From Squalus acanthias (taxonomy: Eukaryota), in NCBI GenBank assembly GCA_030390025.1, contig CM059432.1, forward strand, positions 52,392,001 through 52,456,000: a stretch of DNA of 64,000 nt, in the 5' to 3' direction. Made by a program: the position numbers and the translations under genes. The notes under the pieces are model-generated. The model was not told the DNA's origin, searched no databases, and saw only the letters and a program-made list of their open reading frames with translations. Each line of letters opens with the position of its first letter. The stretch's first letter is position 1. Shown here one piece after another: positions 1-64,000 of this stretch.

Positions 1-29
1 GTGCATCGAGTCCAATTGTAGCATCATTA

Positions 30-330
30 TTGTCATCCAGATTGAAATCAGAAAACTCAACTCAGAATACAAATGGAATCTGGGACCTTTCTACTTTGTA
101 TAGTTGTACAATCATCTCAAGTGCGTCCCAAGGTTCCAATCTTGGTCCCCTCCTATTTCACGTTTACATGCTGCCCCCTAGCGACATTATTCATAATTGT
201 GAGATCAGCCCCACATGTGATGCTAATGACAGCCAACTCTACCTCTCTGTCACCACCCTCAACTCCACAAATGTGCTCTTGGACTGCTTGTCTGACATCA
301 AGTTGTGAATGAGCCAGAATGCCACCACAA
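30..330 (+). mobile_element. Degenerate L2 LINE reverse transcriptase fragment
   Basis: Translation SQGSNLGPLLFHVYM...CDANDSQLYLS...DCLSDIK matches decayed L2-type RT motifs (PQGSxLGP, YADD). Confidence 0.7.
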
Positions 331-789
331 ACCTCTGCAAGAGCCTCTCCGTTAAGAGGACACCAATAACAAGAACAAATGGTCTGTCCAAATTAATATC
401 CTAAAATAAATAACTTAAATTGCAATTGTCAGATCAGGCTGAAGGAAATAGTCAATCTCATCTGGTGCCCTCCAGTGCGGAATGCTTTTAGTGAATCATT
501 AACTATTATTATGGCTATTAGATTACCTGATTATATCGGTGAGTTGCAGAAAATCTGTTTGGCTTAATTATGTAAAATGTCAAAATTTTCTGCAACTCTG
601 CATTTTGACAAAATTAGGATTTGTTTTTATGATGGCTAGTATTTTAATAATAGAAAATCTCTGCATTTTACAGGCTTCTGGCAAACCAATTAGTTATGCC
701 TCTTTTAATTGAACCCTTAAGGGGACACTGGGTTGCCCCAGTGTCATCAAACAAAAAGATCTAACAAAAGTGTCCCTTCTTTATAGAGG

Positions 790-1420
790 GGCACAACTAA
801 TAAAACCCAAATCATAAAAAAAGACAAAGGAAACTTAACAATTTAAATAATAATGTTTCCGCCCATGTCGACCACACAGTCCCTGCTGTGCCCACTGGCC
901 GCAGAAGGCCTCAAGTGTACAGGCAGACACTGTGTGCTCCTTCTCCAGGGCCACCGGAGCGCAAATAAAGCTGCGGAAGTAAGGCAGGCAGCCAGAGCGA
1001 CCAACCCCATGGCTCGCGTCCAACCTGGACCTGTGGATGGCCACCTTGGCCAGGCCCAGGAGCATACCCACGAGAAGGTCATCTGACTTGCCCTCCCCAC
1101 TCTGCACCGGGTGACCAAAGATCAGGAGCATGGGACAGAAGTGGAGCCAGAAATTGAGGAGCCTTCAAATAATGGAACAGGGGCTGCAACCTCTCACATT
1201 CCATATAGACATGGAACACGGACTCATTCAGGCCACAAATGTTACAAGTGGCCTAGGAGCTTGTGAAGTGGCTCAAAAACGTTTTGTCGGTATTGCTTCG
1301 TGCAACACTCTCCACCCCAGATCCCCAGTAGTGCAGGGGAGGACTACCGTGTAGAGAGCCCTCCATTGGGGACCCCCACCTCCGCTAGACGGCAAGATGG
1401 CACACCAAGACCAATTTGTT
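790..1420 (-). mobile_element. Tx1-clade (L1 superfamily) LINE 3' remnant
   Basis: Minus-strand peptide LLIFGHPV...DLLVGMLLGLAKVAIHRSR, preceded by a degenerate cysteine/zinc-knuckle region (ESVFHVYMEC), resembles Tx1 ORF2 C-termini. T-rich 3' end on the - strand. Confidence 0.6.
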
Positions 1421-1554
1421 ATGGCATGCAAGTACTCAGAAACATTCCAGTTTCAATATATTGGTCAGGGGCGTGACTTCTTTTGGAAGAAGGCAGCAGA
1501 AAAATGCCCAAGGAACATTCTCTACATCAGCATAAGGCAAAGTTCTCAATGGAA

Positions 1555-1790
1555 GGCTCCCCCTGATGGCTCAGTGAGTTTACCCAGTAGCTGGTTAAGC
1601 CATACATGACCTAGGTCTGTTACACTTAATAATGAAGGAAAAGTTGGCTTCAATTCCTGCTTCTGATCACTATCCAGCACCCCCTGCTGGGAACCAGATG
1701 GAGACAGGATTGAGTTCAGCTGCTTTGGCCCTTGTGGTTGACACTCACTGTCAAGGCCACCTGAGCATAATACCAGAAGCAGAAAGAGGA
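1555..1790 (+). mobile_element. LF-SINE-like SINE, degenerate
   Basis: GATGGCTCAG head and TGATCACTATCCAG..CCCCTGCTGG, GACAGGATTGAG, GACACTCACTGTC segments recognised as LF-SINE-like; similar to 33610-33955. Confidence 0.55.
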
Positions 1791-3423
1791 AAAAATCGGC
1801 ATGCAAATTCTTGTGAGATTTTAAAATCATAGGATTTAGGCCTCATAATCACAAGATTACAAGTGGCCAATTAAAAGACAAAATTATGAGTTACCTTATA
1901 AAATCCCATATGGATAGTGCTATGAGCTTACAGCATTTCAAAGAAAATTACTGAACCCTGTCCAGTTCAATCATTGAGTTTTCCTTTGCGCAAGTATAAC
2001 TTTTAGCAGTTTTGAAGCACTGGAATAAACAATATACAACACATGTTTAAAAAATCTCATTGGGGTATATTTTATGAATTCACTGTCCTAGTACAGATCT
2101 TTGCTTGCTGGGTGCACACATTGAGAATTTGGGTGCAGAGATGAGTGGGCCCCCCAGGATTTTCCAGCCATTAATATTATTCTTGATCTATATTCCTAAA
2201 AAGTGTAGCTTCAGACCAGGGCTGTGAGTGTGTAAATTTTACCCTCTATCTGCAAATCTTGCGAATGACTGAGAACAACTGTCTCAGCTCACTCTGGGTC
2301 AGCAAAGAACCAATTGCAGAGATTTATCATCTGCAGCAAGGACAACTGCAGCTAAATTGCAACACAGGGATGGTACTGCCATTGGTTGCAAATTCATCAC
2401 TGCTCTCAACTGTTACGCCTGTGGGCCAATCTCAGCTAGCACTGTGATCTCGTTTACATACACGTATCAAACAGGTGACTGATGCAACAGTTAGCATAGC
2501 CCATTCTTTCACCTCCTTTCTGACTGAATAGCACGACACGACTGCCCAATGTAACTTCACTGATGCATTTCCAAAGTACAGGGGATCACTAAGGGCTGCC
2601 ATATGAAACCCACCCTGAATGTTAGTAAATGACCATATTTGTGTTACAATGGTTTGATGTATGAAGGCCTTGGACAATATCTGTGTGGCAAGGCTTTCAA
2701 GTTGCAGCTTGAATGTGTGCACTGCTAAAGTATGTGTATGCATGAAATGTAATGAAATGACTGTAAGGTTTTGTGAGGTTTAGGCATGGGCAAGCAGTAA
2801 ATGTGGAATAGGCTGGCAGGCCACATTTTGTGGCATGCAATCTTGGGCCATCTATCTGGTAAATGGTACTTTTGGGTAAACTTACCTTGCCAGGTGCGTT
2901 AAATGTGCTTTCGTCTCCTGCACCTGTTCCCAGGTCACCTAAATATAGTATGCAGTTTTGGGCCTGGCCACCAACTCCTGCCAGATATGGTGCAAGGCCC
3001 TCTTGTGAGGAAGGTGCCCTGGAGTGGCAAACAGAGCAAACCCTCCTCACACCCAGCTCATGCAGTAGCACGTCTACTTCACCAGCCATCAACTGGGGGG
3101 TCGAGTCTTGTGCCGCTTCGTCACTTGGCCACCAACTTTGTTTCATGCCTCTGCATTGGATTTGTCTTCTCTTTCTTTTACCATTTCTTTCCCTGCATAC
3201 ATCCTTTGGAAAGCCTAACAAATATTTAAAAGCTTTTTTCAGCTTTTCTAATAGCGGAAATAATTTTTTCTCCCCACGAGGCCACTGTTGGGAAAATTAA
3301 AGGAATACAGCCACTTTAAGGTAAGTGGAGGTGCAGGTCTGTGCCCACTTTCCTGGCAGCTATCATGATGCGTGAATAATCCATCCCCCACAGTTTGCTC
3401 CGGCACAGCAAGGTAAAGACTAG

Positions 3424-4010
3424 GGGGTAAAAATTGGGTAGCGCCCCCTTTCTACCTTCTAATTTTAGCGCCCCGAAAAAGTTAGCGCCCCCATGGCTGA
3501 TTTTCCCAGGTAGCGCCCCGAGAGGGAGGAGGACGCGCCGCGGTACTGCAGGCCTTCCTCCCCTTATTAAAGGGGAGGGGCCTGGCGCAGCGTGTCCCGG
3601 CACCCAGCTGGGCCACCAGGGATCGGGAGTGCCAGCAAACAAGCCCAGCACTCAAGAGGAGTGCTGGGCTCACGGAGAGCAGCCGGCACCCCGCGGGGGG
3701 ACTTCACGGGGGTCGGGGACAGCAACAGGGACAGGTGCTGGCAGATGGCCAGCAACAAAAATGACCGCCCGCCACCTCCCCTTTAACTAGGCCCCCCCTG
3801 ACCCCGGCGGACATAGCGTCCGGTGGTAAGTCAGGGGGCGCCACCCAATGTTACAGCCGGGGCGTTAGCGGGGCGCTATGCACGGTGATGACGTTATTGC
3901 CGCGCGGCGCTAACGGTTAGCGCCGCCGCTAACCTCCCTCTGAATTTCGCGGGAGGCGTTAGCGGCGCTGCGCCCAGGCGCTAGTTGATTTGCGCCCCGT
4001 TAGCGCCCTC
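3424..4010 (+). mobile_element. Non-autonomous Harbinger derivative related to the intact copies (right TIR missing)
   Basis: Starts GGGGTAAAAATT, identical to the TIR at 27849. Many TTAGCGCC/GGCGCTAA motifs. 3960-4010 resembles the right subterminal region of copy 1 (~31965-32010). CpG-rich. Confidence 0.75.
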
Positions 4011-5174
4011 TATGTTTGGAGCTGAGGCTTACTCCCTGCAAACTTGGCTTATGACTCATCTTATGAGCCTAAGCTTGGCAGCTGAACTCCGTTATAAACA
4101 GATCCATGGTGCAACTAGAACCCTCATGGAGCAAACCATTTGAGTCCTCAAACAATGGCCGAGAAATTAGGCTCCCTGGCTTCCCGCAGGTGCAAGGATC
4201 GCGCGTGCACCTACCTACCGCGCCTGCCATTAACCTCTGGGCCCACGGGGACTTCAGCTCCTGGGCCTCCTGCAGCTGCCGGCGCGCAGTGCTTGTGTAT
4301 CCCAGGGGCGTAGTTAGTGCGATGCGTCCCCTGGGATCACGTGGGCCATGGAGAGCCAATGGCAGCAGACCATCTTTCATTCATAGATTTGACAGGAAGA
4401 CCTGTCAAATCTATGAATTGAAATCGTCCCCAAAACAACACCTAAACTTCAAATAAATTAAAAAAAAACATCACATTTTTAAAATAACTATAAGTTAAAT
4501 AAATTAACTACTTTAAACAAAAAAAATTAAAATACTTTTTAACAGTGCTAAAAATAAATTTAGATTTCTTTAAAGTATCTAAAAAAGGTAAACCTGTTGA
4601 AAATTTTTTAAAATTGTAATTAATTAGCCACTTACCTTGTTAAAAACGGGTCTTGCGCCTCCTTTTTAAATGTGCAGCTACTTCAATACTTACCCTCCCG
4701 GAGAAACCTGAAAAAAAATCTAAGTTCGCTGCGTGCGCGCAGCCTCTCCCGCGCACGTGGTTCACCTCTCAACCCCTCCCTTCGCGAGACCAGAAGTTCC
4801 GGTTTCCCGCGCATGTGCAGTGCATGCAGGAAACCGACACTTCAGGAGGCCTTACGGGTGAGTACACAGCGCGTACTCACCCGGCAAGTGCCGAATTTTT
4901 GGCCCAATGATTCAGGTGCCCGAACAGGGCTGGTGGTTTCTTGCAACACAGCCCAGAAAAAGTTTTCTATATGATTATGGTTTGCTCTATGCTGCATAAC
5001 TTTCTTCTGCTAGAGCCATCATTGGACAAGGGCCTTCCGTGGGAGGAGAGAGCTGATGCTGATAACATAGAGCATGGCGAGGAAGCAGTAGGATCCAAAA
5101 GTTGTCTGCAGCTAGAGCTGTTCAGCAGCAGCGCAGTGAAGAGAACTAATATTGAACATGCTCTCATCCATTAA
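4011..5174 (+). pseudogene. Old Harbinger (HARBI1-like) transposase C-terminal remnant split by a MITE
   Basis: 4011-4156 reads AYSLQTWLMT...ELRYKQIHGATRTLMEQTI*VLKQ. After the MITE it resumes FRC..GGFLQHSPEKVFYMIMVCSMLHNF, colinear with the intact transposase C-terminus. Confidence 0.8.
4157..4905 (+). mobile_element. Harbinger-type MITE
   Basis: Imperfect TIRs GGCCGAGAAATT / AATTTTTGGCCC, 3-bp TSD AAT, GC-rich arms and an AT-rich centre; related to 8888-9655. Confidence 0.75.
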
Positions 5175-6102
5175 TTGTCAGGGCCAATATCTGTCCCAGT
5201 CCTTCCGCACTACAATAAATAACATCTGCCCAAATACCAAAATTAGTCTTCATGCCACGTAACATTTCAAGGTCACCAGCTACTACAGGAACACTCTCTG
5301 CACTGTGGTTTTGCTGACTTACAGAAAGTACTACAAACTATTGTGTTCACTCCGGTGTGAGACCCTAGTGCCTGCCTGAAGTTCTTTTTTTATCTACTGT
5401 AGTGCTTCTACAAGGTGCTTCCTGGCGGTTGCAACCTGGGAGGAGGAAGTTGATTCATTCAAGGCTCATGGCATGTTTATGGTCAGTGACCTCTAGGACC
5501 TTGGGCCTAAGAGGGGGCCAGTGCAGATGGCAACAACTTGGCATCTGCCATGCCATTCTGGCATAAAGGCAGGCATTAGTTCAGTGGTCACAAGGATACA
5601 GAAGTGTTATCATCATGTTCAGTTCCCATTGCACAACTGCCCCTGCCTGGGCTGTGGCTCAGTGCTCCCACTGAACTGCGGGAGAGCAGACTATAGGAGA
5701 TCAGTGATCCGTTTTAAGCCTCTATCCATTTAATCTCTCAGCCTGTCCAAGGCAGAGGAGTTGGTTGAGCCAACGGCCTGCTTGGCTCCGGTATGAGTAT
5801 TCCTGAGAGATTCTATTATTGTTGTCACAGGCTCCTGTGGTGAGGCGGGGAGGGGGGTTGGGGGGTGACACTTCCACCTGCTCCTGCTCATTTCTGCTTG
5901 GTGAAGCTCCAGTCCATTTCCCTTGTAAGGGGTTTTGTCGTGCTTGTATCGCAGACGGTGCTGGTGCGGGGTTAGGCCTTCGTTGCCTAATACTATTGCT
6001 TGCTCTGGTCTCCGGCCAGCCTTGTTGCAATAAACACCTGTGAGTGGTTCGACCCACTCGCCCTTACGGTTCTAACACTGGACTTAGGTGCGAGAGCAGT
6101 AA

Positions 6103-7698
6103 TGCAGAGAAAAACTCAAATAGACCCGGTTGAATAGTACGAAATGGAAATCTTTATTGCATAGCGTCCAAAATCATGAAGTACATGTCATAGGCGCAAA
6201 TTAACGCGAGTACAAGTATACATACATTCATAAAGCTTGGTCTATGGTAATGAAGAACGCACGGCACATCGTAAAAAGGGGAACACATTATACTTTATCC
6301 TTAATAAAACCACCCTCCCCTATCAATACCTACACTACATCTAGATTTGTAGGATCGGGAAACATGCTCACCACTCGTGATACTTCGGAGAATTTTAAAG
6401 TGAGGCGCTCGGCTCGTTTCGCTGCAGCGCCTGACTGTCACGTGTTTGGAGGAGTCTCTGTACCCCACTTGTTTATTTTCGCTGCTGCGACAAGCAGGCT
6501 GGGCTCCCCGTTGTCATGAAGAACTCGACAGCACTCGGGCCCGGCTGTAGAATTCAAAGAAAAGTCTTCCTGTACTGACACCAGTTGTCGGTAGAATTCA
6601 AAGAAGAGTCTTTGGCCGGTTCGTGCAGTAACCTGTAGAGTTCAAGAAATGGGTCGTATATTTTCGGGCGCGGTCGGGGTTTGCTGACCGCGGCGGCACG
6701 TGGATTCTTCTCCTCTTCTTCTCGTCTCGTCTCGTCTCTTCGGGCCTTCGGGTCCAGACACCGTTTACCGACCCTCGGGATGGTGCACTCGGCCACTTGC
6801 CCTCGTTGAGGCGGCTCGTTCCGTTTGAGCTCCACCCAACATTCGAGTAACCGACCAGTACGGCTAAGAGTCAACAAAGTCCAGGAAAAGCACAGAAGCT
6901 CACCAGTCAAGCGAGTCCATGGAGCGGCAAGCGAATAAGAGAGTGAAACCCTCAGCAGTCAGCAGCGAGACAAGAGAATAAGCGAGCGATGGACATTTGT
7001 TGTCTATAGTTATAGTGCTGTGTTCCCATATCTCCCGCCCAAATCTTAATGTTTGTCCTTTGTGAAATATTGGCGCTCAAAACTCCCAGCATGGGGTGAT
7101 TCTTGTCTTTAACGGGTTTCGGTAGCACCTGAGACTGGCCAACTACCCGTTAATGTTTTCCCCATTGTTGGCCCAGCCAGGATCGTATGAATCGTCTCCC
7201 TGACTGGTTTTGGGGGCCCCCGAATACTTGTTTAATCACCCGAGAATGGCTCTCTCATTGTAGAGCCGTGGGGGTATTTGTGTATTGATGTGTCTGGATG
7301 GGCCTTCGATTGCCCAGTACAATGGTCCTTACTTGTGCATGGAAAACGATTCCAGCACTCATATCTTTTGCTATTGTCACAAATGCAAACAGGTTGCATC
7401 CTGTCTTTATCAGTGCTTATCGAGTATGATCCCGTCTTATATTGAAAATGTTTATTCGAACGCCATCTTGTCTGCCCACTGTACTTCTGGAAGCTTCTGC
7501 CACGATGCTCGGCGGCCATTTTACAGGCTTCTGTGTCCTTTATATCATGACAGCATTTCGTTTAAATAAACTGATCAAACGAATCTGCTTCTATCTCGTT
7601 ATTTCGAATCGCGATAATTGCGAAACTTTACACCCTCAAACACATGATCTACGCCACATGGGATGCTGATTTCTGTGCTGGTCCCTGGCAGGGTAACA
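6103..7698 (-). mobile_element. Probable long solo LTR (CpG-rich)
   Basis: TG...CA ends with GTAA/GTGA flanks (1 mismatch). On the - strand: CCAAT (~7070), GC box (~7035), TATA-like (~7010) and AATAAA (~6155) about 50 bp from the end. Non-coding. Confidence 0.5.
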
Positions 7699-8341
7699 GT
7701 GAATAGTGGTACATTGCCATTAAGGTTTTCACTGTCAGTCCATCGGGCACTGGTATCTGAGTCTTCTGATTGACCTAGAAAAAAGGGGAGCGGGACAAGC
7801 TAACGATGTAATTGCAAAGGCAAATGCTAGAAGATCAGTGAGAGCCCTATGCCACATCAGGTTGTCCAGTTAAGGAGGCTGGTGAATGTGTGACTGAAAG
7901 AAAGAAGTAGAAAGAAGAAGGTAAGATGCCAACAAACCCTGCAGTGACAGGCCTCCAGCTGTGTCATCTCCAATTCTGACTGCTGTGCATCTTCCTATGA
8001 TATCAATGACAGCCTCTTCCATAGGGGTGAATGTTTGTAAAGTGACAGGACCATCTATATGCAGAGTGTCTCCCTCCTGTTGTGTGTCAGCATCTCCTGC
8101 AAGAAGAGTGGAAGTGGATTAATATGTGCCCTGGCTTTCAATCCTCGCCATATGGAAACTAGACTTGTGCTACTGGCCTGCAGGCAAGACTCCTCACCGG
8201 CAGTGTAAACTTGCAAGTTATATCCATAACATATATAAAAAGATATCCACTTTGGTAAAAGGAACATGAGTCACCATCACCATCAAGAGGGAGATTATTA
8301 GAGAAAAAAAGACTAACCTTTCATTTTAAGATGAGTTACTT

Positions 8342-8478
8342 TTGCCGGGAATTTCCTCAGTGCATCTTCTGCTCCGCCATCATAACTTTGGTTGAAAGTC
8401 CATTTACACGCAGAAACAGGGCTTCTGCCAAACCTCCGCCAAAGTTACGACAGTGGAATGGGAGAAATCCCGAGCAAA
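8342..8478. repeat. Short imperfect foldback (palindromic MITE-like)
   Basis: TTGCCGGGAATTTC...GAAATCCCGAGCAA ends, with internal TAACTTTGG/CCAAAGTTA complementarity. Confidence 0.5.
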
Positions 8479-8887
8479 TTTCTGGTATTTATTTTTAGTA
8501 CCATTATCTTAAATTTCTTAACATTAAATGCTGTTACCCATTCATGTTCCCAGTTTCTAAATAGGTCTTATTGAACAATATCTAACTCCTTGGAATAACC
8601 CATTTACTTGGGCATCTTTATGTCTTCTGCAGACTTGGGCAATACTTGTGGTAACTTTGTCAAGGTTATTAGTGAATGTTCTGAACAGCAGGGGTCCCTG
8701 CTGCTTTGAAGATTGCTATTTAGAGAAATATAAAGTATTGTGAATTGATACTGTTTGGGTTCACTATATATGAACTTCGTGACTGAAAAAATGCATTAAT
8801 CAAGCTGTCAATACCTCTGCTAATAGACATGGTAGCCTGAATACCTGCATTGTTCTCTTGTCCTTCCCACGTTCTTCCTGATTTAAT

Positions 8888-9655
8888 GGCCTGGAAATTG
8901 CGGTCGGAGGCTTACCGCCCACGTACGCCTCCGAACCGCAAGAAAACTCCGTACTTACCTGCTGCCTCCGGAGCTTTGGACTCTTGCGGTCCTGGGTCTG
9001 CAGGCGTACGCCTGCGTAAAGGCCCACGCATCCCAGGAGCGCGTGCGGTTCAGAAACATCCCTGGATCATGTGGGCCAACCAAACCAATGACAAAGAGGG
9101 ATTCCTATTATGCTTATGGGGATTCCATTTCCGTACGGAATCCCCATAAGCATAATAGAAGTCACCTAAAAAGTACAATTTCACAACACTGAAATAAAAT
9201 AAATAATCACAGGTTCAAAATTAATTAAAATACCCTTTAATTAAACATTTAAAATAAAAAATTTAATTTTGAAAAATAAATTTCAACATTTTTAGCCGGG
9301 ACAAAATTGACGTAAACTAATTTTAAATGTAAGTGAATGTTTAAATCATTTAAAAATGTTATTTTAACATTTATTTAAATCCTTACACTGGTAAACGAAG
9401 GCCTTACGCCCGCTTTTACTAGGCATAAGGGTTTGGTGGGTATTTGCTGGGCAGTAGTTAAGCAAATAGCCCAACTCTGCGCCAGCGATAGTGAATTTAC
9501 AGCGGATGCGTACGATCTGTCAAGGTGAAACTTGACAGATCGCAAGTTCCGGGTTTTCGCGCGTGCTCATCGCATGCGGAAACTCGGAACTTCCAGGGCA
9601 CTTACGACGGCGTACTCTGTGCATAAGCCGTCATAGGCCCGATAAAATCCCGGCC
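8888..9655 (+). mobile_element. Harbinger-type MITE
   Basis: TIRs GGCCTGGAAATT / AAAATCCCGGCC, TSD AAT on both sides, CGTACG-type subterminal motifs, AT-rich core. Confidence 0.8.
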
Positions 9656-10086
9656 AATATGTGCAACTGCTGAGTCCAAAGCCTCAATTTTGCAAAAGTG
9701 GGGCTGTGCACCAGTTGCTCGGGGGTGGGTCATGCTGAATTTTGCGATGGGAGTCGCTCCCCCAATTTGAATGGACTACAGGCGCAGCAAAACCTTGCCC
9801 AGAGAGCTTGACTTGTAGTAACACACTTGTCTAAGGAGCGCAAAATCCAGAAGGTAGCAGCTCTTAAAAGGCTGCAGCTTACCATAAAAGGAGAGGTCGT
9901 GAAGGTAGCACAAAAGTGGACTAAATTGTTTATAGTGGCACAGTGGAGACATGTGGACAACATTACTTCCTTTGACATTGTAGAGTTGGAGGTGCTGCTG
10001 CAGGAGGTGTTTCAAAGGCCAGGGAGATGTATTGAGTGGAATGCCCAGGGGTTAGTGCTGGGACCCCTATTGTTTAGAATTTAAAT

Positions 10087-10683
10087 GAGAAGTCGCACAA
10101 CACCAGGTTATAGTCCAACAGTTTTATTTGAAATCACAAGCTTTCGGAGCTTACGTTGCCCCTTCCTCAGGTGAAGTAAAGAGATACAGAATCGCCAAAG
10201 CATATATAGATAGAGAACAATGCATGTGTTACTTACAAAAGCAGACGACTACATTTAAATCAACCTGACTGTTTATCTGCCGAGGTGTGACAAAAGGCAA
10301 TCAGGTCAGCCAGGAAAGTACCACATCAAAGACATAGCAAGATACAACTGAGACAATGAGGTGGAGCCACAGGGGGTCCAATGTGTCAAAAGCCGCAGTA
10401 TGGGAAACGATAAACTTTAAAAATTTTTACTTTTTTACTGGGAATCACATCTGTTAACAAGCCAATGACGACTCGAGTCTGGATCACGTCATGTATCGTG
10501 ACATAAACCCAAGATCCCGGTTGAGGCCGTCCTCATGAGTGCGGAACTTGGCTATCAGTTTCTGCTCGATGATTTTGCGTTGTCGTGTGTTTCTAAGGCC
10601 GCCTTGGAGAACGCTTACCCGCAGATCCGAGGCTGAATGTCCTTGACTGCTGAAGTGTTCCCCGACTGGGTGATTGTTGCGCG
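10087..10683 (-). mobile_element. 5'-truncated Penelope-like element inserted in a CR1 RT remnant
   Basis: 10-bp TSD GAATTTAAAT (10077-10086 and 10684-10693). 10490-10683 matches the GIY-YIG C-terminal region of the element at 25163-26791. Flanks read PQGLVLGPLLF and KFAND (CR1 RT). Confidence 0.85.
10134..10174 (-). ncRNA. Minimal type I hammerhead ribozyme in Penelope terminal repeat
   Basis: Reverse complement reads UCAC-CUGAGGA-A-GGGGC-loop-GCUCC-GAAA-GCUU-GUGA: CUGANGA and GAAA cores, stem I UCAC/GUGA, stem II, palindromic stem III AAGCUU. Confidence 0.75.
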
Positions 10684-11478
10684 GAATTTAAATAGATGAC
10701 CTGCTTTCAGAAAAGCAATGCAAATTTGTCAAATTTGCAAACGATAACCTGGTGGGGCACAGGGCTGTTACTGATCTGCCAGCACTTGCCTTTGCAATTA
10801 CATTGTTAGCTTGTCCCTCTCCCCGTTTTCTAGGTTAATCAGAAGACTCAGATACCAGTGCCAGATCAACACGAAGGGAGGGGGAGGTTGAAGCAGCCAA
10901 GGAGTTACAGAAAGACTTAGGCAAAATTTGAAAGCTGGCAGAACAATGGAAGATGAAATCCAATGCAGATAAGGGTAAAGTGTCACAGACTGGAAAAATG
11001 TAGAATATACTTACCTAATGAACAATAGCAAATTAGCTAGTGTGGTGGCTGACAGCAATCTGGGAGTGATAATAGAGTCATTGGCCTAGAAATTTGATTA
11101 AGCCCGAAAAGAGGTGGTGCCACCACGGGCCAAGTCAAAAAGAGCGCAGGCAGCACTGGTATTTTGGTGCTGCCTGCTGATTTAAATGAGCGCAGTGCAG
11201 AACTTCCCGTGCTACGCGCTCTTTCAGACGATAAGATCAGCAGGAGGCCGAAGGTTGGGTCTAAAGGATCTGTGCAGTGTTCTCAGGAAATCACGATTTA
11301 TTAAAGTGAAGTGCAATGTTTACGGTTATGTTTCTCGGTTGACAGAGATGGTATGTACGATAAATGAAAGCCTAAAAATACACTAATCTGTCATATTTTA
11401 AAGAATGCAACCAATATTTCTGATTCTACTCCCTAGAATACAAATGAAAGCAACCTATTTTTTTAATACACATACATA

Positions 11479-12321
11479 GGGCTGGATTTTGATACTGGGG
11501 ACGTGATGGAGGCGGGACTCCCACTTTTTGGGTTGTAGACCCGCCTCCATTGACTTGTGGCCAACCCACTGCATTTTCACTTGATTGACCTTGTTGAGCC
11601 CGCCCAGTGAGCTCAGCAGGCCAATTAAGGGCCACCTGGCAACAGGTGACGCCACAGATTGACATTTCATCTGTCAAGAGCTTTTGACAGATGAAATATC
11701 AGCGTTTGACAGCTCTGTGAAGCTGTCAAACACTGACAATCTGTCTTCTAACTTGAGTCCTTCCTCTCAGGCTGAGTTAGAAATCATTCCAGCACAGAAA
11801 ACAGAACTGCAGTTTTTGACAGGTCAACGGCCATTCTGCTTTCTGTGCCGGTGAGATTTCTGACTCCCGAGACCTGAAGGGCTGACACCTGCAGGAGGAA
11901 GTTAAGGTAAGTAAAACTTTTTTCCCACACTTTACACTTACCTTACACACTTACCTCTGCACACATGCACTCATCACTCACCTGCCCACCGGACATATCG
12001 ACCCCTCCAACCCCTGCAGACCCACGTCCGCCTCGCTAACTTGGCGTGGTTGGGACCTGTCGGGAAGCCCACATTTCACGCATCAAAATAGGGATTAGGC
12101 AAAAAACTGCCTGTTAACTACCTGTTAACAGGCAGTTTATTGTCACTAATCCCCTTCCCGCCTCGGGGAGACGGGTCCCAGCACAGGTCGGGTACCCGCC
12201 TCCAGCGAAACTGGCATGGAGGCGGGTTGGGGGCGGGATGGGTTCGGGACCCCCGAATCTGCAACTTTAACCCCCCACACGCCTCCAAACCCGCCTCCAC
12301 GGTTCAATGAAAATCCAGCCC
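11479..12321 (+). mobile_element. Harbinger-type MITE, 843 bp
   Basis: Perfect 12-bp TIRs GGGCTGGATTTT / AAAATCCAGCCC and 3-bp TSD ATA on both sides; no coding capacity. Confidence 0.88.
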
Positions 12322-13564
12322 ATAGTGAATAAGCTTTGTTATTACAGAGGCTTTTCACTGTAAGTCTTTTTAGGAGTATATCTCTCTAGAAAGTACCCGG
12401 ATAAGTATTTTGAAAGGGCAATGTTGTACTGGAATTGGGAGATTTCTTTACAATACTGGATGTCAGAGCCGGCATAGGTGATCCATGATTCCTCCCTGAA
12501 TAGACCAAGAGATGTGAAAAGTTCACTGGAGACCCTGAACAGCTGAATATCGATACGAGTAAATGCAGATGTACAAATTCCTTCAGAAACAGGAAAAAGT
12601 CACTCGGTCTCCTTTAATTGAAAATGTAACAAGTACACAGCTGTCACTTCAGAGGAACAGAATGCATATTCAATACGGATGTTTGTAACAATACCAATAA
12701 ACATTTACAAAGCCCAAATATCATTTCATTTCCAGGTTACTGACACAACTGCAAGCGCTTATTAGTAAGATTTGAAAATCTGGTGTCCAACTGTACGTCT
12801 TGCGTTACACAACTGACCGACAATAATGGATCAGGCCTTTAGGTGCAGTACAAATCCCCCAGACTATTTGGAACCATATGCTGTTCTGTACACATTATGT
12901 GCCAGAACTCACTGACCTGCTCCGGTTGAGTGCTGGCATCTAACGTGTATAGAACAGGCATTCAATCTGCTGATGTGTTTCTGCAGCAATGACCATGAGC
13001 CATCTCACTGGACTGGGCATACTCTGCATAGTTATTGAAGGCTTTCTCCCGAGTCTACGTGCTGGCAACGGCTGCACGCACAGGTGTGCTTTGGAGAGGG
13101 CGGTACCAGCAGTGGTGACATCCAAAATCTCTGAGAGTGCGACAATTCGGCGTTGCATGCTGATTGACGTCACACACTTGACCAGTAAAATATTTGAGGT
13201 GAACGCAGGCAACAGCAGCGCTGCCGACATGCCCAATATGGCGGCTGCCGCGTTCCGTGCCGGTAGTGGGCACAAGCGAGGCGGCTGCCAGTTTTTCTTC
13301 AAAGCTGGATAATGCTCTGGACCGGCAGCAACTTGAATACTGGGTTTAATTCTGGTCACTAAAATCAAAGAAAACATCAAAGCTTTGGAATTGGTTCAAA
13401 GAAGGGTCTTGAGTTTGATCCCAAGTATAGGAGAGTTGAGTTATGAGGAAAGATTAGAAAAACTTTGATCTTCAGATTTCAAAGGAGGCAAGAGAGAAGG
13501 AATCTTGGAGAGGCACTTAAGATAGTAAGTGGAATAGAAAACATTAATTCGAACATTATGCCTA

Positions 13565-13645
13565 CTTAAGCACCTTGGGACGCTTTACTACGTTAAAGAT
13601 GCTATATAAATGCAAGTTGTTGTTGTTGTTGTTGTTGTTGTTGTT
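13565..13645 (+). repeat. L2-type 3' tail with (GTT)n microsatellite
   Basis: CCTTGGGACG..TTACTACGTTAAAG.TGCTATATAAATGCAAG followed by (TTG)n; same tail as at 45400-45455. Confidence 0.7.
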
Positions 13646-13714
13646 AAACCATAATTCAAAAAAGGGGAGAAGGATAAACCTGGCAATTACAGGCCCGTCA
13701 GTTTAATGTCAGGG

Positions 13715-15880
13715 AGGTGCTGCCGAAGAAGCCTTGGCGAGTTGCTGCAGTGCATCTTGTAGACGGTACACATTGCAGCCACGGTACGCGGTGGTGGAGG
13801 GAGTGAATGTTTAAGGTGGTGGATGGAGTGCCAATCTAGGGCTCCTTCATATCACACTCAGTCAAATGCTGCCTTGATGTCAAGGGCAGTCACGCTCACC
13901 TCACCTCTGGAATTCAGCTCCTTTGTCCATGTTTGGACCAAGGCTGTAATGAGATCGGGAGCTGAGTGGTCTTGGCGGAACCCAAACTGGGCATCAGTGA
14001 GCAGGTTATTTGTGAGTAAGTGCCGCTTGATAGCACTGTCAACGACACCTTCCATCACTTTGCTGATGATTGAGAGTAGACTGATGGGGTGGTAATTGGC
14101 CGGGTTGGATTTGTCCTGCTTTTTGTGGACAGGACATAGCTGGGCAGTTTTCCACATTGTTGGATAGATGCCAGTATTGTAGCTGTACTGGAACAGCTTG
14201 TCTAGAGGCGTGGCTAGTTCTGGAGCACAAGTCTTCAGCACGATAGCCGGGATGTTGTCGGGGCCCATAGCCTTTGCTGTATCCAGTGCGCTCAGCCATT
14301 TCTTGATATCACGTGGAGTGAATCAAATTGGCTGACGATTGGCTTCTGTGATGGTGGGAACCTCAGGAGTAGGCCGATATGGATCATCTACTCGGCACTG
14401 CTGGCTGAAGATGGTTGCAAACGCTTCAGCCTTGTCTTTTGCACTCACATTCTGGGCTCCACCATCATTGAGGATGGGGATATTCATGGAGCCTCCTCTT
14501 CCCGTTAGTTATTTAATGGTCCACCACCATTCACGACTGGGTGTGGCAGGACTGCAGAGCTTTGATCTGATCTGTTGATTGTGGGATCGCTTAGCCCTGT
14601 CTATAGCATGCTGCTTCTGCTTTTTAGCATGCATGTAGTCCTGTGTTGCAGCTTCCCCAGGTTGGCACCTCATTTTTAGGTACGCCTGGTGCTGCTCCTG
14701 GCATGCTCTTCTGCACTCCTTATTGAACCAGGGTTGGTCCCCTGGCTTGATGGTAATGGTAGAGTGAGGGATATGCCGGACCATGAGGTTACAGATTGTG
14801 GTGGAATACAATTCTGCTGCTGCTGATGGCCCACAGCGCCTCATGGATGCCCAGTTTTGAGCTGCTAGGTCTGTCCTGAATCTATCCCATTTAGCACGGT
14901 GGTAGTGCCACACAACACGATGGAGGGTGTCCTCAGTGTGAAGATGGGACTTCATCTCCACAATGAGTGTGCGGTGGTCACTGCTACCAATGCTGTCATG
15001 GACAGATTCATCTGCGACATGTAGATTGGTGAGGACAAGGTCAAGTAGGTTTTTCCCTCGCCGGCCCAGTCTGGCAGTTATGTCCTTCAGGACTCGGCCA
15101 GCTCGGTCAGTAGTGGTGCTACCGAGCCACATTGGATAGACATTGAAGTCCCCCACCCAGAGTACATTCTGTGCCCTTGCTACTCTCAGTGCTTCTTCCA
15201 AGTGGTGTTCAACTTAGCGGAGTACTGATTCATCAGCTGAGGGAGGGCAGTAGGTGGTAATCAGCAGGAGGTTTACTTGCCCATGCTTGACCTGAAGCCA
15301 TGAGACTTCATGGCGTCCGGAGTCAATGTTGATGACTCCCAGGGCCACTCCTTCCCGACTGTATACCACTGTGCTGCCACCCCTGGTGGAGGAGTTTGGG
15401 ACATTGGCTGAAAGGTATGATTCTGTGAGTATGACTATGTCAGGCTGTTGCTTCCAATTTTGGCACAAGTCCCCAGATGTTGGTGAGGAGGACTTTGCAG
15501 GTGCCGAGATCGATGCCGGGTGGTCCGTCCGGTTTCATTCTTATTGTGTTTCGTAGCGGTTTGTTACAACTGAGTGGCTTGCTAGGCCATTTCAGAGGGC
15601 AGTTAAGAGTCAACCACATTGCTGTGGGTCTGGAGTCACATATAGGCCAGACCAGGTAAGGATGGCAGATTTCTTTCCCTAAAGGACATTAGTGAACCAG
15701 ATGGGTTTTTATGACAATCCAATAGTTACCATTACTGATTCTAGCTTTTTATTCCAGATTTATTTAATTAACTGAATTTAAATTCCCCAGCTGCCGTGGT
15801 GGGATTTGAACTCACGTCTCTGGATCATTAGTCAGGCCTCTGGATTACTAGTGACATTACCACTACGCTACCGTTCCCGT
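13715..15880 (-). mobile_element. CR1/L2-group LINE with APE endonuclease and RT remnants and a tRNA-like 5' head
   Basis: ORFs 15214-15468 (PDIVILTESYL), 14509-15201 (VGDFNV, LDLVL, SDH) and 13858-14268 (GPDNIP...PISLLS...QFGFR...LDIKAAFD). Contains frameshifts and deletions. Confidence 0.88.
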
Positions 15881-15881
15881 T

Positions 15882-17760
15882 AAGGGCAGTTGATGTTGTG
15901 TATATGGACTTTCAAAAGGCGTTGGATAAAGTACCACATACTAGGCTTGTTTGCAAAATTGAAGCCCGTGGGATAAAAGGGGCAGTAGCAGCATGGAAAC
16001 AAAATTGGCTAAGGGATAGGAAACAAAGAGTTGTGGTGAATGGTTGTTTTTCAAACTGGAGGGATGTATACAGTGGCATTCCCCAGGGTTCAATACGAGG
16101 ACCACTGCTGTTTTGATATACATTATTGACTTGGACTTGGGGGTACAGGGAACAATTTCAAAATTTGCAGATGACACAAAACTTGGAAGTGTAGTAAACA
16201 TTGAAGGAAGAGAGTAATAGATTTCAGGAGGACATAGACAGACTGGTGAAATGGGCAGACACATGGCAGATGAAGTTTAATGCAGAAAAGAACATAAGAA
16301 CATAAGAAATAAGAGTAGGAGTAGGCCATTTGGCCCCTCGAGCCTGCTCTGCCATTCAATAAGATCATGGCTGATCTGATCTTGGCCTCAACTCCACTTT
16401 TCTGCCTGTTCCCCATAACCCTTGACTCCCCTGTAGTTCAAAAATCTGTCTATCTCAGCCTTGAATATATTCAATGACTCAGCCTCCACAGCTCTCTGGG
16501 GTAGAGAATTCCAAAGATTCATGACCCTCTGTGAGAAGAAATTCCTCTCATCTCCATCTTAAATGGGCGACCCCTTATTCTGAAACTATGCCCCCTAGTT
16601 CTGGATTCCCCCACGAGGGGAAACATCCTCTCAGCATCTACTCTGTCAAGCCCCCTCAGAATCTTATATGTTTGAATAAGATCACCTCTCATTCTTCTAA
16701 ACTCCAATGAGTATCGGCCCAACCTGCTCAACCTTTCCTCATACGTCAACCCCTTCATCCCAGGAATCAACCTAGTGAACCTTCTCTGAACTGCCTCCAA
16801 TGCAAGTATATCCCTCCTTAAATAAGGAGACCAAAACTGTACGCAGTACTCTAGGTGTGGTCTAACCAACGCCCTGTACAGTTATAGTAAGACTTCCCTA
16901 CTTTTATACTCCATCCCCCTTGCAATAAAGGCCAACATTCCATTTGCCTTCCTAATTAAAGTGTGACATCATACATTTTGGCAGGAAGAATGAGGAGAGC
17001 TAATATGAACTAAATGGTACAATTTTAAAGTGGGTGCAAGAATAGAGAAACCTGGGGTTGTTTGTGCACAAATCTTTGAAGGTGGCAGGACAGGTTAACA
17101 AAGCAGTTAATAAAGCATATGGGATCCTGGGCTTTATAAATAGAGGCATAGCGTACAAGAGCAAGGAAGTTATGCTAAACGTCTAGATAATACTAGTTCG
17201 GCCCCAGCTGGAGTATTGTGTTCAATTCTGGCACCATAATTTAGGAAGGACATGAAGGCTTTGGAGAGATTACAGAAGAGATTTACGAGAATGGTTCCAG
17301 GGATGAGGGATTATAGTTATGTGGATAGACTGGAGAAGCTGGGGTTGTTCTCCTTAGAGCAGAGAAGACTAAGAAGAGATTTGATAGAGGTGTTTAAAAT
17401 CATGAAGGGTTTAGATAGAGTAGATAAAGAGAAACTGTTTCTAATGGCGGAAGGGTCGATAACCTGAGGGCACAGATCTAGGGTGATTGGCAAAAGAACC
17501 AGAGGCAACATGAGGAAAAACTTTTTTATCCAACAAGTGGGTATGATCTGGAATGCAGGGTGTAATAGGGTGGTGGAAACAGATTCAATAGTAGCTTTCA
17601 AAAGGGAATTGGATAAATACCTGAAAAAGAAAAAAATTGCAGGGATATGGGGAAAGAGCGGGGAAGTGGGACTTACTGGATTGATCTTCGAAAGAGCTGG
17701 CGCAGAATCGATGGGCCGAATGGCTTCCTTCTGTGCTGTACTATTCTATGATTCTATGAT
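15882..17760 (+). mobile_element. CR1 LINE 3' half (RT to 3' tail), interrupted by an antisense CR1
   Basis: YMDFQKALDKVPH...PQGS..GPLLF, KFADDTKLG and LERLQKRFTRMVPG; ends in ATTCTATG repeats. Confidence 0.9.
16290..16957 (-). mobile_element. CR1 LINE 3' fragment nested in another CR1
   Basis: LVRPHLEYCVQFWSP...RTRGHS ORF (16519-16869); TTCTTATG tail on the - strand. Confidence 0.9.
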
Positions 17761-18435
17761 TGCATGGCAAGGGGAAAAAGGTACAGACCGTTAAAGGCAA
17801 ATTCAGGACTGACGTCAGAAAACTCTTCTTCACATAAAGAGTAATTAATATTTGGAATGGTAACCTGGGTGGGGTAGTGTAGGCACAAACTTTGGAATCC
17901 TTCAAAAGACAGTTGGATGCTGTCATTGGATAGGAGAGTTACAGTGAGGCCCATCACCGCCTCTCTTCCTTGATCTTAATTTTCCTTCCCCCATCCCCAC
18001 TGGGAATGCTGCTGACCTTCCCTTGTGTGCCCACTGCATGTAAATGCTGGCGAGAGCCAGGACCTTGGTTCCCACCCAATTTTCCCTATTGGTGATGTTG
18101 TCTTCACCAACCGCAAGGACTGCCAGGAACAAGTGGCAGTAGTCCTCTGGGGTAGCGGTGGCAATCCCCCTAGGTCACTGGGACAAGAGATGAGGTATAG
18201 TTGTGGTATGCCTCTCCTGCTGACCCTTTAAGAGTATGCAGGATCAGGGCAAGGTTCCTCAATTTAAGATTTGCTGATGAGAGCCTGTGCCACTATGGGA
18301 GTATTTTGGTTGCACACCTGAAGTGGGAGGAAAATGCAATATTAGAAAGCCATTGATGGGCCGCAAACAGCAATGGTCCAGCAAAGGTCAAGTGGAGCCC
18401 CTAAAGACTGCCTTTATATGGGGGCTGAAAATATC

Positions 18436-18909
18436 TCATAAGAACATAAGAAATAGGAGCAGGAGTAGACCAATCGGCCCCTCGAGCCTGCTCCGCCATT
18501 CAATGAGATCATGGCTGATCTGATCCAACCTCAACTCTAAAGAACACAAGAAGTAGGAGCAGGACCAGGCCACTCGGCCCCTGGGCCCGCTCCGCCACCC
18601 ACAGGGCCTTGACCGATCCGAACTCAAACTCATGTCCAATTTCCAGCCCGCTCCCCGTAACCCCTAATTCCCTTTACTTTTAGGAAACGGTCTATTTCTG
18701 TTTTAAATTTATTTAATGAAGTAGCTTCCACAGCTTCCTGGGGTAGCAAATTCCACAGACCCACTACCCTCTGAGTGAAAAAGTTTCTCCTCATCTCAGT
18801 TTTGAAAGAGCAGCCCCTTATTCTAAGATTATGTCCCCTAGTTCTAGTTTCACCCATCATTGGGAACATCCTCACCGCGTCCACCCGATCAAGCCCCTTC
18901 ACAATCTTA
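18436..18909 (-). mobile_element. CR1 LINE 3' fragment with doubled 3' tail
   Basis: ORF 18630-18902 (RMFP..ETRTRGHNL..RRNFFTQRVV) followed by two tandem 3'-tail modules. Confidence 0.88.
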
Positions 18910-19618
18910 ATATGAAGCTAAATCTTCAGAGGTCTCGGCTAAGTCCCTGCCCTGGACCCCCAAGCTGGTTCAATTCTTTTGGCGAGTAGGCCAGTATGCC
19001 TCTTCTCACTCAAGAGTGCTGGTCCGCTGTTGGATTCCCAGGCCAGGCCCAGCATGGGAGTACCCTCGCCCAGCGATGCTCCCTCTAACCTGGTGACCAT
19101 GTTTGGGGTGGGTAGCGGCCTTGCTAAAATTAGGAGTGCAGGCTGGGACCGGCATATCTGGGACCCAGACTATTTCCTGGGTTTTCTGCTGCACTCCCAC
19201 CCGACTTATGTGCTGGAAGAGCCATGGCCTTTATTTTTATTTTTTCTAAAAAGTCTGCATTTATTGTGTCTGTATGATTGTGTGTCTCAATTTTAAGTGG
19301 AAAAGTTGGGTGTGCTAGTGAATGGAAAATGTTATCCAGTCACTACTTTAAACTTCCTGAGATCAATTATGGCACCAATCAGATGAAATACAGAGGAGCT
19401 CTACCTACATTGTATTTATAATGTGCCGAAATACCAACTGCAGGTCATCATCCTTTAATGCAGCATTGTGACATCTACCATGTGAGTCTTTTAATCTTTC
19501 CAATGGAAAAATAAATCTGGCAAATTTGAAGGTGGCATTTTGCCATGGGCTGATGCCCATTAGGATTTGAGTTGGCATCATTCCAAACTAATTTCACTTT
19601 GTATCCTTAAAAGTCATG

Positions 19619-21904
19619 GGCCTAGAAATTCGGGGTTGACACAAAAGCTGCCGGTGCGTCGGCCGTCGAAAATGGTGGCACTGGCAGGACCGAAAATTGG
19701 CGCTGGGGACTAATTATCAAAGCCCAGCACTAAACTCACAGTGTAACGCCGTCCTGGTGGCGTTGGTCCCGGCAAGAGGCTCCAATGTGGCGTGGCCAAG
19801 CGGCGTTGCTGCTTCAACAGCCTCTAAAAGCGAGGCTGTGATTTCACAAAGCATTGTGGGATTCTTAAAAGGGCAATGCATTGTTGTTTTCTTAAAGGGG
19901 CAGTGCCTTCTGAAATGGAAAAAATAAAAATGATGTAAAAATATGCAGTTTTCAGCCCTTACAGCTCAACTGCCTTCTGAAAAACAAATTAGCATTAAAC
20001 AGAATTCCCAAATGGGAGTCTTCAGCTCTTAAAGCTGAATTTCGTTCTGCAACTAAAATAATCAGAAAGCTGCTTCAGCACTAACACAAATGGCTCAGCA
20101 AGCCAGGGAAGGGGCACCTAGGGTCTCGCACACAGCACTCCAGCCTAGTGCAGGGTGTCAACACTGCAAGAGAGTTTTCCTACCCACAGGGATCAGGAGG
20201 CCCTCCAGAAAGAATGATGTGGGACCACATCACCGGGGCCATCACTGCCAGCAGTGTCGCCCCCACCACCTGGCTCCAGTGCCCAAAGAAGCTTTATGAC
20301 CTCAGACCAGTGGTCAAGGTCAGTGAATGCATCTTCAAAAGCCGTCTCCTACCAGCTGCATTACTAGCCTCACACACTGCTCAATGCACGACTTGCCACT
20401 CCTGGCCCAATCACTCACCTATCAACAATCTGTACCAATCATGAGGCACACCTCCCATTCCTAGCTTTACCTCACCCCCTTGGAGGAGACGATGCTGGCC
20501 ATTCTTGGTAGGGGCATGGCTGAGTCCTTGGCCAGCAGCGGGATTGAAAGAATACAAGATGATGGTATCCTCATATGTTATCCTCCTTCTCACATGCACC
20601 TCTTGCTTTCCCGCCCTCCCCTCACCACAACTCCACCCTTATGCCTACCTCATTTCACACAGCCAAGAAATGCAGCCTACCCAGCCAGTGGTTGACCAAG
20701 AAGAGAGAGAGGAGAGTGAAGAAGAAGAAGAAACACCATCACTCGATTTGACACTCCCAGCCACCAGCTCCTCAAGGTCGACCAGCAAGGCCATTTGCAG
20801 TGTCCCCCAATGAAAGTCAGCAACCTTCCACCAGCCATGCTGCAGCCACTGAGGGCAGCACTGTGTGACATCACTAGGATAGGCAAAGGCACACACAAGT
20901 CAGTCACTAAGGGAATGCATAAGGGTGATGAGTTGATTTTTTGATGTCATATTGGATGGATAGATGTATAAAGTTGGATTGAAAAGTTTACTTTGTGGTG
21001 GCTTTTATTTCACCTGATATTTCAGCATTGTGGCCAAGAGGACGCTGTGATGGTCATTAACAGAGGGAAGATAAGGTGCAGGAGAAATGTTGAAAGGGGA
21101 ATTGGGGTTGTGGTCACTGGGACTGCAGGCGGATGATTCCATCCCAGATATCCCAGCCAGAAAGGGGCTGTCTGGGTTGCATCCTTCCTTCTGCTTCCTT
21201 CTCTTCTGCTTCCTTGTCTTCTGCTTCCACCTCTTCTGCTTCTTCCTCTTCTGCGTCTTCCTCTTCCCTCTGTGAGTGGATACTGGAAATCTGAAATAAA
21301 AACATAAAATGCTGGAAATACCAGCAGGTCAGGCAGCATCTCGACCTGAAACGTTAACTCTGTTTCTCTCTCCACGGATGCTGCCTGACCTGCTGAGTAT
21401 TTCCAGCATTTTCGGTCTTCTCAGAGGTCTTCCTTTACCATCACAGGCCTTGCAAGCATCAAGCAGCACTCCCTGCCCTCCCTGCACACTTCAAAAACTT
21501 TTAACATGTATTTCACCAAGCCACTACTTCAATAAAAAAAAATCCAGTCCAAAAGCTTAAATCCAAACTTACCTGAAAGATGTGTGTGTCCCTTTAAGAG
21601 GTGCTGACGGCGTCTCTGTCAGTCTGCTGAACGCTGGGTTTTCATAGCACGCTTTAGGACCCAGCTCTGAACTCACCATTAAGGTCCAAGTTTGCTGAAA
21701 TGATGGTAAGTCGGCATTACACACTGACTGCCGACACCCTCTCTTAATTTACATTTCCAGGGTCAGCATCGGCAGCGCTAAGGCCTCACCAAAATGGCAG
21801 CCGCCAAGTCCCATGCCAGAGAAGGGCACCTAGAGTGGCGGCCGCCATTTTTAGATCGGATTGCGGTGAAAACGCATGGACGTAAGTGGGCCAATTTCTA
21901 GGCC
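19619..21904 (+). mobile_element. Non-autonomous Harbinger element with decayed Myb/SANT-like gene
   Basis: Perfect TIRs GGCCTAGAAATT / AATTTCTAGGCC and TSD ATG. Remnant Myb-like coding (WDHITGAITASSVAPTTWLQCPKKLYDL) and an acidic exon; homologous to 52204-54340. Confidence 0.88.
21280..21412. repeat. Penelope terminal-repeat-derived inverted (hairpin) insertion
   Basis: AAAATGCTGGAAATA.CAGCAGGTCAGGCAGCATC ... GATGCTGCCTGACCTGCTGAGTATTTCCAGCATTTT; same family as 61425-61838; absent from the homologous element at 52.7 kb. Confidence 0.75.
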
Positions 21905-22094
21905 ATGACTTTTAGTCCATCTGTTGAGCTAGAAAAACCGAGAAAAGATATAAAAAGGACACTGACCTGCTGGATCGCGAGATCTATGTGCATAGTACTA
22001 CTTGGATTGCCAGGAGAGGTTCCAGCTTCCAGATCCCCTCTTTCTCACTTTTTTTTTTGCCTTACTTACATTCACTAAGCTTTATCTGCTTATC

Positions 22095-22860
22095 ATGGGT
22101 GCTGTTATTGCCAGTTTCATTTGGATGGAGGAACACTTGGAGGAAGAGCAGCAGTAGCTGCACCTATTAAAAAACAACAGGTGAGGGGACTGCTGCAAAG
22201 AGGCCATACAAGGTGTACAGGCCCAGAGGCAGTTTCTTGGATCTATCTGAAGAGCAGTGCATCAGGAGGCTGTGGGTTCCCAGGCAGGCTGTTGCAAACC
22301 GCTGCAGCCTCCCGCAACAGGACCTACTGCCTGCTGGACCGGGGTTCATGCTTTGCCAATGGCTGTTAAAGTCACCACAACCCTTAACTGGCCCGTTCCA
22401 GTCTGCTACAGGGACATCAGCCGCATGTCCCAGTCTGCAGTGCACAGCTGCATTAAGCAGATCACCGACGCTCTGTTCGCTAGGACTAACCAGTACATCA
22501 CCTTCCTCATTGACCTCAACACGAGAGAGCTTGGGGATTTGCAACAATGGCTGCCTTCCCTCGTGTCCAGGGCCTGATTGACCGCACACGTGTTTCTATC
22601 AGTGCACCAGAACACCAGCCAGCAGAATTTGTGAATAGAAAAGGCTGCTATTCCATTAATTTCCAGGTAGTGTCCGATCATAGAAACAGAATAATGTAAG
22701 TTTGTACCCAGGCAACTGTCCCTATGCATTTATCCTGCAACAGTCTACCATCCCCTCAATATTTGGCCTTTATAGGAACGTGGCAGATGGCTGCTGGTGG
22801 ACAAGGGATATCCCCTACACATATGGCTCATAATACCCCTACACAACCTACCCCGCCTGA
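22095..22860 (+). pseudogene. Degenerate Harbinger (HARBI1-like) transposase
   Basis: Frameshifted segments LSEEQCIRRL, ALPMAVKVTTTLN, DISRMSQSAVHSCIKQITDALF, IDRTRV and DKGYPL, colinear with the intact transposase. Confidence 0.85.
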
Positions 22861-23810
22861 GCGGTTGAGGCCGCTAGGGGTGAAGAAGCAGACGTGCTGA
22901 CCACTTGAGAGACGGCAACATGTACTGCTCCCATTGTGCCTCTACCACTCCTGTGAGGCTGGGATTCATCACTTCCACTGATCTGTGGGTGAGCATACTG
23001 CAGAAGATGAGTGACTCCTTGGCAGGCTTTCCAATACCTCATAAAACTACATGTCTGAGGCCAGCAGTTTTCTTTGGCTGGGCCCCGATAGTCCTCATCT
23101 CTGTCCTGCTCAGCAGATATGGGAGAGGACCTCATCCTCTGACGAGCTGTCTCCTGGGCTGTCACTACCGCCAGTACCTGCTGCAATTCACTTGTGCTGG
23201 GTGTTTCACCACATTTAGACCTCTGCCTCACTATCTAACCCACGCGGAGTGACTGACAATCCCTGTGCTGGTGCGTGGGAGAGATGAAGCGTGTGACGGT
23301 ACATCTTCAGGAGGATTGTCCTTCTCCGAGATATCTTCTTCACAAGGCTCTTGATGCTGAGAAGGGCCTAGAGGAAAGAGAAATAGAAAAAGAGTTAGGA
23401 TGGCACTGAGAGGCTGAACATTAGCAGGAGACAATCTTGAGAATGCAGCTTGAAGTTGTGAAGGTTGCTGAATATTTGCTGAGGTTAATGAAGGGTTCTA
23501 AGTAATATGCAGACACCCAGCTCAGGTAATCCGCCAGCCTCGCTTTCCCCGATGCTCATGGCTTTGCCTGAGCCATTAAGCTCCAGGACTTCTTGCTCTG
23601 CTTGGGTGAGAGCTATAATGTTGGGTTCTCCTCCCCCGGGCCTGGTCCTCTCCCTGGCATTATGCACTGCTTTGTTCTGCAGAAAGACAAGGGGAGAGTT
23701 AGTGAGTGGCTGTTGAAAAGGTAAGTGGAGACGGGTAGGTTTTGTGCATATCGTGCATTTGGTGGGAGCTGAAGAAGAAGCTAGATGGAATGAGGATGGA
23801 GAGGTCATTG
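22860..23810 (-). pseudogene. Remnant Harbinger Myb-like partner gene exons (another family)
   Basis: Exon-2-like peptide NKAVHNARERTRPGGGEPNIIALTQAEQEVLEL after a CAG acceptor, homologous to AKLAHNRRQQQRSGGGRP. Confidence 0.6.
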
Positions 23811-25162
23811 AACCCCTTCCTACGCTAAAGACAAGTCTTGGCTAGATTTGTGGCAGTATGCTGGATGCTGCACAATCTGGTCATTTTGAGGGAACAGCCC
23901 TTGCCACCACCTGTCAGGCGGCTGCAGCATGGGTGGTGGAAGGCTGCTGACCTTCAATTGAGGAGACGGCAGATAGCCTTGGAGGATGACCTCGTGCAGC
24001 TCTGGGCCGAGAGGGGCCGGCTTCTGGGCTGGCTGGTTGACAGGCAACAACAAGGGAACTGGTGGAATGGTAGGGGTGAGAGCAGGAATGCTGTCATCTC
24101 AGAGAGGACAGGAGGTTCCTGTTCCATGGAGCCACTGCCACTCTCCTGGGGCAGCACCTCAGAAATCCTACTGATCTATTGGAGAACAAATAGATGGACT
24201 GCTGTGATGCCCTAGAAGCCCCTTCAAACAGTGGTATCCAGAGCCATGATGACAGCAGTCTGAGCTTGCAAGGCCGCAGTCTGAGATTCCAATGCAGCAC
24301 TCAGACCTTTGATGGAAGCTGTTTGTGCTGCAATGGAAGCTGAGATATCGGCCATCAGACGCTGCATCATGGTGGGTTTGACAGGTGTACTGATGGAAAT
24401 GACCGCCCGTTCCATGTTGGAACGGATAGGCTCCAAGCTCTGCACAAAGCCCTGAGCCAAGTTGGAGCTGGACTCTTCCATGCTACTTGACATTGAGCGC
24501 AGGCTTTCTGGCAAGCTTTCCAGTGCGCCAAGCATTTGGTTATGTACACCCATCACCCTTCGTCTGTAGCCTGGCCCATCGAAGTCCTCATCTGACTCCT
24601 CTGCAGCAAAACTAGTTTGCAACCTCGCCCTCCGGCGAGCTGGCACCTGTGCTATCCTTTCCCCCAGCCCTGGCTTCTGTGCACTTGTGCCCAGTGTCTC
24701 ACCACATGCAGATCCTTCCTCTATCCTAGCCTCAAAAATACATGCAGTGTCAGGCTCTGAGCTGGTAGCTGCAAGTGTAATATCGAGTGACGGTGTCTCG
24801 TCATCATCACCATCTTCTTCCTCTTCCCGCTCTGACTGGGAAGGTTCAAGTTCTTGGGTATCTGAAATAAAAAATGGACAAGAGTTGGGTTGTCGTGAGG
24901 GGAGAAGAGAAAGTAAGAAGTGTATGCTTACACCATCTTCAGCTTGTAAGTGAGAAGAGATTGTGGGATGAGGGAGAAGTGGGAAGAGAGAAAGAGAATT
25001 AGGAATGCAGATACCCTCATCATCGATCCCTGCAGTGCCGCCAGTGGCCACGGCCTCAGTGATGCTCCTTCCCATGATGCCAGCACTGTCTCCTCCATGG
25101 GGGTTAAAACGTGCAGGCACGCTTGTCCTCCCTCAGTTCTTTCCTGCTGCCTCCTGTTATGT

Positions 25163-26791
25163 TGTGGAGATGCCGGTGTTGGACTGGGGTGGACAAATGT
25201 GAGAAGTTGCACAACACCAGGTTATAGTCCAACAGTTTTATTTGAAATCACAAGCTTTCGGAGCGCTGCTCCTTCGTCAGGTGGAGTGAAGAGATGCATA
25301 TAGGCACAGCATATATAGTCAGAGAACACTGCCAGATGATTACTGTTAATCTTTCCAACTGCCCTTTATCACACCTCGGCAGAGAGATAATCACGGCAAT
25401 CAAAGGTGTGGATGGTGTCCAAACAGGTCAGTCAGGAAAACATTACATCAAAGACAATGTGGCAGATGCTGGGGTCTGTATGGAAATCAAAAAACTTTCT
25501 TTGCTGGTAATCACAGCAGGTCCGGCCGCATCCGTGTAGAGAGAACAAGCCAACGACGACTCGAGTCTGGATGACTCTACGTCAGGTGGGGTTACATGTA
25601 GCATGACATGAACCCAAGATCCCGGTTGAAGCCGCCCTCATGGGTGTGGAACTTGGCTATCAGTTTCTGCTCGACGATTTTGCGTTGTCGTGTGTCTCGA
25701 AGGCCGCCTTGGAGAACGCTTACCCGAAGATCGGAGGCTGAATGTCCTTGACTGCTGAAGTGTTCCCCGACTGGGAGGGAACACTCCTGCCTGGCGATTG
25801 TTGCGCGGTGTCCGTTCATACGTTGTCGCAGTGTCTGCATGGTCTCGCCGATGTACCATGCTCCGGGGCATCCTTTCCTGCAAGGTATGAGGTAGACAAC
25901 GTTGGCCGAGTCACATGTGTATGTACCATGTACCTGGTGGGTGGTGTCCTCACGTGTGATGATGGTATCTGTGTTGATGATCTGGCATGTCTTGCAGAGG
26001 TTGCCGTGGCAGGGTTGTGTGGTGTCGTAGTCACTGTTCTCCTGAAAGCTGGGTAATTTGCTGCGAACGATGGTCTGTTTGAGGTTAGGCGGCTATTTGA
26101 AGGCGAGTAGTGGGGGCGTGGGGATGGCCTTAGCGAGGTGTTCGTCGTCATCGATGACATATTGAAGGCTGCGAAGAACATGGCGTAGTTTCTCCGCTCC
26201 GGGGAAGTACTGGACGATGTAGGGTACTCTGTTGGTTGTGTCCCGTGTTTGTCTTCTGAGGAGGTCTATGCGATTTTTCGCTGTGGCCCGTCGGAACTGT
26301 CGATCGACGAGTCGAGCGTCATATCCCGTTCTTATGAGGGCGTCTTTCAGCATCTGTAGGTGTCCATCGCGTTCCTCCTCCTCTGAGCAGATCCTGTGTA
26401 TTCGCAGGGCTTGTCCATAGGGGATGGCTTCTTTAACGTGGTTAGGGTGGAAGCTGGAGAAGTGGAGCATCATGAGGTTGTCCGTGGGCTTGCGGTAGAG
26501 TGAAGTGCTGAGGTGTCCGTCTTTGATGGAGATTCGTGTGTCCAAGAATGAAACCGATTCTGAGGAGTAGTCCATAGTGAGTTTGATGGTGGGATGGAAC
26601 TTGTTGATGTTATCGTGTAGTCTTTTCAGTGATTCCTCTGTGGGTCCCTCACCCCCACCCCAAGGATACTGGATGTCGCTCCTTCTCTCCACATCTTGCA
26701 CCAAGGCCTCCAGTGCATCATCAGAAAACCTTGATGCATGCTCTCTTGCAGGTTCAGCCATCTTGACAAAATTCTTCAAAATCAATTAACT
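25163..26791 (-). mobile_element. 5'-truncated Penelope-like retrotransposon (RT C-terminus plus GIY-YIG)
   Basis: FHPTIKLT..SFLDTRI..LYRKPTD..SSFHP peptide and GIY-YIG part (YIGET.QTLRQRMNGH...EQKLI..FNRD); 11-bp TSD TCCTGTTATGT (25152-25162 and 26792-26802). Confidence 0.9.
25248..25283 (-). ncRNA. Minimal type I hammerhead ribozyme in Penelope terminal repeat
   Basis: Reverse complement reads CAC-CUGACGA-A-GGAGC-AGC-GCUCC-GAAA-GCUU-GUGA; perfect 5-bp stem II and palindromic stem III. Confidence 0.8.
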
Positions 26792-28203
26792 TCCTGTTAT
26801 GTGCCACCTTGTTCTGCAAGAAAGAGGGAAGTGTGACATTGAGTGTCCTGGAATATGTTTGGGTGATGTGGCTGTCATGGTTGAATGGCTACTAGGGTGT
26901 GACAGCTGTGAACTGTGGGTCCAAGGCCTGCAATAGTGCTAAATGTGTGAGGGTGAGGTAAACAATGTGAATTGAAGCGTTGAGTAATGATTGATAGGCA
27001 TAGTTGATAGGTGGTTGATGGGGGTGCAGTGAATTAAGCAGTGGATGAGGCTAGTGGTGCAGTTGGTAGAATATGCCATTTGAAGATTGATCTCATTCAC
27101 CTTGACATCTCGAGTCAGATCTGCATCCATGTTCTTGTTCTTGGAGCTACACTCCTGGCATTGACCTCCGCCACTATTTCCTCCCACTGCCTCCTAAGCA
27201 TATGACGGGAGGGCCTCCTGCCCCTCACCCCCACCCCAAGGATACAGGATGTCACTCCTTCTCTCCACATCTTGCACCAAGGCCTCCAGTGCATCATCAG
27301 AAAACCTTGATGCATGCTCTCTTGCAGGTTCAGCCATCTTGACAAAATTCTTCAAAATCAATTCACTTCCTGAGACCACATCCAGCAGCCATAATGCTCC
27401 CCTTTAAGAGGTGCAGGCTAGCTTTAGGTAGTGCTAGCCACTTGCAATATTGAAACCCTTGCTGATACATGCAGCCAATGAACAGTAGCACTGGCTGCAT
27501 GCAGGAATCATGTAAAATAACAGGCAACACCAATTTAACGTGCTGCCTGCAATGCAATGAACAGGCACGGGTTAATTGCGTACCTCGATCCCCATGCCCG
27601 TTTTCGGGGTTATCCAACTTAACCTCCTGTGTTTACTCCCTAGTTCATACAATGACATAAAAGTATATAGTAACTTGAGAAACCAATCCCACTATGGCTC
27701 CCAAGCACATTAAAGCCAGGAGGCTCTGGTATCTATTTGGTGCAGTAAAACTGTAGCCCAAAGCTGCATTTTAAGATCCAATAGATCATTTCGAAACTTA
27801 TAAATCTTTGTATGGAAATTTTTAATGCTGGAATAAATAGGACAGTTTGGGGTAAAAATTAGGTCGCGCCCCATTTGGGGCGCAAATATCGTCTGGACGC
27901 AAATATTAGCGCCTGGCGCTAATTATCGGCACTGACTGGAAACTTCACTTTTACCGCCCCGGGAGGTGAGTGGAGCGCTAAATCAGGCGCTGCACACCTG
28001 TCTTAAGGCGCAAAGGCCAAGGAGTGAGGCGCTAACTCAGCGCGCGAGCGCAGCTGCTGCCAGTTAGCGAGGGAACACAGACACACTGGCGCCGGCCACT
28101 TCTTAAAGCGGGGGGGGGCCAACTTGCTCCCCAGCCACACCCTGCTCATTGCAGCCTTGAATCTCGGCCTGGAGAGACCTGTGAATCCATTTTGCTGCCA
28201 AGC

Positions 28204-30084
28204 ATGGAGAGGGTGAGAGAACGCGCTCATCGCTTCACCGAGCGGGACTTGGATGCTCTGGTTGGCGCGGTGGAGCGCAGAAGATGTATGCTCTTCCCTG
28301 AGAATGGCAGGAGGCCTTTGCCACGCGAGTTCAGAAGAGTGTGGAGGGAGGTGGCTCAGAGCGTCTTCTCCAGGAGCATGGTGCCCAGGACCCATACTCA
28401 ATGCCGCAAAAAGTTCAACGACCTCACTCGGGTCGTCAGGGTGAGTGGCTTTTTCTCAATACCTCTCCATCCCTCCATCTCAACCTCACTCTATGGCCAG
28501 AGGGTCTTAAAACCCCAATGCACAACACTCATCCAACACCTATGGCCCTTTCATCAAACACACACACACATTCCACACTTTGCATACAGTAAGGGCTATT
28601 CACCTATGGGAGGCACATCAGGCAAGACCATGGCTGTATACAATAAGGGCTATTCACCTATGGGAGGCACATCAGGCAAGACCATGGCTGTATACAGTAA
28701 GGGCTATTCACCTATGGGAGGCACATCAGGCAAGACCATGGCTGTATATTTACTCAGATGCTGTCCTTTTTCTTACAGGCCAAGCTGGCGCATAATCGGA
28801 GACAGCAGCAACGGTCAGGTGGAGGGCGGCCTCAGCTGCAACCCCTCAGTGATCTTGAGGAGCGCGTCCACAGGATTGTGGCAAGCCGGGTGATCGGTTC
28901 CGTCGCCACTGGAGACGCCGACCCCGTTCTGGACAGCAATGGTAAGGTCATCACCTTTTTGTCCTCTGTCCTTCCACTTGTCCCTCACAACACCAGCCTT
29001 TGACACTTTCAATCCAACTTGCTAACTCGCTGCACTTATTCCTCCCTTACTGCCACCCTGTCCTCACGCTAAAGCCACTCTTGTACCTCCCTGCTTTCAG
29101 ATGGTGATTCACCAGCTGAGGAGACGGGCCCTGAAGCTGCCACTGGGAGTGATGCTGCAGCTGAGGAGAAAGAGGAAGCCGGAGCATCAGTGCCACCCTC
29201 TCCCGAGGAAGCCCATGCCCACACTGGGAACACGCCTTCCCTGGAGGGGACCAGGGGGGAAGGGTCTGATGAGGGTGAAGCTCCAGGACCCAGCGGGCTG
29301 CAGCAACGCCATGGGGGGGGGGGGTAGGGAAGAACGGGGGCCTTCTCCCCAGAGGGAGAGTATGCCAGACACTCCTACTGCAATGGACGCAGAGGAGGAG
29401 CGGCTGATCGCAGAAATGAACACCCAGGCGGTGGGCATGCACACTGAGCTCATGGGTGCAGTGGGAAGGGTGCCCGAATGCATTGAGTCACTGGCAAGGA
29501 GTGTGGAGCACTTCGCTGTAGCACAGGCGGATGCCACACTAACGCTTAGTGCTGCAATTCAGTCACTGGCTGCCGTGATCCCATCTCTGACTGCTCTCAT
29601 ACAGACTCAGATTGAGGCCACGCGAGCACAGACTGCTGCCAACCTCGATGGTTCGTGCACATGTCCCTGGGGCTGTCACCGCGCCGCAGCAGGCCAGCAA
29701 TCTGTTCTCCAGCAGATTGCTCCGGATGCTGAAGTGCTGCCCCATGGGAGTGCCAGTGTGTCGGGCGAGCAGGGAGTTGCTGTCCTCTCTCACGATGACA
29801 GCATTCCTGCTGCCAACACTGTCACTTCTCCACTGCACTTGCCACCGCCTGTAGGACAGACTGCTGCCGCCCATGCAGAGTTGGTGCAGTCTGCAGCCGG
29901 GCCCTCCAGGCCCAGAACTGGTCGAGGCCGTCCTTCAGGGGCATCTGCAGTGTCAGGGTCTGACGAGCAGCAGCCTTCCACCAGCCTTGCTGCAGCCACT
30001 GAGGTCCCATTACGGAGGAGCAGTAGGGTTAGAAGGGGGGAAGTGCGCAAGGGAAGGAGATCACCCTCGAAGGGCAAAAAGTAG
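28204..30084 (+). pseudogene. Harbinger Myb/SANT-like DNA-binding partner gene, copy 1, frameshifted in exon 3
   Basis: Exons 28204-28440, 28779-28941 and 29101-30084 with GT-AG introns. Myb/SANT motif RFTERDLDALV..WREVA..QCRKKFNDL. A G12 run at 29313-29324 (G5 in copy 2) puts TAG 29325-29327 in frame, giving ~208 aa. Confidence 0.85.
28585..28746 (+). repeat. 54-bp tandem repeat x3 in intron 1 of the Myb-like gene
   Basis: Unit TACAGTAAGGGCTATTCACCTATGGGAGGCACATCAGGCAAGACCATGGCTGTA; two units in copy 2 (37246-37353). Confidence 0.95.
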
Positions 30085-30382
30085 GAGGTGTGACAAAATG
30101 CTGGTCATTTTTTTATTAAAGGTCGAGGTTCATGGTCCAACTTTTGTTTAGTGTTTTGGACATTATCTCCAGGTTGTGAGAACCAGTTATGTTATTGACT
30201 GTTTTTTTGTGTTTATTTCTATGAGTTTGTCATGAGGAATTGACACACACAGAGTTTGTAAAATAAATAAGTTTCTGTATTCAAAATATACATGGTTGGT
30301 GGTTGGAATTATTGGTGCCTTGGCTGGCTTAGGGGTTACGTGCTGGCTGGGTTCATTAATGTTGTTAGCAATGGCTGGGGCC

Positions 30383-31543
30383 CTAGAAGCGGCTTGCTAT
30401 TAGCCGTTGACGGACGGCCCTTGCAGTTTGACCATTGTGGGCCGCCCTCCCGCCTTGGTGCTGCTGATGATCATCGTCCTCGTCCTCTTCCTCCTCTTCC
30501 TCCTCCTCCTCTGGTGGTGCTCCAAGGCCTGGTGGCATTGGCTGGGTCCTGATGATTGCCATGTTATGCAACATGCAGCACACGACTACGAAGTTCGATA
30601 CTCGCTCAGGCGAGTACTGCAGGGCTCCTCCAGAATGGTCGAGACAGCGGAACCGTTGCTTCAGCACGCCGATTGTGCGCTCAATTATGTTCCTGGTAGC
30701 TTGATGTCTCTCATTGTACCGCAGCTCAGCAGGGGTGTTGGGCGTACGGAGCGGTGTCATCAGCCAGGTGCTCAATGCATACCCCTTGTCCCCGAGAAGC
30801 CAACCAACTGGCTGATGCGGTGCCTCGAAAAGTTCTGCCACAGTAGTCTGGCGCAGGATAAAAGCATCGTGGCAGCTGCCAGGATACTGGGCATTGACAG
30901 CGAGTATCAGCTGTCTGTGGTCACAGACCAACTGGACATTCAAGGAATGGAACCCCTTTCTGTTCCTGAATTCCTCGGCATTCTCATGCGGAGCACGCAA
31001 AGCCACATGCGTGCAGTCAATGGCGCCCTGCACCATGGGGAAGCCCGCTACCCTCGCAAAGCCCAGAGCGCGGTCACGCTGCTTGTCTGGGGTCATGGGG
31101 AAAGAGATGAACTCTCGTCTCCTTTTAAAGAGGGCATTTGTGACCTGCCGGATGCAGCAATGCACCGCGAACTGGGAGATATTGGCGAGGTCCCCAGCAG
31201 CAGCTTGAAATGAGCCAGTAGCGTAAAAGTTCAAAGCCACTGTGACCTTCACTGCCACCGACAGAGACGTCCTGGACCTCAGTTGAGGCTGCAGATCTGG
31301 CTGCAGCAGGTGGCAGAGCTCAGTGACCACCTCCTTGCTGAATCGCAGCCTTCGCAAACACAGCTCCTCGGACATATGGATGTAGGAGAGCTGTTCACGA
31401 TATACCCTGGGAGGGTAAGCTCTCCTGTACATACGCCTGATGGCCCTCCTCCGTCTGGCCATCATTGCCACTCTCTCTCTGCGTCTCTGTATCCTCCGAT
31501 TCAGCTGGAGCAGGACGACGCCCCCAATCAGTGCAGCCCCCAT
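30383..31543 (-). CDS. Harbinger DDE transposase (HARBI1-like family), 386 aa, intact
   Basis: Uninterrupted ORF from ATG 31543 with motifs GAIDCTH, NRKGFHSLNVQ, PGSCHDAFI, LLGDKGY, IIERTIGVLKQRFRCL and CCMLHN, plus an acidic tail. Confidence 0.95.
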   Translation of the reverse strand: MGAALIGGVVLLQLNRRIQRRRERVAMMARRRRAIRRMYRRAYPPRVYREQLSYIHMSEELCLRRLRFSKEVVTELCHLLQPDLQPQLRSRTSLSVAVKVTVALNFYATGSFQAAAGDLANISQFAVHCCIRQVTNALFKRRREFISFPMTPDKQRDRALGFARVAGFPMVQGAIDCTHVALRAPHENAEEFRNRKGFHSLNVQLVCDHRQLILAVNAQYPGSCHDAFILRQTTVAELFEAPHQPVGWLLGDKGYALSTWLMTPLRTPNTPAELRYNERHQATRNIIERTIGVLKQRFRCLDHSGGALQYSPERVSNFVVVCCMLHNMAIIRTQPMPPGLGAPPEEEEEEEEEDEDDDHQQHQGGRAAHNGQTARAVRQRLIASRF

Positions 31544-33609
31544 ATTCTCTTTGCAAGCAAAGTAATGAAGGACAGCAACTAAAGTACCAGCGAAGTTAGG
31601 ATCAATAGGCAAAACTACCTCACAAAGCGTTGAGTCAATGTAGAAGTCTCTCTTTCTCTCTCTCCGAATCTCTCTCTCTCTCTCAGAACGAGTGGTGCAA
31701 AAATGTCGACCACAGAAAAAGACAGGAAGAGGCCCCCTTTAAATAGCGCCCCCCCCAGCCCCACAGCGATTGATAGCGTTCCAGTCTTCCGGTCGTTGGA
31801 AGCGCCAGGCGGTAAGGCAGGGGGCGCCACTCAATTTCCGCTCCGGGGCGCCACAAGGGCGTTGTACCATGGAATGACGTCACAATCTGCGCGCGCAGGT
31901 GGTCGCAGCGGTAAGTTTTAGCGCCGCCGCACAATCTCTAGTTAAGTTCCCGAGCGGCACAAACATCGCTGCGCCCGGGCGTTAGCGGCTTTGCGCCCCA
32001 TTAGCGCCCTCTTAAGGCGCTAACGGGAGGCGCAACCAACTGAATTTTTACCCCTTTGTCTGTGCTTCCTTAACATGAAAAAAGTATTGTCTGGGGAGTA
32101 GAGTTCTGTGCATGTCTCCAAGGATGGTCTGCTAAATGCATATTGCACTCCGCAGACTGATTCAAGACCAAGGGCTGCAGTATAACTGAGGGAATTAGCT
32201 TCGTGGAGTTACTGAGTTCCATGCGGAAGCCAAATTAGCATCAGTAGAAATGAATCCATTAAGCCAGATACTTCAACAAATTTGCCATTTAAGCTGAGTG
32301 TGTTAAAGAGCAATATATTGTATTGTATATTGTCTACACAGACATTTAAAAACACTTTTATTGTTTTGCGAACAAACAATCTTATCCAGCTGCCAATTTG
32401 ATCACTGGGTCATCGATGAGATCAGCAGTCCTTCCTGGTTTAATTTTACATTTTTATTAACGCTACCGTGTTAAACCAGCCATCGCGTATAGTGGGCAAA
32501 TCATGTTCCCACAAACATGACCGCTATAAGCGATAGGGACTGTACCAGAATTGTGTCCAGCACTGTTAAAATAAACATTCAAAGCAGGGATTGCAACGCC
32601 CACTTAAGAGGTTTATTCCCGCTTTAAATAGGGCCTCAGGCGATCTGACAGAAATTGCATGCATAAAGTGGGCAGTCTGTCAGAGTCCCGACACGATCAG
32701 GTGGACAGGCCGGCAATCAGATTGAAATGAGGCCTGAGAGTTAAAATCACCTTTGCCTCACTCCGGCGACATCATGGGGGCTACCTGCTCAGCCGCCCAC
32801 TCCCGTTGCCTGCTCAATTTATGGCCCAAGTTGAAAACGGAATCAATGTGTTGCTGTAGGATTTAAAAGGAAAGCATTGATCATCATCATCATCATCACC
32901 ACCTTTACTGCAGCAAACAAAGTTCAGAGCAGAAGGAATGTCTCGCAGGTCTGCAGGAGAACAGAGAGCCCCCAGATTCACAAATGCAGCAGTGGCCAAT
33001 TACAGTGTCCCCATGAACTGAGGTCAACTAACTCAGCACAGGGCAGGGTTTGAAACGGATGATTTGAGCCTCCCTGGTCTGTACCAGACTCAGCATTTTC
33101 CTCTAAACCTTTAGAGGGTTGTTTCTTTATGATTTTGACACATTGTTTGTCCATCATTTAAAAAAACCAATTACAATAGAGTTTATGTAAATTAGTGACA
33201 TGTTTGGATTAGAAAGGCTCCATTAACAAATTATCTAGTGATTTTAAAATGTGATAACTTATTGGAAGCAGAAAGAAATTACTAATTTGCTGGAAGCAGA
33301 CATCAATCAATGTAAATTTTGTTCAGAGTAGCAAGGAGATCATATGGCACCAGTCTTAAATCATTGTGTTATCTAAGCTAGTTTGAAATATGCCAGTGAT
33401 TTATCTGAGTACCTGTCACAAATCTATCTCATGAGTCGTTTAATGAGTCTTTGTCTCAAAATAGCTCAGAACATTTGAGCCTGTACAGACTAGTCCTTGT
33501 AGTCCATTGGATAAAGTACACAAAACAACATTCTGGGTAGAATGTTCCTGATGCTTTTATTTATTTCTCTCACTATTTCCCCCCTCCTCTCTGCCTAAAG
33601 GTGTTATCT

Positions 33610-33955
33610 CCTTGCTGTGGTACAGTTCATTGGGTGCTGCTTGCCTTTAGCTACCTCCTCCAATGACCACTATTTTTGTTTTAGCTGAACAGTGAGTGTT
33701 GACAGGCTATACAATGATTGGAGGTCACAGCCAAGCCCAATGTTGTCCTCACACAATGTCCACATGTGAGCACACACAGCAATGGTTAATTTTTCCCTCT
33801 TTAACCTAGGGGTACTGAAGACAATTGTATCTCCCTGTTTGCTGCCTTGGCTGAGATCAGCTAGCACAGTACAGACCAGGGATCATACCTGGGATCTTCT
33901 TGGTCTGTGCGCTCAGCTACTCATTAGATATACTTGCTGGGCCATCGGGGGGGAG
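33610..33955 (-). mobile_element. LF-SINE-like SINE
   Basis: Reverse complement CAGACCAAGAAGATCCCAGGTATGATCCCTGGTCTGT..TAGCTGATCTCAGCC..TAGCCTGTCAACACTCACTG matches the LF-SINE layout as recalled. Confidence 0.65.
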
Positions 33956-34519
33956 TTTCCTCTTGATTTCATTCAAAGCTATAAAAAAAATATATACATT
34001 TGGTTCCTATCACAATTTTGTGATTTCAGAACGGAGCAAAATAATTATATTGTTACTGTATAGACATTTTCAGACTTTTTGAAATAATCAGAAGACATCT
34101 TTGTTCTAAATACTGCATCTCTGCTACCATTTTAATTTTCTGAACTGGCTATTACTTGTGCACACTGCTACTTTAAAGACCAATGCAAGCACTGTTATGG
34201 TGAGCCCTAATCATGTACAAAGCTACTTTGCATTATGGAAAGTTCAGTTTGTATCATCAGTATCAAAACTGAATTCTCAGAATTAGGGTGATAACACAAT
34301 TCCTTCCGAAGAGATCGCTGTAGAAATTTCTTGGGATAGGAATAACCGCCTAAAACCATCAGTGGATATCATTAGCATCAATTGTGCTACCTCTTTTGTT
34401 CATATATGATTGCCTGAATAAAGTTAATTCTGAAATCAAATTGGGAGGAAATGTTGTTTCCTCTCTATATTCATAAAGCCACAAAAAAAGAACAGCATAG
34501 GAACACAAAGTACAAGAGT

Positions 34520-35077
34520 AAAGGAATAACAAGAAATTTAAACAGGACATGGTTGGACCACAGTTAGAGTACTGTGTACAGTTTTGCATGTCCCATTATA
34601 AAAAGGACGTTAAAGTCACAGAGAATGTACAGTGTAGGTTCAACAGGATGATGCTGAGGATAGTAAATTAGTTATGAGGAAAGACATGAGAGAGTGGGAT
34701 TGTTTCCACTGGAGCCCAGATGGCTATAAGGAGTTTTAATACAAGTTTTTTAAATTATGAAGAGTTTTGATAGACTGAATAGGCAAAGACTATTTCCTTT
34801 GGCTGGGGAGTCAGAGTTGAGGGGTCATCAACTCAAAATTATCAGCAAAGAGTGAGGAGAAAGGTTAGGAAAAACTTTATTACACGGAGGGTTTTTGGAG
34901 TATCAAATGCTTTGACACAGGTTGAGGCAGAGACTATTCCATTTTTATAGGAAAAATTGGATAAATATTTGAAGTAGATGAAGGTGGGAGTGAGCAGGGC
35001 CTTGGAATTAGATTTGGATTGCTCTGACAAAGAGCCGGCATAGACACAATGGGCCAAATGGCCTCCATCTGTGCTGT
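34520..35077 (+). mobile_element. Degenerate CR1 3' fragment
   Basis: Decayed VGPQLEYCVQF..., RKNFITRRV and GGGCCAAATGGCCT 3' UTR motif. Confidence 0.75.
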
Positions 35078-36864
35078 AAACCTCAGGGAGGCCACAACCA
35101 CAGGTAGGTTTCTTAAAAAAATTCTTACCTGAATGTGGAGCCAGGAGGAGCAGGATTGCTCCTTCTGACTCCACAGGAGTTCCAAAGACATTGCCGGCCG
35201 CCGCTCGGCTTCCCCCCATCACCTCTCCCCCTCCCAGGACCTACCTGAGGGTCACTGCCGGCATAGTAGTGGCCCAGAATTGATGTCTGCTTTGCCAGCA
35301 AGCTACCTGCGGAGCCGGTCTAATTTAAAAGAGGCCAGAGATCCAATTTTGATCGAGCCCTCGGACTTACCTGTTCTGCCGCAGGGATCGTCTCCTGCGT
35401 CCAGTTTGTGTCAGCAGGCTGCGCTATCGAATTTCTACTCCTTGATATCTGCTGCAGGGCACATTGTCCTCAAATTTGCTGATGCAGATGTGTAAGTGCT
35501 TGGTCAGAAGATTAGGGACAGGAGGAAGGTTCTCTCTGGAACAGGGAGATGGACCCCAGTGAAGGCAGCTCAGGGCTAATTGAAAGTTCCAACTATAAGT
35601 GCCAACTTCATGGGGGTCGATTTTAACTGTTCCTATCCAGATAGTTTACTGGATATATTTCTGGGACTCCTGCCATCCAATAATACCCCACTTAAGAGGC
35701 CATTCTTCATGTGTGAGGGTAGGTAGTGAGTGTAGGCAGATTGCCTACTCACGGAAGACATAGAGATGAACTCAATTCTGTTCTCATCTGAAATCCACAC
35801 ATACACAGTTTCCAGCATGGGTCACTGTGCAATGATCAGGAATGCTGGTATAGCTCCCTCTCTGTATCCCAAAAATACTAAGGCGGAAAAATTCGTTAGG
35901 TTAGCGTCTCCCATTAGCGCCTGCAGAGGGCGGTAACGGGCCCTGATGCAGTAGTGCCGGGGCGAGGTGAATCCAGTGCCGCACGGCAAATCCCCCATTG
36001 CGCTGCCGGTACGAGGAACTGCCGGGGATTTCAACGGCAGGCAGATTGTGACGTCAGTGAGCATACAACGCTCACCGGGCGCCCGATCTGCAAAATTCAT
36101 TGTCACCACTTTGCGCCTCGACCAGACAGCGACAGGGAGAGCAGGCGCACAGCTGACGGAAGCTGGCTCCAGAGACATTTATTGTTCAAAGATTCAAACC
36201 GCTACACTTGGCAACATTAATGGGGGCTGTACTGGCATGCCACCTCGCCCTCCAGGATCTACGGTGGAGGGAGCGTAGGCAACGAGAAATACGGGAACAT
36301 GAGTGCAGAGGGATGAGGAGGGACATCAGGGCTCTCACCAGGAGAACTTACCCTCCGAGGGTATTCCGACAGCATTTCTCCTACCTTCAATTAAGCGAGG
36401 AGCAGTGTATTAGACGGCTCCACATCACCAAGGTGGTGGTCACAGAACTCTGCCACCTCCCCCAAACAGACCTCCAGCCTCACAGCAGGATGACTTAAAC
36501 CCCAGGGGGGAAAAATTAGGTCGCGCCCCATTTGGGGCGCAAATATCGTCTGGACGCAAATATTAGCGCCTGGCGCTAATTATCGCCACTGACTGGAAAC
36601 TTCACTTTTACCGCCCCGGGAGGTGAGTGGAGCGCTAAATCAGGCGCTGCACACCTGTCTTAAGGCGCAAAGGCCGAGCAGTGAGGCGCTAACTCAGAGC
36701 GCGAGCGCAGCGCAGGTGCTGCCAGTTAGCGAGGGAACACAGACACACTGGCGCCGGCCAGTTCTTAAAGCGGGGGGGGCCAACTTGCTCCCCAGCCACA
36801 CCCTGCTCATTGCAGCCTTGAATCTCGGCCTGGAGAGACCTGTGAATCCATTTTGCTGCCAAGG

Positions 36865-38684
36865 ATGGAGAGGGTGAGAGAACGAGCTCAGCGCTTCACC
36901 GAGCGGGCCTTGGATGCTCTGGTTGTCGCGGTGGAGCGCAGAAGATCTATACTCTTCCCTGAGAGTGGCAGGAGGCCTTTGCCACGCGACTACAGAAGAG
37001 TGTGGAGGGAGGTGGCTCAGAGCGTCTCCTCCAGGAGCATGGTGCCCAGGGCCCATGTTCAATGCCGCAAAAAGTTCAACGACCTCACTCGGGTCGTCAG
37101 GGTGAGTGGCTTTTTCTCAATACCTCTCCATCCCTCCATCTCAACCTCACTCTATGGCCAGAGGGTCTTAAAACCCCAATGCACAACACTCATCCAACAC
37201 CTATGGCCCTTTCATGAAACACACACACACATTCCACACTTTGCATACAGTAAGGGCTATTCACCTATGGGAGGCACATCAGGCAAGACCATGGCTGCAT
37301 ACAGTAAGGGCTATTCACCTATGGGAGGCGCATCAGGCAAGACCATGGCTGTATATTTACTCAGATGCTGTCCTTTTTCTTGCAGGCCAAGCTGGCGCAT
37401 AATCGGAGACAGCAGCAACGGACAGGTGGAGGGCGGCCTCAGCTGCAACCCCTCAGCGATCTTGAGGAGCGCGTCCACAGGATTGTGGCAAGCCGGGTGA
37501 TTGGTCCCGTCGCCACTGGAGACGCCGACCCCGTTCTGGACAGCAATGGTAAGGTCATCACCTTTTTGTCCTCTGTCCTTCCACTTGTCCCTCACAACAC
37601 CAGCCTTTGACACTTTCAATCCAACTTGCTAACTCGCTGCACTTATTCCTCCCTTACTGCCACCCTGTCCTCACGCTAAAGCCACTCTTGTACCTCCCTG
37701 CTTTCAGATGGTGATTCACCAGCTGAGGAGACGGGCCCTGAAGCTGCCACTGGGAGTGAAGCTGCAGCCGAGGAGGAAGAGGAAGCCGGAGCATCAGTGC
37801 CACCCTCTCCCGAGGAAGCCCATGCCCACACTGGGAACACGCCTTCCCTGGAGGGGAGCAGGGGGGAAGGGTCTGATGAGGGTGAAGCTCCAGGACCCAG
37901 CGGGCTGCAGCAACGCCATGGGGGTAGGGAAGAACGGGGGCCTTCTCCCCAGAGGGAGAGTATGCCAGAGACTCCTACTGCAATGGACGCAGAGGAGGAG
38001 CGGCTGATCGCAGAAATGAACACCCAGGCGGTGGGCATGCACATTGAGCTCATGGGTGCAGTGGGAAGGGTGCCCGAATGCATTGAGTCACTGGCAAGGA
38101 GTGTGGAGCACTTCGCTGTAGCACAGGCGGATGCCACACTAACGCTTAGTGCTGCAATTCAGTCACTGGCTGCCGTGATCCCATCTCTGACTGCTCTCAT
38201 GCAGACTCAGATTGAGGCCACGCGAGCACAGACTGCTGCCAACCTCGATGGTTCGTTCACATGTCCCCGGGGCTCTCACCGCGCCGCAGCAGGCCAGCAA
38301 TCTGTTCTCCAGCAGATTGCTCCGGATGCTGAAGTGCTGCCCCGTGGGAGTGCCAGTGTGTCGGGCGAGCAGGGAGTTGCTGTCCTCTCTCACGATGACA
38401 GCATTCCTGCTGCCAACACTGTCACTTCTCCACTGCACTTGCCACCGCCTGTAGGACAGACTGCTGCCGCCCATGCAGAGTTGGTGCAGTCTGCAGCCGG
38501 GCCCTCCAGGCCCAGAACTGGTCGAGGCCGTCCTTCAGGGGCATCTGCAGTGTCAGGGTCTGACGATCAGCAGCCTTCCACCAGCCTTGCTGCAGCCACT
38601 GAGGTCCCATTACGGAGGAGCAGTAGGGTTAGAAGGGGGGAAGTGCGCAAGGGAAGGAGATCACCCTCGAAGGGCAAAAAGTAG
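36865..38684 (+). CDS. Harbinger Myb/SANT-like DNA-binding partner protein, ~458 aa, intact, three exons
   Basis: Exons 36865-37101, 37386-37548 and 37708-38684; GTGAGT/CAG and GTAAGG/CAG splice sites keep frame. N-terminal Myb/SANT-like domain, acidic linker, Ala/Gln-rich helical region and basic C-terminus. Confidence 0.88.
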
Positions 38685-38996
38685 GAGGTGTGACAAAATG
38701 CTGGTCATTTTTTTATTAAAGGCCGAGGTTCATGGTCCAACTTTTGTTTAGTGTTTTGGACATTATCTCCAGGTTGTGAGAACCAGTTATGTTATTGACT
38801 GTTTTTTTGTGTTTATTTCTATGAGTTTGTCATGAGGAATTGACACACACAGAGTTTGTAAAATAAATAAGTTTCTGTATTCAAAATATACATGGTTGGT
38901 GTTTGGAATTATTGGTGCCTTGGCCGGCTTAGGGGTTGCGTGCTGGGTTCATTGATGTTGTTAGCAATGGCAGAAGCCATTTCCACAGCAGGGGCC

Positions 38997-40157
38997 CTAG
39001 AAGCGGCTTGCTATTAGCCGTTGACGGACGGCCCTTGCAGTTTGACCATTGTGGGCCGCCCTCCCGCCTTGGTGCTGCTGATGATCATCCTCCTCGTCCT
39101 CTTCCTCCTCTTCCTCCTCCTCCTCTGGTGGTGCTCCAAGGCCTGGTGGCATTGGCTGGGTCCTGACGATTGCCATGTTATGCAACATGCAGCACACAAC
39201 TACGAAGTTGGATACTCGCTCAGGCGAGTACTGCAGGGCTCCTCCAAAATGGTCGAGACAGCGGAACCGTTGCTTCAGCACACCGATTGTGCGCTCAATG
39301 ATGTTCCTGGTAGCTTGATGGCTCTCATTGTACCGCAGCTCAGCAGGGGTGTTGGGCGTACGGAGCGGTGTCATCAGCCAGGTGCTCAATGGATACCCCT
39401 TGTCCCCGAGAAGCCAACCAACTGGCTGATGCGGTGCCTCGAAAAGTTCTGCCACAGTAGTCTGGCGCAGGATAAAAGCATCGTGGCAGCTGCCAGGATA
39501 GTGGGCATTGACAGCGAGTATCAGCTGTCTATGGTCACAGACCAACTGAACATTCAAGGAATGGAACCCCTTTCTGTTCCGGAATTCCTCGGCATTCTCA
39601 TGTGGAGCACGCAAAGCCACATGCGTGCAGTCAATGGCGCCCTGCAGCATGGGGAAGCCCGCTATCCTCGCAAAGCCCAGAGCGCGGTCACGCTGCTTGT
39701 CTGGGGTCATGGGGAAAGAGATGAACTCTCGTCTCCTTTTAAAGAGGGCATTTGTGACCTGCCGAATGCAGCAATGCACCGCGAACTGGGAGATATTGGC
39801 GAGGTCCCCAGCAGCAGCTTGAAATGAGCCAGTAGCATAGAAGTTGAGAGCCACTGTGACCTTCACTGCCACCGACAGAGACGTCCTGGACCTCAGTTGA
39901 GGCTGCAGATCTGGCTGCAGCAGGTGGCAGAGCTCAGTGACCACCTCCTTGCTGAATCGCAGCCTTCGCAAACACAGCTCCTCAGACATATGAATGTAGG
40001 AGAGCTGTTCACGATATACCCTGGGAGGGTAAGCTCTCCTGTACATACGCCTGTTGGCCCTCCTCCGTCTGGCCATCATTGCCACTCTCTCTCTGCGTCT
40101 CTGTGTCCTCCGATTCAGCTGGAGCAGGACGACGCCCCCAATCAGTGCAGCCCCCAT
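38997..40157 (-). CDS. Harbinger DDE transposase (HARBI1-like family), 386 aa, intact
   Basis: Same catalytic motifs as copy 1; 10 amino acid differences in 386 by manual comparison. Confidence 0.95.
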   Translation of the reverse strand: MGAALIGGVVLLQLNRRTQRRRERVAMMARRRRANRRMYRRAYPPRVYREQLSYIHMSEELCLRRLRFSKEVVTELCHLLQPDLQPQLRSRTSLSVAVKVTVALNFYATGSFQAAAGDLANISQFAVHCCIRQVTNALFKRRREFISFPMTPDKQRDRALGFARIAGFPMLQGAIDCTHVALRAPHENAEEFRNRKGFHSLNVQLVCDHRQLILAVNAHYPGSCHDAFILRQTTVAELFEAPHQPVGWLLGDKGYPLSTWLMTPLRTPNTPAELRYNESHQATRNIIERTIGVLKQRFRCLDHFGGALQYSPERVSNFVVVCCMLHNMAIVRTQPMPPGLGAPPEEEEEEEEEDEEDDHQQHQGGRAAHNGQTARAVRQRLIASRF

Positions 40158-41478
40158 AGTCTCTTTGCAAGCAAAGTAATGAAGGACAGCAACCAAAGTA
40201 CCAGCGAAGTTAGGATCAGTAGGCAAAACTACCTCACAAAGCGTTGAGTCAATGCAGAAGTCTCTCTTTCTCTCTCTCCGAATCTCTCTCTCTCTCTCAG
40301 AACGAGTGGTGCATAAATGTCAACCACAGAAAAAGACAGGAAGAGGCCCCCTTTAAATAGCGCCCCCCCCAGCCCCACAGCGATTGATAGCGTTCCAGTC
40401 TTCCGGTCGTTGGATGCGCCAGGCGGTAAGGCAGGGGGCGCCACTCAATTTCCGCTCCGGGGCGCCACAAGGGCGTTGCACCATGGAATGACGTCACAAT
40501 CTGCGCGCGCAGGTGGTCGCAGCGGTAAAGTTTAGCGCCGCCGCACAATGTCTAGTTAAGTTCCCGAGCAGCGCAAACATCGCTGCGCCCGGGCGTTAGC
40601 GGCTTTGCGCCCCATTAGCGCCCTCTTAAGGCGCTAACGGGAGGCGCAACCAACTGAATTTTTACCCCCAGATCCCTTTTGCTCACCACATGCCCATCAT
40701 ACCATCCCTGTGTCATGCCATATCACAGCATCCTCCTGGGCGCAAAGGTGAAATGAGAGAGATCACAAAATATTGTAAAATCTGCTAATAAATTCATGCA
40801 TAAACATATCACACGTATCACATTCATTCTAATAACTAATGATCCTTGTGCCTGCCATAGTTGAATAGCTGTCATTGTGTGCAAGGCGTGAGATGTGGGT
40901 GTGAGTGTTGCTAGGTAGAGATTGTTGGAGGATGAGTGCTGGGGGTGTGGTGTTTTGGGCAGTGTGTGAAGCTTGTGGTACAGATGCTGGTATGTAGCAT
41001 CTGTTGAAGCATTCAATCACCCTGACCACCCGACTGAGGTGGATTTGCCATGAGCACACCTGCTTCAGTCCTTCGGCTCCTTCTCCTTGTTGTGCTTCTC
41101 TTTGCAGAGGCAGCTGCACAGCCAGCAATGCTGAGAATGAGGTGCTGCAGTATCAATGAACCTCCCCTTTAAGTACTGGGAAAAGCCTGTGGCAATGAAG
41201 AGTTGAGAGTAGACTGCACCCGATATTGGTCCACCCTTTGAGTGCAACATCACTGAGCTAGGCCTTTAAGACTTTATTTAGCGCCCCAATCATTTCTTTG
41301 AGCAGTGAGAATGAATTTTGTGTGCAGTCTAAAGCATTAGCGCCTGGCGCTAATTCTCAAACTTTTCTAAAGATACCGCCCATTCCTGGGCTATAATGAA
41401 TTTCTAGTCCTAAGAACCCTACCACTTCCCTGGCAAGATGAGCTAGCTCAGCACATATCAGAGACTGAGCCATCTAAC

Positions 41479-42748
41479 TGAAGGGATAATTACTAGTTCT
41501 AGCCCCTTTTGGGCTACCCCGGATCAGGCGTATTCCCCAGACGTTCACCTTCAACTAAAGTTAGAGGTAGCTGAATCCTAAAGACGCTTAATTGGGTCTA
41601 AAGGTCCAGACTATCTCTCCCTAAAGGAAAGGAACAACCTGAAGATGTTACCGTCCTCCAGATAGCACTTTTAATAAGTTTAGCTAGACTGTAACCTTAC
41701 GGATATTATGAGGGTCCGGAAAACTCCCTCAGAATTCTGCAACTCCTCACCAAAGAGTGTACAGAGATTGAGTTTGCAAGTTTGATACAGAAATACTATG
41801 TGAGACAATTCTAAAAATATATAGATTTATTAAAGAACCGACATGTAATTACAGTTGGTGATTCAGTCGCAATAGTAACAGTTCCAAATACAAAAGCTTA
41901 CAATTCTTATGATCAGAGATCCTTATTCTCAAATCTTAACTTTGTTACATTTTTACATTTCTTAGTCTTATTCCAGGATATCCACCAAAATAAAATACAA
42001 GTACCTTGATCCCCAAGATACAAGAGTTGAAGACTTACAGAGCTTGCCTCTGAAGCCTGAGAATCGCTTTGCCCCTTCAAGCGAATCTATCTTCCCATTT
42101 GAAAGTCCAATTTTTATACCCTTTCTCAGTGGTATATCCTTTGAAGTTTTCTGCTGATGTAAGCTAATTATCTCTAGTCATTTTTCTGTTGACCCCTTCT
42201 ATTCTTACAGTTAGATCAGCTGGTAGCAAGCAGACTCGTGTCTCTCCTTTTAGCTGTTTCAAGTTCAACACAAAAACAATGTGATGGCTGGTGCCTCCCC
42301 CACTTGATGCCATTCTTACCAAGGTCTTCTGTTTTTATCTTTTGCATTTAGAACACCTCAACTGGATGCACCATTGTCTTCTTAGCTACCTCAACTGGTT
42401 GCATTAAGAATTATGTCTCCTGTCTTTCATTTGATGTCATTTTTACGAAGGCATATATTTCTTTATCTTTCTGTGTTTCATTTCAAAGTGTTGGTTTAAG
42501 ACACTTTAACTGGGTATACCATTATGTTCTTTCCAAGGCTTCAGACTTCCAGGAACCTCTAACCTTCTGTTTCATTAAGGCTATTGTTTCAGTGTCAACA
42601 ACTTATCTTATCTCAACAGCCTGTATGCTGTTCACAGCTTTAGATTGTTGAGGCTTCCAGATTTTCAAGCCCAGTTTGTCATGTTTTAATAAAGTCAAAA
42701 TTCTTTCATAGGATGGTGTTTTTTTCTGAATAGGTATATTCCTTCACA
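41479..42748 (-). mobile_element. Solo LTR (1270 bp) of an LTR retroelement or ERV
   Basis: Ends TGAAGGGATA...TATTCCTTCACA, 4-bp TSD TAAC on both sides; on the - strand TATAAAAA (~42115) precedes AATAAA (~41828). Confidence 0.8.
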
Positions 42749-42801
42749 TAACTTCCATGTCTGTATGACTGACTCCTGTACCGGCCAATGGTTTTCTGTT
42801 G

Positions 42802-43220
42802 TGTGTCAGCTGTAGCTCATCTGGTAGCACTCTCACCTCTGAGTCAGAAGGTTGTGGGTTCAGAGTCCCACTCCAGAGACTTGAGCACAAAAATCTAGGC
42901 TGACACTGCAGTGCTGAGGGAGTGCTACACTGTCGGATGGTGCCGTCTTTTAGATGAGATGTTAAACCAAGGCCCTGTCTGCTCTCTCAGGTGGATGTAA
43001 AAGATCCCATGGCACTATTTCGAAGAAGAGCAGGGGTGTTCTCCCCACCCATCAATCAACATCACTAAAACAGATTATCTGGTCATTATCACTTGGCTGT
43101 TTGTGGGAGCTTGCTGTGCACAAATTGACTGCTGTGTTTCCTACAATTCAAAAAAGTACTTCATTGGCTGTAAAGTGCTTTGGGATGTCTGGTGGTTGTG
43201 AAAGGTGCAAGTCTCTTTCT
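42802..43220 (+). mobile_element. tRNA-derived DeuSINE-like SINE (SacSINE1-like)
   Basis: A/B-box head (TAGCTCA..TGG; GGTTCAGAGTCCC), Deu-like core GCCGTCTTT..GATGAGA..TTAAACC..GGCACTATTTCGAAGAAGAG, and L2-like tail. Confidence 0.8.
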
Positions 43221-43629
43221 TCCTAAACCATTAGATGTTGGGTGAACAAAAAACAAAAGCAGCAAAGAAATGCCCAAACACTTAAAAGTAGGCTGTGAAA
43301 ACTGAAAATTTTGGGTCCTGAGAAATCGTAGGCACCCAGAATTTGCTCTAACCTTCTCATTCCTATCCCCTTCCAAACTTTATCTTTCTCTCCCCACCTC
43401 CACTGAAGCCAGATCCTTTTTCTGACACCTTTTCAGGCTTTTGAAGGTGAAGAGAGATGTAACAAAGTGGAGGGGCTTTGAGAGGGGGGTTAGTTCTAGA
43501 GTGTTGTGATTGCCACCAGTGGTAAGGCAGCGGGAGTGGGGACACTTAACCGACCAGAGATGGAAGCATGGAGGATGCAAGCTGGTGTGTAGGACTGGAG
43601 AAGGTCAGACAGGTAGGATGAATTGAAAC

Positions 43630-44020
43630 TTATCTCATTGAAACTTATAAAATTCTGACAGGACTGGACAGACTAGATGCAGGAAGGATGTTCCCGATGG
43701 TCGGGGAGTCCAGAACCAGAGGTCACAGTCTAAGGATAAGGGGTAAGCCATTTAGGACAGAAATGAGGAGGAATTTCTTCACCCAGAGAGTGGTGAACCT
43801 GTGGAATTCTCTACCACAGAAGGCAGTAGAGGCCAATTCATTAAATATATTCAAGAAGGAGTTGGATATATTTCTTAAGGCTAAAGGGATCAAGGGATAT
43901 GGGGAGAAAGCAGGGACAGGGTTCTGAATTTGGATGATCAGCCATGATCGCATTGAATGGCGGAGCAGGCTAGAGGGGCCGAATGGCCTACTCCTGCTCC
44001 TATCTTCTATGTTTCTATGA
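43630..44020 (+). mobile_element. CR1 LINE 3' fragment
   Basis: MFPMVGESRTRGHSLRIRG...RRNFFTQRVVNLWNSLP followed by the 3' UTR and TTCTATG tail. Confidence 0.9.
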
Positions 44021-44654
44021 AGTGAAATCTTGGAGGACACAGATTTTGAAGTCAGTGAAACTGAGGAATAGGGAGACAGTAAGGATACAGGGGAGAAAGG
44101 AGAGAAGGACTTTGTGTGGGACATAATGTGGGCAGCAGAGTTCTGGATGAATTAGAGTTTATGGAGTTTGGGGGAATGACAAGTAGGGCGTTGAAAAAAA
44201 TGGAGTCCGGAGGTGATAAGGGCATCATTGAGGGCTCCTACGACAGTGGGGATGAGATAGAGATGGAGGTGGGTGCTCTTTTAGAAGTACTAGTAGACAC
44301 TCTTGTACGGATGTGGAGTTTGAAGCTCAGCTCAGGGCTGAGCACGACACTGAGACCATACACCTTTGGGTTGGTCTTGAATGAACATCCAAGAAGGGAG
44401 ATGGAATCAGGGGCTAAGGCACAGTTTCTGACACTGACTGAACAAGATGGCTTTGGTCTTGCTAATGTTGAGCTGCAGAAAGTTCTGGTTCATCCAAAAC
44501 TTGATGTCAGATGGGTAGTCGAACAGTAGAGTGCCAATCATGGAATCAAGGTAGTGGTGGAGAAGTAAAGTTGCATATTGTTGGCAAACATGTGACTGCT
44601 GATGGGGATTGTCACTGAAGGGCAACATATAGATGACAAATAAGATGACGCCAC

Positions 44655-45455
44655 AAACTCCGTTCCCTAGTCACTGACTCCATCCCTCTCCCAAACATCT
44701 GTCTGAGGCTGAACCACACTGTTCACAACCTTGGTGTTATATTTGACCCCGAAATGAGCTTCCGATCACATATCCGCAGCATAATTAAGAAGCCCTATTT
44801 CCACCTCCGTAACATCGCCCGTCTCCGCCCTTGCCTCAGCTCATCCGCTGCTGAAACCCTCATCCATGCCTTTGTTACCTCTAGACTTGACTATTCCAAT
44901 GCACTTCTGGCTGACCTCCCACATTCTTCGCTTGTAAACTTGAGGTGATCCAAAACTCGGCTGCCCGTGTCCTAACTCGCACCAAATCCAGTTCACCCAT
45001 CACCTCTGTGCTCGCTGACCTATATTGGCTCCTGGTTAAGTAACGACTCGATTTCAAAATTCTCATCCTTGTTTTCAAATCCCTCCATGGCCTCGCCCTC
45101 CCCTATCTCTGTAATCTCCTTCAGCCCCACAACCCCCCGAGATATCTGCGCTCCTCTAATTCTGCCCTCTTGAGCATCCCTGATTATAATCGCTCAACCA
45201 TTGGTGGCCGTGCCTTCTGTTGCCTAGGCCCTAAGCTCTGGAATTCCCTGCCTAAACCTCTCCGCCTCGCTACCTCTCTTTCCTCCTTTAAGACGCTCCT
45301 TAAAACCTACCTCTTTGACCAAGCTTTTGGTCACCTGCCCAAATTTCTCATTATGTGGCTCGGTGTCAAATTTTCTGTCTTTTAATACTCCTTTGAAGTG
45401 CCTTGGGACGTTTTACTACATTAAAGGTGCTATATAAATACAAGTTGTTGTTGTT
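44655..45455 (+). mobile_element. L2 LINE 3' fragment
   Basis: NLGVIFDP, FHLRNIARLRP, AFVTSRLDYSN, GGRAF..LWNSLP..FKTLLKTYLF, then a (GTT)n tail. Confidence 0.9.
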
Positions 45456-45922
45456 GAATAGGAGGAGCCATGGATGAAACACCAGAGATGTCCATAACGG
45501 TACTAGAAAAGAAGCCATTGCATGAGCTGTGCTGGGTACAATGGAAAAGGTAAAAATCGAGCCACATAAAGACAGCACCATGGAGGCTGACTACAGAGGA
45601 GCTGGTGGAGTATGATGGTATGGTCTACCATATAGAGTGCTGAAGAGGGGTTGAGTAGGATGGTGATAGATAATGCGCTATGACCACAATCGCACAGAAC
45701 ATTATGGTGACTTTAACTCGGGTGGTCTCAGTGCTGTGAACAATTGGAGCTAGACGGAAGGGATTTGAACAGGAAGTAGTAGGGGAGGTGAGCACTGAGT
45801 TGGGTGGTGGGTCAGAAAGGAAGGAAAGGTTGATGATGTACAGGACAGAGAGATGCAGGATAGATTTTTTTTTAGCTGTTTTGAAAGGGAGGGGAACAAT
45901 GACTTAAGAACGATCAATTACA

Positions 45923-46325
45923 GTCCCACGCCAGAGACATGAGCACAAAAATCTAGACTGACACTCCAGTGCAGTACTGAGGGAGTGCTGCACTGTCAGA
46001 GGTGCCGTCTTTCGGATGAGACATTAAACCGAGGCCCCGTCAAGACGGAAAAGATCCTATGCCACTATTTCGAAGAAGAGCAGAGGAATGATCCCCAGTG
46101 TCCTGGCCAACATTTATCCCTCAATCAACATCACCAAAACAGATTATCTGGTCATAATCATATTGCTGTTTGTGGGAGCTTGCTGTGTGTTATGTGCAAT
46201 TGGCTGCCGTGTTTCCTACATTACAACAGTGACTACATTTCAAAAGTACTTCATTGGCTATAAAGTGCTTTGGGACGTCCTGAGATCATGGAAGGTGCTA
46301 CATAAATACAAGTGTTTTTTTCTTT
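45923..46325 (+). mobile_element. DeuSINE-like SINE, 5'-truncated
   Basis: Colinear with 42802-43220. Confidence 0.8.
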
Positions 46326-49300
46326 CTTCTTGCCAACTGAGCCAGCTGAACCAAGATTGCACTTGCTATGTGGAAGCTTTGGTTTTGATGGAATTAATGG
46401 CCTGATTTCAGTCCCAAGTTTAAAAAAATGTTTTAACTAAATTCTGTGTTTATAGTAATTTCACATAAGATAACATTGATATAGCAATAAAATAAAATAA
46501 AATATCTGGCATCCTTATATTTTATACCACACTGGTCCAATTGACAAGATGTTCAAAGGTATATCATTGTACCCAGCCATGAGCATAACCTAGACAATTG
46601 ACACACTTCCGTGATGTTTGTAAAGCATTCATTGCCACTCCTTTACACAATGACATCTGTATCCAGTGACTTCCCTTTTAATATCCTCTTCTGTTCCCAT
46701 TTTAACATTTATGATTATGTAGAAATTCAGATACGTACTCTTCAGATACCTTTTTTTGCACTTTCTCTCTTAACAAGAGCTAGACCCCCAACTGTAGCAA
46801 GAGCTGAGTAAGTGAGCAGTGAGATGCGCAGGCTGTCATATTTTGTCATTTTCTTTTTGACTTTATCCTGGTGCGTCACTTCTGTCTATAAATTCAGACA
46901 TAACCATTCCAGAAAAATGTATTTTTTCTCCGCAAGAAACCATTTCCTTATCGTAGCAAGCTAAAAACAGGCAGGCAGTCAAGTGTCTGCAGTGTCAAGA
47001 GAACAAAAGAAAGCATTTAATTCCTCGTGATGTTCAGAGTTTGGCAAATGGCTATCAAAGCTGCACCTCTTTTCCTGTTTATAAATAGAAATAACATACT
47101 ATATATACAATGCAGCTGTGTGGTATTCCAGACCGCTCTGGAGTACCACTTCAATCACCAAAGTACCTCTCGGCTCCCATGATAAAAGCTTTAACTCCTC
47201 AAGTTTCACGAGTGTGTTTTCTTTGACTGAGACTCTGCATAGCACCAACAATAACTTGCATTTATATAGCTCGTTAAACGTCCCAAGGTGCTTCACAGGA
47301 GCGTTATCAAACAAACTGTGACACCGAGCTACATAAGAAGCTATTATCTTGTGTCTGGAACTCTCTCATATAGGTGGGTATGAGGGGCCAGGCAGGAAGA
47401 CAAGGGAGGCTGGAAGACTAGCTGAGCCTGTGTTCCCAAACTGAGGTGACCAAAAACTTGGTTTTAAAGAGCACCATTAAAGGAGGAGAGAGAGGTAGAG
47501 AGGTGGAAAGGTTTAGGGATGGAATTCCAGAGCTTAAACATTATTGATCACTTTTAAGAATCAGTGCAAATTAATAAATTAATTCAATTGCTTATGACCA
47601 TTTATTCTCTATAGCTCTCTTTATAACATTTAGAATTATGTAACAATTCAAATTAATGTACTTCTCTTTTAGATACTTTGTCCCCCCACAATAAAGTCCT
47701 GATTACTTGGTTGGTAAATGCACTGCCCAGTGTGGAATTGAGTCATAACAGTTGTGTAAGGTTCAAAACATGACAATGTTTGCAATTTATTGTCTTCTGG
47801 TAGAGCATTGCACTGGGAAACAGGAGTGGGAACACAGGCTCAGCTAGTCTTCCAGCCTCTCTTGCTTTCCTGCCTGGCTCCCTCAAACCCACCTATATGA
47901 GAGAGTTCCAGACACAAGATCGACACCAGCTTTTTCAGTGCTCCTCATAATGTGTGCCCTTTGGAGAAAAATGCAGTGAAATGCTTGTGAACACCCCCAT
48001 CTGCCTCATTTCCATGGCTGCCCTAAACATTCCTCGGGTGCTATGGAGAGGAATATTGGGGCCCATGTAAGGTGCCCTTTTTTGAATTATAAATGCATAG
48101 ATCAGAATTTTCAACAGGGAAATGTAAGAGTGCATTTTATGATCAAAAGAGTGCGACAGATAAGAAACTCATTGAAATGCATGGAACTGTGTTTATTTTT
48201 AAAAGTGAGACATATCAAAATGGGTTTTGGATCAAAATGAGTGAATCTCAATCCAAATGAGGTTTGACAGGTCTGATTTGGCATATATCCAATACTTAAG
48301 TATATTTCTCCCTCAGGTTTGTGTCAATGCCATTCTTTACAAGGTTTCTAGGAGGTACATAGAGTGGCCTGATTTAATTGACCATCTGTTTTTCCATTAT
48401 CTTACCTCAGCTCTCATCAATTCTTTTCTCTTCGCTGAGACATCTCTTTACTTTTGTGCCAAATTGAGAATAAACGGGATGCTTAATGGAAAGATCAAAG
48501 ATTGAAACTACCATTCTTCATACTCAACAAAGTGGTGAGACAGCACAAAACGGAACCCATTATTTCAGGCAGAGCTATTTCACACAAAGGGTAACAGTCA
48601 TAGTGAACAGGTTACCTGGGAAAGCCATTGAAGCATTTGGTTTAAATGGATTCAAGAGTCAACGATGTACATTTCTGGAGAAAAAGAATGTGAAGAAAAA
48701 GAAATAACTGTTGCTGGTATTAGTGTACAAATGCTTAACATATTCTTATGACACTCCGCTATCGCTATTTTAATGCAGGTGTGACCAGTTTAGTTTAAAT
48801 GGAGTCAGTGTATGGACACAGCTTTTCTCTGGTCTACTAACTAAGCACCAATGTAAAAGCACCTTTAGATTGCTGTACTACTGGTGAAGACAGGGTAACT
48901 GGCAATGGCAGCACTGTAATGTGAAGGAGCCACCTCTTTGAGGTGTTTAGTTTCCAGAGCAGCTAAGGGTTGAAGGTCTTCATGATGGAGATAACACAAG
49001 GGGGACGAAGCAGTCCAAAGTGTGTGCTGCTCACAAGGTTGATATAGACTTGTCAAGAACAGAGATCATCAGTTGTTGATATTTTCACTGACAACTGCAC
49101 AAATATTGGCCACAAACAGAAACATACCACGTATAAAATATAAAAATGCATAGAAATAATAGATACTGGAGAGGAAGTAAAAGGCAATATTGAATCTCAG
49201 GAATCAAATATTAGTTAGAACCTGATCAAAGTTCCTTTCATAGTTTATGACTCCATATGACCCTCGATTTAATTGTAAAGAACAAATTTGCATTTATATA

Positions 49301-50324
49301 GCGCCTTTCATGACCTCAGGACGTCACAAAGCGCTTTACAGCCAATTAATTACTTTTGAAGTATAGTCACTGTTGTAATGTCATTCTTCCCAGGTATCCA
49401 TTATTCTCAATATAATTCAGCAATTGATTTGAAATAGAAACTACTGTCAGTGACAAAATAAATCCTGAACAATTCAAAAAGGATTAACAAAAATCTCAGG
49501 ATGCTGTTGAAATGACAAAAGTCTTAAAAAATGTATTTTCTATCTGAAGTTGAAAGCAAAAATTACAGTGATTCATAATATTTCAGTGGCCCAAATGAAT
49601 TGCTAACAGCTTTATCATGAGTGGGATGAGCATATGGAAAGGCCTTGGTGGAAAGTTACAAAACAGAAGCCAAGATAACATCTCTGACCACCACAAAAGG
49701 GAATGATGGCAACAATTGGTAGGATTAAAATAGATTCCAGGAGACATTTGCCTATCATTGTAATTTATTGTACTGTGTAGCAGAATGAAACCATTAGCTT
49801 GCTACCTTAATCACACTGAGCTAAAAACATGCTGGGAATGGGGCAGTGTTGAAACGACACATTTTTTGGCTTGTTGCAAGGTGTCTGGAGATGAATAAAC
49901 TCAAACATTTTAATCTGTGTTTGTAAGAATCTCAATGACCTTGGAGTTTATTTTAGGAAATGGAGAGAGGAAGAAAAAGAAAGAATAGAAAGACTTACAT
50001 TTATATAGCGCCTTTCACGACCACCGGACATCTCAAGCGCATTACAGCCAATGAAGTACTTTTGGAGTGTAGTCACTGTTGTAATGTGGGAAACGTGGGA
50101 GAGGGCAAAAAGAGGAGGAGGAGGAAGAAAATCATCTGTTATATGCATGTGCTAACCATTTTCTTTTGTAGTTTATTAATTATTAACATTTTCTTTAGAT
50201 ACATGCTTTTGTGGCATTTCCTTGTGCTGAAATTGTCACAAAATAACACAGTTAAAAAAGTTGTTAATGAAGCTCTAATAATTGTACAAAGCACTTCCTT
50301 TATAAAATGTTCTTCTGCTCCCCT

Positions 50325-50548
50325 GTTGGCTCAGTCAGCTTAGTCAGAGAGTCCAAGAGAGTGCCAGTTTCAATCCTCTCGTCTGTGCTGATTTAGTTAA
50401 CCTCAGCCAGGATATCTGTGGGTGTGCTGCAACAGGCCTCAGCACCTCTGGATTAAGGAGGGGAAAATTAAACAGAGTTTCCACTCCTGATCACCATCAA
50501 GTAACCCATGCTGAAAGTGAAGACAAGATCAGGCTCGCCTATGATATC
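50325..50548 (+). mobile_element. LF-SINE-like fragment
   Basis: TCTGTGCTGA.TTAG..AACCTCAGCC...GGAGGGGAAAA...ACTCCTGATCAC...GACAAGATCAGGCTC. Confidence 0.55.
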
Positions 50549-51318
50549 CTGAAAAATGGTGCATTATTTTCCTGGGACCTCCCCATCACCCAAATAGAAA
50601 GAGGATTTCCCAAAACACTGTTAAATGGAATTAATCTCCACAAATCTCAGTTACTGAGAATGTGCAAGATGTGCTACCTAAGACATGTAATGTACTTGCA
50701 CAAGTAACTTACAAGTATCTTTATGATGTAAGTATTTAAGCATCTACAACTGGGAAAATGCTAGAGAAAGATTATAAAATTACATGTCATAGCAGCCATA
50801 TGTAAAATGCCACTGCCACAACACATCAGTATGACTCTGGTTGTCAGCTTGCCTTCTTTGAGGAGTGGTCGTCACCTGCCATTTAATGTCAGAGACCCAT
50901 CGTTAAAAAGTTCACTTGATGGATGGTAGGCTATTCTGCACATATTTGCTCCCAAGATTGCTGTTTATTATCAAGATCTCTCACATCTTTTTTTCATTAT
51001 AGATAAAGCTACACAGGCTGATACTGTTTATTGTCCCAAGTAATATAACACCCAATGTCATTTACTCGACTAAATTAACGTTTTCATGGAGTGGAGGGCA
51101 GTGGGGGATGGGGTGTTGTGGGGGGTGGGAGCGGTGGGCTGGAATGAAGACAAAAGTGGACAGGAATTCTTCACTGGACTGTTCTTGTACACCTCCTGAT
51201 GGTTCCTCAAGGGCAACTCTGGAGGTGACCTGACAGCTTTCTGATACATAAAAGGAACAAAAGGAAAAGGGAATTAATTGAAAGGTATTCTTTTGAAAGT
51301 GACTTAGAAGGACAATAC

Positions 51319-52040
51319 AGGGCGTTAACGGGGCGCTACCGGCTTTGCGACTGGGCGTCAGTATTCTCACCGACTTCCCCTGCGGTTAGCGAACTTCCCC
51401 TGCAGGTTAGCGGCAGCTGTAAACCTTAACGCCACGATCTCCTGCGCCCCGGAGATTGTGACGTCCTCTGGTGCGCATCGCCCCGGTACCGCCCCGGATG
51501 CGAACTTGGCTTCCACCCCCTGTAGCATCGCCGGGCGTCAACACCGGCAGCTGCAGGACGCGTTGTCACCGCGGATGGCCGCTTGGGGAGCGGTATGTTA
51601 CAGCGATTGCCGGTGAGGTGGGCGAAAAATGTTTCATCAAGACTCTGTGCTTTTTTTTCTATTTTTCAGGTGTCGCGCTTAATCAGCCCTGCACTCTGTA
51701 AGAGTGCTTGGGGCTGATCGGCGCCGATCGGAGGTGCCGTCGGCGATCAGGGGATTTGTTTTCTTGCAGAGTCTGCAGCAGTGGCCCTTCCCTTTAAGGG
51801 AGGGAAGGAGCCTTCCAACGCGGCAGCGCTACACTGCCCAGTGTGCAACGCTGCGCACCTACCGCCCTGCCTGCTGCCTGTTACACTCCAGGAAGTGGAG
51901 TGCTTGATTTAGCGCTCCACTTCCTTCCTGCAGCGCAAAACCGAATTTTTTAAAAGATGAAAAGCATTAGCGCCTGGTGCTAATTTTTTCAACTTTTAAA
52001 AGTTAGCGCCCCAAACAAGACTATAATGAATTTCTCCCCC
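51319..52040 (-). mobile_element. Non-autonomous Harbinger derivative
   Basis: Ends CTATAATGAATTTCTCCCCC with GCATTAGCGCCTGGTGCTAAT, as at 41335-41410; GATTGTGACGTC motif shared with the intact family. Confidence 0.65.
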
Positions 52041-52203
52041 AATGACCCTGAATTTGTTTGGATGTTCCAGTGGACTTTTGCTGTAACTCTGGTGAGAGTC
52101 CACCAGAATGGTTGGAAACTCTGGTGGGGGGTGGGGGTGGAGGGTGGTGGTTGGCCAAGGTTGGGGCCTTTTTTCCTGAAGATCAGGGAGAAATTAAAAC
52201 ATT

Positions 52204-54340
52204 GGCCGCAAAATTGGGAGGTGTAGCGCCGGCCGTTAAGGCTGGTTTTGCTGAAAAAATGGTAGCTGCCTCGCTTCCGGCGAGGAACCGGCGGCTGCCA
52301 TTTTGGGAAGGTCGGCAGCGCTGCTGTTGCCTGTGCTCGCTGCCCACATTTAAATGATGTAAATCGTGATGTCAATCGGCGTGCAACGCCTGAATTGATG
52401 CACGATCTGTGATTTTGGACGTCGCCGCTCTTGATACCGCCCTCTCCAAACCACGCACAGAAGAACGTGCCTGCAGCAGTACAACAGAGATGCTGCCAGC
52501 GCTTCTTAAAGGGACACACACATCTTTCAGGTAAGTTTAGGTTTTTGATTCTGGACTTATTTTTTTACATTTTATTGGAGTAGTAGCTTTGTGCAATACA
52601 TTAAAAAATTTGTTGAAGTGTGCAGGGAGTGCTGCTGGACGTTTGCAAGGCTTTGGCTGTTAAAGGAAGGCCTCTGAGAAGACCTCTTGCTCCTTGTCCT
52701 GGGGGCTCTAGTTGCAGTCCCCCTTGGGCTGCAACATCATATGGAGATGAAGCAGAGGCAGCAAAGGGAACAAGCTGCTCGCAGAGGGAAGAGGAAAAGC
52801 AGAAGGATGGAGGCATCCCAGACACTCTCTTTCTGGTCGGGATATCCAGGATTGAATCATCCACCTGCGGTACCAGTGAACACAACCCCAATTCCCCTTT
52901 CAACATTTGTCCCACACCTTACCTTCCCTCTGTTACTGACCATCACAGCGTCCTCTTGGCCACAATGCTGAAATAAAAGCCACCATAAAGCAAACTTTCC
53001 AAACCAGCTTTATCCATATAAGCATCCAATATTACATCAAAAATTCAACTAATCATCCTTGTGTATTCCCTTAGTGACTATCTTACTTGTGCCTTTGCCT
53101 ATCCTAGTGATGTTACGCAGTGCTACCCCAGTGGCTGCAGCATGGCTGGTGGAAGGCTGCTGACTTTCAGTGGGGCAGACTGTAGATGGCCTTGCAACAC
53201 GCCCTCGAGGAGCTGGTGGCTGGGAGTGTGAAATCGAGTGATAGTGTTTCTTCTTCTTCTTCTTCTTTTCTTCTTCTTCTTCACTCTTCTCTCCCTCTTC
53301 TTGGTCAACCACTGGCTCGGCAGGCTGGATTTCTTGGGTGTCTGAAATGAGGAAGGCATAAGGGTAGGGTTGTGGTGATGGGAGGGGGGTAAAGCAAGAG
53401 GTGCATGCTTACACCATGTGCAACTTGTAAATCAGAAGATATTGTGGGATGAGGGGGAAGTGGAATGTGAGAAGAAGGATAACTTATAAGGATACCGGCA
53501 TCTAGTATTATTTCAGCCCTGCCGCTGGCCAAGGGCTCAGCCAGGCCCCTGCCAAGAATGGCCAGCACCGTCTCCTCCAAGGTGATGAGGTGAAGCTAGG
53601 AATGTGAGGTGTGCTTCGATTTTGGTACAGATTGTTGGTAGGTGAGTGATTGGGGGGGGGGGGGGGTCGTGCATTGAGCAGTGTTTGAGGCTAGTGGTGC
53701 AGTTGGTAGGAGACGGCTTTTGAAGATGCATTCACTGACATTGACCAGTGGTCTGAGGTCATGAAACCTCTTTGGGCACTGGAGCCAGGTCCTGGGGCCG
53801 ACGCTGCTGGCAGTGACTCCTTGGCGATCTGGTCCCACATCCTTCTTTCTGGAAAGCCTCCTGACCTCCTGTGGGTAGAGGACCTCTCTTCCAGTGTTGA
53901 CACCCTGCACAAAGCTGGAGTGCTGCGTCCGAGACCCTGGGTGTCCTTTCCTTGGCCCGTTGAACCATTTGTGTTAGTGCTGAAGCACTTTTAGCATTTT
54001 GTATGTGCAGAAGGCAGTTCAGCTTTCAGAGCGGCAGACTGCCTAGTGTCGAAGGATTTTTTTTGCAGAAGGCAGTTCAGCTTTAAGAGCTAGAGACTGC
54101 CTTGAAAAGGAACAGGCTAGCTTTAAGTAAAGCCAGCCTCGTTTTAGTGATGCGAGCTTGGGCCCCTGCTACGTGCACAGCCTGTCAGCAGTATGTTAGC
54201 CGCTAGGCTGTGCGCTACAATCATGATAATTAGCAGGCAGCACCAAATTGATGTGCTGGCTGTGTTTTCTGAACGGGCGTGGGCATATCTCATATTGCCG
54301 TGTCCGCACCTGTTTTCAGGCCTTATTGAATTTCACCCCC
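52204..54340 (-). mobile_element. Non-autonomous Harbinger element, same internal family as 19619-21904
   Basis: Imperfect TIRs, TSD ATT on both sides. Reverse complement of 52500-53990 is colinear with 20070-21600 (MVQRAKERTPRVSDAALQ vs MAQQAREGAPRVSHTALQ). Confidence 0.8.
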
Positions 54341-54988
54341 ATTTTCTTTTGAAGCTTGACCACAATCTACCACTTTCTCGGGGGTGGGGAGGAGGGGGGA
54401 AGGGGGAGTGGAGCCTGGCACCTCACTGGGCTGGCGATCTTCTGCCTGCATTTCTGGGGTGTTTGGTTGGGAGGGGTGAGGCTGTAGATGTGCCCCCACA
54501 CCTGCTGAATGCCTGCTCCTGCAAACTTCTCCCCCTGGAAATGCAAACTTCGGTGCGGTCACTGGCAGAGTTCCATGGTGGGTGTAATCCCAGTGTTACT
54601 TCTAGGAACATGCCCCTGTAAATTTTTGGGTTCTACATAGGCACATCTGCTCCTCATGGCTGCACAGGAATGTTACAACATTTTTTTAAAGTAACCTATT
54701 GGTGGTTAGATATCTTTCTGGCATTGGCCACAGGACATTGGTTTCTGAAATCCCGATCGGCCTCCTCTCCCCGTTAACACTCCACCTGGGCCTTACCTTC
54801 AGGCCATTGTTGGCGAGGCCAAAATGAGCAAGCTGCCTGTGGAGGCGCAACAGGCACCAGTAATGAGGCGATGCCCAATTTTGGGCCAGCCTTGGGCCTC
54901 CCGGTTGGGGCATGCGCTCGCTGCATGATTCCCATTTCAGGACCGAAAACCGGACTAAAAAAATTTCCACCCCATTTCACCCACTGGT

Positions 54989-56040
54989 TCATAAGAACAT
55001 AAGAAATAGGAGCAGGAATAGGCCACTTGGCCCCTCGAGCCTGCTCCGCCATTCAATAAGATCATGGCTGATCTTGGGCTCAAAGCCACATCCCTGCCCG
55101 CTCCCCATAACCCTTCACTCCCTTATCTTGCAAAAATCTGTCTATCTCCACCTTAAATGTATTTAATGACCCAGCCTCCACAGCTCTCTGGGGCAGAGAA
55201 TTCCACAGATTTACGACTCTCTGAGAGAAGAAATTCCTCTTCATCTCAGTTCTAAAAGGGCGACCCTTTATTCTGAAATTATGCCCCCGAGTTCTAGATT
55301 TCCCCACGAGGGGAAACACCCTCTCTGCATCTACCTTGTTGAGCCCCCTCAGTATCTTATATGTTTCAATTCTTCTAAATTCCAATGAGTGTAGGCCCAG
55401 CCTGCTCAACCTTTCTTCATAAGTCAACCCCCTCATCCCAGGAATCAACCGTGCGAATCGTCTCTGAACTGCCTCCAATGCAAGTATATCCTTCCTTAAA
55501 TAAGGGAGACCAAAACTGTATGCAGTGCTCAAGGTGTGGTCTCACCAATACCCTGTACAGTTGTAGCAGGACTTCCCTGCTTTTATACTCCAAACCACTT
55601 TGAAATAAAGGCCAACATTCCATTTGCCTTTTTCATTACTTGCTGCACCTGCATGCTAACTTTTTGTGTTTCATGCACAAGGACCCCCAGGTCCCTCTGA
55701 ACTGTAGCATTTTGTAATCTCTCTCCATTTAAATAATAATTTGCTTTTTTATTTTTCAAGTGGATAACCTCACACTTTCCCACATTATACTCCATCTGCC
55801 AAATGTTTGCCCACTCACTTAGCCTGTCAATATCCCTTTGCAGGTTCTGAGTCCTCTGCACAACTTGCTTTCCCACCCATCTTTGTATCATCTGCAAACT
55901 TGGCTACGTTACACTCGGTCCCTTCATCCAAGTCATTAATGTAGATTGTAAATAGTTGAGGCCCCAGCACCGATCCTTGTGGCACCCCACTAGTTACCGT
56001 TTGCCAACCGGAAAATTACCCATTTATCCCGACTCTCTGC
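54989..56040 (-). mobile_element. CR1 LINE 3' fragment (RT C-terminal half to tail)
   Basis: [33 protein letters not shown] and RTRGHNF peptides; TTCTTATG tail. Confidence 0.9.
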
Positions 56041-58289
56041 TTTAATGTTCTGGTTCAGATCTTTCTCTTTCAGGCTGGTACCTCCCTTACAGTGGATGCT
56101 GGGGAATATTCAAGATGGTTTTTAATTTCTCTTAAATTGTTGTGGGTTTTTCTTTTATAATTTTGGGTGCTTTTCCATTTTTCATTGCTTTTTGTGTTAT
56201 TATACTTGTTGTTTTTAGAGTGCCAAATATAAGGCCTTGATTCATGGAGAAAAAGTCATCAGTGAGTTGTAGCATCTGTGTACACCATCAGCTAAATGCA
56301 AATGCTGCCAGCCTTTTCCAAACTATTAAAATGTGAAGGGGGCCAGTTGCTTCAGTCTGTCAATGAATAAGATGCTAAGGAAAAAAACACTGAAAAGGAC
56401 ACAGGGTTCTCATTTTCAGAAACGAACAGTAACATAGATTACAAAAACAAATGGAATAACTTTATGAATTTACACTCTCAGCACTGTTGGGAGCACAAAT
56501 TGATAAAAGTTTCCTCTATTATTTTTAGAGAGAGAGACAAAAATGAATAGATTGCATTTATTTTTTATCAGTATAATGGTGGTTGGAATAAATGAAACAT
56601 GACAGACCTGTCAAGGATTCAGACTTCAAAAATCCTGAACATTTTATAACTCTTCCTTCAAGAGCCGCCCCTGAAGTTAACACATTTTTGCTTTTTGGAA
56701 GTACTAAAAATGTATCTCCTGGACTGCAGTACCTCTGTTGGTGCTCACAGACACAGCACCCTTGTAGTTCTCTCAGATCCAAGACCCCCACCCCATTCCC
56801 TTCTCTCCTGGTCTGAATCCCCCGCCTCAGACCCCCAAGTTTCTCTTTCAGCCGCATATGTTACAGCTGCTCTCAGACATCTTCTCACCCGATCTAACTC
56901 TCTGGTAACTATCTCTTACCTGTACATACTTGCTGCATACCCTAGGCTTAACAAAGATGAGCTAGAAGTTGACTATGTCAATAATGGGACATTTGTGAGA
57001 TCCACCCAGAAGAAATGTAAGACATACCGGAGAGAGAAAAAAAGTGACAGGGAAGTAAAGACTTACAGAAGGAGAACAAGAACTGGACACAGAGTATAAC
57101 CAGAATATAATGAGAAAAGTGTGAAAGCAATACAGGGAGAGGGGTGCAAAAACAATTAAAGAGTAGAAGAGAAATGGAGACACAGAGTTACAAGAAGAGA
57201 TAGAATTACTTTTGATCGCTGAGTAACAGCACAAGATATCAACTGGTCTGTTCATAATATATTAATATGCACGTCACATCATGCCTACTACTAATTTTCA
57301 ATATTTTTCAAACCATTTGTTCTGGAAGCATATAAGTCCCGACAAACTTCAGCAAAAAGCTGGACTTTGGGCAAGTTAGAGTAGATTGATGAGCCCTGAG
57401 ATTTCTGTGATTGCCGCTAAACTGACTTTTTGTACTTGTTATCTAGGTAATGCTTACAATGCAGGGGCTTTATAGAGCACTTTTAAGCAATCAGTCAACA
57501 TCTTCAGGACAGGAGGCAATGGGAAAAATTGGCAGAGAAAATTGCTGAGGAAAAGATATGTTATTCCTTTGCTTGAATGAGTACAGCTCCCTTCATGCTG
57601 CTTGGTGGCAACTGTGATGTAAACAAATCTTACCTCCTAACCTGAACAGATACATTTCTGAGTAATCACTGGCAAAGCAAAGGAAAATTGTAGCAGTATA
57701 GTTCTCAAAAGAAATCAGTGTGCTTGTGTGCTACAGATTAGATTTGCTAAGAGATGTAACTTTAAGTAGGTGCTGGCATGCTGATTATGTTTCAGCAGTC
57801 TGTCCAGCTTTCCTTCAGAGTATGGGTGCTGCTGACTCGTTTGCTACTCAAGCAACATTAACTCAAAGGTCAGATGGGAGACGTTTCAAATTAACACTGG
57901 TGAGCCCTTACAGGTACATATATCTTCCACTGGACTTGGGCTCTCTTTCTAAATACCCTAACCTATTGCAGCCTACATTTTTTTCTTCTTTCATTCCTTT
58001 CTTCATTGTTTTTCTTTCTTCCCTTCCCTCCTTTTTTTCCCTGCACTTCTTTCATTTGTTTTTGCATGCAAGAATGACATCTGTTGAACAGGGAGCGCTT
58101 TCAAGGTGTGGGATCTATGGAGCTTAAAAGAAAGAATAGAAATTGGGGTATGTACCACTTTTGAGATATTCTGTTAGTTGCTTGTCAGCTTATGAGTAAA
58201 TTTTTGACTTTACCACATGGGCGCTAATCTGATAGGGAGGATCACCCGCCCATTATAGAACCGGCCCGATTTTAATTCCATTAATAGTA

Positions 58290-58800
58290 TGAACAATCTA
58301 CAGCATCCATTTCAGCAGCTTGCAAGGTAACTTTGACAGAACCTCCCAGCTATACTTGTAGTGGAGACCTCAGTTATACAGGGCATAAGAACAGTCGTAC
58401 CATCTCTCATGAATGATGTCAGTGCTGCCGTAGGGTCTAGGGTCCACACTCCAAGATGCAGTCATGATCGGCTTCAACTCATTTGGAGGTTGGTTACCAG
58501 CAACCTTGAAGAAGGGATTCCAACACTTCATAAATGCCCAGTGTTTTGTTCTCAGATAGATCAGTGAGGTGATAGATCTCATGAGGCATATGTGGAGTAG
58601 TGCAGAAGCAACCATTTGCAACTTATTTCAGTAGCAGTGACATGACAATTGGTGCAATGCGTCCACAGCAGATCCAGCAGAGAAGACTCCTAGCACTGGA
58701 CACACTATCAGAGATTGTCATGGATACAGGTAGCAGGCCTTCATTTCCCCTGTAGCCTGTCAGTGCTACTGCGCCAACTACCGGAGCAAATAGGAGTGGA
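58290..58800 (-). pseudogene. Highly decayed Harbinger transposase remnant
   Basis: Minus-strand fragments resembling the LNVQLV.....I.SV..R..GS..D.FI region; many frameshifts. Confidence 0.4.
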
Positions 58801-58841
58801 GCACATACACAACTAGCACAAAGAACCACTCAGCACCAGCA

Positions 58842-59122
58842 AACAACAACCACAACAACTTGTGTTTATATCACGCCTTTAACGTAGTAAAATGTCCCAA
58901 GGCGCTGCACAGGAGTGTTATAAGACAAAAAATTTGACACCGAGCCACATAAGGAGAAATTAGGGCAGGTGACCAAAAGCTTGGTCAAAGAGGTAGGTTT
59001 TAAGGAGTGTCTTAAAGGAGGAAAGTGAGGTAGCGAGGCGGAGAGGTTTAGGCAGGGAATTCCAGAGCTTAGGGCCTAGGCAACAGAAGGCACGGCCACC
59101 AATGGTTGAGCGATTATAATCA
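58842..59122 (-). mobile_element. L2 LINE 3' end
   Basis: Near reverse complement of 45180-45455. Confidence 0.9.
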
Positions 59123-61424
59123 CGTTAAGCATGTACATCGTTATCACTGCACAACCGGATTAAATTAATTCACTTTTATTATATTTGTAATCTGTGTTTC
59201 GTTCATTATGCAGAAAAGAAAGCATCAGCTGTCTGAGGGGCAAACAAACAAAGAAAGTGTTCGACTCCTGAGATGCCTCATTTGGTTACCTAGAAAGTCC
59301 TGTGGCATTAAAGTTAAAGGTAGTGTTGACTTTCGCTATCATTGCTTGTATATTGGGGACAGCTGACTGTCTCTGCAGATCTATGTGGCCCAGATATCAG
59401 ACTCTCACAGCTTCACTAATGAACCTGGGACTCCTCATGAACTGTTCCTTTTCCATTTTCTGTTGCGGTAGACATGCAAAACAGAGAATGGTGTGGTACT
59501 CAATTTATCTGATGTGTGTTGAAAATTATAAGGCTCAGGAGTGATATAAAAAAAAACCCTCAGGAGACAGTGGAATAGTGGGATAAACAGCTTCTCCATA
59601 ATGCATCCTTTTCCTGTACCAGATGCATACACATAAAACCAGCTACATCCAATTATTATATTCAAGACAAGATTGCAACACTTTGCAAAAAATCTTCAGT
59701 TATTGTCCCGTCCTGTCATATGATTTTGAAAGAGGAGAGAACTTAGAATAATGCTTGTATAATCCCATTTCCTTCCAAATAAAAAACATTGTGGTATTTG
59801 CAAAAGATAGAAACTCACTGCCCCAATGGTTCAAAAGGTAAATGCACTGCCCACTGTGCTAAAAGAAAAGAGAGAATTTGCATTTCTATCATGATCATAT
59901 TATGTCCTTCGGATGTTCCAAAGTGTTTCACAGTCAATGTTGTTGTTATGGTAGAGTTGATTTCAGGAAATAGGCACAAGTGAGGTTGCTAGATTATTGT
60001 GTAACCAGTCACTTTACTAAATTGCTTATTGATATTTTCTGCAGCTTTGATAAACAACAGATCCTAGCATACATATATTGTACTATTATTTTAATATATA
60101 CAGTCCTGCTTTTTATACTTAAAAAGCACTAGAAAGTTTAGCTTTCTAATTTTAAGGATTGACATGCTTAAAAAATAAGTCTGTTATCTTTAGAAAAGGG
60201 ACTAATCTATAGTTAACATTATAGACCTCCCCAATCCCTCTCTCTGCTAACTATAGTTCAGTAAATTCCTTGCAAAACTCCAGTTGTCACTTTCTTGTTT
60301 CCATTTGCACCACTGTCATTCTTTGTGTCTGCAAATAAACATTCCATAGTTAATACATGCTATCACCATGCAGAAGTAGTAAAAAGATTAAAAGATGAAT
60401 GGACCGTACATGTTCATTCTACTGTGCAGTGGATTTGCCAAATAAGTGGGTGGGTATGAACGGCAGATGGGGTAAGCCTGTGTACACAAAACACATATGT
60501 GATGATGAAGCAACTCTCATTAGCAAAGGTAGAAAGGGAAAAAGATTTTAGTGCGATTACAGTCCATTCATTAAAAGGATCCAATCAATGTAAAACTCCT
60601 ATCTGTGATCCTGATCATATTGGTATGCATCTTGAAGACATTTGATTATAAGTCAAGATAAATTGTTTTAAATTGTATTAATTATTGGAGAGGCCAAATG
60701 TAGAATTTTGCGTGCAGTTTTGGGTACCCTATCTTCAAAAAATTATTTTCTAGAAAGGATTCAGAGGACAGCAACAAAGGTAAATCCTAGTCTTAGATTA
60801 AGTTATGAAAAAGGCAAACAGTTCCAGGGTTTTAAAATATTGAGAAGAATGGAAAATGTATTTCCGAGCAGTTGATTTAACTTGGTCGAGAAAAAACATT
60901 CACAAACTTCAAGCAAGACGTGAGATTGAAAAGATCCTTCACAAATAGAATGGTGGCTATGCAGAATGGGTTCCAAGTTATTGGTGTGCCAATTAATACC
61001 TTTAAAAAAGAGCTGGATAAATAGATTCTTGGGAATTGGATTGAGTGTTATAGGGTTAATGCTATATGGAACATAATGGTTCCTGGGCTGCTGGAAGTAT
61101 GAAAAGGCTAGACTGAGGAAAGAATTCATTTAAAGATAAAAATACATTAGATAGATTATAAAATTATTTACATTTGTGTTGGAGGGAGGAGGAACTGGGA
61201 AAAACATCACAGAACTTTTACTGAAGAGTTTGCGTAAGGTCCCTGATAAAGCAGATTGGACATGTGCTTGGTCAGTTGAACAGCCTTTTCTATTCCATAC
61301 TTTCTAACCTTCTTACCTTATTGTTCCTTTCAGTATTCCAGTTTAAAAACTAAGTGTATTTGACTCTGATGTGACAGATTCTTCACAGAATGGCATCCAT
61401 GATAAACAATCGTGCAACAAGTGA

Positions 61425-61838
61425 GTATTTCCAGCATTTTCTGTTTTTATTTCAGATTTCCAGCGCTGCAGTATTTTGCTTTTGTATTAGTGTTTAATTG
61501 ACTGTCACTTCTCTTCCAGGAATGCCCACCTTGAAAAAGTTCTGCTCTTCTCTCTGACAGGATTTCTGTTTGTCTAAATTACCTTGTTCATCTTCATTGC
61601 TTTCTGTTTCTCTTCTCGTGTTGGTTCTCCTGCCTTTCACCCTATCACAGACCTTCCCTTTTGTTCTTACCTCGCCCCCCCCACCTCTTTCCCTGCCTCT
61701 GCATTTGCTTAAAAACTGTTATATCTCTAACTTTTTTCAGTTCTGACGAAAGGTCATCGACCTGAAATGTTAACTCTGTTTATGTCTCCACAGATGCTGC
61801 CTGACCTGTTGAGTATTTCCAGCATTTTCTGTTTTTAT
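61425..61838 (+). mobile_element. Non-autonomous Penelope-derived or retrozyme-like unit with hammerhead
   Basis: 12-bp TSD TGCAACAAGTGA (61413-61424 and 61839-61850); ~30-bp terminal direct repeat with 388-bp period; hammerhead at 61739-61775; no ORF. Confidence 0.8.
61739..61775 (+). ncRNA. Minimal type I hammerhead ribozyme (stem III C>T mutated)
   Basis: AGUU-CUGACGA-A-AGGUC-AUC-GACCU-GAAA-UGUU-AACU. The related copy at ~21345 keeps GAAACGTTAACT (palindromic AACGUU stem III). Confidence 0.72.
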
Positions 61839-62325
61839 TGCAACAAGTGACTCTGGTAATAATCTGAATGGTTGGGCAAATGTTGAGTTCATTACCCATT
61901 CAGAGTGAGCTGCAAACACTTGTGCCCACCCAGGGTGACAAGAAAATAAGAGCGTGCTGTGAACTTTCAAAAAAGAATTGATGAGATATAAGTTGGATTA
62001 TCAAACAAAAATGCATGGCGATCTGTTGAAAAGAATAAGACTTCAGATAAAAGTAAACAATAAACAAGATGACTACAGGCCATATCCTTTGTAATTTTAG
62101 CTGTGGTATAAACAGAATGCATGGTGAGCAAGACTGGGATGTACAAATACTCCTGATACCTAATGGTGAGTTATGAAGTCACCTTCAGCTGTGGGATGAA
62201 CTGTGTATATTCCAGTCCTTCTCATTGGACTTCCTCTATATAGAAAAATACATAACATAAATAAACAAAAAAGGACAGGTAAAAACCAACAGGCCCATCA
62301 ACCTGTCCTATCCTGGCATGGTACT

Positions 62326-62700
62326 TTACTACTACTACTCGTATGATGGGAAAAGCTTATAATGGGATGACTAGTTTGGCTATCCATTCGATGGCCTCCT
62401 GAGATGCCGAGTGGAGAAATTTGGTGTCTTCCGCAACAGATCTCAGTGGGCAGGTTGATATGATATGTTCTATGGTCTGGGACTCAGGGCCACAGTCGCA
62501 GTTTGGGTCATCCCTCAACTTCCACTTGTGGAGCAGGTGGCCACGTCGTCCATGTCCTGTGCGGATTTGGTTGAGTGCTGTCCACTGTCTTCGAGGGAGG
62601 TCGAAACCAGGGACCTCTGCTGTTGGGTCAGTGATGAGGTGTTGGTTCTTTAATGTTGCATGTGTCCCACGATTCCGTCGATCTGGATAATGAATTGATA
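62326..62700 (-). mobile_element. Vingi/Ingi-like non-LTR retrotransposon 3' end
   Basis: GFDLPRRQWTALNQIRTGHG...KW..RDDPNCDCG..QTIEHII..CP C-terminal motif; short (TAG)n tail on the - strand. Confidence 0.7.
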
Positions 62701-62931
62701 CCAGCTGCATAAATATTGGCTGTTGTTTCCCAGAATGGCCGGTGCTTTTGTGATGGGTTTTCAACTCATTAAAATACTCTCGCCGATAGCAGGCAACGGC
62801 AGCGCTGCTGACCTGCCGAAAATGGCGGCCGCCGCAGGACCTGTCACCAGCTGGCAGAAGAGCGCCAGCCGCCATTCTTTCGGCATTTCATGGCGCTAAC
62901 AAGTGGCGCAAACCACCCAAATATCTAGGCC
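62700..62931 (+). mobile_element. Harbinger MITE right-end fragment
   Basis: Ends AATATCTAGGCC; CAGCGCTG..AAAATGGCGGCCGCC segment like 21770-21904 and 13200-13290. Confidence 0.55.
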
Positions 62932-64000
62932 CTCAATCATATCACCTCGAAGTCAAGAGTTTTCCAAAGTAAAAAGCCAAGCTCGCTTAGCCTATAGTGG
63001 CAACTGAGGGCCTTAAAACTAAGTAATAATCTAGTGGCCCTCCTCTGAACCATTAGGCAGGATGGCAGCCAAATTGTAGGGATTCAAAGAGGGAATTTTG
63101 GGAGAGGTGAGCACAGAGCTGAGTGGCAATAATGTGTTCAAGAACATTGGATAGGAAAGGAAGATTAGATATAGGATAGCAGTTTGAATGGATGGATGTG
63201 TTTGTGGGGCCTTTTGAGGTGGGAAGTAGTGGTAGTATTAACAGAGAGCAAAACATTGTGCAAGGGAATCATCAATGATGTTGACAAGCATTGGAGCAAG
63301 AAGAATGGTTGAGTATTCAGATGAGTCTCATGGAGGAATTGATCCCAATGGGGATGGAGGGAGGAGATGGGGGAAGAAAGTGATAATATTGAAAAATAAT
63401 ATAAATAAGACAAAAGATTTTCTGGAGAGTCTCGACAAGTATATAACTGAGAAGAAGCATAACTGACTTATTCAAGTCTAATATTAGCACAAGTGATTTG
63501 GACCAGCCAGCCATGCAGTTTACACTAGGAATTGTCATAGGCATAATTACCAACAAGATGGAACAAATATTTGGGTAAGACTAGTTGACATCACACCTGT
63601 GGGAGGATAAAAACCATAATAATATGGACAAACTAATATGGGGAGAGAAAGGACAGGTGCAGGCAGGGCAGTGCTTGCTAGCCCCTCCACACCTGTAATT
63701 TTTCAAAACTTGTTTTTCAAAATAGGTAAGAATCATTATTTTAAATGTTTTTGAGTCAGGGAACCTGTAGGAAGACCAAGTTGAGCAAAGGGACTTACAA
63801 CCTCAGTCACAAAATGATTTTGTTCAGTAATCTATTCATGCAAGAAATCCAATTTTGAAATTAATACACTTCACAATGTTGCCTTTGAATTTCACCACTT
63901 TTTGCCATTGTTCCCTCCACAGATTCTTCTTTAAAGTGTGTGTATTTACACTGCTCACTCGGGCAATGTATATCGTCATCCCTACACCTTTCAAACCATA

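Follow-up and report, generated by a model that had tools for sequence, protein, structure and literature searches.

Organization of the two elements

The window, that is, the whole stretch of 64,000 nucleotides that was analyzed, contains two full-length, two-gene Harbinger elements, both in the plus orientation and separated by 4,451 bp: copy 1 (positions 27849 to 32054; 4,206 bp), with the left end GGGGT of its subfamily, and copy 2 (positions 36506 to 40668; 4,163 bp), with the left end GGGGG of another. These values agree with the preliminary description of two ~4.2-kb, two-gene copies lying in the same orientation ~4.4 kb apart. Inside the elements, 84 substitutions and six indels separate the copies (2.05% divergence). 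Both have the short terminal inverted repeats (TIRs) of PIF/Harbinger elements. The left 12-bp TIR of copy 1 (27849 to 27860, plus strand) matches its right TIR (32043 to 32054) perfectly, whereas the TIRs of copy 2 (36506 to 36517, plus strand, and 40657 to 40668) match in 11 of 12 positions, the left one having G instead of T at position 5 (36510). The target site duplications (TSDs) are TTT in copy 1 (27846 to 27848 and 32055 to 32057) and CAG in copy 2 (36503 to 36505 and 40669 to 40671). A tandem duplication is ruled out by the flanks, TSDs, and subfamilies, which all differ, and the two copies are independent insertions, as had been proposed from the TSDs. Intron 1 of the Myb-like gene holds a 54-bp tandem repeat, with 3.1 units in copy 1 (28584 to 28748) and 2.0 units in copy 2 (37242 to 37351).

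Copy 2 lies within an older, internally deleted Harbinger element (35882 to 41410, plus strand; 1,363 bp without copy 2), a nesting that had been overlooked. This host element is flanked by a TAA duplication (35879 to 35881 and 41411 to 41413), contains a transposase relic near positions 36313 to 36510, and is itself a multicopy repeat. The paralogous empty sites of copy 2 carry a single triplet in seven of seven cases (CAG in six and CCG in one). A contig join from 36499 to 40666 that omits copy 2 was found in runs X12 and X8, the X12 record having 10 differing letters in 161. Since paralogues of the multicopy host lack the insertion, the join is not evidence of an empty allele of copy 2, and this candidate was dropped.

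Genes and transcripts

The Myb-like gene is on the plus strand and is predicted to have three exons, located at 28204 to 28440, 28779 to 28941, and 29101 to 30084 in copy 1 and at 36865 to 37101, 37386 to 37548, and 37708 to 38684 in copy 2. In both copies, exon 1 encodes a Myb/SANT domain (PF13873; E value, 1e-9), so that each element has a separate Myb/SANT-like gene, and homology spans the junction of exons 1 and 2. In copy 1, a run of 12 G residues (29313 to 29324) is followed by an in-frame TAG (29325 to 29327), and exon 3 ends early, giving a product of 208 amino acids. The corresponding run in copy 2 has five G residues (37920 to 37924) and is in frame, and the product has 458 amino acids. 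The preliminary description was thus correct in assigning perfect TIRs and a truncated Myb gene to copy 1 and a 458-amino-acid Myb product to copy 2. However, two loci with identical flanks read G12 (L053) and G9 (L058), and the G12 run of copy 1 could therefore be an assembly error instead of decay. No longer homologues of Myb exon 1 were found at an E value of 1e-12 among 201 candidates, which is a weak test. An intron-1-retained Myb protein was rejected as a conserved product, its length varying (211, 182, 200, and 229 amino acids, among others) across 133 copies.

The transposase genes, on the minus strand (30383 to 31543 in copy 1 and 38997 to 40157 in copy 2), are both open, encode 386 amino acids, and differ at 10 residues, as described earlier. 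Both proteins contain a transposase domain of the DDE_Tnp_4 type (PF13359; E values, 2e-40 and 4e-40) and the residues D176, D252, and E288, which we take to be the DD35E triad; the acidic residue D226 was also listed for copy 1. A search of solved structures with the transposase gave no match at an E value of 0.01. The private changes are S279R and L331I in copy 1 and V171L and S304F in copy 2. The last, previously noted as an S-to-F change in the DHSGG motif, is probably harmful, judging from residue conservation: position 304 is serine in 65 of 66 open transposases of the family and in 27 of 29 motif-matching homologues.

Of the two predicted splice junctions that had been proposed for checking, the intron 2 join was present in the contigs of all four runs that are probably RNA (the RNA status being a guess), and the three-exon model is backed by this join as well as by homology. 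For intron 1, no join was listed in the four runs, and contigs cross the border between exon 1 and intron 1 unspliced. Such contigs drop rare forms, so an unlisted join is no evidence of absence; they also give no strand, level, or source copy.

Family size and subfamilies

The window elements belong to a very large two-gene Harbinger family with thousands of copies. Exact matching to the genome gave 11,857 left ends (2,332 in the form of copy 2 and 9,525 others), 7,545 right ends, 7,324 transposase-core matches, and 4,127 Myb exon 2 matches, with 0 matches for the controls. From the several thousand copies, 133 full-length ones were examined, leaving out self matches (L001, L031, L121, L151, and L179), L059 and L060 without a left end, L109 without a right end, L144, whose ends were not both found, and L119, of 773 bp. 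Both genes were open in 63 of the 133 copies and in 8 of 20 full-length copies picked by position. By subfamily, both frames were open in 23 of 29 copy-2-like, 10 of 27 copy-1-like, 21 of 27 L067-like, and 0 of 28 L068-like copies. Open frames alone do not show function. An 893-bp noncoding derivative and a subfamily with a common Myb frameshift have also been amplified in the genome, and some copies are mosaics.

Copies 1 and 2 come from different subfamilies. Of the 87 differences between them, 50 are subfamily diagnostic, 19 are private to copy 1, and 16 are private to copy 2. Their nearest kin are on other contigs (C10 and C25), and the other window copy ranks only 48th and 51st of 132 by similarity. 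The T-to-G change in the left TIR of copy 2 is real as a base change, but it is not the lesion it had been taken for, since G is found at this position in 29 of 29 copy-2-like loci and in the 2,332 exact left ends.

It had been proposed that the two copies reached their positions by local hopping and complement each other, copy 1 providing the transposase and the ends and copy 2 the Myb-like protein. The truncated Myb frame of copy 1, the altered conserved serine in the transposase of copy 2, and trans action within the family are in line with this proposal. However, the copies are from different subfamilies with their nearest kin elsewhere, and pairs as close as this one (4 among the 100 matches listed) are expected ~125 times genome-wide by chance; local hopping is therefore unsupported. 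The TIR change already marked the ancestor of a successful subfamily, and the proximity of source copies is irrelevant for diffusible proteins. With many self-sufficient copies available, the pair needs neither mutual complementation nor, as had also been envisaged, reconstruction into a working system. We consider a locally derived, complementing pair very improbable. The window pair is instead best explained, with a probability of roughly 85%, as two unremarkable members of a very large family, each from its own subfamily and each inserted on its own, likely decaying since insertion, with no special role and with their proximity due to chance.

Insertion target site

Among the 169 elements whose ends are intact, 144 have an exact 3-bp TSD and the other 25 have a mismatched one. 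The 119 distinct sites gave the target consensus AAACAC-TAA-GTGTTT, a 15-bp palindrome that was symmetric before symmetrizing, and the sites of copies 1 and 2 scored in the top 0.1 to 0.4% of window 15-mers on the family matrix. The family thus has both the 3-bp TSD and the 15-bp palindromic preference of PIF/Harbinger elements; an extended palindromic 15-bp preference is described for vertebrate Harbinger elements in the available part of PMC2836001. The central triplet was mostly W-W-W (ATA/TAT at 25 sites, TAA/TTA at 23, and AAA/TTT at 21), and CAG/CTG occurred at only 4 of the 119 sites, so the family does not share the CWG duplication of Harbinger3_DR.

By analogy with Harbinger3_DR and mPing/Pong, the spliced Myb-like protein would bind the element ends and bring the DDE transposase there, and the transposase would then excise the element, with cutting as in those systems, and insert it at the palindrome AAACAC-WWW-GTGTTT. 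The duplication of the central 3 bp on insertion is seen directly in the TSDs and targets. Both proteins act in trans, as indicated indirectly by the amplification of the noncoding derivative and of the Myb-frameshift subfamily, and both can be supplied by the many copies with both frames open.

Divergence, selection, and possible recent activity

The earlier proposal that the family was recently mobile holds with respect to low divergence, but "recent" is only relative: private change amounts to ~0.4% per window copy, equivalent to 5 to 7 million generations at the published per-generation rate of another species, the epaulette shark. Mismatched TSDs (25 of 169) and mosaic copies indicate that gene conversion blurs such divergence-based ages. 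The collection of copies that had been suggested, here 133, showed that private changes are near neutral (class-corrected ratio of replacements to expectation, 0.89 for transposase and 1.03 for Myb), in keeping with decay once the copies had inserted, whereas replacements are underrepresented among the transposase changes common to at least four copies (0.32; Fisher P = 0.0009). The same holds for changes in the Myb domain shared between subfamilies (0.23). Positive selection on the C-terminal part of Myb was considered but did not reach significance; shared changes there comprise 28 replacements and 4 silent changes, counted without tree mapping (Fisher P = 0.11; binomial P = 0.07).

The depletion of replacements between subfamilies in both proteins would also be expected if the subfamilies were separate horizontal or introgressive arrivals. 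In addition, runs labelled with other organisms hold 0.40 to 0.52 of the words of the window, and contigs from one of them (organism B) align to copy 2 along 610 nucleotides with two differences. However, organism B could be no more than a close relative, and the pattern is explained by selection on source elements as well. The protein collection contained no close homologue outside this genome (best identity, 67%), and relatives occur widely among sharks and rays, the pattern expected of long vertical residence. Separate arrivals thus appear improbable.

A younger subfamily elsewhere in the genome includes independent insertions that are 1, 6, and 7 substitutions apart in 4.3 kb, so the whole family may not be extinct. 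Its mean pairwise divergence (0.65%; eight copies) is lower than that of the two window subfamilies (0.99% and 1.18%). The closest independent pair among the 133 copies, L123 (contig C18) and L136 (contig C5), differs by one substitution and one 54-bp unit; the two are in opposite orientations relative to a 96%-identical flanking repeat and are therefore separate insertions. Together with the spliced intron 2 in all four probable RNA runs and the intact ends of most copies, these data are compatible with transposition in the germ line today by means of the transposase of the youngest subfamily and Myb-like protein from other copies, the window copies being older passengers movable in trans. 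However, only two pairs among the 133 copies differ by two or fewer substitutions, and one of these, L117/L118, has a common right flank and is therefore a duplication. One substitution corresponds to ~170,000 generations at the epaulette shark rate, near identity can stem from gene conversion, and the copies sampled number 133 out of several thousand. We regard present-day activity as possible but tentative. An extended form, which we find unlikely, is a naturally active vertebrate Harbinger with about a thousand two-gene-open copies in an elasmobranch genome, in which subfamilies turn over, the transposase and Myb domain are under purifying selection, and the Myb tail diversifies; the youngest subfamily would spread with its Myb switched off via the slippery G tract, using the Myb of sister subfamilies.

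Comparison with known systems

Of the 120 homologues listed, the best 74 were all from sharks and rays, with top identities of 66 to 67%. Among them are proteins named "putative nuclease HARBI1," which share the PF13359 transposase domain (45 to 67% identity in the best matches); one of the proteins so named (P0007) aligns gap free to the first 113 amino acids of the spliced Myb-like product (47%). Domesticated HARBI1 is a single-copy gene, distinct from transposon copies. These names are automatic, and the window gene clearly belongs to a multicopy transposon that has TIRs and TSDs.

Harbinger3_DR of zebrafish was reportedly reconstructed by Sinzelle et al. in 2008. As far as the available portions of the literature describe it, Harbinger3_DR, with its nonautonomous derivative Harbinger3N_DR, resembles the shark family in having a DDE transposase, a Myb-like partner, and a 3-bp TSD, and both proteins are required for transposition in Harbinger3_DR and in Ping/Pong (PMC2836001). 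Its target flanks, AAACAC ... GTCTTT in the part of PMC3016246 at hand, nearly equal the AAACAC ... GTGTTT of the shark family, and this consensus scores 13.6 bits on the family matrix (median of real sites, 9.0), whereas its triplet is CWG and that of the shark family is mostly W-W-W. This suggests that the flanks of the 15-bp target, and not the duplicated triplet, are conserved between the zebrafish and shark elements. Harbinger3_DR was reconstructed, while the shark family has plenty of natural copies in which both frames are open, and these could be used to test the two-protein mechanism, known in vertebrates from the reconstructed zebrafish element.

The window pair itself is of little importance. 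According to the accessible text of PMC9179366, two-gene Harbinger elements do not occur in the elephant shark, and other cartilaginous fish are still unanalyzed; the present family bears on that question, as such elements are abundant and of low divergence in the cartilaginous fish analyzed here. If active, the family would join the few DNA transposons that are active in vertebrates, as a natural member of the Harbinger type, and its copies would be a ready gene transfer system with a preference for a 15-bp palindrome, free of any need for reconstruction.

Massive expansion of a two-gene Harbinger in a vertebrate has a published precedent in Harbinger-Snek of sea kraits, of which 269 fully intact copies are reported from L. 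colubrina in the portion of PMC8437027 available. The same portion describes many intact copies, single-gene and noncoding derivatives, RNA over both genes, and suspected activity, all of which recall the shark family. Harbinger-Snek is argued there to have arrived horizontally in an amniote, whereas homologues of the shark family are widespread in sharks and rays.

Anatomy of the two copies in the window

Self-comparison of the window identified a single pair of long repeats, copy 1 (27849 to 32054) and copy 2 (36506 to 40668), which differ by 84 substitutions (46 transitions, 17 at CpG) and six indels. Their anatomy was borne out as previously described, including the TTT (copy 1) and CAG (copy 2) duplications, the 12-bp terminal inverted repeat (TIR), and the reading frames. 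The transposases, encoded on the minus strand, are each 386 amino acids long, with 10 differences between them, and the Myb-like gene on the plus strand has three exons and a product of 458 amino acids in copy 2 and 208 in copy 1. Pfam family DDE_Tnp_4 was assigned to both transposases and Myb_DNA-bind_5 to the first Myb-like exon of both copies; no Pfam family matched Myb-like exon 3. Copy 2 lies within an older 1,363-bp Harbinger relic flanked by a TAA duplication, and in 7/7 paralogues of this relic the site is empty and has one triplet. Copies 1 and 2 are real and well formed, ordinary representatives of a known kind of element that here forms a large family, and a special claim for the pair is not supported. 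The remaining interest lies in the family, with its many open copies, the common Myb frameshift in its youngest subfamily, and its possible present-day activity.

The window is rich in the superfamily. Older Harbinger relics with transposase and Myb-like fragments were found at 2259 to 2612, 3815 to 5132, 19945 to 21619, 22171 to 24553, 26646 to 27372, and 52484 to 54100, and among them is a 151-bp duplicate (98% alike) at 26646 and 27222. Another dispersed repeat has four copies, 70 to 85% alike over long matches (16293 to 16958, 18436 to 18914, 43632 to 44021, and 54988 to 55638). Frames resembling LINE endonuclease and reverse transcriptase fragments were recognized by eye on the minus strand at 14512 to 15213 and 26096 to 26600.

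Family size and subfamilies

Exact pattern matches were counted over the 3.71-Gb assembly containing the window, with reversed patterns as controls, which gave zero matches. Left ends numbered 2,332 for the copy 2 type and 9,525 for the GGGGT types, and right ends numbered 7,545; the transposase core matched 7,324 times and Myb exon 2 matched 4,127 times. Among the 126 left ends listed in the first 31.7 Mb of contig C1, 15 belonged to full-length elements, 32 to elements of ~0.9 kb, and 2 to other forms, and 77 were unpaired; the 20 unpaired ends that were fetched comprised 5 full-length elements, 13 copies of an 893-bp derivative, one element of 773 bp, and one without a right end. This noncoding 893-bp derivative is the commonest form (about two-thirds of the sampled left ends, L076 to L120). 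Its 369-bp left end and 400-bp right end are 85 to 87% and 93 to 95% like copy 1, respectively, its middle of ~125 bp is absent from the window, and all three left-end variants occur among these elements. The best 74 of the 120 listed transposase homologues were shark and ray proteins annotated "putative nuclease HARBI1," with at most 67% identity, which makes an elasmobranch host likely.

The proximity of the two copies had been tentatively attributed to local hopping. In a 133-copy alignment, however, 50 of their 87 differences were subfamily diagnostic, 19 were private to copy 1, 16 were private to copy 2, and 2 were other, and the nearest relatives were L039 on contig C10 (33 substitutions) and L003 on contig C25 (32 substitutions). 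Neither window copy is derived from the other. Of the 99 gaps between the first 100 listed transposase matches, 4 were ≤8.7 kb (~2 expected), and since ~125 such close pairs are expected genome-wide, local hopping is not upheld. Variation between subfamilies was lower in introns (0.6 to 2.1%) than in exons (3.8 to 7.1%). Locus L067 is a mosaic of a copy-1-like transposase and Myb codons of the L068 and L117 groups, and L110 has, in part, the opposite combination.

Open reading frames

The left-TIR change in copy 2 had been regarded as a lesion, but G at position 5 was present in 29/29 copy-2-like loci and defines a subfamily that amplified carrying it. The second proposed lesion, S304F in the copy 2 transposase, stands as a private change: of 66 open family transposases, 65 have S at this position, as do 27 of the 29 homologues (of 120) with a motif match. 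The copy 1 transposase has private changes of its own, S279R and L331I, and R at 279 is absent from the 40 homologues matching that motif. In copy 1 the Myb frame stops after a G12 run; at this site G8 prevails in the copy 1 subfamily and G5 is the state of the copy 2 subfamily. Runs of G9, G11, and G12 recur across several branches, so the tract is either a slippage hot spot or an assembly error.

Both genes were open in 23/29 copy-2-like, 10/27 copy-1-like, 21/27 L067-like, and 0/28 L068-like copies, sets picked by similarity and hence biased toward little-changed copies. Among copies picked by position, for which the sole bias is the requirement for an exact left end, the proportion was 8/20 (95% interval, 19 to 64%). 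If two-gene copies number three to four thousand, extrapolation would give open copies of the order of a thousand. With so many copies open in both genes, neither complementation by the window pair nor reconstruction, as proposed in the preliminary description, is needed.

In the youngest subfamily seen (L122 to L150 and L068, on several contigs of genome G000), separate insertions differ by 1, 6, and 7 substitutions, L123 and L136 being an independent pair with a single substitution. Its Myb exon 3 contains an 87-bp duplication bearing two G tracts. In a 28-copy sample chosen for likeness to a frameshifted copy, the Myb frame ended at 253 amino acids after a G10 tract in 26 copies and the transposase was open in 25; the position-picked relatives L070, L074, and L075, with G9, have an open Myb frame of 488 amino acids. 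The subfamily looks like one amplified on borrowed Myb protein or one with a toggling G tract. The shared frameshift is the best sign of trans-complementation, at the level of the family and outside the window.

Age and selection

Mean pairwise divergence was 0.99% among 20 copy-1-like, 1.18% among 30 copy-2-like, and 0.65% among 8 L068-like copies, and 2 to 5% between subfamilies. With the epaulette shark rate of PMC10587355 (7e-10 per base per generation), it would take 5.5 to 6.6 million generations to accumulate the private changes of the window copies (3 to 33 million over the interval in that source), a rough dating because the rate comes from another species. "Young" need not mean recent in years.

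Selection figures are allele counts against the majority, not mapped on a tree, and the copies are nonindependent. Private coding changes were approximately neutral after class correction (0.89 in 66 open transposases and 1.03 in 49 open Myb genes). Replacements were scarcer than expected among changes common to at least four copies, both for the transposase (0.32; Fisher P = 0.0009) and for Myb codons 1 to 115 (0.23). The Myb tail (codons 116 to 458) showed the opposite trend, an excess of replacements (3.5; 28 replacement versus 4 silent common changes, clustering near residues 279 to 312) that was not significant.

Transcripts

Contigs from 4/4 runs guessed to be RNA (two studies, organisms A and B) join 37548 to 37708 over a GT..AG intron, confirming, for the family, one of the predicted splice junctions, that of Myb intron 2. 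Intron 1 is based on its GT/AG ends and a gapless 47% alignment to a shark protein over the join. Many contig letters match copies other than the two in the window, so the contigs do not tie expression to these. In run X9, a single contig (depth, 7) links a GT donor close to the left end with the exon 2 acceptor (36620 to 37384), a junction that would leave out the Myb-domain exon. Runs X16, X17, X18, and X20 (organisms D to G) contained ~0.4 of the words of the stretch, with none in other samples of the same studies; these may derive from diet or contamination.

Target choice

Among 169 elements with intact ends, the 3-bp duplication was exact in 144 and had one mismatch in 16, two in 7, and three in 2 (25 in all; e.g., L006, L015, L063, L075, and L084). 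This mismatch rate of 15% exceeds the ~3% expected from point mutation at such divergence and may stem from ectopic recombination, gene conversion, or chimeric assembly. The target consensus from 119 distinct sites was AAACAC-TAA-GTGTTT, in which A at position −5 and T at position +5 each reach about 90%. Certain sites in host repeats were struck repeatedly in both orientations, namely, a single position within a dispersed repeat and an 8-bp tandem repeat (L005, L010, L024, L057, and L142; L009, L055, L065, L102, and others).

Comparison with known systems

No description of an elasmobranch Harbinger family was found in listings of the open-access literature. PMC9179366 reports that Harbinger is absent from the elephant shark and urges analysis of further cartilaginous fish. 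The genome papers on the whale shark and the grey reef shark each use the word Harbinger once, and such repeats may be listed in them or their supplements. Harbinger-Snek is an established vertebrate precedent, with transcripts and intact copies in the hundreds (PMC8437027).

The Squalus family has two genes, TIRs, 3-bp duplications, a target palindrome, and one splice join, and its noncoding and Myb-defective copies have amplified. By analogy with Harbinger3_DR and Ping/Pong, the Myb-like protein would bind the element ends and import the transposase, which, once imported, would cut and paste the element. Every sequence test for PIF/Harbinger was positive, but the CWG target test derived from Harbinger3_DR was negative. 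A 15-bp target preference has been described in vertebrates (PMC2836001), and the target given for Harbinger3_DR is AAACACCWGGTCTTT (PMC3016246); the flanks of the Squalus target agree with it, whereas the triplet is less constrained and consists mostly of A/T.
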